DNA of 64,000 bases. It comes from Bugula neritina (Eukaryota > Animalia > Bryozoa). Each line of letters opens with the position of its first letter. Positions within the stretch are counted from its first letter, which is position 1. The notes below the pieces were generated by a model. It ran no database searches, had not been told where the DNA came from, and saw only the letters and a list, made by a program, of their open reading frames with translations. This document shows positions 1 to 64,000 of the stretch, one piece after another. The position numbers and the translations under genes are program-made. The stretch lies in assembly GCA_964035545.1 (NCBI GenBank), contig OZ037770.1, forward strand, positions 5,528,729-5,592,728, in the 5' to 3' direction.

Positions 1-410
1 AGTAGTAGCAGCAGTAGTAGAAGTAGTAGCAGCAGCAGTAGCAGCAGCAGTAGTAGTAGCAGTAGCAGTAGTAGAAGTAGTAGCAGCAGCAGTAGTAGAA
101 GTAGTAGCAGCAGCAGTAGCAGCAGTAGTAGTAGCAGTAGTAGAAGTAGAAGTAGTAGCAGCAGTAGTAGTAGTAGCAGTAGCAGTAGTAGAAGTAGTAG
201 CAGCAGCAGTAGCAGCAGCAGCAGTAGTAGTAGCAGTAGTAGAAGTAGTAGCAGCAGCAGTAGCAGTAGTAGTAGCAGTAGTAGAAGTAGTAGCAGCAGC
301 AGTAGTAGCAGTAGTAGTAGTAGTAGCAGCAGTAGTAGTAGTAGTAGTAGTAGTAGCAGTAGTAGTAGTAGCAGTAGTAGTAGTAGCAGTAGCAGTAGTA
401 GTAGTAGAAG
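1..410. repeat. (AGT/AGC)n imperfect trinucleotide microsatellite
   Basis: Mixed AGT/AGC/AGA triplet run from the window start, followed by a short (AAT)n. Confidence 0.95.
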
Positions 411-1672
411 TAATAATAATAAAATAATAACATTATTAGTAGTAGTGGTGAAGTTGCTTTTGGTTCTGACGTTAGTACTGTTAGTGGTAGAGATGGTGTT
501 GGTAGAAATAGGATTAGTGGTTGTGCACTCATAGTTGAAGGCATAAAGCATAAACCAGAATTGAATACATATATAACATAGATATGATATGACTTCTTAT
601 TTATATTGATTTACTATCTTGCATGAACATGGCATTTTCGCTATCAACATTAGTGTTTGTATTATATACTTTCACTAAACAAGCTTGTTAAATTTATAAA
701 AAATTATGTAGGTGATGACTTTTGCATATCTGTGTTTAATTTTAAAAATATCATGTTGCATAATTATTTTTTAGGTGTCTGGTGAGCGGACGACTTCATT
801 TTCGGCTGCTTCATGGCACCTTTATTTTCGGAAAAGATGTAACCACTTGTAAAATCAGTTTTTTTGTGGTGAACTAAACAATATAATGTTTAACAAAATT
901 CTTTTTTGGTTAAAAATAAAGGTATACTGTCTTTGGCTTTCTGTTATTTCTATATTGTGTTCTTCTGTTGCTATGTGTAATTGATGAGATGACTCCAAAC
1001 TCTTGCACATCCGCCACAATAAAGTTGATAATTTTGCTATGTGCATCAAGATTTTGTTATAAGTAGATATAGTTTTGCAATGATAGTGTTGATGCTGCAG
1101 CAGGTAACATTCTAATAGGATAAACCAAACAGAATTTAAGCTAAAACATTCTAAAAAAAATACAGCATTGCTTGAGCCACCTTGCCTTCTCTTTTTTCTA
1201 GACAAAAGTTGTTAGCTAAATAAGGAAAAGACAAATTAATGATTTCTGTGAGAGTTGTCTACTACAAAAATTACGTAGCAGATCATCATTAGTAACCATA
1301 ACAACACGTACATGTTTACAGCACTCATGTGCTCTCTTTGTTCTGATTCGTCAACAGTCGCGCCCTAGACAGTCGATGCTATCTTACGAAAATATATTGT
1401 TTATTGCGGCTAATATCGCGAAATGGCAAAATGAGGATCGACCCTGACAGTCGTAAAAGCCATGCGATGCACTGACGTCTCTACCTTTCTGGCACTGTGA
1501 TTACTCTGTGCATCTTCTACATTATACTATTGCACTATCCAACTAACATCGTCAGGAATAGTTTATAATTTCAGTTTTATATTATATATGTGTACTGTAT
1601 TGCTATACAGTTAACTATTTCCTGTATACTATAGTGTTTCTAGAACATATCTGGAACATTTGTGTACTGTAG

Positions 1673-4600
1673 GCATTATCTGCAGCTGCCAACTACTGCG
1701 GCACACAAGTATCACACTGCAGATTCCACCTTAACTAAGCGACCTCTCATCACCAGGACGTACAATGTGTCTCCACCAGGTGAGTTCAACTGTAACATAT
1801 CTTTATGTACCCAAGTGAAACTCTCTCCTCTGCTAGTTCCTGCATTTCCATTGCTTAACGCATTTTACGAATAAATGTTTCTTGGGAAGATTTGCATTGA
1901 CTAAAACCACAACCATGAATGAATGCAAACTACAACCACAAACCTATGTGTACAAATCTATGCAAATCCATTTGAAGCAATGGAAATACAGTGCCTGAAG
2001 AATCAGTTATTAGGATCATCAGTCAATTTATTTGGGGAGTTTTCTTTCTCTTTCAGTTCACATTTTCAACATCATGTGATATGTTAGGAAATCTGAACCT
2101 ACATTTGGATTTTCAGGCTATTAGTTACCCGCAAAAATTGAAATTGTTGCGGTGAGAAGAATTTTAAGTAGTTGTCAAGGCTGTGTCTGTTTGATACGAT
2201 TAGGTTCTGTAATAAATATGAAGTTTCTGCTATTCCAGCAGTCCTCTTAGAACAGTTTCCATCAACTGATCAGATGTGGGTGGGGCTGAGGTTGGTGCAG
2301 ACCTTCCTACTCCCGCTGTCCGGAGTTTGTAGAGAAATCCTGTCTTTTTCGAGCTGTTTCCTTTAACTCAACTTGGAGGGTAAATGTATTCTCATATTCT
2401 TCTTTCGTATTTTAGAAAGAGGAAATACCAGACTCGCTCCTGCCGTAGCCAATAAGATTAGAAATATTGTCTCCTCTGGTATACACCATGTGACTACTGT
2501 CAGGAAGATGCTGAGGTGAGCAAACAGTTCTCAAGACAGAATCATGTCTGTCAATAAAATAAGTCTGTATTAGTTTTTTTGTCTTACGTGATTGACTGTT
2601 ATACGACTGCGGCTCAAACTGCTTATAGTATAGTCATGTGGCTCTAAACCTGATAAAATATAACCACTGATACCTCAGCATGAAATCTTGCCATCAAGTT
2701 CTCCATAAACTTTATGAACGCTTTCTATCAGTATTAGGGATACAACTTAGTCTCAGAAATACTTCTAGTAGAATAATTTGCAGGAAACTTTGTATTATAA
2801 AAATTTGAGTGTTGTTGGTTTTTGTCACAATTGTTTTAACCATGTTTGTTGTGTTTCACTTTGCAAATGTCTTACCGTTCAGTTGTCTGATGACGTTAGA
2901 CTATTTTAGAAGTGTTAAAAAGCTAGACGCTACTTACCACCTTTATAGCCTACTATCTATATGATCAAAAAATCAAAGCTGCTGAGCCACTCTCATACCA
3001 CCTGATATTCTCATACAGGAAATACGTGGAGAAAGAATTGTTCAGTAATGAGGAGCCTCCAGTCAGACATGACTTGAGTTTCTTCCCGACTGTCAGCGAT
3101 CTGAAGAATCATATCCACACAGCTCTCCGTGATATTGATAGTGGCGTGCTGCCTCTCAAAGAGGTACTGCTGTACGTGTGGTGTTGTTTGTAAACTTGTA
3201 AAAGTTTCTGTGATTGGAAAGTAATTAATATGATCTCTCATGATTGGCTACTTTTTTATACTATTTCATGCATGTTCACCTTGTGCCGTCCTGCGATTGG
3301 AACAGAAATAATAAACCTCCTGTGATTGGCAATTAGGTTGGAAGATTTCTTGTGGTTGGCTGGTGGTGCTGTGTCAACGCTACTGTTTAGACAACATGTG
3401 ACTTCAACAATCTGCACTTGCTGGCAAATTAGCACCAATGAGCAATTCTGTTTTTTGAAGTTGTTTTTATGTGCACACATAGTAACTATGTATATAAATT
3501 ACTTTGTAGGGCAGTGTGGATACTTTAGCATTAGAGCAGGATCGAGTATGGACTGAAGACTGGGCGTCACATATAGGCCCCCATCTAGAAACTGTGACAG
3601 TAACACTCGCTCGTGAAGGTCAAGAGTCAGGTTAGTACCAATCAGTCACTTGATTTCTTTTTCCCAGGTCACATGATCGCTCTCTACCAGATCACATGAT
3701 CTCTCTCTCCCAGGTCACATAATCTAAAGGGTGAAGACACAGCTGTCAGATGGCAGCATCCACACCAGCTCAGCCCTGACTCCTGAGACAGCAGCTCTGT
3801 TAGCCAGACTCAACTCTAATATGTTACACAACAGCATACAGGATACTGGAGAGACGGTAGTTGAGGTTGCAATTGACAAGTCAGAAGACGGGGATGTGGA
3901 GGAAACCCCCCAACAAGTATCTGGTAATTATCTTAGAGAATATATTCAAAATTGGTTTTGGTTTACTGCATTACATTATCTGCTGGTCTGATATTACTTC
4001 TTCTTCCTACTGTTTATATCTTCACCACTTTATCAGTTATTTGAATATATATATATATATATAACACATCCATCAACTTGTTCCTTTAACAGTTAAGAAA
4101 GTATTTATAGTGATTTCCTATGTTTGCGATGTCAATTTACAATCAAGAGTTGTGCCCCATTTGCAGGTACATGCTTCAACTGAAATTTACAATTTGACTG
4201 TTTTACATTTAATATGCAACAATGCTATACACCTTTTCAATTTGGTGGTAGACATATTGCTGATGCCAGGCTTAAATTAGCATTTCAAAAACTACTTCAA
4301 AAAACAGGATAACATTTGAAAAATAAACCTCAAAGCATATATTTTTGGTTTTGGCTATTGAGCAATGCTAAAGTAGCAGCTAGGATACAAATCCCGTTAT
4401 TCACTAAAAGAGCTAGTCTATAGTGTAGTTGCAATTTCTCATTGCAGTAAAACTGTAAGAGTTTTAAGGCCTGGCCTTTCAATCGTGAGAATCAAACGAA
4501 ATCGTGTGACAATTTTTGTGAGTTATCCTCTTGTTATGACGAGCCACGCACTCTCGTCGGACAAAACACATAATAAATAGTCCGTGAATGAGTCTTGCGA

Positions 4601-5518
4601 AAGGTGAAAACAGCAGAAAATTGCTAAATAGAGAAAAGCGGTAGAAATGAAATAATTACTGTTGCTAAAATGCTATTGAACAATCAAGTGGTACTTATCG
4701 TCGATTGTGATCTTTCGTCCATAGTCATCGGTGTGTAAACCCAATGAGGACGATTTCGTTTGAATTCCCTCAGATTTACTCGTACGGATGTTTTTGTGTC
4801 AAATAGACGATATCGTGTGATTCTCACGATCGTGAGGCCAGGCCTTTAGTGAGACTGCTCCCTGATATTAAGGTTGAAGTATGTAACTCCTAAAGAGACA
4901 CAACTGTTATTAGTAGATCATGAACTAGGAAATATTTATGTATTATTACTTTAGATGGCAGCGTAGCCCACATCTCTCCAGCTGAATTTAGTGAAATGGA
5001 GGAGGTTCATGAGCCTGCCCTTCCTACTGAAGGTGTTCAATTTGACCTTGGACTACATTATCCGCCTCAAGTTTCAGGTATGGTAAGATATATATCAGCC
5101 TCTGATGTAATTCTATGTGTACAGTACATATGATACTGTGTATACAATATATATGATACTAAGTATACATTATATATGATACTAAGTATACAGTATATAT
5201 GATACTAAGTATACAATATATATGATACTCAGTATACAGTATATATGATACTAAGTATACAGTATATATGGTACTAAGTATACAGTATATATGATACTAA
5301 GTATACATTATATATGATACTAAGTATATAGTATATATGGTACTAAGTATACAGTATATATGATACTAAGTATATAGTATATATGATACTAAGTATATAG
5401 TATATATGATACTAAGTATACTCTATCTATATTATATACATATCATATTGTAAAGTACATCTCACACTGTAATATCTACTCATACTCTCTTGCAGAAGTA
5501 TCTCTGGAAGGTGACTGA
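1673..5518 (+). CDS. CARF: Calcium-responsive transcription factor (CaRF/ALS2CR8) homologue, 3' part; 5' exons not found in the window; in-frame TAA at 3725-3727
   Basis: Phase-consistent GT-AG exons: 1673-1779, 2416-2515, 3019-3163, 3510-3630, 3714-3923, 4955-5077, 5496-5518 (TGA). The translation HYLQLPTTAAHKYH...[65 protein letters not shown] matches the CaRF motifs as I recall them (YVQLPTQQAHQYH...RLHPQVAHKIQELVSQGI...VRKQLRKFVERELF...RHNLSFFPTVNDIKNHIH). Confidence 0.85.
4467..4845. mobile_element. MITE, PIF/Harbinger (Tourist-like), in a CARF intron
   Basis: Imperfect TIRs of about 40 bp (AGGCCTGGCCTTTCAATCGTGAGAATC... / ...GATTCTCACGATCGTGAGGCCAGGCCT) flanked by TTA on both sides (4464-4466, 4846-4848). 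No coding capacity. Confidence 0.85.
5120..5420. repeat. 23-bp minisatellite (ATATATGATACTAAGTATACAGT)n
   Basis: About 13 tandem copies in the last CARF intron. Confidence 0.9.
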
Positions 5519-5808
5519 TAGAGTTACATAATATAAAATGTTATATAACATACAGTTTGACACTCTTGTAACATATATACATCGTATGACAGACACCGAG
5601 TGTTGTTGACATCACCTTTACACCGTCCACTGCAGCATTAGCTCTTAGTTTGTAGTTAGAAGTTTTTTTTTGTAAAACTTATCTGATAGTTTTGAAACTA
5701 GTTGACTTTCACCTGATAGTTAAAAGTATGTATATATTCGTTGTATTAATTCTTATGATAAAATTAATACATAATGCACAAATTTCCTTGTTTTTTGTAT
5801 TTTATTTT

Positions 5809-5814
5809 AATAAA
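5809..5814 (+). promoter_or_regulatory. Candidate polyadenylation signal of CARF
   Basis: AATAAA about 290 nt downstream of the CARF stop. The AT-rich background makes this weak evidence. Confidence 0.4.
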
Positions 5815-7767
5815 ACTAATTTGAAATGTAGATCCTCACTTTCATTCCTTCTATCAGCTCAATAACATCACATAATAGCTATATGTTAAGGACTTGATTA
5901 GTTAATAAAAAAGTTGGCATAGTTTTCCACTTCTTCAGCTGTGACAACATAGTAATGTCATATACCAGTATTCTTGAGCTCTTTAGTCTTTCAGCAGCTA
6001 GCAAGAAATAAGTTTCATGTTTGCGCTGAGCATTCATATAACAAGAAGCCAGTATGAAGGTCACAATTCAACTCTTCAGCTTGTGGCCCACCATTGCATC
6101 AGATGTTTGCAAAGTTTTACATTTTGTAGCCATTAATTATGATGGATAAATTATGAAGTTTAGCACAAGTACCTAAATATCATTCTTAATCAAACATAAC
6201 ATGAATTTAGCATATTAAATGTGAAAAATTCTCATAAACCTATATAAAAATTGTAAGAGTTGTTTTTCAAATAAAAACAAACATTCACTTATAAAGATGC
6301 ATCTACATAGAGGCAGACATTTCAAAGCTATGGTGGGTATGACATTGTAAGGGTTGTGCCCCTGTCTATATCAAAGGGACAACTTTATGCCAAGAGAGGA
6401 CAAATCCAGCTTTCTTCTACCTGATTACAAATTATGGCACGATGCATATGTTTGCAGCAGATCGACTGTTGCGTTATTGATAACCGCAATAGCTAATCAG
6501 CTGAGTCCGTATCTTTTACGCTGCAGGCTATGACTAGTAATGTATTGGGATGAGAGCTATTGACAATTAGTTAGGAGGCTACACACTTGAGGAGCAGCAG
6601 TTGAATAGTAGTCGTGGATTAGTTAGGTTGTGTTTCTACTATTATATAACTATGCAACGTTTATCTTTGTGTGTAGTTAGCTCACTTGTGTATTATTCAC
6701 ATAAATAAACTCATTTATACTCCAAGTCTGCAGCATTACTTTAGTTATAAGTTTCCACATAAAGTGAAACACAATTTAACAACAATATTAACAAGCACAC
6801 CACCAGTTGATCAATCAGCTCCACTACCTCTAACTCCTGCTGGTCAACATGTCACTAGAATCAGAACAGATCAACTTATTGATATGGAGAATTCAGCTGA
6901 AATATAGATTGAAATATGCTGTCTAGCAAATGTAACAAAAATTTTTATCATGATATAATCTTTTTGGCCATGTGCTCCCATCTTATTCTGTTATATGTTT
7001 ATTATATGAAAAATCGTGTTAACACCAGCTGATTGGCTTTTCAACTTTTGCTGACAAGCCACACACGTTAGAAATATATAAGAAACGTGTTTATGGAAAA
7101 TTGACGTTTTAAGATTTCATATGGATCATATGACATCTTGATTGGATTTTAACAGATGCAAGTTCAATAATTTTCTACCATGTGCAGTTTACTATCTGTT
7201 TAGTAACTTAGTGAAGATTGCTAAATGATGCAAGCTATAAAGTAAGTTCCTCATGCAGATATTCTCGTTACCACAGTGAGACATTGAAGTCTACAATAGC
7301 ATTGCATATGTTGAGCTATTAATTGACACACCACATGCAGGCCTATACAGAAAAAAATCAAATGTAATGAAATGCTTAATTTCCCTCTATTTAGTACTCA
7401 TGTACCAACAACTTGAGATAAAACATTTACAAGGATCAAGGTTTATATTCCTCTACTATTCGGGGTATTTTTATGCGTTGGAAATGTTAAACGTATTTGC
7501 TGAGTTTGTTGTTTTGACTAAAGGTCAGATTCAAATAAATTATTACCAAATAATTTAATCTAGGTTACATAAAATACGGTTTACTATGTGAGATTAATTC
7601 TTTTGAGATTAAATATGTTTGTTTTTAGGTATAACTTAAAAATATGTTTTACAGCTGAAAAATCTTCCATCGTCATGTCACATTTACTACCAGATTGCCT
7701 TCCTATGAGTGAAACTACTAAAACTCATACAAAAATTGACTTTCAAAAATGTGTAGCTTAAATAAAA

Positions 7768-7773
7768 TTTATT
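7768..7773 (-). promoter_or_regulatory. Candidate polyadenylation signal of the LRR-Roc-COR-caspase gene
   Basis: AATAAA on - about 500 nt after the stop codon at 8276. Confidence 0.35.
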
Positions 7774-8275
7774 GAAGAAATATGAATTAAAACTTGAATA
7801 AAAAGCCAGCAAAATATGTAATATTAATGCATGTAAATAATATTATTATAAATTTTTAATTGAATAAAGCAAGTGCAAAGCTGAACATTGTCAAAGCTTT
7901 ATAGTGCATAAAAGAAGCAGTGAAAAAACCTGTCAGTACAAAGTAATTAAAGCACACTCAACAACAAATTAACCAATATATAAATCAGTATGATATACTA
8001 GTTCGCAACAGTACAAGATATATAAATAGTAGATAAATAATCCACCAGATAGACAGCCTTAGCAACTGTCAGATTAACATAAACATATAATTATAGAGAA
8101 GTATGTATAAGAGTGGAAATCCTTTGTCAATTAAACTAATAGAATATCTATTCCTGATTATTTAACTTAAACTAATTGTTGGTTTAATTCAGCAGACCAT
8201 GCTGGATACCCAAAGAGGGCAAATGCTATGAGTTACATCATGTGCTAAATTTTAGGATTGATCCTCTTTAGTGGC

Positions 8276-10876
8276 TTAGGGTTTTTCCTCTTCATCCAAC
8301 CCATCAAAGCTAGGAAACAGGTAAAGTCTTTTACGGGGAGGAAGAGTCTTCCAGATTACAACCAAATTTCTGCTGCTCTCTGAATCTTCATCTGCATATA
8401 GTTTCTTCACTAATTTAGTCTGTACCTGTAGAGTAAGTAATGACTAGTAAGATTGTGTACCAATTTACTACCAGATGAGATAAATATTTACAACTCTTAG
8501 CTGCTGGAATATATATACCATCTTATTTGTATCAAATCTAAGCAGTAAAATCTTGAGAGTTGTCTGCTACAGTTAAAAATATAAGGTATATCATTGCAGT
8601 AAAACTAAGACAGTCTGTTGAAAATATCAATCAAAAATATGAATAATAAACAGCTGAAATAATAGAAATATAAAACCAGATTATTCAGCAAAATTATCAT
8701 TCTAGACTTACCTGCTTGAAAATGGTGTAGAGATCACGGTGACAGGCATGTTTGTAGATTGAAGCTACTAGAGCTCTAATCATGGGAGATCCATATTCAG
8801 GATGTCTCTTTGATGCTACAATAAAATTAAATGCAGCCAGAATTATGGTGTAATGAAAGCAAGCTCAGTATTTTAAAAAGTGTTTCTTTGATATACTTTT
8901 TAAAGACAAGTTTACAAGATTGGATTAAGAAGAGGCAATTTCCTAAATAACTGCAACTGCGCACATGTAAAACTAGCCAACAACTATTTAGTATACGTAC
9001 TGCAGACGTTACTCTTTAAAACAAGAAGATTATCAACATCTAGTCTGGTCCACCGCTCTTCTATTCTAGGTGCTGGTGGTAAGACAGGTCTGATGGGTCT
9101 TATTACACTGGGTGTTTCAGGATATACAATATCATCATCAGATTCAGAATGTGTAGATGAGACAGCTTCAGTTTCTTTTTCTTGAGCTGCTGCAATACCA
9201 GATCTGTCTGGATTCACATCAATGTTTGCTGCAACAAAAATTTTTTTAAGCTTGCATCTTGAGTAAAAAAGGAATTCAATCAATACAGAGAGAGCTTTTC
9301 AAAGATCTTTGTTCTACTTCCACAACTCGACTAAAAATAAAAATTTTCTATAAAACGCTGTAATTACCTCCACTGCAAGCTTCTAGGATGACAACTGTAG
9401 GTTTACGCTTTAGACTTAGAGGAGCGAGTAAATCGTACAAGTCTGTAAGATTGACCTTCTCAAGGTCAGTTCCGTAGATGCAGTTATCTTCTTCACCGTG
9501 ACTCATGACAACCAGCATGTGACAGCCCAAGCCGTTGTTTCTTTCATTTTTTATCTCGGACTTCACAGCAGACAGCATTTCCTACATTATTTTTATAAAA
9601 TGTTATTATATTGTAATGGATTTCAGATTATGTTATTATCGAAAGGATAACTCTTTGTGGCTTACTCTCTATACGCTTGGCATAATGGCTATAAGTACTG
9701 GAGATCAATTATCATAATAGCTGACAATTGGAATGCGTACAATCTGCTGGACAATTATTGCTAGCTACTAATGCACGCAGTTAAACAAGGCAAGACTAGT
9801 TAAATGGAATCAACAACTGTAGGAGGCGTAGATGGTTTGCACTGACAGTTAGCTGCTTAGTAGCAGATGCTAGTGTTATGCTTATGGTGATGGAGTTAAT
9901 TAGTAGCGACAGAGACGACTTGGCGTAGACGGTTACCCGACAATATCTTACAGTCGACAGTGGCACCACTAACGCTAGCCAATCAGGACAGTAACACTAA
10001 TTGATAGCAGGTGGAGCTAGCTACTCGTAGTTGCAGTGCGCTGAGTAGCTAGCCGGCAGAGCAGCTTGGGACTTCATTTAGAACAGTTGTGTATTAAAGC
10101 TCACTAATTATGTAATCGTTTTCTATTCATGCTAGCAGTAAATAACCTTCTTGTATTTGTGTAAATAATAAAGTATCTTATCGTAAACAACCTGTCGCAG
10201 TGGCTTTGTTTAAGTAGACCCACACATAATAATAGTGAACTGGCAAAATTCACTACAATATCTCTATAAATTGCTGCATTTTCTATATAATCCTGGCCCA
10301 TCAGCCATTTATAGCATAACTGCAACTTGACAATATTAGGAGGTTGCTAAATTTTGTTTCAATAGTAATAGGTATTTCAGTTGAAAAGCTAATACGTCAG
10401 CCAAGTTGAGCTGTGTAAGTAATAATAATCATACAGGTTAATGAGAGCTATCACTTAAATCAGTATGACTATTGATAACTATAAATATTGACTCACAAGC
10501 AAGTATGCCAAGATGTGCACCCATTTTAGCAAACCTTAAGTAATATTAGAACAGTGTGTAAGTTGAGCAAATACTGAAGAAAAAGCTTGACCATAAAAGT
10601 TTGAATACAGTTTCACACAAAAAGAATTTTAACTTCTTCAAAGAAATAGCATGCTACCATGTTTATAGTTCACTACTATTGCTGTATCATTCTAAAATAT
10701 TATACCTCTGCCTTTAGGTCTGTGTGTGTCTCAACATCAAACTTGAGAGATTTCAACATGGCAGACATATTCTCAACATCAGCATCTGAACCTTTCCTGC
10801 ATAAGTCTGGTCTTTTAGCAAAATGTTTGTTGTTTATGATCAGAGCTCTTCCTCTGTTTCTGGTCATACTGAACAC
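8276..10876 (-). CDS. Caspase catalytic domain (p20, linker, p10) exons of the ROCO-caspase gene
   Basis: Five exons: 10876-10706, 9581-9368, 9228-9001, 8815-8712, 8425-8276. Catalytic His in SHG (9495-9503) and Cys in EACSG (9369-9383). Both S1 arginine equivalents are present (CRKGS, SKRH). Confidence 0.9.
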
Positions 10877-13800
10877 CTGGAGGCAAGAATATTTAGAATG
10901 TCATGTACAGTGGTGACATGAATGTTTAATGAATAAATATTGGGAGCCAATTTGGCCGAGGCTCGCAATTATCAAATTATATTACGATCAAGTTTACTTT
11001 GAAAAGGAAGCAAATATTCTACATTCAGGTCTTTTTTATTACTAAGTTGAAAAATAAAGGAATAATTACAAGCGTAGGGCCACACGAAATCTTTTACACG
11101 CGGGTGACATGCGAGAAATCCCGTTTTGCTCAAAAATTGGACGTTGTGAGCAGGATTTTAATGTGTCTAGCATGCTGAGTGAAAAATGCGAGAAGCTCGT
11201 GCGTGTTTGATCTAATTGGCTTATTATTATTTAGCGTGCACACTTTTTTATTTCAATTTGAGTTTTAGCTTTTAGCAAACTGGAGTAAAACAGTTTTATA
11301 TAATTCGCATTTCCGCTTTGATAATATCTGTCGAACTTTCACCGCATTGGTAAAAACTGACAGCTGCGTTCAGAAATCAGACAGTTGTGACGTCACAGAG
11401 GTCAACGCTTAGCCTCGAAAACGCATTCAAAATGGCGTTTCGACGGTAGTGTGGCAGCCCCATAAATTCACTTTGCCGATGACTTAGTTTTATAAACAAA
11501 CGTGTAAAGGCAAGCAGTAAGGTTTAACGCTAACATTGTTAGCTAATAAATTTTTGCACTCACAACACATGCACTGTGCGTGGCATGTCTATACGGGCAC
11601 GGGTAAGGGTTTTCCCGCACGTCACGCGCATATAAAAGGCTTCGTATGGCCCTACGCTAACACTATAGTGTATTGATTGTCCAAACCAAAATGTCTAAAG
11701 ACGGCCGATAAACAATGTAATAACCTTGACAGTATTTGAAAAGAGTTGTTTAATCCTTGGGTTGCTGGTTGGCTTTAAGTTGAGTTTTATCAACTTCATA
11801 TCCTTGTCCTTCTCTTCACAAGTCTGTAAAACTTCATCGTCATCAGAGAGATCACTTAGATCATCAACCTCTGCAGTCACAAGATTTTATTGTCAATATT
11901 TGACAAACACAAGAAATTTGTTCATTGCATACAAATAAACATTAGATTTTGCCGGAAATAGCTTTGCTAAACTCGTCAAAGAAATTTACATGATCAGAAT
12001 TTCTATACTGTTTATACAGCTGTTTGAAATTAGTCAACAGCTTTTGCAATTTTTTTTTCTCTCAAACTTAACTCTATCCAGAAAAACAAAGCTAAGAATT
12101 AACTATACTGTAAAAGTTTACCAGTGAAGTCCTTCTGCTCTATTCTTCGTAGTTTGAGCTCTGCCAACAGTGTCTCCAACATACTAATTTTTGCTTTTGA
12201 CAACGCCTCACCTGAATAAAACTGATTAGATGAATTACCTTGACTATTACTTTGAATATAACTATAACTAGATATGTTTTACTACCAAATCTCAATATTG
12301 ACACAACTAAAGAATATGACGGATATAAAAAAAAGTTTTTAATTGAATAGTTCAAACTGATGATATATTCGGAAACACGATTAGGCAATGTTTGGTGTTA
12401 AATCTAGTTATGATGAATTCAAATTAGGAGTTCGTAACTTAAACAAACAACTCAAACTGACCTTGTGTACTTTCAACGTTTGAAAATGCATTGATGTTCA
12501 ATAAAAAAAGAAAGTTTCAGTAAAAATATTCATGACTTAACTTACATGGGTAGATTAAAGCACTGGGCACTTCCTCGTTGTTACACAATGTTGTTGAAGT
12601 TCCACTACATTTCTTTACATCTGGTGATGGGTTGCTTAAGGAACGAAGACACCAATTAGGACGAATGATTTTTTCAGGGCAAGAAACCCCAAGCATGATG
12701 CAGTGAGCACAGAAGCAGGCAGTGACTGGTCGACTAGCAGTCCAAGTTTCCATCACATGTCTGAGGATGTTGTTGTTGGTTGAAATAAGTTTCTCCCACA
12801 TCCTCGAAATGTGAGCAGCATCAGAAGACACATAGAGTAAGACTCTTCTTGATTTGCAGTCATGTATCAGCTGTGTGTATATTTGATCTTGGTAAACATT
12901 AACCCCATTTTTCTTTACCCTTCTCACAGCAAACTCCTCTGGAAACAGCTCTAGCAAACCCACAGTCATTTGGTGGTAGACATGCTGTGGTAATGCCAGA
13001 CCATTAAACTGTGTCTCAGCAACAAGTAACAGGTCTTTCGATGATGTGTAGGAAGTACAATATAGCTCCTTGGCAAACTGTGGAACAATGTAGTATGATT
13101 CTTTAGCATCATTTTCCAAAGGACCATACAGCAAACGGAATGTTCTGAGCAATGAAACAGCAATTTCAACATCACCAGAACTCTTGAAGGAAGTTTCGTC
13201 CGCAATCAAATATGTTAGAAGAGGTTGCATCATCATGCCACTAGTCTTGAAGCAATTGACAGATTTTTCAAAGTCTTGCTTTTCAATCCTGACTCCTTCT
13301 ATGGAATGATATGATTTGAACTGATCAACCCGACTCTGCCAAATTTTTGGGTCATGGTGATACAAAACACACAACAGTTTGGTTACTTCAGAAATCTTGT
13401 GAAATATGTATGGCCTGAGCGCATCAATATTCTTGTACCACAATACTTTACCGCAGTCATGCATGTATGTGAGAATAGTATCTAGCTGGCTTGGCTTCAG
13501 TTCAAAGCCGTCTTTTCTTAACACAAGCAGAATAAACCAAAAGGAGCAAAATGCTCCAGGTAAAGAGAAAACTTTTTCATTCACTATTTCCCATATCAAA
13601 GGCAAAGGCTTAACAAAATGCTGACTGCTCTCTAGAAGGGAGCTCTTTATCAGGTCGTACTCAGCATAGTCGTCTTCTTTTCCGATCTGATATATATCTT
13701 CACTGGCAAAAACCTTTCCATTCGATGAATTGAAATGCTGAATTTTCACAAATTCCCCATCTGAGCTTTTCTCTTCATCAAGAATTTCTTTGCACAGTTC

Positions 13801-16800
13801 ATCAGATACTCTAAGAAAATCGTCTTTTATTTGTTGACACTTCTCACTTTGAAACTTATCTTTGTGTGTGAAAACAAGTTTAGGTGGGCCAAGAGATGGA
13901 TGAGCGAGATAGAGGTGAGACATGAAGTCAAAGGCCAACTTTCTCACAGCCTCTCTGTTTGTAGATGCTTTCGAAATCTGATCATACTGCTCCATGTTGA
14001 CTACAATGACTGGTACACAATTCTGTCTCAGTGTCAAATGGTATGTGATATGGTAGACCTCCTGGCCTCCCATATCTATGAGACGAAGAGTTGTACCATC
14101 CACCTCCACCTCTTCCATATTAAACACTTTCGTGGTCTCATCATGTTCTGCATTCGAACTTCTCTTAGTCAGAACTCTCTTCCTGTCAGTGCTCTGTAAT
14201 GTTTTGATTAGACTGGTTTTACCTGCCATGGTGTTCCCTAATACCGCTATTGTAGCAAATGGCAAGTTTCTACCAGTGCCCTTGTCCAAATCTGTGTAGT
14301 ATTGTTGCACAGCATCTAGTCCTCTCTGACAAACTTCTAGTGGGGGAGATGTAAGAGCATCGCATTTGTTTATATTCAGTGTATGGAGATGTGTTAGCTG
14401 TAATATCTCAGGGTTCAAGGATGTCATGAATATGTTGAAGGAAAGATTCAGTGTTTGCAGATTACTCAACATGCACACTGAAGATGGCAAACTGATGAAG
14501 TTATTCATTGATATGTCTAGGGTCTGTAGCTCCTGCAGACTCTGCATCCTAATAATATATTATATTTTTATTACCAGCATAAACTAGAGGTAGTTGGTAT
14601 ACAATAATTAGGCTAGGTAGTATTGTATGATAGTGACTATAGTAAGCTCATATGAAACACTTTTAACTATCTAGCAATCAGCCTTATGGTAGCTACAGAA
14701 AACAAGTAGATATAAGCCACAATCATCATATTATATATACTGTATGTAAATTGGTGTTGTGTGTTGAGAGTAGAGACAAGGAGAATAAGTATTGGAAGAC
14801 TGGAAAAGGATATTAGAGAATGCCGACTTAAAAGTCAGCAGGTATAAAACTGTGTATGTATCTCCAGAAAAAGCAGTGATGACATAGGATTGATGGAATA
14901 TGATAGATCTGAACATTCCACTTTGATTCCAAAACCCACATTCAAATACCTGGAGAATATAATTCACCAGGAAGCAGAATGTAGAGGTACAGGTGCGCAT
15001 TGGTAACACCTAGGATAAATGGAGAGAACTGACTGAGGTAATATGTGACAATAAAGGAGAAATGAAGAGAGCTGACATAAAGGCAATAGGTGAGGGTACT
15101 GTCATAATAATTGTGTGATATATTTATGTATCATTATACACTGGCTAATTGACCTTTGGATTAGTTGACAAATATAACTGACCACAGAATCTATTGTTAA
15201 CCTAAGCCAGTCAGTAGGAGTGTACACATCAGATAGTCACCAAGTCTCTTAGCCCACAACTCTTTAGTCATTAGTAATGAAAGGGAAAGTCTGACATATC
15301 TCAACATAACTGTATGTTACCATGTTTTGTACCACATATAATATGAATGGTATAATTGATTTTGTCATTTTATCTTATATACAGTGTTGATGTAATAATA
15401 TGACTACATTATATAATTCATTTATATATGTCTTTTTTGTACCTGCAGGTTTAAATAATATAATATACATGCTTATAGTAACACTATAATAGAGGGTAAT
15501 GAATTTGTAAGTAAATATTATTATAGTCATTACATAATACATAAAAACAATATTATTACTCTGTGCGCCTGCATTCTGTTACTGCAATTTTTTATATTAT
15601 AGTTTATCATAGATCATGTGACCCTGAGTATTAAAATTTATGTTTTATTCAACAGGGTACTTGTTTCATGTCATCAATAAAGATAATCAGCGTTGTCAAA
15701 CCTTTGCATTGACTTGTAGTGAATACTAGCACAATGTAGTCTACTTTATTATAATAATATATACTGTATATATATGCTGCTTGTGCATTCAAACAATGAA
15801 TAGAGTTTAGGCAGCAATGCAAATTTCAAGTGCAGAGCTAATAAATCAAGAGAGCTATTGAGAATTCAACAGTAAATAAATACTAATCAACTATAAATGG
15901 CTGCTTTATTATAAATTATGAAGGTTTTCATATATATTTTATGACAAAATCTAAAACTATGTTATTTTCAAAATGTGAGAGACTATAATACGCATGTAAC
16001 TTCAAAAAAACTCCAGATTATATACCTTTATATTTTAACCTAGTAATATATAATGGGGTACTAATTGATATTATTTAGCATGCACATAAATATGTGAATT
16101 ACTGAATTTTTAAACAATACAAAATCTGTGAAACACAAACCTCTCAGGTAGAGTAGATAATTTACAGCTCCCCATATCCAACTCTTTAAGTGATGTGAGT
16201 GATGACACAACTTCTGGTACTGTGTTGAGAGGATTCCCTCCTATGACTAGTTTCTCTAACTGAGTCAGCTGACACAGACTGTAATATAAAGTGTGTGATA
16301 TATGCAATCCACTGTATCAGGATAATATATATACTGTATACATTTTTTGTGTATTCAAACCAGGTAAAAAATTCAAGTAATGCACTTACTGTTACAAGAC
16401 ACTACAAGAGGCTGTTCCATTATTAAATACAAAACTTTTTACTATAGAATGCTATATAATACCATAGCTTACAGCTGTGTTACTTCAAGGATATAACAAA
16501 CTATTACATGCCTTTGAAAAATTCACTTTATATTTTTAACCACAGCAACATATAATATAATATACTTCAATATTACTTTTTAAGCATATAAATATATGAA
16601 TGTCTCAGTTTTTGAAACAAGGAAAGCATACCATGACACTAGTACACTTACAAAACTACTAAATAGAATTTAGAATTCTAATCATATTTCAACAATAAAG
16701 CATTAAAATTTCACATACACTATAAAAGCCACTCAAAAGGAAGGAACTGAATACAAAACAATCAGCCTAAAGAAGTTTGTTGTAACCAAGTTATTTTGAA

Positions 16801-19800
16801 GATGTGAATTATTGAGTGCTTGAAACAATACAAAATCTGTGACACACAAACCTCTCAGGTAGAGTAGATAATTTACAGTTCCACATATACAACTCTTTAA
16901 GTGATGTGAGTGATGACACAACTTCTGGTACTGTGTTGAGAGGATTCCCTACTATGTGTAGTTTCTCTAACTGGGTCAGCTGACATAGACTGTAATATAA
17001 AGTGTGTGATACATCTAGTCTACTGCATCATAATTGCATAATTGCATCATATATTGTACACATTGCTTGTGTATTCAACCAAATAATTTATAAAAACCAA
17101 TTTGGTTGGGCAACAGATAGTTGAAGCAATCAAGGCATAAAGCTATGAAGCATACAATAGCTAGTTTTACTATTAAAAGACTGTTTCAATAATTACCATA
17201 ATTTTTTAAAGCATAATAATATGCTGTGACATGCCATCAAATTATGTCATTTACAGATTATGACTTATAACTACTATAGATAACCTCAAAAATATGGTTT
17301 TTAGCAAGGCAACATATGATAGGATACATCAACACTGTAGTGTTGAGTTTACCCAGTGTCTCCATGGTGTAATGATTAGTGTGCCTGCTTGCAAGGTATT
17401 AGGTATTAGGTATTAGGTTCAAATCCCAGTTGAAGCAAAGTTTGATAAGCACCATTCAGTGAGCGTATAAATATGTAAATTATTGAGTGTTTGAAACAAT
17501 ACAAAATCTGTGAAACACAAACCTCTCAGGTAGAGTAGATAATCTACATATCCACATATTCAACCTTTTAAGGGATGCGAGAGATGACACAACTTTTGGT
17601 ACTGTGTTGAGAGGATTCTCTCCTATGACTAGTTTCTCTAACTGAGTCAGCTGACATAGACTGTAATATAAAGTGTATGATATATCTAGTCTACTGTATC
17701 ATGATAATATAATATACTGTACACATTGCTTGTGTATTCAACCAAGTACTATATAGAAATAAATTTGGTTGAGCAACAGATAGTCAAAGCAATCAAGGCA
17801 CAAAGCTATGAAGCATACAACAGCCAGTTTTACTAGTAAATGACTGTTTCAATAATTACAAAGGATTTTGAACATATAATAATATGCTGTGGCACACCAT
17901 CAAATTACATCATTTACAGATTATGACCAAGTAATATAGATAACTTCAACAAATTCAGTCTTTTTAGCAAGGCAATACATGTTAGGAAACATCAACACTA
18001 TAGTACTGAGTTTACCCAGTGTCCCATGGTGTAACGATTAGTGTGCCTGCTTGCAAGCTGGAGGTCTTGGGTTCAAATCCAAGGTGGAATAAAAGTTTGA
18101 TAAACACCATTCGGTGAGCATATAAATATGTAAATTATTGAATGTTTGAAACAATACAAAAACTGTGACACACAAACCTCTCAGGTAGAGTAGATAATTC
18201 ACAGCTCCACATAATCAACTCTTTAAGTGATGTGAGAGATGACACAACTTTTGGTACTGTGTTGAGATGATTATCTCCTATGTCTAGTTTCTCTAACTGA
18301 GTCAGCTTACATAGACTGTAATATAAAGTGTGTGATATATCTAGTCTACTGTATCACAATAATATAATATACTGTATACATTTCTTGTGTATTCAACCAA
18401 GTACTATATAGAAATAAATTTGGTTGAGCAACAGATAGTCAAAGCAATCAAGGCACAAAGCTATGAAGCATACAACAGCCAGTTTTACTAGTAAATGACT
18501 GTTTCAATAATTACAAAGGATTTTGAACATATAATAATATGCTGTGGCACACCATCAAATTACATAATTTACAGATTATGACCAAGTAATATGAATAACC
18601 TCAAAATGCAGTCTTTTTAGCATGACAATATATGTTAGGAAACATCGACACTATAGTACTGAGTTTACCCAGTGTCCCATGGTGTAACGATTAGTGTGCC
18701 TGCTTGCAAGCTGGAGGTCTTGGGTTCAAATCCAAGGTGGAATAAAAGTTTGATAAACACCATTCGGTGAGCATATAAATATGTAAATTATTGAATGTTT
18801 GAAACAATACAAAAACTGTGACACACAAACCTCTCAGGTAGAGTAGATAATTTACAGTCCCACATATTCAACTCTTTAAGTGATGTGAGTGATGACACAA
18901 TATCTGGTACTGTGTTGAGAGGATTATTTTCTATGTTTAGTTTCTCTAACTGAGTCAGCTGACACAGACTGTAATATAAAGTGTGTGATATATCTAGTCT
19001 ACTGTATCACAATAATATAATATACTGTATACATTTCTTGTGTATTCAAACCAAGTAAAATATGCAAGAAACATACTTATTGTTGCATAGAACAGCAAAG
19101 AGTTTTTGCTATATTATGTTGTAGGTGAGGAGAGGAAGCTTCATTATGCAAGGTTAGCTGTTAGCTTATAGTACATAAGGCCCCATTCTACACGCTAGGT
19201 AAGTTAATTTGATGACTAAATTGTAATGTAATATATTTGTAGTTTACGACATAAAGTAGCCTTTTCTATACTACTATAAACTGTGAATTACTTCAGTTTT
19301 CAGCTACATAAAACATGATTTATTTAATGCTATCAAATAGCAGTATACAGGCAGCTTTAAACCCTCTAGTTTCTACAACCAGCTTACTTGGTATAGGTAC
19401 AATGTTGCGCATTACACTATGTTAATGTGTATGCATTTTATTATTCAATAAATAACACAAATGAACTCATTTAACATTTACACAGCTATTTTAATAGACA
19501 CTCACTTGTCCAGACTTGCTCTGTCAGTCAGGTAAGAAACACATAGACGCAGGGCTTTACCAGCAATTTCTCCAATGTTACTTGGAATTGTTCCCTCCAG
19601 TTTGAGATCTATGATATCATAATTCCCAACTTCACGTTTTACCTCAGCAGTAGTATATGACTTGGTATTAGCATACCATTCATCTGACCAGCTCACAGGA
19701 GGCTGTCCAGAATGTCTGAACCAGATTTCCATATTCTCTGTAACATTATACAGTGACAGTGTGATTATTACACAGTGCTAGCAGGTGGTGTCTATCATTC

Positions 19801-20539
19801 TGACACTTGTCATCTACAGTTTGAATATATTTATTATATGGTGGATGTCAATATTCATATCTATAACTAAATTACACATATTTTAATGAGTAGCTTTAGA
19901 CTCTTCATAATAAGTCATTTTGTGTATAATTTCTAGAGCAGTGTTGATTACTTTGCGATAAGACAACTTTAACCAAGCTGCTTGCATTATTTTACATATT
20001 ATATAACTTTTCAAAGCATCAGGTTAATTGTTAGCATAAACAAGTATAGGAGCTAGTGAAAATGTTTTTATATAATGTTTTTTTATATATAATTGGTTGT
20101 TTTATAATGTTTATAAATATAATCTAATATATTGAATTGGCATAACACCTACATTTACTTATCTGTTACCTTTCATACTTGAAGGTTTACATACATGTAC
20201 TAAAGAGTTGGACATACAAACATTGCCTCTACGTAAAGACAACAATCAATAGTGATGGATACATTCAAACGTCTGCATGTTTTTCACATTAGCATTTGAT
20301 GTGAAAGTTAAAATTTAATAATCTTACATTATTTTTACATCTAAAACTACAGTTTGATATATTACTCATATTTGAGCAATATAATTATATAATATGATAA
20401 TATATAATATAAATATAATAATCAACATTATACAAAGTTTTATAATAATTTTCATGCTATTATCAGTGTTGAAGTGTTTTTATTGTCCAGAAATAAATGA
20501 ATAAAGTAGTTGTTAAATTCACTCACCACCAGTTGCCAT
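8276..20539 (-). CDS. LRR-Roc-COR (ROCO, MFHAS1-like) protein with a C-terminal caspase (peptidase C14A) domain, about 1346 aa, 15 coding exons
   Basis: Exons 5'->3' on -: 20539-20527 (MATG), 19737-19506, five LRR exons (18968-18831, 18315-18178, 17660-17523, 16989-16852, 16278-16141), 14548-12546 (LRR cap, Roc, COR), 12211-12122, 11870-11725, 10876-10706, 9581-9368, 9228-9001, 8815-8712, 8425-8276 (TAA). All junctions are GT-AG with matching phases. Total is 4041 nt, 1347 codons, with no internal stop. Roc motifs: GNTMAGKTS, DMGGQ, THKD. Caspase motifs: RGRALIINN...RKGSDADVENM, VMSHG, ILEACSG, SKRHPEYGSPMIRAL, KRLYLFP. Confidence 0.88.
11072..11657. mobile_element. MITE, PIF/Harbinger-like, in an intron of the ROCO-caspase gene
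   Basis: Imperfect TIRs of about 50 bp (GCGTAGGGCCACACGAAATCTTTTACACGCG... / ...CGCGCATATAAAAGGCTTCGTATGGCCCTACGC). Flanks are CAA/TAA, a near-match 3-bp TSD. The TIR start resembles the 25695/39502 family. Confidence 0.8.
12546..14548 (-). CDS. 2003-bp exon encoding the terminal LRRs/LRR cap, Roc GTPase and COR domain
   Basis: Corresponds to ORF 12517-14547. It contains LQTLDISMNN/LQTLNLSFN repeats, the SPPLEVCQRGLDAVQQYY cap typical of ROCO proteins, P-loop GNTMAGKTS (about 14212-14238), DMGGQ, THKD and COR-type LTYMHDCGKVLWY and YYIVPQF. Acceptor TAG at 14549-14551, donor GTAAGT at 12540-12545. Confidence 0.92.
14751..15055 (+). mobile_element. Degenerate RTE-clade LINE reverse-transcriptase fragment (intronic)
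   Basis: With frameshifts and a stop, it reads LVLCVESRDK...LEDWKRILENADLKVSRYKTVYV...FKYLENII...EVQVRIGNT*DKWRELTEVICDNK. This is the characteristic RTE/BovB-like RT C-terminal pattern (LExWRxxLExxGLKVSRxKTEY; FKYLG; RIxxxWxKWRxxxGVLCDK). Confidence 0.8.
17357..17440 (+). mobile_element. tRNA-derived SINE head (degenerate, internal GGTATTA triplication) in an LRR cassette intron
   Basis: A-box-like TGGTGTAATGA and B-box GGTTCAAATCC. Paralogous to the copies at 18020 and 18673. Confidence 0.6.
18020..18090 (+). mobile_element. tRNA(Ala-TGC)-like SINE head in an LRR cassette intron
   Basis: A box TGGTGTAACGA, anticodon-like loop CTTGCAAG, B box GGTTCAAATCC. The acceptor stem does not pair, so this is not a functional tRNA. 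Confidence 0.65.
18673..18743 (+). mobile_element. tRNA(Ala-TGC)-like SINE head in an LRR cassette intron
   Basis: Identical to 18020-18090, carried along by the cassette duplication. Confidence 0.65.
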
Positions 20540-21379
20540 GGTTACCAAATGGTAGATTGCCTTTCTTGGTAATAAGTTTTAGCTAAAATGTAGCAGTTTC
20601 ACCTAAAACAGATATTAAATACAAAGTAAAATAATATGATTACTCATCATTTTCATTATATTCTTAGAGTACATCAATATTTCTAAATATATTGAATATC
20701 TGGCTTAACAATACACCAGATCATCAAATGTTTCACAACTTCCTGAAATAGGTGTAGGCAGCTATTAAATATAAAGTAGTAGAATATAATTACTAGCTAT
20801 TTTCACCCTTTGTAAAGTACGCGGATAATTTCAAACAAGAGTCCAGATCTGACTAAACAATACACCAGGTGAACAAATTTGAATCAGAATATTTGACAAC
20901 TCTCTCAAATACTTATACATTTTATAACATATAGATATGTACATATAATCATTACTAAAAATAGTATTCCTTTGGTTCAAATGCTTGAAAGTTGAATAAG
21001 TTGTGACTTAAGCAGACTAAGGACTTCAATTTTTTATTTGACTTGACACAGTTTGGAGTATGAGTAGAACTCATCTCAAAAAACTTTTTGAAATATTTAT
21101 TTTCACACAGGCCCGATAGTTATAATAGTGTAACAGCAAAATCCAAAACTGCATTCAGCAATTCCTCAGAAGGGGAAGTGTTACAAAATATTCTACTTCT
21201 GGACAAAGCTGTATCAAATAATATCACCCAGCAATTTACATACTCTTATATAAATAAACCAAGTACTATAACATGACTATAAACACAGAGCTATGTTTTC
21301 TAAAAAGATGTAGGGAATTAGTAAAACATGGGAATCTCATGACTAACTCTACAAGCTGACTGACCTCTACTAGCTGCAG

Positions 21380-23177
21380 TGTAGAATATTAGTGCAAGGT
21401 AGAATATTAGTGTAAGGTAGAATATTAGTGTAAGGTAGAATATTAGTGTAAGGTAGAGTATTAGTGTAAGGTAGAGTATTAGTGTAAGGTAGATATTTAG
21501 TGTAAGGTATACTTTTAGTGCAAGGTAGAATATTAGTGTAAGGTAGAATATTAGTGTAAGGTAGAGTATTAGTGTAAGGTAGACTATTAGTGTAAGGTAG
21601 AGTATTAGTGCAAGGTAGAATATTCGTGCAAAGTAGAATATTAGTGTAAGGTAGATAATTGGTATAAGGTAGAATATTCGTGCAAGGTAGAATATTAGTG
21701 TAAGGTAGAGTATTAGTGCAAGGTAGAATATTCGTGCAAGGTGGAATATTAGTGTAAGGTAGAATATTAGTGCAAGGTAGACTATTAGTGCAAGGTAGAG
21801 TATTAGTGCAAGGTAGAATATTAGTGTAAGGTAGAATATTAGTGTAAGGTAGAATATTAGTGTAAGGTAGAGTATTAGTGTAAGGTAGAGTATTAGTGTA
21901 AGGTAGATATTTAGTGTAAGGTATACTTTTAGTGCAAGGTAGAATATTAGTGTAAGGTAGAATATTAGTGTAAGGTAGAGTATTAGTGTAAGGTAGACTA
22001 TTAGTGTAAGGTAGAGTATTAGTGCAAGGTAGAATATTCGTGCAAAGTAGAATATTAGTGTAAGGTAGATAATTGGTATAAGGTAGAATATTCGTGCAAA
22101 GTAGAATATTAGTGTAAGGTAGAGTATTAGTGCAAGGTAGAATATTCGTGCAAGGTGGAATATTAGTGTAAGGTAGAATATTAGTGCAAGGTAGACTATT
22201 AGTGCAAGGTAGAGTATTAGTGCAAGGTAGAATATTCGTGCAAAGTAGAATATTAGTGTAAGGTAGATAATTGGTATAAGGTAGAATATTCGTGCAAGGT
22301 AGAATATTAGTGTAAGGTAGAATATTAGTGTAAGGTAGAATATTACTGTAAGGTATGATATTAGTGTAAGGTAGAATATTAGTGCAAGGTAGACTATTAG
22401 TGTAAGGTAGATTGTTAGTGTAAGGTAGAATATTAGTGTAAGGTAGACTATTACTGTAAGGTAGAGTATTAGTGTAAGGTAGAATATTAGTGTAAGGTAG
22501 ACTACTACTGTAAGGTAGAATATTAATGTAAAGTAGAATATTAGTGTAAAGTAGAATATTAGTGTAAGGTAGAATATTAGTATAAGGTAGACTTTTAGTG
22601 CAAGGTAGAATATTAGTGCAAGGTAGAGTATTAGTGTAAGGTAGAATATTAGTGTAAAGTAGACTATTAGTGTAAGGTAGAATATTAGTGTAAGGTAGAC
22701 TATTAGTGTAAGGTAGAGTATTAGTGTAAGGTAGAATATTAGTGTAAGGTAGACTACTACTGTAAGGTAGAATATTAGTGTAAAGTAGAATATTGGTGTA
22801 AGGTAGAATATTAGTGTAAGGTAGGATATTAGTGCAAGGTAGAATATTAGTGTAAGGTAGAATATTAGTGTAAGGTAGATTATTAGTGTAAGGTAGACTA
22901 TTAGTGTAAGGTAGAATATTAGTGCAAGATAGACTATTAGTGTAAGGTAGAGTATTAGTGTAAGGTAGATTATTAGTGTAAGGTAGACTACTACTGTAAG
23001 GTAGAATATTAGTGTAAAGTAGAATATTAGTGTAAGGTAGAATATTAGTGTAAGGTAGAATATTAGTGTAAGGTAGACTACTAGTGTAAGGTAGATTATT
23101 AGTGTAAAGTAGAATATTAGTGTAAGGTAGAATATTAGTGTAAGGTAGGATATTAGTGCAAGGTAGAATATTAGTGC
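21380..23177. repeat. 18-bp minisatellite (TAGAATATTAGTGTAAGG)n, about 100 copies, with an internal higher-order duplication of about 414 bp
   Basis: Clear 18-nt periodicity. The variant unit GTATACTTTTAGTGCAAG recurs at 21507 and 21921. This array explains the spurious ORF 21318-23204. Confidence 0.95.
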
Positions 23178-23726
23178 TAACTTTTCACAGTGACAATCAG
23201 TCAAGTCAGGAGTTGAATAAATAGTTTAAATACACATACCCAGATATCCACCAGTTGGAAGCTAAAGCAGCAGATTTGACATCTTATTTCACATCCAAAC
23301 ACATACAGTCATCTATAAAAACAACAGGATTATCTCTGAAAAAAGCGAAACATGAACACAAAAACAGTCCAAGTATGTAATGAGTGAGCCTAGCAAATAT
23401 AGCAGACTAGTAATTGATTTATGCAAATAGAACCTCTTTAAATCAAATGTTTTCTGTGACAGATACATACGGATTAATGAAGCAAGTGGATTGAGCATTC
23501 CCTTCAGTATATTATATAAAAAACAGACAATATTTTACGTATTAGCTATTAATGAAGTAATATTCTCCACAGTCTAAGGAGATGTGGAGAATTATTAAAA
23601 AGCAGAAACCCCACCACTCATGACTAACTCTACAAGAATACTGACCTCTACTAGCTGCAGTGCTATTGAAACATGTGGCCTAGTAGCTTATGTTCACTTC
23701 TTTCAAATTAAGTATTATGTATTTTG

Positions 23727-23815
23727 CTACTACTACCACTTCTACTACTACTACCACTTCTACTACTACTACTACTACTAGTAGTACTACTACTGCTACT
23801 ACTACTGCTACCACT
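23727..23815. repeat. (CTA)n imperfect microsatellite
   Basis: CTA/CCA/CTG triplet run. Confidence 0.85.
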
Positions 23816-23896
23816 CTCAAAGTCCTGACAACTACTGCATGTTATACAAATATACTTTTGGGCTGCTGAAAGAAACCTCTCAGTATTACAGCTAAT

Positions 23897-26301
23897 AGAC
23901 CCTTTTCAAATGTCCCTCTAGGGGCTTTTATAGTTTGAAGTTGTCTCCTTCCACCCGGTATATGGGGGAGTCTATATGATATATAGAAAGTCATAAAATC
24001 AGGAGAAATTTAAAGTTTGTGTGAGGACTATTGCTAGCATGAGTTTTTTCTTTTCTGAGATAAATATTTTGGCCTAAGCATACATAATAGCAGTTCAAGA
24101 AAATTTTTAAAAATTTTCTTTCTTGACAAATCTTGAGAAAAATAAACTTCAAAGCATGTTTGTGGTTTTGGTTACTGAGCTAGTTGAAGTGGTAACTATG
24201 ATACAAGTCTCATTAATTATTTGTTATACTGGCTGTTATGTTCAATTCATAGCTGTTGACCTTTCAACTTTTTGGTCAGAATCTGCTGTTAGCACTGCTA
24301 GTGAATGAGACAGCAGATTAGCTGTTAGCATTTTCAGTTAATTATATACTTATGCACTTATGTTATGAGAATAGCTAAACTACCTACCTCAATACCCATC
24401 ATTTTCAAGAAGCATTCTCACAAAACTATAGATAAACGATATATTATTAAATAGACTGGTTAAATTTGTATCATCAAGCAAATATGAAATGTGGATTAAT
24501 ACATGTCGTTTAATTTTCTAGCAGGTTAAATGCATCTATTGCACTTGCAACAATTGTGCTCAAATAAATATATCTAGATAAACCCCCCCCATAGCCTTTT
24601 AGCTGTTGGCATTCAGGTTTTTGTTTTACAGTTTTGTTATTTCTTAATATTATGCCTGTGGCTTGTAGTATAGGAACAATAGTGAAGAAATTGAGATAGC
24701 CTAAGTTTTTTGAATTTCTTTATAAATTTTGGTGTTGCACATAACATAACTTCTTTTGCTACATTTCTAATCTAGAACAAAGGCTTTTCTCAAATTTCTC
24801 CATTACTGCACCTACCCGTGTGTAGTAGTCATCTTTGTCAGCTGCAGTAGACTCAAGGTCCTAGTTAATGTAGGTGGTAGGTTAAAACATAGTTATATAA
24901 TGAAATAGGTAAAAGGCCAACCTAAGCCAGCCAATACTGAACCTGAAAACCCAAGTTTCCCAACTCATCAAATTGCAACATAGGTAAACTGAATTATCTG
25001 AAAACCGCTTCTAAAAGAATTTCTGGTTGAAAAGTATGAAGCAAATTCTGATAAAGGAAGCAGTGAAAGTATGTTGAAAATATTGAGTTAATAACTTTTT
25101 GCTTGGGTTTTCAGTGAAACCATTTATTGTTATAGCTTCTCAACTTCTCATGCTCTAAATATCTACGTCAGCTAGTCTTATTGAAACTTAGCTGTAGTTT
25201 TACAGCTGGCTTGGCTGATCCTGGGTCACAAAATGTTATGCATAATTGAGGATAAGTTCACCCCAAGTATAACATATTGACCAATTAGAATTTTCAAAAA
25301 AAACTATTAGACCTGTTGTAAAACATGCAATAAAGATATAGGGCAGACAAAATATTTCAAGATGATATTGAATTGAAAGATGTCTGCCTCTTGTACATAC
25401 TTCAAATGAGCTTCTATTTTAAATATTCCTACAGAGTTTTGACTTTTTTTTCTTTCCTTTTTGTTCATGCCTACTTATACTACAGCCAGTATTCACACTG
25501 AATTTCGCAACATGTTGTCATGTCTGTGATATGCAATAAATCAATCGACCATATAAAATATGTTAAATAAATTTTTGCTTAAACTGAGCTTTGCTTCTCT
25601 TAGTAATATTTTTCTTTTAAAAAGGTTTTGGCTATTACATGAAACTATGTAAAGCATTGACGGTCCTTTGAACATAATGTAGTACAAACTCTTAGCCTAG
25701 GGCCACACTGTGCGTATTTTCGCATGCGAAAATTAAAATCACGGGTAGCAAAGGTGTCCACTGTAGCGTCAGTGATGCGTGATAAACAAAGCTTTCATTT
25801 TTAAATCGCGCACTCGCTTTCAATAAAACGCAATTTACTGGAATATAGCACTAAATAAAGAAATTGGGCTCGCTGAATAGCTACCAGCCAATTAGGTGAC
25901 GACGAGAGAGACGATTCGCACAGTGGACACCTTTGCTACTTGTGATTTCAATTTTCGCATGCGAAAATACGCACCGTGTGGCCCTAGGCTTAAGAGTATA
26001 ATTATGGGTACATGCTATAACACAGCTAAGCTGCTGAGCAGGCGTGTGAGTAATTACATGTAACTAGCAGTGAAACTGGACCACTGCAGAGTTGAAAGGT
26101 CAATTCAGCTATAAATTGCATGGCCATAACAGACAGGACAACAAATGATAATTGAGACTTAATCATAGTTGCCATTTCTGCATTGCCCAGCAACGGAAAC
26201 CACAAAAATGCGTTCAAGCATATTTTAGGCAACATTTTTGCATATTGGGAAGACACAACTCTTAATTTTAGCGGGACATTGGAGACCACTGAAAAGGGTC
26301 T
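23897..26301. mobile_element. Putative non-autonomous TIR DNA transposon (ISL2EU/Harbinger-like) hosting a nested MITE
   Basis: Perfect 18-bp inverted match GCTAATAGACCCTTTTCA (23891-23908) / TGAAAAGGGTCTATTAGC (26290-26307), readable as AT target sites around AGACCC...GGGTCT. Its left ~280 bp has a diverged inverted copy at about 33470-33756. No transposase ORF. Confidence 0.55.
25695..25989. mobile_element. MITE, PIF/Harbinger (Tourist-like)
   Basis: TIRs of about 70 bp (GCCTAGGGCCACACTGTGCGTATTTTCGCATGCGAAAATT...GTAGCAAAGGTGTCCACTG and its reverse complement) with a TTA/TTA TSD. A second copy lies at 39502-39845. Confidence 0.9.
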
Positions 26302-26342
26302 ATTAGCAGGTTGCATGGGCACCAGTGAGAGATTATATGACT

Positions 26343-26654
26343 TGTAGGTGTTGAGTTTACACGAGCTGTTGAACGAGTAGAACCAACACTAGTATTGCTA
26401 GCACCAATCAATAACACCCCTGGCACCCAGCAAACCAACAGATGTCAATTGACAGGCTACCACCACGTGACACGTGACAGGCCCATAGCGGATGCAAACA
26501 AACTGATTAAATGCCACAAATGCACGACTTGGCTGGTTGAATCAAAGGCAAGTAACGTTGCATGACCATGATTAGGTGGCGAGTAGCCAGCCACAGTAAA
26601 TATTATTAATTTGTATTTATTTAAACTCAATAAAACATACAACTTATAGCTACA
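26343..26654 (+). mobile_element. Possible solo LTR-like repeat
   Basis: TGTAG...CTACA termini, internal CACGTG boxes and an AATAAA about 20 nt before the 3' end. No clear TSD. Confidence 0.3.
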
Positions 26655-27140
26655 CTCTTAATCGTTCCATATATAAGTAGCACTTTCTGTTTAGTCAAGC
26701 TTGCATAGAAAATTGTGTTTAATGAGACCAAACATGAATTAGTTACTAGAAAATCTGTTGTAGAGAATCAATAGAGTGGAATTTGAGATCATCACTCATA
26801 CTGATGATGAAAATAGAATAGCTACAAAAACTATCACGGTTGGTCTGTCAATGTTCCATGCTGAACCAACTATAAAAGATGATACCCTTCAGCATACCTA
26901 TGCACTGCTATACCTAATTTGTATCATTAAATAACAAGACTACATACACAGAGACTTGTAGTCTGCATCTCCTACTCTGTAGTACTGATTAGATACTTAC
27001 CTAGTCTTACTATTTCTACTCTTAATATATATCTACTGCTGAGAAGAGACGATCACTAGAAGAAGGTTTAGAATGATGACAGTGAAGTGAAGATACCTAC
27101 ACAACTACTGGAATACCTGTGTTTTCCAGTCACCTAAACC

Positions 27141-27666
27141 AGTGTAAGGTAGATTATTAGTGTAAGGTAGAATATTAGTGTAAGGTAGAATATTAGTGTA
27201 AGGTAGAATATTAGTGTAAGGTAGAATATTAGTGTAAGGTAGAATATTAGTGTAAGGTAGAATATTAGTGCAAGGTAGAGTATTAGTGTAAGGTAGAGTA
27301 TTAGTGCAAGGTAGACTATTAGTGTAAGGTAGAATATTGGTGTAAGGTAGACTATTAGTGTAAGGTAGACTATTGGTGTAAGGTAGAATATTAGTGTGAG
27401 GTAGAGTATTAGTGTAAGGTAGAGTATTAGTGCAAGGTAGACTATTAGTGTAAGGTAGAATATTGGTGTAAGGTAGACTATTAGTGTAAGGTAGACTATT
27501 GGTGTAAGGTAGAATATTAGTGTAAGGTAGAATATTAGTGTAAGGTAGAATATTAGTGTAAGGTAGAATATTAGTGTAAGGTAGAATATTAGTGTAAGGT
27601 AGACTATTAGTGTAAGGTAGACTATTGGTGTAAGGTAGAATATTAGTGTAAGGTAGACTATTAGTG
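27141..27666. repeat. Second array of the 18-bp minisatellite (TAGAATATTAGTGTAAGG)n
   Basis: Same unit as 21380-23177 and followed by the same ~390-bp flank. Confidence 0.95.
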
Positions 27667-28052
27667 CTAACTATTCGCAGTGACAATCAGTCAAGTCAGG
27701 AGTTGAATAAATAGTTTAAATACACATACCCAGAGATCTACCAGTTGGAGGCTGAAGCAGCAGATTTGACATCTTATTTCACATCCAAACACATACAGTC
27801 ATCTATAAAAATAACAGGATTATCTCTGAAAAAAGCAAAACATGAACACAAAAACAGTCAAAGTTTGTAATGGGTGTGCCTATCGAATATAGCTGTCTAG
27901 TAATTAATTTAGGCAAATAAAACCTATTTAAATTGAATTTTTCTGTGACAGATACATACAGTTTAAACAAACGTGCGGATTGAGCATTCCTTTTAGTATG
28001 TATAAAAGGACAATATTTTACAAATTAGCTATTAATGACGTAATATTTTCCA
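27667..28052. repeat. Direct duplicate of 23178-23570
   Basis: Collinear, highly similar sequence (CAGTGACAATCAGTCAAGTCAGGAGTTGAATAAATAGTTTAAATACACATACCCAGA...TAATATT(C/T)TCCACA). Confidence 0.9.
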
Positions 28053-28737
28053 CATTAGAAGTAAACAAAGTAACATTGTAAACACTGTTTAAAAACCAAA
28101 AAGTTTACTTTCAGCAGCATTACATCATGCTAGAAAATTATCAGATTATTATTAATTTGCTATTTGTAAAATGGGGTGATTTGTAGCATTTTATAGGCTA
28201 GCGACTAGTTAACGAGATGTGGTTTGCTGAATGCCCTAAAAACATTCAATTACTTGTAGGGCTTGACTACTAAGGGGAATGTAAAAAAATTGCACTAGAG
28301 GACTTTAATCCAAACTTTCAAGTTAGCCAAAAATCTATTTAACAATATTATCAAATTAATTTTTAATACCACGGTGTAACTTAGTCATAACTATTAATCA
28401 TATTAGCTCATGGCTGTCACTGTTATTACTGCAGTTGTGCAGATCAACTATAAAATAATTAGCATAGTGATTATATATAAAATATATAGATAGTGAAGCT
28501 AATCATTGGCATAGTGTGATAGTTTTGTGAATGCAACTAGTTGCCTTACATGCTTGTTACGAAGAACAGGTTGAGAAATGAAGTATAAAATAAGGTAGCT
28601 TTGTTGAGTTAGTTGAGTAGAAATGGTAGCTTTATTGTAGTCGAATGATATAATAGGTCTGTATCCAGCGAGCTCTAGAAGTAGACTGAATCTACACTGA
28701 AACTCTCCGGCTTTTATATACACGCAGGACAAAGACA

Positions 28738-31009
<2,272 letters not shown>

Positions 31010-32057
31010 CATATGAATCTACCACAATAGCAATAGTCATTAATCATTATCACCATCAAAAAATACTATTGCGATGCATACTACTACAAGCATCACATCA
31101 AAATGTCACAAAATATCATATTCATATTGCTTTTGACAATTCACAATTATATTTAAATTGTGTAATATTACATTATAATTACAATCATGGATTTATGATA
31201 AGGATTAAGATTAACATAGAATTACTATACACTCATATTCGTATTGACATTTGCATAAAATTATCATTAGATTTACTATTAGTACTACTAATTTATAGTT
31301 ATAGCAGCACTAATTATTAAACGGATAAATACTATAATGGAAATCATTGATGGTTCTGCTATTGACACGTTATGATAATAAAAAACATATTACCACTATC
31401 ATTTGATAGATATCACTATAACTATAGGTATATCATTTTAACTTAAAGTTAATGGTTATCATTACATTTAAAATTATGTTCATCTCAGTGATAATGCCAT
31501 ATTATTTATTAATATTCATAGATATATTGACAAAGTCAAAGTGATTATCCTTATGATTATCATTACGACAATGATTATCATTATGATGGCAATCTAAATC
31601 ATGGTTTTAATCATAATCATATCGATATACTTATAGTTGTAGTTAAAACTCATAATCATAATGGATAATCATAATGATAAACTCATAGTGATAGTCATAA
31701 AACTTTAAGTTGAAATTTGACTTAAAGAAAACATTGACTGACAATCAAAACAAGTACGTGGCGCTAGATATGATCAAAATTTATAAATATGTAGCAAAAT
31801 TGTTTTATTGTATGTTATTATAGCTAGTAACTTAGCAAAAAGTTGATGAAACTACGATAATGAGGAATGGTGGCTGTAATTACTAATTAGTTAGCACCTT
31901 TGTAACGATCTGCCCAAACTAGGAAGTAAGTCGGAAACGCAAAAGAAAAGCAAATAGGGGAGACAACTATCTCACTGCCCTGCCATCAGTATACTACAAT
32001 AAATACCGCAATATATACTACAATATATACTACAATATATACTACAATAAATATGTA

Positions 32058-32061
<4 letters not shown>

Positions 32062-32151
<90 letters not shown>
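32062..32151. repeat. (AT)n microsatellite
   Basis: TA run of about 90 bp. Confidence 0.95.
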
Positions 32152-32152
<1 letters not shown>

Positions 32153-33469
32153 CATATATGTATGGTGGTATGTGGTATGTCACTGTATGTAAACCACTGA
32201 GCTGGAATAGTCATTGAGTTCATTGATGTAAACTATGTGAACCATCGAACTCAATAACTCTATTCCAGCTCAGTGATGTGAACCATCAGGCTATCTCTTA
32301 TACAATGCATGCTGCTATAAGAATAACAGCAGCTGTTTTGTATTCAATCAACCTCGGTGCAAGAGTTTTGTTTGCTTGAAGCTCTCTGTTGAGTAGCTGT
32401 CTTTCTATATTACATAACTGCTTGTTCAAGAAAGTGCACGATGAGAACTGTCCAACTTTAGCTGTCTAACTTAATTTACATTATATAGGATTACATCACT
32501 ACATAATAAGCTGATTAAACAACACATATAAATCGGCCAAAAACACCACACACTTGACTAGCTCTAGTTTGACTCATCTATATTTCGAGTTTTTCACATT
32601 ACTTGAACATGCTTTAGCCAATTTGTTGCATTATTTTTTATCCATACATGTAATACAAAGATTTAGTATACTATTTTTTAAGTTTGAATCGTCTACTAGG
32701 CAGGTATCGCAGATATTTAATCAGACTGTGAAGTTGCTTAGAGAAGTTCTAAATCTAATGATAGTATTTTATCAACACACTAGGTTAATAAAACAATTCC
32801 ACCTCAATGAACTTTGACCTAGTTAACTAGACCACTGTGAAATGGCATGCCAGAACAAACGCAAACCAGCTTGCAAGAATAATTATTCATTGAGAATACA
32901 CTGTGAAATTTTTTTTACAGACTTAATTTAAACGTTGGATTGTGGGACATTTCCAAAATATTTATCTCAGAAAAAAAGAAACTATTCGGAAATTTATATG
33001 CTTCTTTTTACTGTTCTCTAAATATTTTCATTGACTTGCAGGCATGCCATGAAAAGAAATGCTTTTAAAACATATATATAGTTATACAGTGTTTAGCATT
33101 TTTAGATAAGATGTTGTTTGAAATTACAAATTTAATCTATCTATTTTAATACATATCTTTATATTTATAATAATTTTTTTGATATATAGAAATATTAGAT
33201 AGTAGGGTGGCTTAGTTATTTTCATAGTATAGGTGTGTAAGTACGTGAACATGTTAATACAAATGAGCCAGTGCCTTCATAAACGTACAGGCATGTGTTC
33301 CAACCCATAATTTGGAGCATTTGGAGTTCAGTAAGACAGAGCCCACTAGTGCAGCTATATAGTCTCCGAGCATGTTATTATTGTTCTAAGAGTTGAAAGG
33401 TTAGCAGCTCTAAACAGACTGGTTACAGTCAACAAAGCAAATAATAATGCGACAGCTGCCAGCTTCAGA

Positions 33470-33756
33470 TTTGCTCAATAACCAAAACCACAAATATGCT
33501 TTGAAGTTTTGTTTTTGTGCCATTTATCATTAACAAAAATTTTTAAAAAAATTTTGAAACTGCTCATATGTGTACTTATGCCAAAATATTAATCTCAGAA
33601 AAAATGAAACTTATACTAGTAGTAGTCTTCACTCAAACCTTACATTTCTACTTATTTTATGGGCCTTCTATATATTATGGAGACTGCCCCCAATACCTTT
33701 AGGGGGAGACAACTTTAAAATACAAATTCCTCTAGAGGGATGTTTGAAACCCCTCT
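33470..33756 (-). mobile_element. Diverged partial copy of the left end of the 23897-26301 element
   Basis: Its reverse complement (ATAGAGGGGTTTCAAACATCCCTCTAGAGG...AAGTTGTCTCC) aligns with ATAGACCCTTTTCAAATGTCCCTCTAGGGG...AAGTTGTCTCC and stays collinear for about 280 bp. Confidence 0.65.
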
Positions 33757-34722
33757 ATAGAGATACAACAACCCCACTTACATAGCTGAGTTGGTGTGGT
33801 GGTTCGTGGAACTACCAGCAGCACAAGATGTAGGGTCGCGTAATTGACCCGGAACAATGGATAGCCAATTAGCGTAGTTGATAGTTAGCAGCAATTGTAG
33901 TTTCCCGCTGCTAACTCAGTCGAAGCTAGAGTGTGAAATAGATTAGATGTGTAACTTGTTAGAAATAATGTATCGTGTTTTTATAATGTATAGTTGTGTA
34001 TAAAATATACTCGTTCACTCGACTTAGCCTGGTGCAGTTCTATACTAGATAAATAGACTCTCTGGATAGCATATCAACCCTAAATCAGAAAACTATAACA
34101 TTATTATATATCATTTTACTATTATGTAGTCTTCTATAGCTTTTAAAAATTATTAAATAATTAAGAACAGCTAAACTTAAGCAGGAGGCTGATCAAGTTG
34201 CACTATTTTGTAAACAAATAGATTATATCATGGATAAACAAGTTTTATTTATATATTAAATGGAAGAGATGAAACTATCTTTCATTCTTGTAGAAAGTCT
34301 CAACATGAAAATAGTGTTTATAATCAGTAGAAAATATCTCATAACCATTTGAACATAACTTGATGCAAACAAAAATGTATTCCATTCTCAGCTTAGTCCA
34401 GCTCGGTTCTGTTGACAGAAATTATGCTGCAGTTCTAGAGAAGCTTCAACAAAGTACCATAAGCTGTGGTCTAGGGCATAATAATATTATAGTAAGCAGT
34501 CTCATCTATCTGCACCCAATTACTAGAATAAGATCATATTGGGAAAGCCGGCAAAATAGACTCATTACAATACATAGAGAATATCATATATAAAATGGAA
34601 TAATACCAACTCCACAGTATAAAAATATAAGCAGTTAAGTTTTATGCTAAAAATAATATTGCTAATAAGTAAGAATAGTTCAATATATTATATCTTTAAA
34701 ATTATTATGGGTTTTAATCTCT

Positions 34723-37700
34723 TTAGGCATTGCTTTCGGCAATCAGTTTTCTAATTTCTTTATCGAGTTTAACCCGGTGCCCTACTTTCTCCACCCCCAG
34801 TTCTTTCACATCTGCTTTACTAAGGCTAATCAATGTTTCTCCTTCTATGCAGTTTTCAGCAAACACTGCTTTGTATTCTCCGAGTCCAATAGCATCCAGC
34901 CACACTCCCACTTCTCCTGTACTCCATAACTCAACATTCTTACCTGCAGCATACACAACCAGTACTATAGGACAGAAAAGGTATATCTGGTACACTGACT
35001 TCAAGTATGTATGTATAACATACTATATCATGTGATACGCCAATACACCTTCCTTTTACAGCCTTGTTTGAATTTTATGCTTCTTTCAAAAGAGTTCAAC
35101 AGACGTTGAAAAATGACACAGTCATGAAGTATCTTGTGGTAAAAATAGTGCATTCAAAACTGCATCGAAACTTGAACAGGAGACCCTTTTTACCAATCCT
35201 GTTTCCTGACACCCTGACAGGAACTTGCAGGTGCTCACCTGACACCCTGACTGGAAATAACAGGTGCTCACTTGAAACCCTGACATGAACTTGCAGGTGC
35301 TCACCTGATATAGAGATTTTATTAGAGCGAGACGGGTCTGAGCTGTATCCGGAGGTAGCGACAGACAGTCGGTTGCCATCTTGTGACACGGAGGAAATTG
35401 TGTCACTTCCTACACTTGATGTCACACTGTGATTGTCCACATCCTGACAAAAAAAAACAGAGTCAATAGGACTCATGTGCTGTCAGTGCATACGACACAC
35501 CTGTGTATGTTAGCATGTCAGTATTACAATGTATACATATAGTACATAATTTATCTTTTATTAAGTATTCCAACATTAATTCTTCTTTTAAAATGTGAGT
35601 AATCTAACAGCAAGGCTAGTCCTGTCATTACCTGAAACCCATTAGAAATACTAAAATAAATCATTTATTAAATAACTTTTTTTCAAAGGACTGTATTTGG
35701 TCATTTTACTTAATTTAGTACACACTGGATATCTTCAAGTTTTGCCTATTTTTCACAATTTAGCTGGTAATGAACATGGTTTTTTTGGCCAAAACTAGTA
35801 AAACACCAATAAATACACCTGAAAAATCAAAGTTATTTTTAATTTTGCTTCATTTCCCATGTTTTCCTCTAATTATTCAGCTAGTTTTGGTTACGGTTTT
35901 TTTCGTAACGGTCAGCACATATAGAATATTAAGTGCATATAACAATGACCTGTGCTTTAATGTTGGAGAATCCCCTCTCTGCCTTTTCTGTTATGCGTAG
36001 TTAAAACCAGCACATAAAAATACCATGTGTAGTAAATTTCAATTGATTTTGAGCAAAATTTAATGTTAAGTCACAAGTTGCTGGTGTGTACCAAATGAAG
36101 TAAACCGACTCATTTACACCAGTGTTTATCAAATAATTATTGAGTTATAATCTACACTGAAAAGGCATTCGCAGTGTGGGACAAACTGATAGGTGTTAAT
36201 CCAGTATTCCATCAGCTACTTACATGGTTTTGATGGGTAGTATGCAGGCCGTGGTGGGAAGGGTGGCTGTGTGACCCCTCGTTCTTGCTATTAGATGATA
36301 CTGAGGCTATGGGAGGAGACAGGGCTGCTATCTGTGGAGGTATCTCAAAGGTTGGAGGCGGTATAAGAATGTCATTAGCTGTGGAACTAAAGTCATGCGG
36401 TGGGGGAGGGGGAGGGAACTCCTCAACAGGGGAGAGGTGATCCTGGGTGGATGTTGGTTGCTGTACTTTACTTGGCTTCTTCATAACTAGTGGAGGAGGC
36501 TTCTGGCAAAACAGTCAAAGCATTGCCCTAAAGGTGATGACAACTCCAAAAATGTTGAATTACTTGGAAGCTTAGACTAGCAGAAGGCAACTGTTACAAG
36601 CATAATTCACGGAGATTGCAGATGTAGCATTCAGGCGAAGCTGGCAAACAGGAAACACTTTTTAGCCTTACCTTCTTAACGTTGTTGTTTGGCTCTTCAC
36701 CCTTAGCCACCGACAATCTACTCATTATTTTTTGCAGTTCACTCATGCTATTATCTTCTTCGTCTCCTGCTTCCAAACTTTCATTTGCTTTCAAGCTTTC
36801 TGATTGGCTAATCACGGGAGGTGGAGGAAGTAATTTTTCTCTGTAAAAATAGTATTTCCGTTGTTTAAATTAAATTAAAAGCAGCAAATATTTTGGAATA
36901 AGATAATCTGATGCTTTAAAATAGCAGCAACGTATGACTATGATGTGTCATACTGTGTGACTATAATGTGTCACTCTGTGTGACTATAATGTGTCATACT
37001 GTGTGACTATAATGTGTCATACTGTGTGACTATAATGTGTCATACTGTGTGACTATAATGTGTGATACTGTGTGACTATAATGTGTCACACTGTGTGACT
37101 ATAATGTGTCATGCTGTGTGACTATAATGTGTCATGCTGTCTGACTGCTCTTGAAGCGTGTGACTCACTTGGAATCTGACTTCTTCTTTAAGAACTCAAG
37201 CCTCTTCTGCTCAGCAAGTTCTCTGAAATTTTTGTTGTCTGATTTCCCAGCAGAGTTGATGGTGGGAGAAGTTATCAGCTCTACAAGAGCAAGCAAATGT
37301 CACCTTCACTGTCTCTATCATTGTGCATAGTGACTCACACAGAGCTATCTAGCCACTTGTAGTTACAGTATCAGTCACTCACTTGTAGCTACAGTATTTA
37401 TCACTCACTTGTAGTTACAGTATTAGTCACTCACTTGTGGTTACAGTATTAGTCACTCACTTGTAGTTACGGTATTAGTCACTCACTTGTAGTTACAGCG
37501 TTAGTCACCCACTTGTACTTACAGTATTAGTCACTCACTTGTAGTTACAGTATCAGTCACTCACTTTGGTTACAGTATTAGTCACTCACTTGTACTTACA
37601 GTATTAGTCACTCACTTTGGTTACAGTATTAGTCACTCACTTGTAGTTACAGTATTAGTCACTCACTTGTGGTTACAGTATTAGTCACTCACTTGTAGTT

Positions 37701-40700
37701 ACGGTATTAGTCACTCACTTGTAGTTACAGCGTTAGTCACCCACTTGTACTTACAGTATTAGTCACTTACTTGTAGTTACAGTATCAGTCACTCACTTTG
37801 GTTACAGTATTAGTCACTCACTTGTACTTACAGTATTAGTCACTCACTTGTAGTTACAGTATTAGTCACTCACTTGTAGTTACAGTATTAGTCACACATT
37901 TGTAGTGATAGTCATTATTACAATAGTCGCCCTGAGTCATAGTACTAGTCGCTCACTCATAGTCACTGTACTGATCACTCAACCAGAGTAACAGTACTAG
38001 TCACTCACCCGGAGTCACTGAGCTGCTCTTCTCACTCTCAGAGCTGGGTTCTTGTCTCTCTATAAGAGTTCGTCTTCTGGCTACAGCTAGTCTCAGCTGG
38101 TCCTCCACACTAGGAGCTGTCAACATAAAAATCAAGATATTCACTCACTATGACAGCACCTGACATTCTAGTTTGACATTTGTGACATGTAAAAGCAGGT
38201 GCTTTACAAAACACAGGAATGGAGCTATATCAAAAATAATTTTAGATAAAAATGGTGCTGGCAAAAATGGCACAGGCAATAATGGCACTGTTAATAAGGG
38301 CACAAATGGGAAAGCAGGAATAAATGGCACGCCGCTGTTAACTTGTTCTATACCCCAAACTCATACCCTCAACCCTACCCTAAACCCTAATATTGGAAAT
38401 GTGCCATTTTCACCTACTTTGCCATTTGTGTAATTATTACCTACATGTGCCAGTTTTACCGGACACAATTATATATACACGTTGTTTAACTCAATATCTT
38501 TCAAAAACATGAGAATGCTTGACTATAAAAGTGAACAAGTTGAACAGATTGCAAAAGTTATCTTCTCAGAAAATATTTCCTATTGTAACTTTTTATTTGA
38601 AAATATTTCAGATTGTTTAAACGTTAGAATGTCTGACAAGAATTGTGGTAACACATTCAACTCCTACCAGATGTAACTGAAGTGGTTGGTGCAGTAGTGG
38701 TAGCAGCTGAACCTTTCCTCACCACAGCGTAAACGTCTCCATCTTTAGTTGTGTCGTTGGTCATCTAAATCATACATTGAATATAATGCAAAGTCATGAG
38801 TGATGAAACCCACACATACAGCGGGTATATGAAGAACAGCAGAAGTGGGGTTTGGGGTTTAATCGAAGTAGGACTGAGAAGTTAAAATTACGTCGTATTG
38901 AAATGTTCACTAGTGTAGCAACAATTTGGAGTTGTATATTCAATCAAAGTGAATTCATTTTACACTTGGTTCACTTTTGTTTTAATTAGTTTCCAAAAGC
39001 AACCAGATTATAATTATGTAGGCCACAAAGTTGAAAAAATAGTATCTAAACATTTGTAGCTATAGCCAAAAATTTTTGCAAATATATGTATTTATCTATT
39101 CTGCTCTTTGTTGCCTTGCATGTGTTACTTTTAATATTTTTTGAAGTTGGGTTATGGCTAGGTGCCATAATTCAATTAATAGCTTGTAATAACCATTATA
39201 TTCAAATTATTTAAAAATTCTTACTAATTCTTTTGGGTATATTTTAGTAAATTATTATGATAATGTTTTTTGTGATAACATTTTGTTTCAATTAAACAAA
39301 TATCAACATTAATGTAATATAGTGATTTACCTAATTTTATTTTTATTACATTTATAAACACTCATTGAAGCTATAACTGCAAAAGTGAATAATAAACTAT
39401 TTATAACTGTAATTTGAATAGTCATCAGAAATCACACTAAATCCAAGCCAATATTGAAATCATCTACTTTCAGTCTTATATATGAAGCTAGATTACACTC
39501 AGCCTAGGGCCACGCTGTGCGTATTTTCGCATGCGAACATTCAAACCACAAGTAGCAAAGGTGTCCACTGTATGCGTTGAGAAAACATTCGCACTTGTCG
39601 CTCAGCATTCTGAATGCAAGAGCGAATCGTCTCTGTCGTCGTCACTTGATTAGCTGATAGTTATTTAGCGAGCCCAATTCTTCTATTTTAGTGCTATATT
39701 CCAGTAAATTGCGTTTTATTAAAAGCGAGTGCGATTTAAAAATGAAAGATTTATTTATCCCGCATCACTGACGCTACAGTGGACACCTTTGCTACCTGTG
39801 GGTTCAATTTTCGCATGCGAAAATACGCACAGTGTGGCCCTAGGCTTAACAGGCAAATTAAGTAGAATACAATAAAATAGTTGCCATAGCAATAGCAATG
39901 CTATATAATCAATTTGAGTTTACTGTTGAAGTAAATGGTAATTAATGGCCACAATATTAGTTTATTGTCATACTGCATTAAATAAAACTCGAGTACTATC
40001 AGTATAATATTACTTCCCAGAGATGGCATTAGTTTTTATTAATAATGCCATTACTATAACCTACTTCCCATCTTTATTGTGAGGTGAAAACAAACTATTT
40101 TAATATTTCATTGTTCTGATATGTTGACATATATTTATGGATATTTTGATATTTATAAGCCACACTTTTAAGTTAAACTGTACCAACCAAAGACCAAATA
40201 AATTATTTACAAAAAAATTAAAACATAACAAATTCTCTCTGCTTCATATGCTCATATATCTAACTAGCTACTAGCTGAAGGCTACTGAAATACATGTATG
40301 TATGATACAACCTAATTACAAAACCCCTGAAATAATACTCAAAGCTGTTATAAATAAAACTGTTGAAGTATAGAAATACTTACATTGTTTGCGGATTTAT
40401 CTTCTCTTTCAGCCACAGCTCTTTTCAATGCATCACTAAATGAGGATGTGTTAGCCGACGTCTGATTGGCTGGTTTATTGCTAGCATTTGATTGGTTCGT
40501 TGAGGCTCCAGTTGCAGCAGACTGAATTGTTCCTAATAAAACATAATATGTTATCAGAATAAATAACTTGTTACTATGTATGACTCATTATTATAACAAC
40601 TTACTCACACAGCACATTGTACTAAATAGTTTATAAAGGATAAAGACGTAGTACTCTTAGGAAATAGGTAAGTCAAAATCCCAGCAAATTTAGAAGATTT

Positions 40701-43700
40701 AAGAAACAGAGTTTTCAACTTTTAGGTTTATAATTGGTGAAAACTTTTCACCAGTGATATGAAAAAATGCATCTGAAATAACTTACAAAAATTAATTTAT
40801 TTTCAACATATTTTATAGTATCAGCTAAATTTTCACATCAAGTTTCAGTATAGAAATCCCAACATATTGCAAGAACAGTTTAGAAGCAAGAAAGAGGAAA
40901 AGGTTTGACAAATGGGTTATACACAGCACAAACACACAGGGAGTCGAGTGAAAATATACCTTGCATAGTTAGAATAACCCCCGACTCATGGCTAAATGAG
41001 CGGAGTGGAGGAGGGGGAGGTAGCTTGGATCTTTGCAGAGTTCCACTGTCTACGGTTATTACAGATTCATGACTAGCGGCGGGGATATTTGTCTGCTCGG
41101 AAAAAGGGAGGGGGGTTCTGGGAAGGAAATGGTGGCCTTCAGAGTGCTGATTGGTTGAGGTGATTTGAGCGTGATGCGGGCCTAATGTAAACACATCGGT
41201 TAGTAGTGGGAAGTCAAACTAACACTGTCACAAGTGGGATTAACTCTCAAGATTAGAAATTTACCAAAACAAGGCAACAAAATTTGACACAATATATAAA
41301 TTCTAACATATTTGACAGTTCATGGGAAGTCTACTGGGTGGAAACACACACAGTGAAAAAAACAATAAGTTTGGTGAAATTTTGCTCGACAAGAATAACT
41401 AATAGATTAATTTTTACACAAAACTTATCAAATTCGAGACTCAATTTCAACTTATATTGAAACTACAGAGTTAACAATATTAAAAATTAAGAGGTTTATA
41501 CCAACTAACTGCTAGTTGGCGAGAGGAAAACTCTCACATTTGGTTTGGTACCAGCAAGTGACAGAGTGCAGACTACACAATGACTCACCATTTCTACTGC
41601 CAGTTGAGGTGTTAGAGACTTGGGAGACTTTATCTTCTTCTGGGGCAGCTGGTGCTGGATAAACAGGGGGTGGAGGAAGGGTGGATAAAATGGGATTTTC
41701 ATGCTTCTTTTTGGCTATAGCAAGATCTCCGCTGTACGTACGTGGAATGGAGGAGCCCCTTTGGCTTTCTGCTTCAATAAAACACAGCAAAATACACACC
41801 TCAGCAATCTCACTCTAATAACAGGCAACAAACCAAATAGAGAACAATTGAATGTTATGTGTTTCCATGACAACGCTATAAAAACACAACATAGAAAGTG
41901 CGGGTTGGAGTTGTCTTACACAACAGCCTTACTCCAATAGTCTTATGTGGTAATGAGTTGAAGGCATATTACACCCACCCCATATATACAATAATATTAT
42001 AGAGAGCATTAGGCTATGCTAAGAATGAGTCACACATATATGAGTCAACATTTGCAGTTATTCTTTCATTATTCCTTTTCCCCTACAAGCTCTGTAAAGG
42101 TATGAAAGTAGCAGAAAACAAGCAGCTAAGAGTTTAGTTTAATCTGTATATTTGTCTCCACATGCAGATCTGAGGTATGAAATGCTCTGGCAGCAGCATA
42201 GAGAGGGTGGCATGCAACATGTAAAGCTAAAGCTAAGCCCAAGACAGCAGTACAATGACCAGAGTCAGCGACCTTTACCCTCTAGAGAGTGGCCGATGCT
42301 CATCTCATACATAGTGATTGGTTTCACTTCCGTATCTCGATCTAAGGCGGCTAAATTTGGCTGACTTAAACTCAACGGTTTATTGTCAGCATTTAATTTG
42401 GAATTTGTCTTTCCTTTATTCCAAAATTTCTTTACTCTACTTTTAGCTGCAAGCATATTAGTAACATATGCTTCAGTTTTAGTGGCTAAATAATATGACA
42501 TAAGCACAACACAGTGACTGCAAAGTATAGTTAAACTCTTCAAAACAAGCACTTTGAGTGAATATAGACCACACACAGTGCTGCAACAGTACTTCAAATA
42601 ACTACTTTAAAAATTAACGATTAAGCTGAAAAGCCATCACAGTAACTACATGCATTTGTGACAAACAGATGTGACTGACGGGACAGTTTCCTGGGCAGGA
42701 AGTCACAATGCAGGTTTCATGCCATGCTTACTGAGTTTAGAGTTGAGCTGCTAACACTACTACCCAGGATAATATTTCTGGAATCAGCTGTATTCCAGCT
42801 CTTCTATTTACATTAGTTAGTGTACTATTAAATGACTTTTTTCAATAAAGTTTCCACTTTGAGAGGCTTTTAACAAAAACAGGAAAGATAACTTCCATCT
42901 ATGCTATACAAAGGCAGTGAGGTGTCAATTTACTCTGTTAAAACCATCATTATATTGTATTATTTGTGTAGTTTGTGCTGTACACTCTGTACTATAAATA
43001 CTATGAATACAGTCTCTCTCAAAAACTATTCTGGAGCGTCTTATATAGTCTAAAGAGAAACAAGTAAATTAGGAGTTATCATCTCGTAAACTCTGAAGAA
43101 AGTTTTGTTGTTTTTCCACTAAATATTGACAGCTAAATGGTAATGAAACTGAACTTCCTAGAATGTAGACTAACCTTTACCTGTTAAAAATGTGCAACAA
43201 ATAAATAAATAAAATGTCAAGAGACATGGCAGGAATTAGTGTGCATTTACCTGGTTTCCTGGACTCACTCTTTGAGAGGGAAGGTGGACTGGCCGAGTGT
43301 GTAGATGACTGAGTAAAAGGGGGCGGAGCTATGAACATGTCATCCAACTCCTAGGCATAAGAAAATTAGTTCATGAACAGACAACTCCGAACTGTGCATT
43401 TAGAAATTGACACAATTACCTTGTTGTAAATTAATTTATTGGTTGACAAACTTTTTTTAATGTTGATGCTTTAAAATGAAACATCAACAGTTTACCTAAA
43501 ATATATGCAAAATTAGATAAGCGTGGTTACATTTAGCATTTTTCTACTCAAAAAATGAGGTGAGAGTTTTGACTGTCTACGTTGGATTTATCAGTGGCCA
43601 TCTATACAATCCCAAAATTCATTTCACAATATCTTGCTACGTTTCAATTCGTCATCTAAATATAAACAATCAGTTTACTATACTGTAGCTAAGTTCCAGC

Positions 43701-46700
43701 AGAAGGTTGGTTAAATTTACCTGTATGCTATATTTACCTGTCAGCTATATTTACCTGTAAGCTATATTTACCTGTAAGCTATATTTACCTGTATGCTGTT
43801 GAAGTGGGAGGAGCTAGGCCGCTGCCGAATAGAAGCAGTTTTCTGGTCCCTGAAGGTCACTCCAGTCGGTATCACTGCTCCAGAGCTAGAGGAACGACTA
43901 TCTGAGTCATAGTTGGCTAGTGTAGCATCCAGTTGATCTGTATATATATACAGGTTAGTTTATATGTCGCATGTCACTAGATGTCACTATCTGTCACATG
44001 TCACTTATCTGTCACATCTCACCATCTGTCACATGCATGTCACTAGACTTTACTATCTGTCACATGTCACTATGTGTCACTACCTGCTGTATGTCACTAG
44101 ATGTCACTATCTGTCACATGTCACTTATCTGTCACATCTCACCATCTGTCACATGCATGTCACTAGACTTTATTATCTGTCACATGTCACTATGTGTCAC
44201 TATCTGCTGTATGTCACTAGATGTCACTATCTGTCACATGTCACTTATCTGTCACATCTAACCATATGTCACTATGTCCCTTCATGTCACTATCTGTCAC
44301 ATGTCACAATGTGTTACCCCGCAATACATACGTCACCTCACATGTCACAGTACAGGCCACATGTCACTACATTTCACCTCACATGTCACAGTACAGGCCA
44401 CATGTCACTACATGTCACCTCACATGTCACAGTGCAGGCCACATGTCACTACATGTCACCTCACATGTCACAGTACAGGCCACATGTCACTACATGTCAC
44501 CTCACACTATACGCCCTTAACAGTCACATCGCAATATATTTCTAAATACTTGTTGTTTGCCGTCATAATTATTTCCAAATAAATACTCTAAAATTTTTAG
44601 CAGAAATGATCACCATTTTTTATATATTAACCAAACAATATTCTCAATACATACTACTACTATATAGTAATTATTGAAAAGTCAAGATAACACTTCTGAG
44701 TGTAAGACTCAAGTTTTCAGCTGGGCCAACTAACAAATATATAAACAAGCACAAAATATTTAAAAATGCCATCATTTCTTTACTTGCTACTCAAATATGA
44801 AGCCTAAACCACACTATCTATGCATGCAAAGGTAGGGCATAGAGCTATCTGTAATTGAAATGGATGGCCTTCACTAACTTGCAGTTTCATTCAGTACACA
44901 TACACAACACAACACATAGGTGTTATACAACTATTGGTATATGTAGCAAGATGATAGTATGTGTATTTCCCAATATAGCTACATTTGCTATATATTTGCA
45001 TGCAATAAAAGTAGAAGTATAAAATAACTATGCTATTGTGACCAGGCAAGGACTCAGCTGGCAAGTGGAATAAAAAAAGAGTTGGTTTGGAGTTATTTAC
45101 ACATACATATTTTATAGTTGTGTTTTAGGTCAATGGGTTAAAGAAGGTGGTTTATAGAAGGTTGATTAAACAGAAAGGTTAGCCAAGGTAGTAAGTAGGC
45201 TATAGAAGGTGGGATAGAGAAGGTGAGATAGAAAAGGTGAGATATAGAAGGTGGGATAGAGAAGGTGGGATATAGAAGGTGGGATATAAAAGGTGGGATA
45301 TAAAAGGTGAGGTAGAGAAGGTGAGATAGAGAAGGTGAGATAGAGAAGTTGGGATAGAGAAGGTGGGATATAGAAGGTGAGATAGAGAAGGTGGGATAGA
45401 GAAGGTGGGATAGAGAAGGTGAGATAGAGAAGGTGGGATAGAGAAGGTGGGATAGAGAAGGTGGGATAGAGAAGGTGGGATAGAGAAGGTGAGATATAGA
45501 AGGTGAGATATAGAAGTTGGGATAGAGAAGGTGGGATATAGAAGGTAGGATAAAAAAGGTGAGATAGAGAAGGTGGGATAGAGAAGGTGAGATAGAGAAG
45601 GTGGGATAGAGAAGGTGGGATAGAGAAAGTGAAATATAGAAGGTAGGATAGAGAGAAGAGAAGGTGAGATAGAGAAGGTGAGATATAGAAGGTGAGATAT
45701 AGAAGTTGGGATAGAGAAGGTGGGATATAGAAGGTAGGATAAAAAAGGTGAGATAGAGAAGGTGGGATAGAGAAGGTGAGATAGAGAAGGTGGGATAGAG
45801 AAGGTGGGATAGAGAGGGTGGGATAGAGAAGGTGGGATAGAGAAGGTGGGATAGAGAGAAGAGAAGGTGGGGTTAGTGGGTTTCACATGCACAACACGCA
45901 GACGCGTATACTGCTTACCGCTGATGCAGTGGACATCTAGTTGAAAGCAAAGCATTATTATTTGAGTGAGGCAAAAAATTAACATGGCTGAAAATTATGG
46001 AAGCTTCAAATTAAACTTGCTTGATGAATTATAGATTAATAAGCCACTCCGTAATAATATAACCACACCCTGTGAGCTATGGAAATGGCAAAGCAGGGAA
46101 TAAGGTAGTTGCAATATAGTTTCTCAGTAGAAAATGTTAGCTGAAACTCTAGTCATTACTATGTGTCCGGAAAACTGCAAAAATGGCCTCTATTAAGCAT
46201 GGTTCTATAAAATATACACACAGTTTCTTTCAGCTGTTGCAAAGCTACATACTGGGTGTGAACTCAACTAAGAGTTAGGACCTCAACTAAAGGTCATGAA
46301 CTCAACTAAAGGTCATGAACTCAACTAAAGGTCATGAACTCAACTATAGGGAATGAACTCAACTGGAGGTAATGAAGTCAACTAAAGGTCAAGGACTCAA
46401 CTAAAGTTCATGAACTTAGTAAATTTGGTAAAGTTTCCCCGACTCACCAATTGCCAATTTCTCTTCTTCCGACGGCTGCCCGTTTGATGAGCCGACAATA
46501 TTTCGTCTCCCCAGCACCTCCGATGAACTGCCTTTACCTACAAACATGGTCCACTTTCTACACCAAAGGCAAATATTTAAATCCACCATCGTGGTATTAA
46601 TAGTACAGTCGATCAGCATGGATCTGTCTTTGTTGCTTGTTTGGCTGAAACATTAATCTAATTAAAACTTGAAGATGGTCTATTAAAATAACTCTGGTGT

Positions 46701-49700
46701 ATTCTAGTTAGTATTCTGAAATCTTAGGAATTGATGATTAAAATGAATGACTGTTTAATTGATAGCAGACAGAACTGGACTTTTCAGCCAGCAGCCAGTT
46801 AATTACATTAGACAACTCCCTAAGTAGTTGTGACTAGACATGGGATTAGCCTGTGTAACCTACCATCATCCACTCTCTCCGGTTTGCGGTGGGGTAATGT
46901 AAGAGCTCCGTTGATGGAGCCATTGGCTGCCGACTTACTGCTGCCTTCTTGCGTGACGACAGCCCGGATCACTTTCATAGGCAGCACGTCACCAGCTCTC
47001 TTTATGCACTCCACGGTTTCCTCATGACTGCACGTCGCTACGTTCTTCCCGTCAATCTAGGTTAAATATGATGTAGAGTTACTTTCAAGCCAACAAAGTG
47101 AAGAAGTTATTATATAAAATGATCTACTTTTGTGTGCTTTAAATTTCCAATAGAAGTTAATGCAAGGAACGCAGCAAACGTGTCAATGAGAATCGATGTT
47201 GTTCAGAGTGAATATTACCTCCAGCAAGAAGTCACCAGCTCTGAGTCCGGCTTTATCAGAAACGCTGCCTTTCTCCACGCTGTCAAGGTATTGTAAGGCC
47301 GGCATCTTTTCAGACGGAATAAACTCGACGTTCAGTTTCTTCAGTTGTTCAGCTAAAAGAAGAGAGAGAATTTGGTGAGCTGATATATTGACACTAATGC
47401 CCTGAAGTTACCAGAAGGGAGAGACCTCATTACAGGACAGAGAGTAGAACCTGGAAGGGTTGGCTAGTGGTAATGTAACTTCCTCCCAGCAGTGAAGTAA
47501 TTATCATTAAAACATTTTGCATCAATTAGAAGTCCATTACCTGACTTAAAGATTCATGATATTCTGCACTACTCAACCAACACTTGAGTACTGCAGCTGG
47601 TAAATGATATCTACTAAAGCACCATGTAACCACTTATAATTAGAATTCTTAAAAACAGGTTTTATTATAAAACTGGTCAGCCCTCTGGTAATACATAACC
47701 TTAAATTATACTTTGGAAATTAAAATAATTAGAGAGGTAATTGGTTTTGAGATTACAATAATTAATTTGATTTGCATTAATGCTAGCCCATAATGATCTT
47801 GGCCAATAGAAATTAGTCCAGGGGAAGGCCTGGGTTTCAGCAGTGTCTCTTAGACAAAGAATGACAGGTCTTGCAAGGTAGCCTTTTCCAGTGAAAGAAG
47901 AGTACTTAATGCCACCTGCCAGTTACTCTAACAGTCTCCCAACTCTTATTGTCACTTACACTGATAATGAATGGAATTTACTACTCCATGCTTATTTATG
48001 CAAAGAAATCTTACAACCCTTGTTACTTGAAACAAAACATGACACTGTCCCTTAACACATCACATTCTATTTTTTTGCTTTGTATAGGAAATTAGCTGAT
48101 TCCTATCTAAGCAACCTTAACTTAATTCTGGGTATGTTAGCATTAATTTTCAATTATACGAGAACCCCTAATGGTAATATTAGAGAGAGCAGATGCTGCA
48201 GGTAAAATATTTGCCCCCCCCCCCCAACTAGCAAGTGAACTAACCATTACATCACAGGGGCCACTGGGTAATCCCAACATTACACTATAGTGTATACAGT
48301 ATAGGGTATGGTATAGTGTATAGTGTATAGGGTATGGTATACTGTATAGTGTATAGGATATGGTATACTGTATAGGGTATAGGGTATAGGATATGGTATA
48401 CTGTATAGTGTATAGGATATGGTATAGTGTATAGTGTATAGTGCATGGTATAGTGTATTATAGGGTATGGTTTAGTGTATAGTGTATATGATAGTGTATA
48501 GTGGCTCACCCTATACACTATACAGTATAACACATGCTACATGGTATGCATATGTCTGGCACACAAGGTAAAGCAAACACTGCATGACCATCATTTAAGG
48601 AGCTCTGAATATAGAATGTCACTAATTAGTATAGTAGTGTAAGACAACATTACTTAAAGTAGCCTCATTAGTAATGCTATACTGCAGGGTAGTATATACC
48701 CCAGGCAGCAGTATATACCTGAGGCAGCAGTATATACCTCAGGCAGCAGTATATACCTGAGGCAGCATTATATACCTGAGGCAGCAGTATATACCTCAGG
48801 CAGCAGTATATACCTGAGGCAGCAGTATATACCTCAGGCAGCATTATATACCTGAGGCAGCAGTATATACCTCAGGCAGCAGTATATACCTGAGGCAGTA
48901 GTATATACCCCAGGCAGCAGTATATACCTCAGGCAGCAGTATATACCTCAGGCAGCAGTATATACCTCAGGCAGCAGTATATACCTGAGGCAGCAGTATA
49001 TACCTCAGGCAGCAGTATATACCTGAGGCAGCAGTATATACCTCAGGCAGCATTATATACCTGAGGCAGCAGTATATACCTCAGGCAGCAGTATATACCT
49101 CAGCAGCATTATATACCTCAGGCAGCAGTATATACCTCAGGCAGCAGTATACATGTTAAATAAGCTTACAAATTATGATATTGTTGTTGCACACAATAGT
49201 CCAGAGTGGAAATATGAACTGTCGCACCAGTTGACTATGAAAGCAGTTGTGAACAGTTTGAATACATGTGTTTATACAGAATATTACCCTACAAATGCAG
49301 CTAGTGTTTTATACTAATCACTTGCCATGAAAACAGGGTGAGGTAATACAGCTGATATTAATTTCATTAAGGAAAGTTTTCGAAAAGAAACCCATTACAA
49401 ATGTACCAGAAGGTATGCCCTTAGATTATATAATTCCAGCTACCATTGAAAACATTTAAACTGAATTGTAACAAATTTGAAGCAAATGAAGGTGTATTTT
49501 CATGTAAAAGAGTGACTACACTATAAAGTGTATTGCTGAAATGCTTGTGGTTCATTTTAAACTTTTAGCAAAACTTTAGCCTAAACAATCAAAGGTAAAG
49601 ACTGATATAACGACCCTTCTGTGCTAGCCAAAGGAACTCAACAGAATTTCCAATACCCAATAAAACAGAGGCAAATAATATTCATAAAACAAGTACTTTT

Positions 49701-52700
49701 AAAAGTGAAATAATTCAACACGCAACTCACCTTTAGCACCTCTGAGAACGAATCCATACCCCTTCTTGGTTCTGGAGAGCACCACTGTCCTCACCCCCTC
49801 ACCCCTGTAAGAGACACCAGACCCTATACACTTAGCATAGTTCCTAGCTTCTGTTACAGTAGTTGGTACGAAGCAGTTAGCTAACCGGCCACTAGCACTG
49901 CTATGTAGATGTATAGGTTCACACTCTATACTATCAAGGCTACTATACTCCATGCTTTTACTCTGGACTACCATAGCCATAGCAGTCTGCTTTGCTTTTT
50001 GCTTTCGAAATTTTTTAAGCATAATGTTCATTGTGAACCGCTCTTAGTCACTCAGGTTGTACTTAAAAACTCTAAGTAATACATGAATTTTCTAAGTAAA
50101 TCATCCAAGAAGCAGAAGTCCTGCAAAACCAATTTTTAAATTCACAAAAGTGTTAGTAAATTATAAAGATTTGCTGCTCTACACCTCTGTACTGTCAACT
50201 ACAAGTTCGGATTAATTTCAACTGCTGACTGGTATTTTTGTTGTAGTGTAGGAAATCAATGATGGATAGTTAATCAGGGTAAGTTACCTCTATTCAAACA
50301 ACCACATCAATAATTCTAATTAGAGTGAAGTTACAGCATGTGATAAGACACCCAACTTCTTCAATTATGATATACAGGACAATGAAACAAGAGAAATAAT
50401 TATATTAAGCAGGAAAAGATGGGAAACCTATACACCATTTACACATGACTGACACAAAAGGTCATCTGCTGAGAGTAGATGAGCAGATGACAAATCAAAA
50501 TGGCTGCCATTTAGCAGACGAAGAGGTATAATATTCATGTCATTGTGATGCTTGTAACTATGGCAACAGCATTGTATTTAAATTCGGTATGATTTGTACC
50601 AACTTTTATAAGCCCTGCAGGAAAGGGTGGGCTAATAATATTTACTATTAGTGAACTTCGTATCTTGGTCTACTTAACTGTGTACAACCTGTGACCTTGT
50701 AAACTTAAAGTGTTTCCACAGAAACTAAACAGTTGCTAAAATCAATTGGAGTCCTGTATTCCTATTTTACTGGGGCACAATTAATTATTTATATAGCAGT
50801 TTCCATTACAGCATGCCTAGCTTAAGGACATGAGATCATGGCTCAGTGAACTGCAGGTATGAAAGTACTTATATTATTGGTGGAGAGGTGACCAATCAGA
50901 ATCTTACAAAAATTCTGAGCATTATAATTATATTTTAATGTTATAATTAATTAAAAGCTGTTCCATTGAGTCTAAAAGAAACATCTATTTCAACAATACA
51001 CCCTATTAATAACACTTGGTGTGAATCAATGAACTTTGAAGGCATTATGGTGGCCGCAAATTCCACTTTAAATATAAGTAGTACTTGAATAGTTTTTTCA
51101 ACTAACAACTGCTCAAATATAACTGGTTAAATAGAAAAAATTCAGTATTCAGATGCAAAGCGACATGGCAGTGCAGGTGCTAAAAGTGCTTTCTCCTGTC
51201 AACTAATTGTCAACAAATACTATTGTGTCTCAATTACTAATCAATAGTGAAATAAAGAAAAGGTAATTTAGAAGAATTGTACAAAACCAAATAAAAAATA
51301 ACACTATGGTGGCGATTTGATAGGCATATTACTGCTTGCTCATTCATTACATTCAGCATTGATATGCATAACTGCTTAATGCAATGAATACCCTCAGCTA
51401 GTGCTTGCTAGTGACAGACATGACATTGATGAATTTGACTCATAACTCATAAATAGATTTGAAATGGAAGGCAAGGATTTAGAGTGACTGCATGGACAAG
51501 TGTTCAAGAGTTGTTTTAAACAAAGTATGAAAATAAAAAAGCAGAAAAGACAGTGTTTGTTTAGCTAAAAAAGCTGCACAGAAGAGCATAAATAAGTGAA
51601 CAAGTTGTAGTAACTAAAGAAGCTCCACCTTGTGGCAGGGGATGAGCCTGTCAGTGTGGCATTTCCTAAGATAACTAATCACTACGAGATCATAGATAAC
51701 GCAACAGATTTAAACTTTTACTAAAACAAGATACCTATCAGTAACTATTGATTATTGGTGGATAGAAGCTAGTTGAAATATAACATCTCTTGATTAAATT
51801 GCGTTGTAAGTAAGTTGCAAGGAATGTAATCTACAGCAAAAAAGCAAAAAGTATGACTATGCAATGAGTGATGCTAAACAACTAGAGAGAATATTCATTT
51901 TGTATAAATAGTCTTCCAGTTAGCTTTATCAATTTTAGTGATGAAAAGTAATATATCGTGATGGTCGTCAACTTCCACTAAAATTCTATTTAAATTTACT
52001 TAAGACAGCTCTAGCTGTGCTCGCTACAAATACTAATCTAATGAATTTTATCTGATAAATATTTCATGATACAGTTATTCTTTCAACAGAAATCTCTTTG
52101 ATTTCTCTAACAATGCAATCATACTCTGAAAACTAACTGTAGTCTATTATTGCAACGATTGACCAGCTCAATGCAAACAACTGGAAACAATTGACTAATT
52201 AACATAATAAGGCTGACATTTTCAACTCCTTCAAGCATTTGGATCAGATCCAAATGTTATGCAATAGGCACATATTAAAGGCAATATTCAGGTATGCATT
52301 TCAATTACTTGAGACTACATTGTATGTTAGATAAACACGAAACAATGTAGCCAGTTATGAGCCATTAAGAAAGATCAAAGCAAGATCTGGTTTCAAAAAG
52401 GATTAGAGAGTTAATGATTAAATACAGAATAACTCAGTTCATGTCTGTAAATATTAATTATATCAGTAAGCCCCTCAGTAGATAGCTAGGTGAATAAAGC
52501 AACTATTGAACAGGTAAATATGGCAAATCAACCAGGATGAGGTGCAGTCACAGCAGTGCTTTCACTGTAAACTCCTTTAGTTAGATGTTGGCTTATTATT
52601 TTATACAAAAGTTGGCTAAAAAAATTCCAGAAAAAACTTCTAGAAACTCAGAACTGAGAAGGCTTGAAAATCCTGCTAATGAGTAGTTGAACCAGATCGA

Positions 52701-55700
52701 CTGGCTTTAATAAATAACTTGACAGACCTTCTCCTCTAATATATTTACAAGTTTAGTAATAAGCCTCCCTCGAAGGTAGCAACACAAAGTCTATTTTGGG
52801 TGTGCTGAACTTTCATAAACATAGAACTCAAGTCATAAATAAGAAACTTACTGCTTTTTGCCAATGGTTTGATGGTGATCTGGTTTCTCCAGCCAATCTG
52901 AGTACAGCTCACTTACAGTTACTGACTCATCTATAATATTGTCTAATTGAGGAGCCATTTCTTTTGAATTTCTGTTTTTTCGAGAAAATATTTTGTTCAG
53001 GCGTTCCGTGAAGCTTCCTCTGCGTTTATACTGAAGCTTGCTGCTAGTCATAGCTCTAGATAACGATTGAGTTTTCGAAAGTTCTACTGAGTGGTCAACT
53101 TCTGAATGTTTCAGATCTTCAGTGTCACTTAGTTGATCAACCACTCCATCGGAAAGATTCAATTGAGGTTTTTGGTGTGGACGAGCAGGAAGTTGTAGTT
53201 TTGGTAAAGTCGAATAGTTAAATTTGGGTTTTTCTTTAGCTGGTGGCGGTATAAACCAAGTGGTGCTTGCTTTTACCTCTAAAGGTTCTTCATCGTCTAT
53301 GAAACTGGTTGATAAAGATCGCCTCATAGAAAAACTCCAGGCTTCGCTAGTTTCCAAGACACTAGTTTCAGTTGATTGGTTCAAAATTGGTGGATTCTCA
53401 AAGATATGTTCATCGCTTGTAAACACACTTCTTGGATTTGTTTCATCAACACATCCGTTGAATGGTAAAGATGATTGGCTGAAACTGGACACTGAGGAGA
53501 GAGACGAAGAAGCTCGGTCCGGTGTCGGGGGATCTGAGTGACTACCCTCTAAATTTTCTAAGCATGGAAAAGAACTGTTAATGTTAGTAATAGCCTCAAC
53601 ATCTTGCATTACGCGAGAAAGAGCGACTTGCAGTGCGTTGTTGGCATCGTACGTTCTTTGCTTCAGCGGCAATGGATTTCTTCTCTCAGAGATATCCCTG
53701 TTACTTTCTAACGGCCTGTCCAACTGTTTACTGAATGGTGAGATTGAGGTCGCATCATTAGCAATATCTAAATCTACTATATCAGTGGTATTGTTTACCA
53801 ATTGGTTAGGCGCTGCAGATAACGACTTCAAACTCATACCAACTGTTATCCCCTCTTCAAATGTGCTAGGTGGTTGTACAACTTTTTCTTGAGAACTGAG
53901 AGGTGTAGACTTACCCATATCTTTTCTTCCATCAATTTTTGGCAGCTGAAGTGATTGTGAAACTATCAGCTGATTGTTGTCTGAGGAATGAAGTTCTAAT
54001 GGCCTATCGCTCACAGAATTTTCAAAATTCAAGCCTGAATCGTCAACTGTAGCAGATAGTACAAGATTTGCATTGTTTGTATTAAATGTTGCTGAGTTTT
54101 GTTTACAGTCTTCACTATTATCATTGAGTAGCTCTGCTCTGCCATCAATCAATGAATCTTTGTTTCCATCAGATAAGACTCTGACTTCGCATTCCTTCCC
54201 AATATTATCTGATAGTTGCAGAAAGCATCCAGACTGACGAATACCTGGACTAAACGCAAACTGGTTGTTAATATTAGCCGCTGTATTACAAGAATCATCT
54301 TTTTCAGCACAAAGCAGTTTTCTTATAAATAAATCCTCGTCTAACTGATGCGCAAGAGTTTGATTCTTGTCATCTTGTAATGGGATCATGTTTTCGTTGG
54401 CAGATGCGAGATCGTCCAACAAACTAACGGTTTTAGAGCCTACGGCCTGAGTAGAAAGAGGTGGAGTTACTTCAGAAGACAAGTCGATCAAGTCACTGCC
54501 TGGAATTACTCCGTCAGATGTGGGAGTAGTGATGGTAGAGCTTGTTGAATGTGCTGATAGAAGAGAGCAAGGTAATGATGTAGATGGTGTTGGCTCAGGC
54601 AATCTACCAATCCAGATCTCTCTGTAGTGCTTGGTACTTGACTTTGTTGGTTCAGCAAGTCTGCTCTCGCTGGAATGCCAACTGCCAGCTTGCTCTTCTA
54701 CCTGTCCACTGCTCTCTGCATAATGAGCTTCACAGAAATCATCAATCTCTATTTTGTATTTATTGAAATTTCCATTAGCATCTCCATGAGGCAGAGTTGA
54801 TATAGTGGAAGTAGAGCTGTCATAGAGTGTATAATTACTAGCAATAGATATGTCAACATGACTACCTGGTTTGGTAGTGCTTTCCAGCGATGTGTCAGTA
54901 TCAGTCATTGCTTTAACAGCAGAGTGTTCCTTGCTAGGAAACTTACGATTTTTATTCTTACCCGAAAGTTGTCTAAATCTGTAATCTGTATCATCTTCAA
55001 CATCAGATATTGATACTTTCAGTCTGTTGCCATCTCGACCAGGCTTTGCTTGCCATCCATTGCCTTGCTTCAAAATAGGTTTCAAGGGTAGCTTTACATT
55101 TGTATCAACTGATAATACTCCTTGTAAAGAAGTTCTGGAATATCCTATTGGATGGTGTTCAATATTTTCAGTGTTAGAAAACTGTGGGATATTTTTCCTG
55201 TGTCGCTGACTCCGCATTGAAGTCAATGACTTACTGCGCTTACACTTTCTCTCTATTTTGTCGTTAGCACTCTTCCTTGATCTCCTAACAGATGGCACTT
55301 CCTCTTGCTGATTCAAATCCTCATAACGACTTATGATATTCTTTGCTTGACCAGTTTTGCATTCATCTAAGAATAAGGATCTATCAAAACTGCTAGCAGC
55401 TGCAGTTTGTTTGAGTTTATACTTAGCCATGCCATTAGATTCCCATTACAAAATAATAAATAGCTCAACTAACACTAACACCTTCTTAGCACCATTGACT
55501 CACTTAATAATCTAGCTACTCCTTCACAACTAGAAAAGATTCTATTGAAAAATTAGGCAACTTATTTAAGATATTAAAAGTGTATTGCCCTACAGAGCTG
55601 GTCAGTAATTGACATGTGCTGTTAATGGTAGAACAATGCATCTATGAAATCTCCATTTATAACTTTCATAGTATTGGTTCAACCATAATTAATAGGTTTT

Positions 55701-58700
55701 GATTACTTTATAATGATATTTATTCTGAAAACAAAATTTTGACTTTGGAATGTTAGTTTTTTAATTCTTTTTTTCCACTTTGTTATTGTAGCCAACACAT
55801 GGCTTTTCACAAGCTTATTCACTAAAGGTCATTAACAATTTGAAATCCTTTACCCAACCTGAGTATTTTTATGTAAACCTCACACTAAATTGTATTAGAA
55901 TCTTTGTGCTGTTTAGCCTGAGGAACATCTGAATTACATAATCCCACAGGTATATAGTAATAATGCATGCAGGTGTCAATTGACATGTGATCCAAGTTAT
56001 GTAAATAGATTTGTGTGCAAAGTTACACCCATAGACTTCACAGCAGTGTTTATATTTACTTTTAGCAAATCAACATGAGTGTCATCTTATCAATCTGAAT
56101 ATGACTATGTAAACAGCAGAGTATAAAAACTAGTAGATGCACACACTGAGCTATGATAGCATAATATGTCTGCAGTGCTGTTATCACAAGGTTTACCACA
56201 AAAAAGTATTAAAATAAAACCCTATAGTGTGCAGCCTTTGCTTCATATTTTCTCCAAAAAAATATTTGTTATAAAATTTTTTCTCAAAGATTGACCAACT
56301 TTAAATACAACTGTTCTTCAAAAATAAAGACTCATGCAATTGACACAATATTTGTTATTTGCTATAATATTTGGCATTAATCTCAGCAAAGCAAATGATA
56401 TTTATCATTTTAAAATGTTATTTGGAGAAATGTGAAAGCTTATATTTTTAATACTTTGTTGCTAAAGCAGTATGACTCAGCTGTAGTACTTGCTGCAAAA
56501 TGTCTGAAAATCAAGGTTGGACAACTCCCTTTGTTCCATGTATGAAGGTGCATATGAGTGTAATAATACACAAACCAAAAGCTTTCAATCAAGAAAAATC
56601 TGAAGGAAGACAACTCTGGAATAGTTTTAGCTAATGCATGCCTCAAAAAAGTTACACAACTCCATATACCAGCTTATAGTACTTTTTTAAATTAGTTGCA
56701 TTATTGAAACACCTAAAGATTTCATTCTAAATAATTATAATAAAGATGAAAATAGACTGAATGAAGCTGTGGTATGCGGTGTGTTATTTTCAAGATGGAA
56801 TTCATTGTCGGAGTGGACCAATGATCCGAAAATCAAAAGAGGGAAAAAGTACAGAGTAGAGTACTGTAGAGTGTTACAGAGTACTGTAGAGTGTTACAGA
56901 GTACTGTAGAGTGTTACAGAGTACTGTAGAGTGTTACAGAGTACTGTAGAGTGTTACGGAGTACTGTAGAGTGTTACGGAGTACTGTAGAGTGTTACGGA
57001 GTACTGTAGAGTGTTACAGAGTACTGTAGAGTGTTACGGAGTACTGTAGAGTGTTACAGAGTACTGTAGAGTGTTACAGAGTAATGTAGAGTGTTACAGA
57101 GTACTGTAGAGTGTTACAGAGTACTGTAGAGTGTTACAGAGTACTGTAGAGTGTTACAGAGTACTGTAGAGTGTTACGGAGTACTGTAGAGTGTTACAGA
57201 GTACTGTAGAGTGTTACGGAGTACTGTAGAGTGTTACGGAGTACTGTAGAGTGTTACGGAGTACTGTAGAGTGTTACAGAGTACTGTAGAGTGTTACAGA
57301 GTAATGTAGAGTGTTACAGAGTACTGTAGAGTGTTACAGAGTACTGTAGAGTGTTACAGAGTACTGTAGAGTGTTACAGAGTACTGTAGAGTGTTACAGA
57401 GTACTGTAGGGTGTTACAGAGTACTGCAGGGTGTTACAGAGTACTGTAGGGTGTTACAGAGTACTGTAGAGTGTTACAGAGTACTGTAGGGTGTTACAGA
57501 GTACTGTAGAGTGTTACAGAGTACTGTAGAGTGTTACAGAGTACTGTAGAGTGTTACAGAGTACTGTAGAGTGTTACAGAGTACTGTAGAATGTTACAGA
57601 GTACTGTAGAGTGTTACAGAGTACTGTAGAGTGTTACAGAGTACTGTAGAGTGTTACAGGGTACTATAGAGTGTTACAGAGTACTGTAGAGTGTTACAGA
57701 GTACTGTAGAGTGTTACGGAGTACTGTAGAATGTTACAGAGTACTGTAGAGTGTTACAGAGTACTGTAGAGTGTTACAGAGTACTGTAGAGTGTTACAGA
57801 GTACTGTAGAATAGTGCAGGGTAGTGCAAGAAAGAATGCTGTAGAAGTAGGAGATATAAAGTGAAAACTTTATTCCAAAAAACGGGAGGGAGACAGAGTA
57901 TGAACAGCAGAGTGGAGGCCGATCTACCATGACCTACCTACAAGACTTTCCTACATGACTTACCATGATTCACCTACCATGACTTACACGTGTATAAACT
58001 TAACTCACCTGACAGCTGGCTGAGTGAATGTGGAGTTGAAGCTTTGCTGTCTCATCAGTGCCGGGTCTTCTCTGAAACTTTGACTCCTGGAACCTGAAAC
58101 ACATAGTATGCATTGTAGTGTACTATTTATGCACTGTAGTGTACTATGTATATACTGTAGTGTACTATGTATATACTGTAGTGTACTATGTATACACTGT
58201 AGTGTACTATGTATGCACTGTAGTGTACTATGTATGCACTGTAGTGTACTATGTATACACTGTAGTGTACTATGTATATACTGTAGTGTACTATGTATGC
58301 ACTGTAGTGTACTATGTATACACTGTAGTGTTCCATGTATACACCGTAGTGTATTACATATACACTGTAGTGTACTATTTATATACTGGAGTGTACTATT
58401 TATGCACTGTAGTATACAATGTGTAGTATAAACTGTACTGCATCACATAAACAGTTGATGAAGTGAAATAGAAAACGGTTTGCACCAACAGTATGGATAA
58501 AATCAAGTATACAAAATGAAACTTGTGTTTAAGTTGTTTTCAGGACAGATGGCCTGATTTGATCAAGATGAGATTATTAGGTAACATAAAGCAGTCTGCT
58601 TGAAGAACAGTATACTACAACATTACAAACCATTCCACTAGCAGGTTTAGTGGTTGCAGTCTGCAAGGTTTAGCAATACTGAATACCCAAGATTGCAGAA

Positions 58701-61700
58701 GATTAAAGAGAGAGAGGTTACGCCACCCTCCAGTTCAACAGGTTAATGGCCAGATCTCAGACCAATAAATTTATCCCAGACAGCATCTAGGCAAGGCTTA
58801 CTGTCAATATTCTACTTTTTTGTGTAATTTCAGAAAGTCAAAGTCAAATTGTTTGGCAACTCGACTCAAAAACACCTGACAGTCAAAAGTTTAACTTCTG
58901 TTTGAAGTAGATGTTACACTCTTCTTAAACCAGCATTTTACACATTATATTACAAACTATATATGTATGTTATATTATACTCTATAGTCTATAATATTAT
59001 GTTATATTAGAAAACATGATTTTTATGCTTTATTAATAATGTTGTACAATAATTTATGGTAATATATAATTATATTTGTATATAATATTCTATTGTATTA
59101 TAGATGCTATACTCTAACATAGCTTAGTTTACTGGATAATATTATCTTACACATATGATATTACATTAAGCTATAATTGTAATAAAATATTATGTAATGA
59201 ATTAAGCGGTACAGTTAGGCTGATACTACATACACATGTATGCAATGTGCAGTTCAACAATGTAGTGTTACATAAGAAAATCTAGAAACTAATATTATAC
59301 AGTGCATGCCAGTTCGTTCATTTGAAAATTGTGCAAATTTCAGAGGTTTGAAACCTGATTGATTCTTAGGGTTCTTGTAAAATATTTGTCTCCACTGGGA
59401 TTCAAACCCGAAACCTCCAACTTGCAGGTTAACGTGGTAACCGTTATACCACAAGGGCTGCTGGGTTATCGCAACACTACAGTTATAGACTACACATACC
59501 TTCCTACATTATATTCCAAGTCTAATCCTCCTGAACACACTTTGCCCCAATGTAGGCCATAACGTAAAACATCAGCCACTTTTAATGTGTCCAAGTCTGC
59601 TATTAGGTACAATCTATGACACCTCATTGGACATTTGTATCTAATAAATTGACTCAAACATCTTCTGCTTGATCCTGCATACTGCACCGCCGTACAGGAA
59701 GCTCAGACGTTTGTAAAATTGACTACATTGTGACAAAGTGTGTCGGGGGGGGGGGGGGGGGGGGGTGAATCCCCATTAAACCATAATTCTCAGAATTGTT
59801 TTAGTTCATTCTTTGCCCATTCTCTGCAATTGGAAATGCTGTTTAGTGCAAAACCAGTACATCCCAAGATATTTAGTAAAACAGAACCTACAGTGAATTT
59901 ATGCTGAAGGACTTTTATCTACACCATAAGACTGATTTATTGTGTAACTTAAAAATAACTTAATATTGATTTGAAAATTAAAATATAATTTATAGGCAAT
60001 AAGCAATTGGCTCCTGACAAAGCAAAGCTTGTATTCACATCGCATTGATTAATTGATTTGATTGTGATAGCTGGGATCTGAAGAAGTCAGGTCATGCAAG
60101 ACTGTGGCCTTGACCTTTGGGTAAATCTGTGGAGCTCTTTCTTAATACAGCTTTCAATAAATAAATCATATCGCAACTATAAGCTATTTTCTAATATAAC
60201 TGAGGTAATGTTTAGTATGAAATGCATACTCTTTGCTGCATTATATTTGTACATGGTACTCAACCTTTTATAATTATTGCTCTAAATAAAACATGGCAAG
60301 GGCAGATAATTCTCAGCCTGACTAGCTATCTGTGTCAAGAGAAGACAACTCTTACAGAGCTTTCAGTAAGAAGTTCACTTCATTTGACCCAACAAATTAT
60401 ACTGCATTAATAAACTCTGCCCACAGCTGCACTGACTGAGCAGGTGGTAGAGCAGGTAGTAGAGCAGGTGGTAGAGCAGGTAGTAGAGTAGGTGGTAGAG
60501 CAGGTAGTAGAGTAGGTGGTAGAGCAGGTAGTAGAGCAGGTAGTAGAGCAGAGTAGAGCAGGTGATAGAGTAGAGTAGAGCAGGTAGTAGAGCAGGTGGT
60601 AGAGCAGGTAGTAGAGCAGGTAGTAGAGCAGGTAGTAGAGCAGGTGGTAGAGCAGGTAGTAGAGCAGGTAGTAGAGCAGGTAGTAAGCTACTAGCAGCAA
60701 CTCTTTGTTAAATACACCAGCCACACCTCTACATGCCAATAAAATTAATATTATTATAAAAAGATAAATTGGAGACACACTTGGTGGTTACTACACATAC
60801 CAATACTGGGTGTATATAATTTCTACTTATCTGCAACATCTATTTCATCTATTGTCTTGACAATTCATTCATTAGAATCTGTCTAGACAATTTCCTTAAA
60901 TCTCTTGATAATCAGATTGTATTTTAAAGCGACTATATAGTTAAGTATTGGAAAATTACGAACAACTATGCCCTTCGTTTTTCTTTTGATTTACTTTTGT
61001 TTACCAAATAAGTATACTCCCATAGACTATATTTGCTCAAATCTATTTTAAAATATTTTCAAAACACAAAAACCGGACAATTGTGAAACTTATGTGTCAA
61101 AAAATAAAGAATAGTTTTAAAGAATGCAAACAAATGACATTGTAACTGATATATTTATAGAAAATGCTTATGGTTTTACATCTAATGGACACGACAATAC
61201 AGTCTACGTAGCCAGACTATGGCTGGTTTGGTTAAATTAGAAATTACGAAATCTCTACACCTTAGGAAGGAAACCAAGAAGCATAAATCCAAGATATAAA
61301 GCCAAGGTAACGTCTATGCACTAACTTATGAAGTATGACTTCAAATAAATAATCTAAGCATTACACCTAAGTAAGACAAAACTAACAATGCATGTCTTCA
61401 ATAAGCCTATTATACTAACTACATTAAGCTCCGCTGTGATGGAATATTATAGATTCTTCCAAGTTTAGAGAGGAGAGATAATATAATTAATGCACCTTTC
61501 ATATAGGTATGTGTTTTCTAACCATCTGCTTTGGCAGAGGCATGAATTCATTAAACACATTCAGAGTGTTTTTCTTAAACTCATTACAACAGTCTACAAT
61601 TTACTACCACTACTGCAGTTTATTCACCTCTTCAATTGAACATATTTATCTATATGGGACTTTAAAAATAAACACAGAATCTAAATAATCCCATACTGTG

Positions 61701-64000
61701 AGCTGGCATCCACTTTCGTATCTGGAAATATATGCTAAATGTTTTGTGGAAAACAGGAAAAATATTGATAGAATGTGAAGGACATGCATATCATTATAAA
61801 CATCTACTCTACTGTACAACCTTTCAGCACATAATAATCCTATCCCGTAAATTAATAGAAAGTGATAGTCACTTGAGGCTGCTTTCATTTAGAATGTCCA
61901 TTAAGTGATGATAAGAATGTAAAAGTAGTTAAAGAAAGGTGAAAGAATAATTACATAGAGGAAATGTAACTCACTGTTTACAACTACATATACATAGTAT
62001 ACATACTAGCAATGATGTGGGTTAAAGATTAGCATATTTTCTAGGCTATAAATAAGACTGAGAATTAATTAGTCATGTGACTAGCAGGAATAATGAACTA
62101 AATAAGTTGGACTAGTGGCTCAGCCTGCTGCGTTTAGAGTTTAGACTATAATTCCATTGTGACTACAGATCGGGTGCAGGTTTGACTCCCCTCCCTGAAT
62201 AGGCTATTTCTAGAAATACAGAGTCATGTTCTGCTAATACCAGTGTAGAAGAGATTTCATAACCTCTTTAAATTTGTTTCATTATTATATCCTATTAAAT
62301 GACATTGTATGACACAATCTAACACACAAAAATGAAATGATCGCTCAAATTGTTATGCAATTTATGTTCAAGTTTGTAATTTTGTGTTTGTAATTTTGTG
62401 TTTGTAATAATATACCTGGCTACTTGACTCCTACAGGATTAGCAGCCTATCTAATACAGGGTTAGTCTCAATACCTTACAACAAGTCTCAATACCTTACA
62501 ACAAAGACCATACTTCATAGTAGGAATCATAGCACTAAGGCTAAACAGTGTGAACTGTAGAGTGCAGACAGCATAGAGCAATCAATAATAAAGGAATAAA
62601 CAACCAGGTTTTGTGAAAGAATATTCAATGCTCAGTTCATGATATGCAATTAATAACACTTCAATATGCTAACAAGATTCAGTAATAAATGCAGCTGACA
62701 GGTGAGTTATAATTAGCTCATCAAACTCAAACCGAGTCACCAAAAATCATCTTCAATAAGAGAATAGATACCTTTTCTAGTTATACACAAGGGAAGAAAA
62801 CTCCAAATAATAATTGGAATCAAACGAGGCTTACACAACAAACACATGATTGGAGATGCAATCTGAAGACGTGCTAGTTACTAATAACTACCTTGTTGTG
62901 AGATATGGGAGTAGATTTAGAGAGAGATAGTAGGACCTTATCTGACATGACTCAGTAAATTGTTCCTTTCCATGTCAGTAACCATGTGAATCCAACTGTA
63001 TGCTAATTTAGACACATCAACATCTCAAACTGCTTTCTATCTTGTCATTAGCATAAACCTCTCACGAGGACATGATATATTTCTAAAAGTTGTTTTTATT
63101 TCTTTTGGCTTAAAAGTGAGTGAGTTTGAATAATGTGTAACTGTGTGTACCTAGAGGTGCACCTAATAAGATTAAAGGTAGATGAAGTTGGGGAAAGCCT
63201 GTGTTCTAGCAGAGAAAAGTAGCAAGTCATCTTATTAGTAAAATTTCAACCAGCGCCCCAAAATAAAAGTTATTGAAAAATTAAAGAATCTAGATTGTTG
63301 GAACTGTTCTTACTGCACGTAACTAGGAGAGGGGTTTATGGAGAATTCAAGTTTTAGATGATGCCTATTATCCAATATTAACTTCTGGGTTTTGAATAAA
63401 GATGTTTAACTTCTACCGTAAAACAAGAGACACAACCCCAATATAATAAATACAGTAACACTGTGCTTGCATATGAACCCAAGTACTACTTAACTTGACG
63501 TCAGGTTATACTTTAGCTTAATTCCAAGTACTACTTGATACCAGGTACGATATAACTTACCACTTTGCGTTCCATCGTGTGTAAAGTAATTCAAGTCATT
63601 CTGGGGGTAGTCCAGGTTGTCACTGTGATACGGCGGAGTCATGCTATGAGCTGAAGGTGACGGGTTTTTTAAAACTGAAGGCAGCGGCGCCTTGTTACTG
63701 ACATGCTTTGATTTCTTGGATGATTTTCCAGATTTCTTTAATCCATTTCCAAGATAATCCAAACGCCTATCCTGCTCTAACGTCGCGGCGAACGTTACTT
63801 TATTGCCACTTCCCCCTGAGCGTTTATCCATAGTAATATATCCGTTGTGAGTCGAGTCATCGGCTGACAGCCTTTTGCCTTGTTGGTTTTTCAACGCTGC
63901 CGGGTTTGAAGGTGGACTCGGCGGGGGTTCAAGCTCCCGAGGGAGTTTGCTACTGTGCCTCCTTATCAACTTCTTGAAGCCCTTCTCCTTAGTTAAGGGC
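34723..64000 (-). CDS. SHANK: SHANK/ProSAP-family postsynaptic scaffold (PDZ, proline-rich, SAM); 5' end runs off the window
   Basis: Phase-consistent exons 5'->3': >64000-63561, 58093-58009, 49804-49731, 47352-47219, 47056-46864, 46537-46448, 43937-43789, 43350-43251, 42446-42279, 41771-41589, 41181-40960, 40532-40384, 38764-38668, 38116-38009, 37280-37169, 36840-36672, 36502-36224, 35443-35305, 34943-34723. The PDZ RTVVLSRTKKGYGFVLRGAKAEQ...EFIPSEKMPALQYLDSVEKGSVSDKAGLRAGDFLLEIDG...MKVI has the Shank-specific bB-bC insert. Also present are KTASIRQRPSS, PPPP tracts and a terminal SAM (WSTGEVGVWLDAIGLGEY...LGVEKVGHRVKL). No ankyrin or SH3 exons were found in the window. Confidence 0.88.
35200..35305. 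repeat. 33-bp tandem repeat containing the SHANK splice donor (three in-frame GTGAGC donors)
   Basis: The GT dinucleotides on - are at 35303-35304, 35270-35271 and 35237-35238, 33 nt apart. Confidence 0.8.
36935..37145. repeat. 23-bp minisatellite (CTGTGTGACTATAATGTGTCATA)n
   Basis: About 9 tandem copies in a SHANK intron. Confidence 0.9.
37355..38008. repeat. 26-bp minisatellite (TCACTCACTTGTAGTTACAGTATTAG)n abutting a SHANK donor
   Basis: More than 20 copies, degenerating toward 38008. Most units carry GTGAGT on the - strand. Confidence 0.9.
38215..38467. mobile_element. Foldback-like repeat element with AATGGCAC/GTGCCATT sub-repeats, an ACCCTA core and a CGGACAC end
   Basis: Several AAATGGCAC-type units on the left, inverted GTGCCATTT units on the right, central AACCCTACCCTAAACCCTAA, terminus TTTACCGGACAC. 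Confidence 0.5.
39502..39845. mobile_element. MITE, PIF/Harbinger, same family as 25695-25989, in the opposite orientation
   Basis: Same ~70-bp TIRs. The interior is the reverse complement of the 25695 copy plus about 50 extra bp. Flanks are TCA/TTA. Confidence 0.9.
43716..43792. repeat. 17-bp tandem repeat of a SHANK splice donor (CAG|GTAAATATAGC)
   Basis: Five copies of TTTACCTGT on + at 17-nt spacing. Confidence 0.85.
43965..44505. repeat. Complex TGTCAC-based minisatellite
   Basis: Units of about 120 bp and 40 bp built from CATGTCAC. Source of the spurious ORFs at 43964-44582. Confidence 0.9.
45200..45872. repeat. 14-bp purine-rich minisatellite (AGAAGGTGGGATAG)n
   Basis: More than 40 copies. 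Source of the spurious ORF 45200-45985. Confidence 0.92.
46258..46416. repeat. 19-bp minisatellite (AACTCAACTAAAGGTCATG)n
   Basis: About 8 copies just downstream of a SHANK donor. Confidence 0.85.
48285..48530. repeat. Low-complexity GTATA-based tandem repeat
   Basis: Repeated GTATAG/GGTATG motifs. Confidence 0.8.
48690..49150. repeat. 19-bp minisatellite (ATATACCTSAGGCAGCAGT)n
   Basis: About 24 copies, each with the interrupted palindrome CCTNAGG. Confidence 0.92.
49731..50031 (-). CDS. Candidate short alternative first exon of SHANK (ATG 50031, reading through the 49804 acceptor into the PDZ)
   Basis: Open frame MNIMLKKFRKQ...SYRGEGVRTVVLSRTKKGYGFVLRGAK, ending at the donor GTGAGT (49725-49730). 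Confidence 0.45.
52852..55430 (-). CDS. 2.58-kb single-exon ORF (about 860 aa, Ser-rich, probably disordered); candidate alternative first coding exon of SHANK
   Basis: ATG at 55430 has an in-frame TAA 18 nt upstream. The ORF ends AAG CA|GTAAGT (phase-2 donor, GT at 52850-52851), matching the phase-2 acceptor at 49804 that opens the PDZ. Confidence 0.7.
56856..57810. repeat. 20-bp minisatellite (GTACTGTAGAGTGTTACAGA)n
   Basis: About 47 near-perfect copies. Confidence 0.97.
58108..58430. repeat. 21-bp minisatellite (CACTGTAGTGTACTATGTATA)n
   Basis: About 15 copies adjacent to the acceptor of SHANK exon 58093-58009. Confidence 0.92.
59387..59458 (-). mobile_element. tRNA-derived SINE head related to those in the LRR introns
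   Basis: On -: A box TGGTATAACGG, CTGCAAG loop, B box GGTTTGAATCC. Its upstream CTGTAGTGTTG...ACCCAG is shared with the 17357 copy. Confidence 0.6.
60437..60684. repeat. 12-bp minisatellite (GAGCAGGTAGTA)n
   Basis: About 20 copies. Confidence 0.92.

What the first reader, a model, noticed from the sequence alone, without database searches (positions are those of the whole stretch)
8276..20539. Single-chain LRR-Roc-COR-caspase: candidate self-contained sensor, GTPase switch and protease receptor
Seen: 15 phase-matched exons give one uninterrupted ~1346-aa frame with about 13 LRRs, an intact Roc GTPase, COR, an acidic linker and a full caspase p20/p10 with the His-Cys dyad. No CARD, DED or death domain is recognisable. 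Established: well-known animal ROCO proteins end in kinase/WD40 (LRRK1/2), a death domain (DAPK1) or nothing (MFHAS1). Roc-COR modules dimerise in a nucleotide-dependent way, and initiator caspases are activated by induced dimerisation, normally through death-fold adaptors. Inference: ligand binding at the LRRs could drive Roc-COR dimerisation and activate the fused caspase directly, an NLR/apoptosome-like circuit built on a GTPase in one polypeptide. I do not know of a characterised animal protein with this architecture, but I cannot search to confirm novelty.
Basis: partly seen in the sequence, partly recalled or inferred. Interest (0 to 1): 0.92.

Follow-up and report, generated by a model that had tools for sequence, protein, structure and literature searches.

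The report
Bryozoan LRR-Roco GTPase fused to caspase
This moss-animal gene splices a fast-changing recognition surface, a GTP switch and a cell-death-type protease into one protein, and it is one of about 107 such genes in the genome, so it looks like a large, untested family of single-chain immune receptors whose design was so far catalogued only in bacteria and glimpsed in amphioxus.

Summary
Confirmed. Fifteen minus-strand exons give one 1346-aa frame: about 13 LRRs, Roc with intact G1-G4, COR, a Cys-rich tail, a disordered acidic linker and a caspase with His1143/Cys1184. RNA contigs from four studies join Roc-COR to the caspase exons; none shows read-through to the stop at 12517. They may come from alleles or close paralogues. 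The genome is almost certainly Bugula neritina. The gene is not a one-off: 108 of 111 Roc exons have a caspase exon just downstream; at least 65 keep the catalytic Cys and 9 carry Ser. LRRs sit in 138-nt phase-2 cassette exons whose binding-face codons changed 16 times, all amino-acid-changing. The architecture is not unprecedented: it occurs in Watersipora and amphioxus ('LRRs-caspase', Zhang 2008) and is catalogued in bacteria (Kaur 2021); trees favour separate origins. I found no paper on the bryozoan expansion. Best reading: a diversified innate-immune sensor-protease, with probable decoy copies. Ligand, protease activity and switch direction are untested; in the bacterial model Roco, GTP breaks the dimer. 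The scan noted this family before at two other loci of this genome.

The parts
20527..20539 (-). Exon 1, start codon (aa 1-4)
   Evidence: not tested by RNA
19506..19737 (-). Exon 2, N-terminal cap of the LRR array (aa 5-82); no Pfam match
16141..18968 (-). Exons 3-7: five 138-nt phase-2 cassette exons, two LRRs each, in about 650-bp tandem exon+intron units; changes concentrated on six beta-strand face codons (16 non-synonymous, 0 synonymous)
12546..14548 (-). Exon 8 (2003 nt): three last LRRs and cap, Roc GTPase, COR, Cys-rich CxHC...C tail
14215..14238 (-). Roc P-loop GNTMAGKT (Lys422); G3 DMGG at 14076-14065 and G4 THKD at 13869-13858 also intact
12122..12211 (-). Exon 9, linker helix after the Cys-rich tail
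11725..11870 (-). Exon 10, disordered acidic linker with conserved DLSDLSD motif (candidate Asp cleavage site), then a helix leading into the caspase
10706..10876 (-). Exon 11, caspase large subunit start, S1-pocket Arg1085
9368..9581 (-). Exon 12, caspase catalytic His1143 (9500-9498) and Cys1184 (9377-9375, EACSG)
9001..9228 (-). Exon 13, inter-subunit linker with an acidic Asp cluster, then the start of the small subunit
8712..8815 (-). Exon 14, caspase small subunit with S1 Arg1266 (GSPM in place of GSWF)
8276..8425 (-). Exon 15, end of small subunit and stop codon

Best explanation
A member of a bryozoan-expanded family of intracellular innate-immune receptors built as LRR sensor - Roc-COR GTPase switch - caspase effector on one chain. 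Shown: the spliced architecture (family level), intact GTP-binding and His-Cys motifs, about 107 paralogues, variable numbers of LRR cassette exons under diversifying selection, and a minority of Cys-to-Ser copies. Inferred: the LRR face binds a foreign or danger ligand, or reads allorecognition cues in a colonial animal; this changes the nucleotide and oligomer state of Roc-COR; two tethered caspase domains meet across the flexible acidic linker, dimerise, self-cleave at the inter-subunit Asp cluster and perhaps at DLSD, and cut death or inflammatory substrates. Cys-to-Ser paralogues would act as cFLIP-like partners or decoys. The direction of the switch is open: activation could follow GTP hydrolysis and re-dimerisation rather than GTP loading.
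For: RNA joints across COR-linker-caspase in four studies. 108 of 111 Roc exons paired with a caspase exon within 20 kb, same strand. dN/dS 0.14-0.30 for exon 8 and 0.15-0.47 for the caspase core against 18-19 paralogues. LRR face codons 16N/0S against 10N/4S in the other 39 codons, p 4e-8; exon 3 vs 4 differ by 10.4% while the adjacent introns differ by 2.7%, p 4e-4. About 805 LRR-exon candidates; 5 cassettes here, at least 13 upstream of another paralogue. Same architecture in Watersipora and in other probable bryozoan contigs. Related invertebrate Rocos carry CARD, Death or GT4 in the same C-terminal slot, tying this slot to effector and caspase signalling. Bacterial LRR-Roc-COR-effector proteins are proposed counter-invader systems. 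Caspase folds with high confidence behind a disordered linker in the Watersipora homologue.
Against: No ligand, activity, infection-induced expression or phenotype is available. The caspase deviates from the canon: EACSG (Gln283 position is Glu, His or Gln across paralogues), GSPM for GSWF, and no QxP before the last strand. C. tepidum Roco monomerises on GTP. The monomer model (pTM 0.69) says nothing on dimer geometry. RNA evidence is from short contigs at 90-99% identity that cannot separate allele from paralogue.
Confidence: 0.62

Rival explanations
1. Same sensor family, but the caspase domain works mainly as a non-proteolytic scaffold or allosteric partner for conventional caspases or NF-kB adaptors, or has non-Asp specificity.
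For: Nine paralogues have Ser for the catalytic Cys, reached by two different codons (AGC in 7, TCC in 2), most in open frames; pentapeptide variants EACSG, HACSG, EVCSG, ETCSG; altered small-subunit motifs.
Against: At least 65 of the 74 called paralogues keep Cys, His is kept in all loci read, and both S1 arginines are present here and in Watersipora.
Confidence: 0.17
2. An active sensor-protease used in colony biology rather than anti-microbial defence: allorecognition at colony contact, polypide degeneration and brown-body cycles, or control of the bacterial symbiont.
For: Bryozoans are colonial and recycle zooids by programmed degeneration (own knowledge); diversifying LRRs fit allorecognition as well as pathogen sensing; high contig depth in a run labelled symbiont metagenome (depth is a poor measure).
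Against: Tandem birth-and-death clusters of about 107 genes, and parallel fusions in solitary amphioxus and in bacteria, fit host-invader conflict better.
Confidence: 0.15
3. Two adjacent genes (an MFHAS1-like Roco ending at the stop at 12517 and a separate caspase), or a decaying duplicate.
For: The exon 8 frame runs on to a stop at 12517; some Watersipora models are annotated as Roco-only or caspase-only.
Against: RNA joints skip the stop and depth in that intron is zero; phases match; linkage holds in 108 of 111 paralogues; full-length RefSeq models exist in Watersipora; purifying selection throughout.
Confidence: 0.04

Closest known systems
Bacterial LRR + AP-GTPase (Roc) + COR + caspase counter-invader proteins (Kaur et al. 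2021, PMC8195603)
   Same: Identical domain order; fast-evolving LRRs; caspase among at least 24 alternative C-terminal effectors; several paralogues per genome.
   Different: Bacterial and computationally predicted; this one is an intron-rich animal gene with a metazoan-type p20/p10 caspase and an animal MFHAS1-like Roco core.
Amphioxus 'LRRs-caspase' genes (Zhang et al. 2008, PMC2575513); e.g. XP_002614028 / BRAFLDRAFT_67388
   Same: LRR-Roc-COR-Cys tail-caspase on one chain, 11 database proteins across Branchiostoma species; proposed shortcut from recognition to apoptosis.
   Different: The paper does not mention Roc-COR, and I could not confirm that its models are these genes. Amphioxus copies have QACRG and sit scattered in an amphioxus-only Roco clade whose other members end in GT4, OTU or Death; trees reject one clade with the bryozoan genes (Roc-COR p-AU 2e-51, caspase p-AU 0.019).
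MFHAS1 (MASL1) and invertebrate LRR-Roc-COR-CARD/Death Rocos
   Same: LRR-Roc-COR core; nearest Atlas structure is the MFHAS1 cluster; databases name the bryozoan proteins MFHAS1 homologues.
   Different: MFHAS1 has no effector; the relatives end in CARD or Death adaptors instead of the protease itself.
Brown algal ROCO candidate immune receptors (PMC11378527)
   Same: Expanded Roco family with LRRs on phase-2 cassette exons under shuffling and diversifying selection.
   Different: One LRR per 72-nt exon against two per 138-nt exon here; mostly no effector, none with caspase.
NLR inflammasome / Apaf-1 apoptosome / DISC with cFLIP
   Same: Logic of repeat sensor, NTPase switch and proximity-activated caspase, with inactive caspase homologues (own knowledge).
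   Different: STAND ATPase wheels and death-fold adaptors are absent; a Roc-COR GTPase and a covalent tether replace them.

Membership tests
ROCO GTPases | Roc domain with G1, G2, G3, G4 motifs | tested here: met
   Pfam Roc above cut-off; GNTMAGKT, DETT, DMGG, THKD conserved across the family
ROCO GTPases | COR directly after Roc | tested here: met
   Pfam COR-A only weak (E 0.009), but the fold matches LRRK1, LRRK2 and C. tepidum Roc-COR and the isolated COR structure 3dpt
ROCO GTPases | GTP binding, hydrolysis and nucleotide-dependent monomer-dimer cycle | not testable with these tools
   Needs biochemistry; precedent in PMC5714945
Caspases (peptidase C14A) | p20/p10 fold | tested here: met
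   Pfam on exons 11, 12, 14; PDB matches to CED-3 and caspases 3, 6, 7, 8; confident fold of the Watersipora homologue
Caspases (peptidase C14A) | His-Cys dyad | tested here: met
   SHG His1143 and Cys1184 align with CED-3
Caspases (peptidase C14A) | QACxG pentapeptide and full S1 pocket (Arg179, Gln283, Arg341) | tested here: inconclusive
   Both arginines present, Gln replaced by Glu (EACSG); 14 paralogues and Watersipora P0094 have QACSG
Caspases (peptidase C14A) | Asp-specific proteolysis, activation by dimerisation | not testable with these tools
   Needs an assay
Initiator caspases with death-fold prodomain | CARD, DED or DD before p20 | tested here: not met
   No Pfam hit on exons 9-10; linker is one helix, a disordered stretch and one helix
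NLR / STAND receptors | NACHT or NB-ARC ATPase | tested here: not met
   The nucleotide-binding domain is Roc; works like an NLR at most
Amphioxus LRR-Roco-caspase group (orthology) | One clade with the bryozoan genes | tested here: not met
   AU tests reject; reference sampling for caspases is thin
Bacterial LRR-AP-GTPase-COR-effector systems | Domain order LRR-Roc-COR-variable effector | tested here: met
   (analogy of design)
Bacterial LRR-AP-GTPase-COR-effector systems | Descent from the bacterial caspase-fused genes | not tested
   No bacterial caspase-fused sequence was in the trees; the caspase is metazoan-type and the gene has 14 introns, which argues against recent transfer

The most novel reading that the evidence does not exclude
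Cheilostome bryozoans run a major intracellular immune or allorecognition repertoire on about a hundred adaptor-free, GTPase-gated caspase receptors, diversified by LRR cassette-exon duplication and module swapping and tuned by repeatedly evolved dead-caspase decoys: a GTP-switch counterpart of the inflammasome that arose separately in bryozoans, amphioxus and bacteria.
Probability: 0.4. Interest if true: 0.85.

Novelty: new variant of a known kind. Interest (0 to 1): 0.64.

Why it matters
No LRR-Roc-COR-caspase protein has been tested in any paper I could find. A natural fusion with a protease read-out makes two open questions directly testable: what the Roc-COR nucleotide cycle does to a tethered effector (the unresolved point for LRRK2 and DAPK1), and whether LRR-Roco proteins are ligand receptors at all. 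The family also gives a first concrete handle on bryozoan immunity, with about 107 natural variants, including dead copies, as built-in controls. The domain combination itself is already catalogued, which caps the surprise.

Tried and rejected
Assembly or prediction artefact: rejected by RNA joints, 108 linked paralogues and Watersipora models. Two-gene model: rejected. Hidden death fold in the linker: rejected. Orthology with amphioxus fusions: rejected under the sampled trees. 'Architecture never seen': rejected. Literature searches for Roc-COR with caspase in animals, bryozoan caspase or LRR expansions, and lophotrochozoan caspases found no description; the library lacks most subscription journals, and Huang et al. 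2008 on amphioxus was not held. The bivalve caspase and Flustra genome papers do not mention it. The joined 15-exon protein was not sent to any search or folding tool; exons were searched by reference, and the COR-to-caspase arrangement was folded on the Watersipora homologue P0115. The joined frame was used only inside local scripts (frame check, caspase tree).
Full report
Observation. The minus strand of 8276-20539 holds 15 exons with AG/GT ends and matching phases; joined in a script they give 1346 codons and a single terminal stop (exon 4 corrected to 18315-18178). Searched exon by exon, exons 3-7 are LRRs, exon 8 has LRR, Roc (E 2.4e-7) and weak COR-A, and exons 11, 12 and 14 match Peptidase_C14. 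An AlphaFold model of exon 8 built on 74 relatives (pLDDT 90.9, pTM 0.87) matches LRRK1, the Chlorobium tepidum LRR-Roc-COR and LRRK2. The G1-G4 motifs and a CxHC...C tail are conserved across the family. His1143 and Cys1184 align with the CED-3 dyad, both S1 arginines are present, but the pentapeptide is EACSG and the small subunit has GSPM for GSWF. The joined protein was not sent to any search or folding tool; it was used only inside local scripts.

Is it one transcript? Contigs of four probable RNA runs from four studies were laid on 8150-14050. They show joints matching 12546/12211 and 11870/12122 in three runs, 11725/10876 and 10706/9581 in all four, 9368/9228 in two and 9001/8815 in one. 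One 396-nt contig holds both the end of the Roc-COR exon and exon 10. Depth at 12287-12483, inside the intron that contains the stop at 12517, is zero in all four. Limits: the runs are guessed to be RNA, the contigs are short and mostly 90-99% identical, so they may be alleles or the three closest paralogues (92-94% protein identity); the LRR-side junctions were not tested. The fusion is therefore shown at family level and very likely for this gene.

Organism. The assembly is 216.0 Mb with large contigs C1-C9, matching the published Bugula neritina assembly of 216.00 Mb and 9 chromosomes (PMC11480708); the nearest named relatives are from the bryozoan Watersipora subatra. This identification is inference, not a label given by a tool.

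A large family. A Roc segment finds 111 matches and caspase exon 12 finds 130. 108 Roc matches have a caspase exon on the same strand within 20 kb downstream (107 distinct; mostly 3-5 kb), in clusters on C1 (40), C6 (38) and C7 (10). These are lower bounds. Of 20 close loci read, 18 have an open exon 8 and 18 show the caspase exons within the 10 kb fetched. Pattern searches call the catalytic codon for 74 Roco-linked genes: 65 Cys (EACSG 15, QACSG 14, HACSG 13, EVCSG 12, ETCSG 7, others 4) and 9 Ser, by AGC in 7 and TCC in 2, which implies two separate losses; 37 Roc matches stay uncalled because the list was cut or the motif differs. Against paralogues, dN/dS is 0.14-0.30 for exon 8 and 0.15-0.47 for the caspase core. 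Among C6 paralogues caspase dS (0.18-0.38) is far below Roc-COR dS (0.6-0.86), and C1 genes with equally related Roc-COR exons (66-67%) carry either a 63% or a 39% identical caspase exon: modules are being homogenised or swapped between copies (inference).

The sensor end. Exons 3-7 are 138-nt phase-2 cassettes, two LRRs each, duplicated with their introns. The six exposed beta-strand codons carry 16 non-synonymous and no synonymous changes, against 10 and 4 in the other 39 codons (p 4e-8); exons 3 and 4 differ by 10.4% while the neighbouring introns differ by 2.7% (p 4e-4). The genome has about 805 candidates for such exons; this gene has 5 and another has at least 13. The same cassette size occurs in Watersipora. 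This is the pattern expected of a ligand-binding surface under diversifying selection, and parallels brown algal ROCO genes (PMC11378527).

Relatives. Watersipora RefSeq proteins XP_067947674 (1419 aa) and XP_067948342 (1413 aa) are full LRR-Roc-COR-caspase chains, and further Watersipora and metagenome loci have the caspase exons downstream. The acidic linker motif (DLSDLSD here, SDVSD in Watersipora) is conserved. A model of the Watersipora protein from the last LRRs to the end shows Roc-COR, one helix, a 30-residue disordered acidic stretch, a helix and a well-folded caspase, with no death fold. Amphioxus has 11 database proteins with LRR, COR and caspase, inside a larger amphioxus Roco family whose other members end in GT4, OTU or Death. 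Other invertebrate Rocos end in CARD or Death. In the Roc-COR tree the bryozoan genes form one clade (100/100) and the amphioxus caspase-bearing genes are scattered among amphioxus non-caspase genes; one clade of all caspase-bearing genes is rejected (p-AU 2e-51). The caspase tree rejects it weakly (p-AU 0.019, few reference caspases). Separate fusions are the simplest reading; an old fusion with many losses is not excluded.

What is published. Kaur et al. 2021 describe bacterial LRR + AP-GTPase + COR proteins with at least 24 C-terminal effectors including caspase, as predicted counter-invader systems (PMC8195603). Zhang et al. 2008 report amphioxus 'LRRs-caspase' genes as possible direct links from pathogen recognition to apoptosis, without mention of Roc-COR (PMC2575513); I could not confirm that these are the same models. 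I found no paper on the bryozoan family or any experiment on such a protein, within a library that lacks most subscription journals.

Mechanism. Most likely (0.62): an intracellular immune receptor in which ligand binding at the LRR face shifts the Roc-COR nucleotide and oligomer state, brings two tethered caspase domains together and triggers self-cleavage and downstream death or inflammatory cleavage; Ser copies act as decoys or modulators. Architecture, motif integrity, selection and copy number are shown; ligand, proteolysis, cleavage sites and the decoy role are inferred from initiator-caspase and cFLIP biology (own knowledge). Rivals: non-proteolytic scaffold (0.17), colony-biology or allorecognition role (0.15), two genes or decay (0.04).

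Verdict. Real, expressed at family level, and larger than first described. A new variant of a known design: not categorically new, but uncharacterised and strikingly expanded. The scan reached a similar reading before at two other loci of this genome and noted the LRR cassettes of this very gene; those are AI notes, consulted after my own tests of splicing and family size, and not counted as evidence. Interest 0.64.

Noticed in passing
G000 C6 clusters (e.g. L009, L010, L011, L017, L014, L016): Nine Roco-linked caspases have Ser in place of the catalytic Cys, by two different codons; candidate pseudo-caspase decoys.
   Followed up: partly
G000 C1:33.8-35.1 Mb and C6:2.5-6.3 Mb: Roc-COR and caspase modules show discordant divergence between paralogues (caspase dS far lower on C6; two caspase subtypes on similar Roc-COR exons on C1), suggesting module swapping or gene conversion.
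   Followed up: partly
G000 C6:6.03-6.12 Mb: At least 19 LRR cassette exons spread over about 90 kb upstream of a single Roc exon; either a very long LRR array or orphan cassette pools without their own Roc-COR exon.
   Followed up: no
G000 C9:9.32-9.41 Mb, C2:30.51-30.55 Mb and others: 23 related caspase exons with no Roc exon found upstream, several in tandem clusters with QACSG; possible source lineage of the fused caspase or more distant Roco genes.
   Followed up: no
P0265, P0266, P0268; L030:8001-10718: Single-ORF proteins joining an LRRC8/pannexin-like membrane region, LRRs and a caspase domain, from ENA metagenome contigs of unknown organism: a channel-caspase fusion.
   Followed up: partly
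P0264: Mind-bomb SH3 repeat + ankyrin + caspase fusion from a Logan contig.
   Followed up: no
P0188, P0190, P0199, P0159, P0195 (Lingula): A clade of invertebrate LRR-Roc-COR-CARD proteins; one also has an N-terminal HEPN domain.
   Followed up: partly
window 28865-31007: Perfect (AC)n run of 2.1 kb; also 18-bp satellite arrays at 21381-23176 and 27141-27666 just upstream of the gene.
   Followed up: no
window 35000-64000, minus strand: Fragments of another multi-exon gene: a PDZ-like start at 49699-50031 that recalls Shank proteins (from memory; no Pfam hit) and an 860-aa low-complexity ORF at 52848-55430.
   Followed up: no
window about 11050-11640 and 9700-10320: Intronic stretches with high contig depth in RNA runs, probably dispersed repeats or small transposons.
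   Followed up: no

Follow-up and report, generated by a model that had tools for sequence, protein, structure and literature searches.

How a row of small leucine-rich repeat (LRR) exons came to share one framework and to differ at their exposed residues, and what kind of protein they serve, are the questions raised by a 64,000-nucleotide stretch of the Bugula neritina genome (the window; contig OZ037770.1 of assembly GCA_964035545.1). The original prediction placed five symmetric phase-2 exons of 138 nt on the minus strand between 18968 and 16141. Exon boundaries and reading frame bear this out, except that the start of the third exon, given as 17661, lies at 17660.

Cassette exons and the introns between them

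The cassette exons and their introns are as follows.

18831 to 18968, minus strand: LRR cassette 1, 138 nt, two 23-residue LRRs, open frame, phase 2/2, RNA contigs
18178 to 18315, minus strand: LRR cassette 2, 138 nt, open frame, ttacag/gt boundaries, RNA contigs
17523 to 17660, minus strand: LRR cassette 3, 138 nt, open frame, ttacag/gt boundaries, RNA contigs
16852 to 16989, minus strand: LRR cassette 4, 138 nt, with a counterpart in the paralog at G000:C6:6253803
16141 to 16278, minus strand: LRR cassette 5, 138 nt, Pfam PF12799 (LRR_4) at 29.7 bits (cut-off 27), RNA contigs
16990 to 18830, minus strand: three homologous introns (18830-18316, 18177-17661 and 17522-16990) with cassettes 2 and 3 between them, from pairwise identities
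16279 to 16851, minus strand: fourth intron, its likeness to the other introns limited to the first 50 and last 90 nt

All five cassettes are bounded by ttacag at the acceptor and gtttgtgt at the donor, and each encodes two LRRs of 23 residues. One nucleotide is left over at the 5' end and two at the 3' end of the frame, so that every flanking intron is in phase 2. The exon upstream of the cassettes ends with two extra nucleotides and the downstream exon carrying the Roc domain begins with one; because phase 2 is uniform across these exons too, a cassette could be gained or lost in frame. Contigs from RNA runs, which are short assemblies from four studies and from other individuals, span the exons but very little intron sequence, and they join exon ends precisely at 18968/19506 and 17660/18831, which shows the cassettes to be genuine, spliced exons.

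The five units differ from one another at 8–18 exon positions. Cassettes 1 and 2 differ at 14 of 138 nt, 12 of the changes being nonsynonymous and two synonymous, precisely as counted by hand in the original prediction. The hand count of about 15 differences in 515 nt between introns 18830-18316 and 18177-17661 was likewise confirmed, with 14 mismatches and two gaps in 517 columns (96.9% identity). For this youngest duplication the introns are indeed more conserved than the exons (14/138 in the exons vs 19/612 in both flanks together; Fisher P = 9e-4). The same claim does not extend to the whole array, where the third intron (17522-16990) shows merely 83–84% identity to the first two, nor to the family at large (see below). 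The three homologous introns are the traces of repeated tandem duplication, each time of a single exon-plus-intron unit. Each of them contains a SINE-like dispersed repeat, with at least 410 candidate copies of its core spread over all chromosomes; neither ARAGORN nor Rfam gave a match for this tRNA-like repeat.

The host gene and its paralogs

The cassettes belong to one minus-strand gene reaching from 20539 to about 8276, with the order LRR, Roc, putative COR and caspase. Besides the cassettes, it comprises the following parts.

20527 to 20539, minus strand: exon 1 with the start codon (ATG 20539-20537) and donor GTGAGT; RNA contig ends beyond 19738 were located at 20528-20552
19506 to 19737, minus strand: exon 2, the N-terminal 77 residues, no Pfam match, phase-2 end, spliced to cassette 1 by an RNA joint and coverage
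12517 to 14548, minus strand: large exon with the final LRRs, the P-loop-bearing Roc GTPase and the putative COR region, from Pfam and structure matches
10706 to 10877, minus strand: caspase exon, start of the large subunit (PF00656, E = 2e-11)
9366 to 9580, minus strand: caspase exon with the catalytic His (SHG) and Cys (ACSGG) motifs (PF00656, E = 1.1e-6)
8276 to 9229, minus strand: three putative exons, linker and part of the caspase small subunit, to a stop near 8276, from splice motifs read in the sequence

Pfam searches and folding were done exon by exon. The LRR array, made of the five cassettes and the LRRs at the start of the large exon, lies N-terminal to Roc with fitting splice phases. 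The large exon starts at 14548, next to an acceptor at 14550-14549; on its 3' side it stops at a putative donor near 12546 or else with the open reading frame at 12517. Its residues 100-193 match the Roc family PF08477 (31.4 bits, cut-off 27) with the P-loop present, and the domain matches the Roco structures 3dpu, 6hlu and 4wnr; bacterial and archaeal Roco proteins (Chlorobium tepidum and Methanosarcina barkeri) and LRRK1 are among the structures matched. The COR region is less distinct in sequence: PF16095 (COR-A) scores 16.3 bits, below its cut-off of 35.3, and the same family stands in the precomputed annotation of several homologues at 37–39% identity. As for the C-terminal part, the PF00656 matches on two exons, together with the SHG and ACSGG motifs, show a caspase fold with catalytic His and Cys, putatively active.

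At least 168 exons of the genome are Roc-COR candidates; the 66 that were scored share 59–94% identity and are mostly open. Most family members have a caspase exon next after Roc-COR, and the N-terminal exon (19506 to 19737) has counterparts in the paralogs at 71–88% identity. Cassettes number at least 352 candidates genome-wide. We gathered 123, about one-third of these, all within one 4-Mb cluster, and 119 of them are open 138-nt exons with AG..GT boundaries. All arrays fetched at both ends are located between the N-terminal exon and the Roc exon. Six complete genes carry 2, 3, 3, 4, 5 and 5 cassettes, and the longest partial array has at least 15, the lengths given for plus-strand paralogs being lower bounds; one block of four cassettes has been freshly triplicated in tandem, with near-identical exons. 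This range and the triplicated block support the gain and loss of cassettes by unequal crossover that the original prediction had proposed. The two-LRR exon design also occurs in the bryozoan Watersipora subatra, where the exons measure 141 nt.

Hypervariable codons and their rate of change

Among 116 distinct cassette sequences, seven of the 45 columns lack a majority residue, namely codons 11, 13, 14, 34, 36, 37 and 39. An AlphaFold model of one cassette places β-strands at residues 9–13 and 32–36, so the hypervariable codons sit in or just after the two predicted strands, the variable residues being those that face outward on the strands and those just following them. Family-wide, pN at these codons is 0.30–0.59 vs an exon-wide pS of 0.114, and pN/pS at framework codons is mostly 0.05–0.9; such ratios overstate omega, since synonymous diversity (0.11) is lower than intron diversity (0.2–0.5). 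The low synonymous diversity points to homogenisation of the exons or to constraint on synonymous sites.

We rely on a bracketed design, in which 25 independent cassette pairs were picked by a similar outer intron and the inner intron was held out as the benchmark. In these pairs, the hypervariable codons differ at 127 of 525 bases (24.2%), vs 5.6% (248/4435) in the inner intron, 4.7% at framework third positions and 3.4% in the framework overall (P about 1e-37). Whole exons and introns diverge roughly equally (6.6% vs 5.6%), and it is here that the claim of more conserved introns fails family-wide. Every hypervariable codon differs in 9–15 of the 25 pairs where 3.1 would be expected; after Bonferroni correction four of the codons stay significant, and the other three have P = 0.002, a per-codon correction that answers only in part the fact that the seven codons were picked from the same data later tested. 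Codons 11 and 34 provide an internal control: all four bases are common at their first position, and the third is nearly fixed. The seven positions thus gain amino-acid changes about 4–5 times faster than the bracketing intron and the synonymous sites, and the cassette framework is under purifying selection. The faster change at the x positions of LxxLxLxxN/C that had been predicted is strongly supported by these counting tests against both benchmarks.

Two other ways of choosing pairs were set aside. Sister pairs picked on both near flanks gave a 4.1–4.6-fold excess, which is biased, as the same flanks chose the pairs and measured their divergence; the bracketed design superseded it. When one flank chose the pairs and the other served as the benchmark, the excess fell to 1.3–1.5-fold. 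We rejected this benchmark because the two introns around an exon in a tandem array naturally have different closest relatives. The result thus depends on the design, and we attribute the lower excess to the register shift of tandem duplication.

Probable origin and possible role of the diversity

In our reading, germline cassettes of two LRRs, duplicated in tandem, probably form most of the sensor arm of an LRR-Roc-COR-caspase protein and carry a diversified recognition face. Arrays would grow and shrink through unequal crossover between conserved exon-plus-intron-end units, new copies would then diverge as diversifying selection acts on their concave ligand-binding face, and some of the change may come in short patches through gene conversion. 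In function, the LRR arm of the protein would recognise a variable ligand, derived from a pathogen or from an adjacent colony. Once bound, this ligand would throw the Roc-COR GTPase switch, upon which the caspase in the same chain would be activated, making the protein a one-chain analogue of an NLR-plus-caspase inflammasome.

It is possible, if doubtful, that conversion does more than this, i.e., that templated short-tract conversion or crossover reshuffling LRR halves is the main source of variety, with selection only maintaining it and the rate excess representing imported sequence. In young pairs the changes tend to fall within a single LRR half (overdispersion P = 0.009): one pair shows six changes within 33 nt beside flanks diverged by 0.9%, and another 10 exon changes beside flanks diverged by 0.7%, patterns more in keeping with conversion in patches or with multi-base events than with single substitutions. 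The upstream and downstream flanks of a cassette often differ in their nearest relative, but this is expected from tandem duplication alone. The greater family-wide homogeneity of exon synonymous sites than of introns would also suit conversion. However, an identical donor was lacking for four of the five patches tested among 113 cassettes (about one-third of the family), one candidate donor being found, so the gene conversion of the original prediction retains a weak hint from the clustering. Moreover, conversion without selection cannot create variety at exactly the exposed positions.

As for the role, the domain architecture and the mode of evolution suggest immunity or allorecognition. Animal NLRs of the inflammasome type and plant NLRs combine hypervariable exposed xxLxLxx residues, a nucleotide-driven switch and a death output, and they form large, clustered and fast-evolving families. 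The bryozoan gene is like them in its LRR sensor with hypervariable exposed residues, its nucleotide switch, its predicted cell-death output and its large clustered family; it differs in using a Roc-COR GTPase as the switch instead of a NACHT or NB-ARC ATPase, and in carrying the caspase in the same chain rather than recruiting it via CARD or PYD adaptors. Another fast-evolving role, for instance in controlling how zooids degenerate and regenerate, in managing symbionts or in intragenomic conflict, seems unlikely to us. Bryozoans undergo cyclic polypide degeneration, which requires caspases, and B. neritina harbours a bacterial symbiont that is vertically transmitted. Yet a large clustered family with a hypervariable concave LRR face and a death effector is the combination of NLRs and plant R genes, and symbiont management would still count as recognition.

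Among proteins with the same domain order, vertebrate MFHAS1/MASL1 shares LRR, Roc and COR, and the nearest named database proteins are “MFHAS1-like” of W. subatra at 39% identity. MFHAS1 is, however, a single-copy LRR-Roc-COR protein with no further enzymatic domain, unlike the bryozoan gene with its C-terminal caspase and large family; MFHAS1 has been placed in deuterostomes only (PMC4104024). The closest precedent is the exon-modular ROCO family of the brown algae Ectocarpus and Saccharina, proposed immune receptors in which phase-2 LRR exons lie in tandem and in variable number before Roc-COR, positive selection acts on a few positions of the concave face, and expansion has brought the family to 9–47 genes (PMC3341825, PMC11378527). 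The two families share the N-terminal LRR array before Roc-COR, tandem phase-2 LRR exons (2 to at least 15 in the bryozoan paralogs) and selection at concave-face positions, for which our evidence is counting tests together with strand positions from AlphaFold. In contrast to the algal genes, which have one LRR per 72-nt exon and documented alternative splicing of LRR exons (PMC3341825, PMC11378527), the bryozoan genes belong to an animal, encode two LRRs per 138-nt exon and end in a complete caspase; their family also looks larger, with at least 168 candidate Roc-COR exons vs 9–47 genes. We infer that the likeness is convergent and not inherited.

Full-text literature searches found no paper on a ROCO expansion in bryozoans, nor any description of an innate-immune receptor repertoire for this whole animal phylum. 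The present family would comprise roughly a hundred genes whose single-chain products unite an LRR surface, built from cassettes and under positive selection, with a Roc-COR GTPase and a caspase. If our reading is correct, the family would have arrived independently at the sensor-switch-executioner logic of NLR inflammasomes and would converge strikingly on the exon-shuffled brown-algal ROCO genes. It would also be a tractable system in which to study the making of recognition repertoires by exon modularity, unequal crossover and diversifying selection, and in Bugula it would supply candidate genes for allorecognition between colonies, the control of symbionts or defence against pathogens.

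Since every cassette is an in-frame phase-2 unit, it is conceivable that cassettes are also spliced combinatorially or vary in number between colonies, giving this colonial animal individual-specific repertoires of single-chain sensor-executioner receptors for pathogens or allorecognition. We see an outside chance of this; if true, the family would be the animal counterpart of brown-algal ROCO genes and a third route to LRR diversity beside NLRs and VLRs. That diversity is also made within the individual, by combinatorial exon skipping or by somatic rearrangement as in lamprey VLRs, we hold to be improbable. The uniform phase keeps every skip in frame, and RNA contig joints at 17660/18831 and 17660/19506 would skip one or two cassettes. 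These joints, however, are anchored on just 18–27 nt common to nearly all cassettes (at most one base apart between cassettes or paralogs), in short contigs from other individuals. In lampreys and hagfish, VLRs arise by somatic assembly of unspliced donor cassettes that flank an incomplete gene. The bryozoan cassettes resemble them in that LRR modules are the units of diversity and the variation lies on the concave β-sheet, but they have splice sites and are ordinary exons within complete genes of the germline. There is no sign of a somatic mechanism.

Neutral drift of unconstrained surface residues, with the cassettes as a structural spacer playing no part in recognition, is very improbable: exposed LRR positions do accept most residues, but the excess over neutral benchmarks in independent bracketed pairs, above expectation at each codon, and the near fixation of synonymous third positions in the same codons argue strongly against it. 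That the array is an assembly artefact is scarcely credible, for although assembly is difficult across tandem repeats of about 650 bp, the exons differ as described and the introns are 3–16% or more apart, RNA contigs from four studies match the exons, and dozens of paralogous arrays have the same design.

The LRR-Roc-COR-caspase gene and its cassettes

The original prediction of five 138-nt minus-strand exons of phase 2 was borne out by the exon ends and the frame read in the sequence, apart from the boundary of exon 3, which had been placed at 17661 and lies one base off, at 17660.

Cassette and caspase exons of the gene
18968-18831, minus strand: cassette exon 1, 138 nt
18315-18178, minus strand: cassette exon 2, 138 nt
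17660-17523, minus strand: cassette exon 3, 138 nt
16989-16852, minus strand: cassette exon 4, 138 nt
16278-16141, minus strand: cassette exon 5, 138 nt
10877-10706, minus strand: caspase exon, PF00656 match
9580-9366, minus strand: caspase exon, PF00656 match

All five cassettes are directly preceded by ttacag and directly followed by gtttgtgt. With one base left over before the first full codon and two after the last, every flanking intron is of phase 2; the 46 residues of each cassette comprise two LRRs of 23 residues.

The five cassettes belong to one gene. Contigs from RNA runs cover them together with an upstream exon (19737-19506), with almost no coverage between exons, and their joints are exact at 18968|19506 and at the cassette boundaries. 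The contig tails left unaligned past 19738 place at 20528-20552, where exon 1 is delimited by an ATG (20539) and a GTGAGT donor. Downstream, the acceptor at 14550-14549 starts a 2-kb exon in a phase compatible with the cassettes, coding for three further LRRs, for a Roc GTPase that scores above the PF08477 cut-off, and for a COR-like region. The Roc part resembles the solved Roco proteins from Chlorobium and Methanosarcina, and also LRRK1. Judged from their sequence, the two predicted caspase exons retain the His and Cys motifs. The searches and folds of the gene were performed with each exon on its own. Among named proteins, those labelled "MFHAS1-like" in the bryozoan Watersipora subatra match best (39% identity), and the matches closer than these come from metagenome collections. 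The intron that separates the linker exon from the first caspase exon contains, at 11100-11700, a GC-richer segment that differs from its surroundings and may be a transposon remnant.

Some RNA-run contigs carry the joints 17660|19506 and 17660|18831, which would skip cassettes 1-2 and cassette 2, respectively. These joints cannot be taken as evidence of exon skipping, since their anchors of only 18-27 bases vary by no more than one base from cassette to cassette and paralog to paralog, and the contigs originate from other individuals.

Probable selection on the seven hypervariable codons

Among 105 distinct cassette peptides, 38 of the 45 aligned columns have a majority residue, which is absent in columns 11, 13, 14, 34, 36, 37 and 39. 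These seven columns correspond to positions 5, 7 and 8 of LxxLxLxxN in repeat 1 and positions 5, 7, 8 and 10 of LxxLxLxxCxL in repeat 2, with W, Y, R, D, N and G abundant among their residues. The AlphaFold model of one cassette, with the 105-peptide alignment as input (mean pLDDT 71), predicted strands at residues 9-13 and 32-36, so that the variable residues would interleave with the core leucines within the strands or come directly after them. Such strand positions form the concave face in LRR solenoids.

Across the family, the seven codons have pN values of 0.30-0.59, compared with a pS of 0.114 for the exon as a whole, and the ratios at framework codons are mostly 0.05-0.9. Intron diversity across the family (0.2-0.5 per site) exceeds synonymous diversity, which makes synonymous sites unsafe as a long-term neutral standard. 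Sister pairs picked on their near flanks showed a 4-fold excess, in a design where picking and measuring share the bases; pairs picked on one flank, with the other flank as the benchmark, gave an excess of only 1.3-1.5 fold. This one-flank benchmark was judged flawed because the introns on either side of an exon in a tandem array naturally differ in their nearest relatives.

In the cleanest design, pairs were picked only on the outer intron regions of both sides (-300 to -111 and +71 to +260), and divergence was measured in the inner intron and the exon enclosed by them. The 25 independent pairs diverged by 4.4% in the outer flank, 5.6% (248/4435) in the inner flank, 4.7% at framework third positions and 3.4% over the whole framework; at this time scale, the intron and synonymous rates agree. 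The hypervariable codons diverged by 24.2% (127/525, P about 1e-37 versus the inner flank), 4-5 times faster than either rate, which supports the diversifying selection proposed for the recognition surface. For each of these codons, the amino acid differs in 9-15 of the 25 pairs, compared with a neutral expectation of 3.1; four codons pass Bonferroni correction and the other three have P = 0.002. The first position of codons 11 and 34 commonly carries any of the four bases while the synonymous third position is almost fixed, a pattern that speaks against a simple local hotspot of mutation.

The introns had also been described as more conserved than the exons. The underlying hand counts were reproduced: exons 1 and 2 differ at 14/138 nt, two of the differences being synonymous, and the compared introns are 96.9% identical over 517 columns. 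The description applies to the youngest units of the window (14/138 vs. 19/612, P = 9e-4), where the exon excess arises because half of the exon changes sit in the seven codons, but it does not extend to the bracketed pairs in general, whose whole exons diverged by 6.6% and introns by 5.6% (P = 0.08).

Family size and growth of the arrays

The B. neritina assembly holds at least 168 candidate copies of the Roc-COR exon, clustered on chromosomes C6, C1, C5 and elsewhere; the 66 scored are 59-94% identical and mostly uninterrupted, and most Roc-COR exons are followed at 1-4 kb by a caspase exon. Additional clusters of Roc-COR exons (59-67% identical) and of caspase exons (45-85% identical) occur at C1:32.5-35.1 Mb, at C5:14.6-17.3 Mb and on C4, C8 and C9. 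The caspase-exon clusters at C7:7.58-7.71 Mb and C9:9.32-9.41 Mb, without a Roc-COR match among the matches listed, may represent an expanded caspase family of their own.

For the cassette, at least 352 candidate copies were counted, and almost all of the 40 scored lie on C6 at 2.5-6.3 Mb. We collected 123 cassettes from about 290 kb of the genome. They gave no indication of somatic assembly: 119 are ordinary open exons of 138 nt bounded by AG..GT, and the exceptions are one with a GC donor, two altered in length and one decayed.

Introns 1, 2 and 3 of the window array are homologous from end to end (97% and 83-84%), and each contains the same dispersed repeat, indicating that cassettes 1-3 arose from repeated tandem duplication of an exon-plus-intron unit. 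Cassettes 4 and 5 have their counterparts in paralogs that lie at C6:6.25 Mb and 5.48 Mb. The shared repeat (17985-18125, 18640-18780 and 17340-17480), with at least 410 candidate copies over all chromosomes, has a core resembling the reverse complement of a tRNA 3' half; neither ARAGORN nor Rfam recognized it, and it is probably an undescribed SINE-like element. RNA contigs originating elsewhere in the genome overlap it.

Complete paralogs contain 2, 3, 3, 4, 5 and 5 cassettes, the paralog with a 94% identical Roc-COR exon having only two, and partly covered arrays contain at least 7, 11, 14 and 15. At C6:5035558-5042988, a block of four cassettes is present in three copies whose exons and introns are nearly identical, which marks a very recent duplication of higher order within a paralogous array. 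The predicted modularity by unequal crossover is thus supported by the range from 2 to at least 15 cassettes and by this triplication. Since the young triplicated copies show no differences at the variable codons, divergence comes after duplication, not with it. In one copy of the triplication, a 1-nt insertion gives a length of 139 nt and would disrupt the reading frame.

Gene conversion, also proposed, fared less well. Among the youngest of the diverged pairs, changes crowd into one LRR half (overdispersion P = 0.009), and one young pair has six changes in 33 nt next to flanks only 0.9% diverged, hinting at short-tract conversion or multi-base events; yet a possible donor was found for just one of five patches in our partial cassette sample. 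Overall, the original interpretation is supported in part: for diversifying selection and unequal crossover, and weakly for conversion, with alternative splicing and an immune role as possibilities.

Comparison with known systems and flanking repeats

Among known systems, the ROCO family of brown algae comes closest: each 72-bp phase-2 exon encodes one LRR, the number of exons is variable, positive selection acts on four concave positions and splice variants are known (PMC3341825; PMC11378527). Brown algae are said to hold the largest number of ROCO genes known, 9-47 (PMC3341825; PMC11378527). In contrast, the bryozoan family is found in an animal, carries two LRRs per exon, includes a predicted caspase in the chain and is apparently larger. 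A review assigned MFHAS1-type genes to deuterostomes only and counted 17 ROCO genes in Trichoplax (PMC4104024). Our full-text literature search found no paper on the cassette family in bryozoans, which is not proof of absence.

Watersipora shares the two-LRR exon design, at 141 nt, and the design is therefore older than the divergence of the two cheilostome lineages. Its MFHAS1-like gene (W. subatra OY755167.1, fetched stretch L051, 18133-67848) has introns of 5-14 kb between such exons and a single 2-kb Roc-COR exon; no caspase is annotated in the one Watersipora protein examined. A cassette-like exon at 20043-20177 of this stretch is absent from the annotated protein.

An (AC)n microsatellite of about 1071 units at 28865-31007, with 100% matches over 2.1 kb, accounts for the extreme GC and AT skew at 28-32 kb; it is either genuine or a quirk of the assembly. 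Two blocks of one and the same 18-bp satellite (88-93% matches), at 21381-23176 (about 100 copies) and 27141-27666 (about 29 copies), lie a short way upstream of the 5' end of the gene and give rise to long spurious ORFs.
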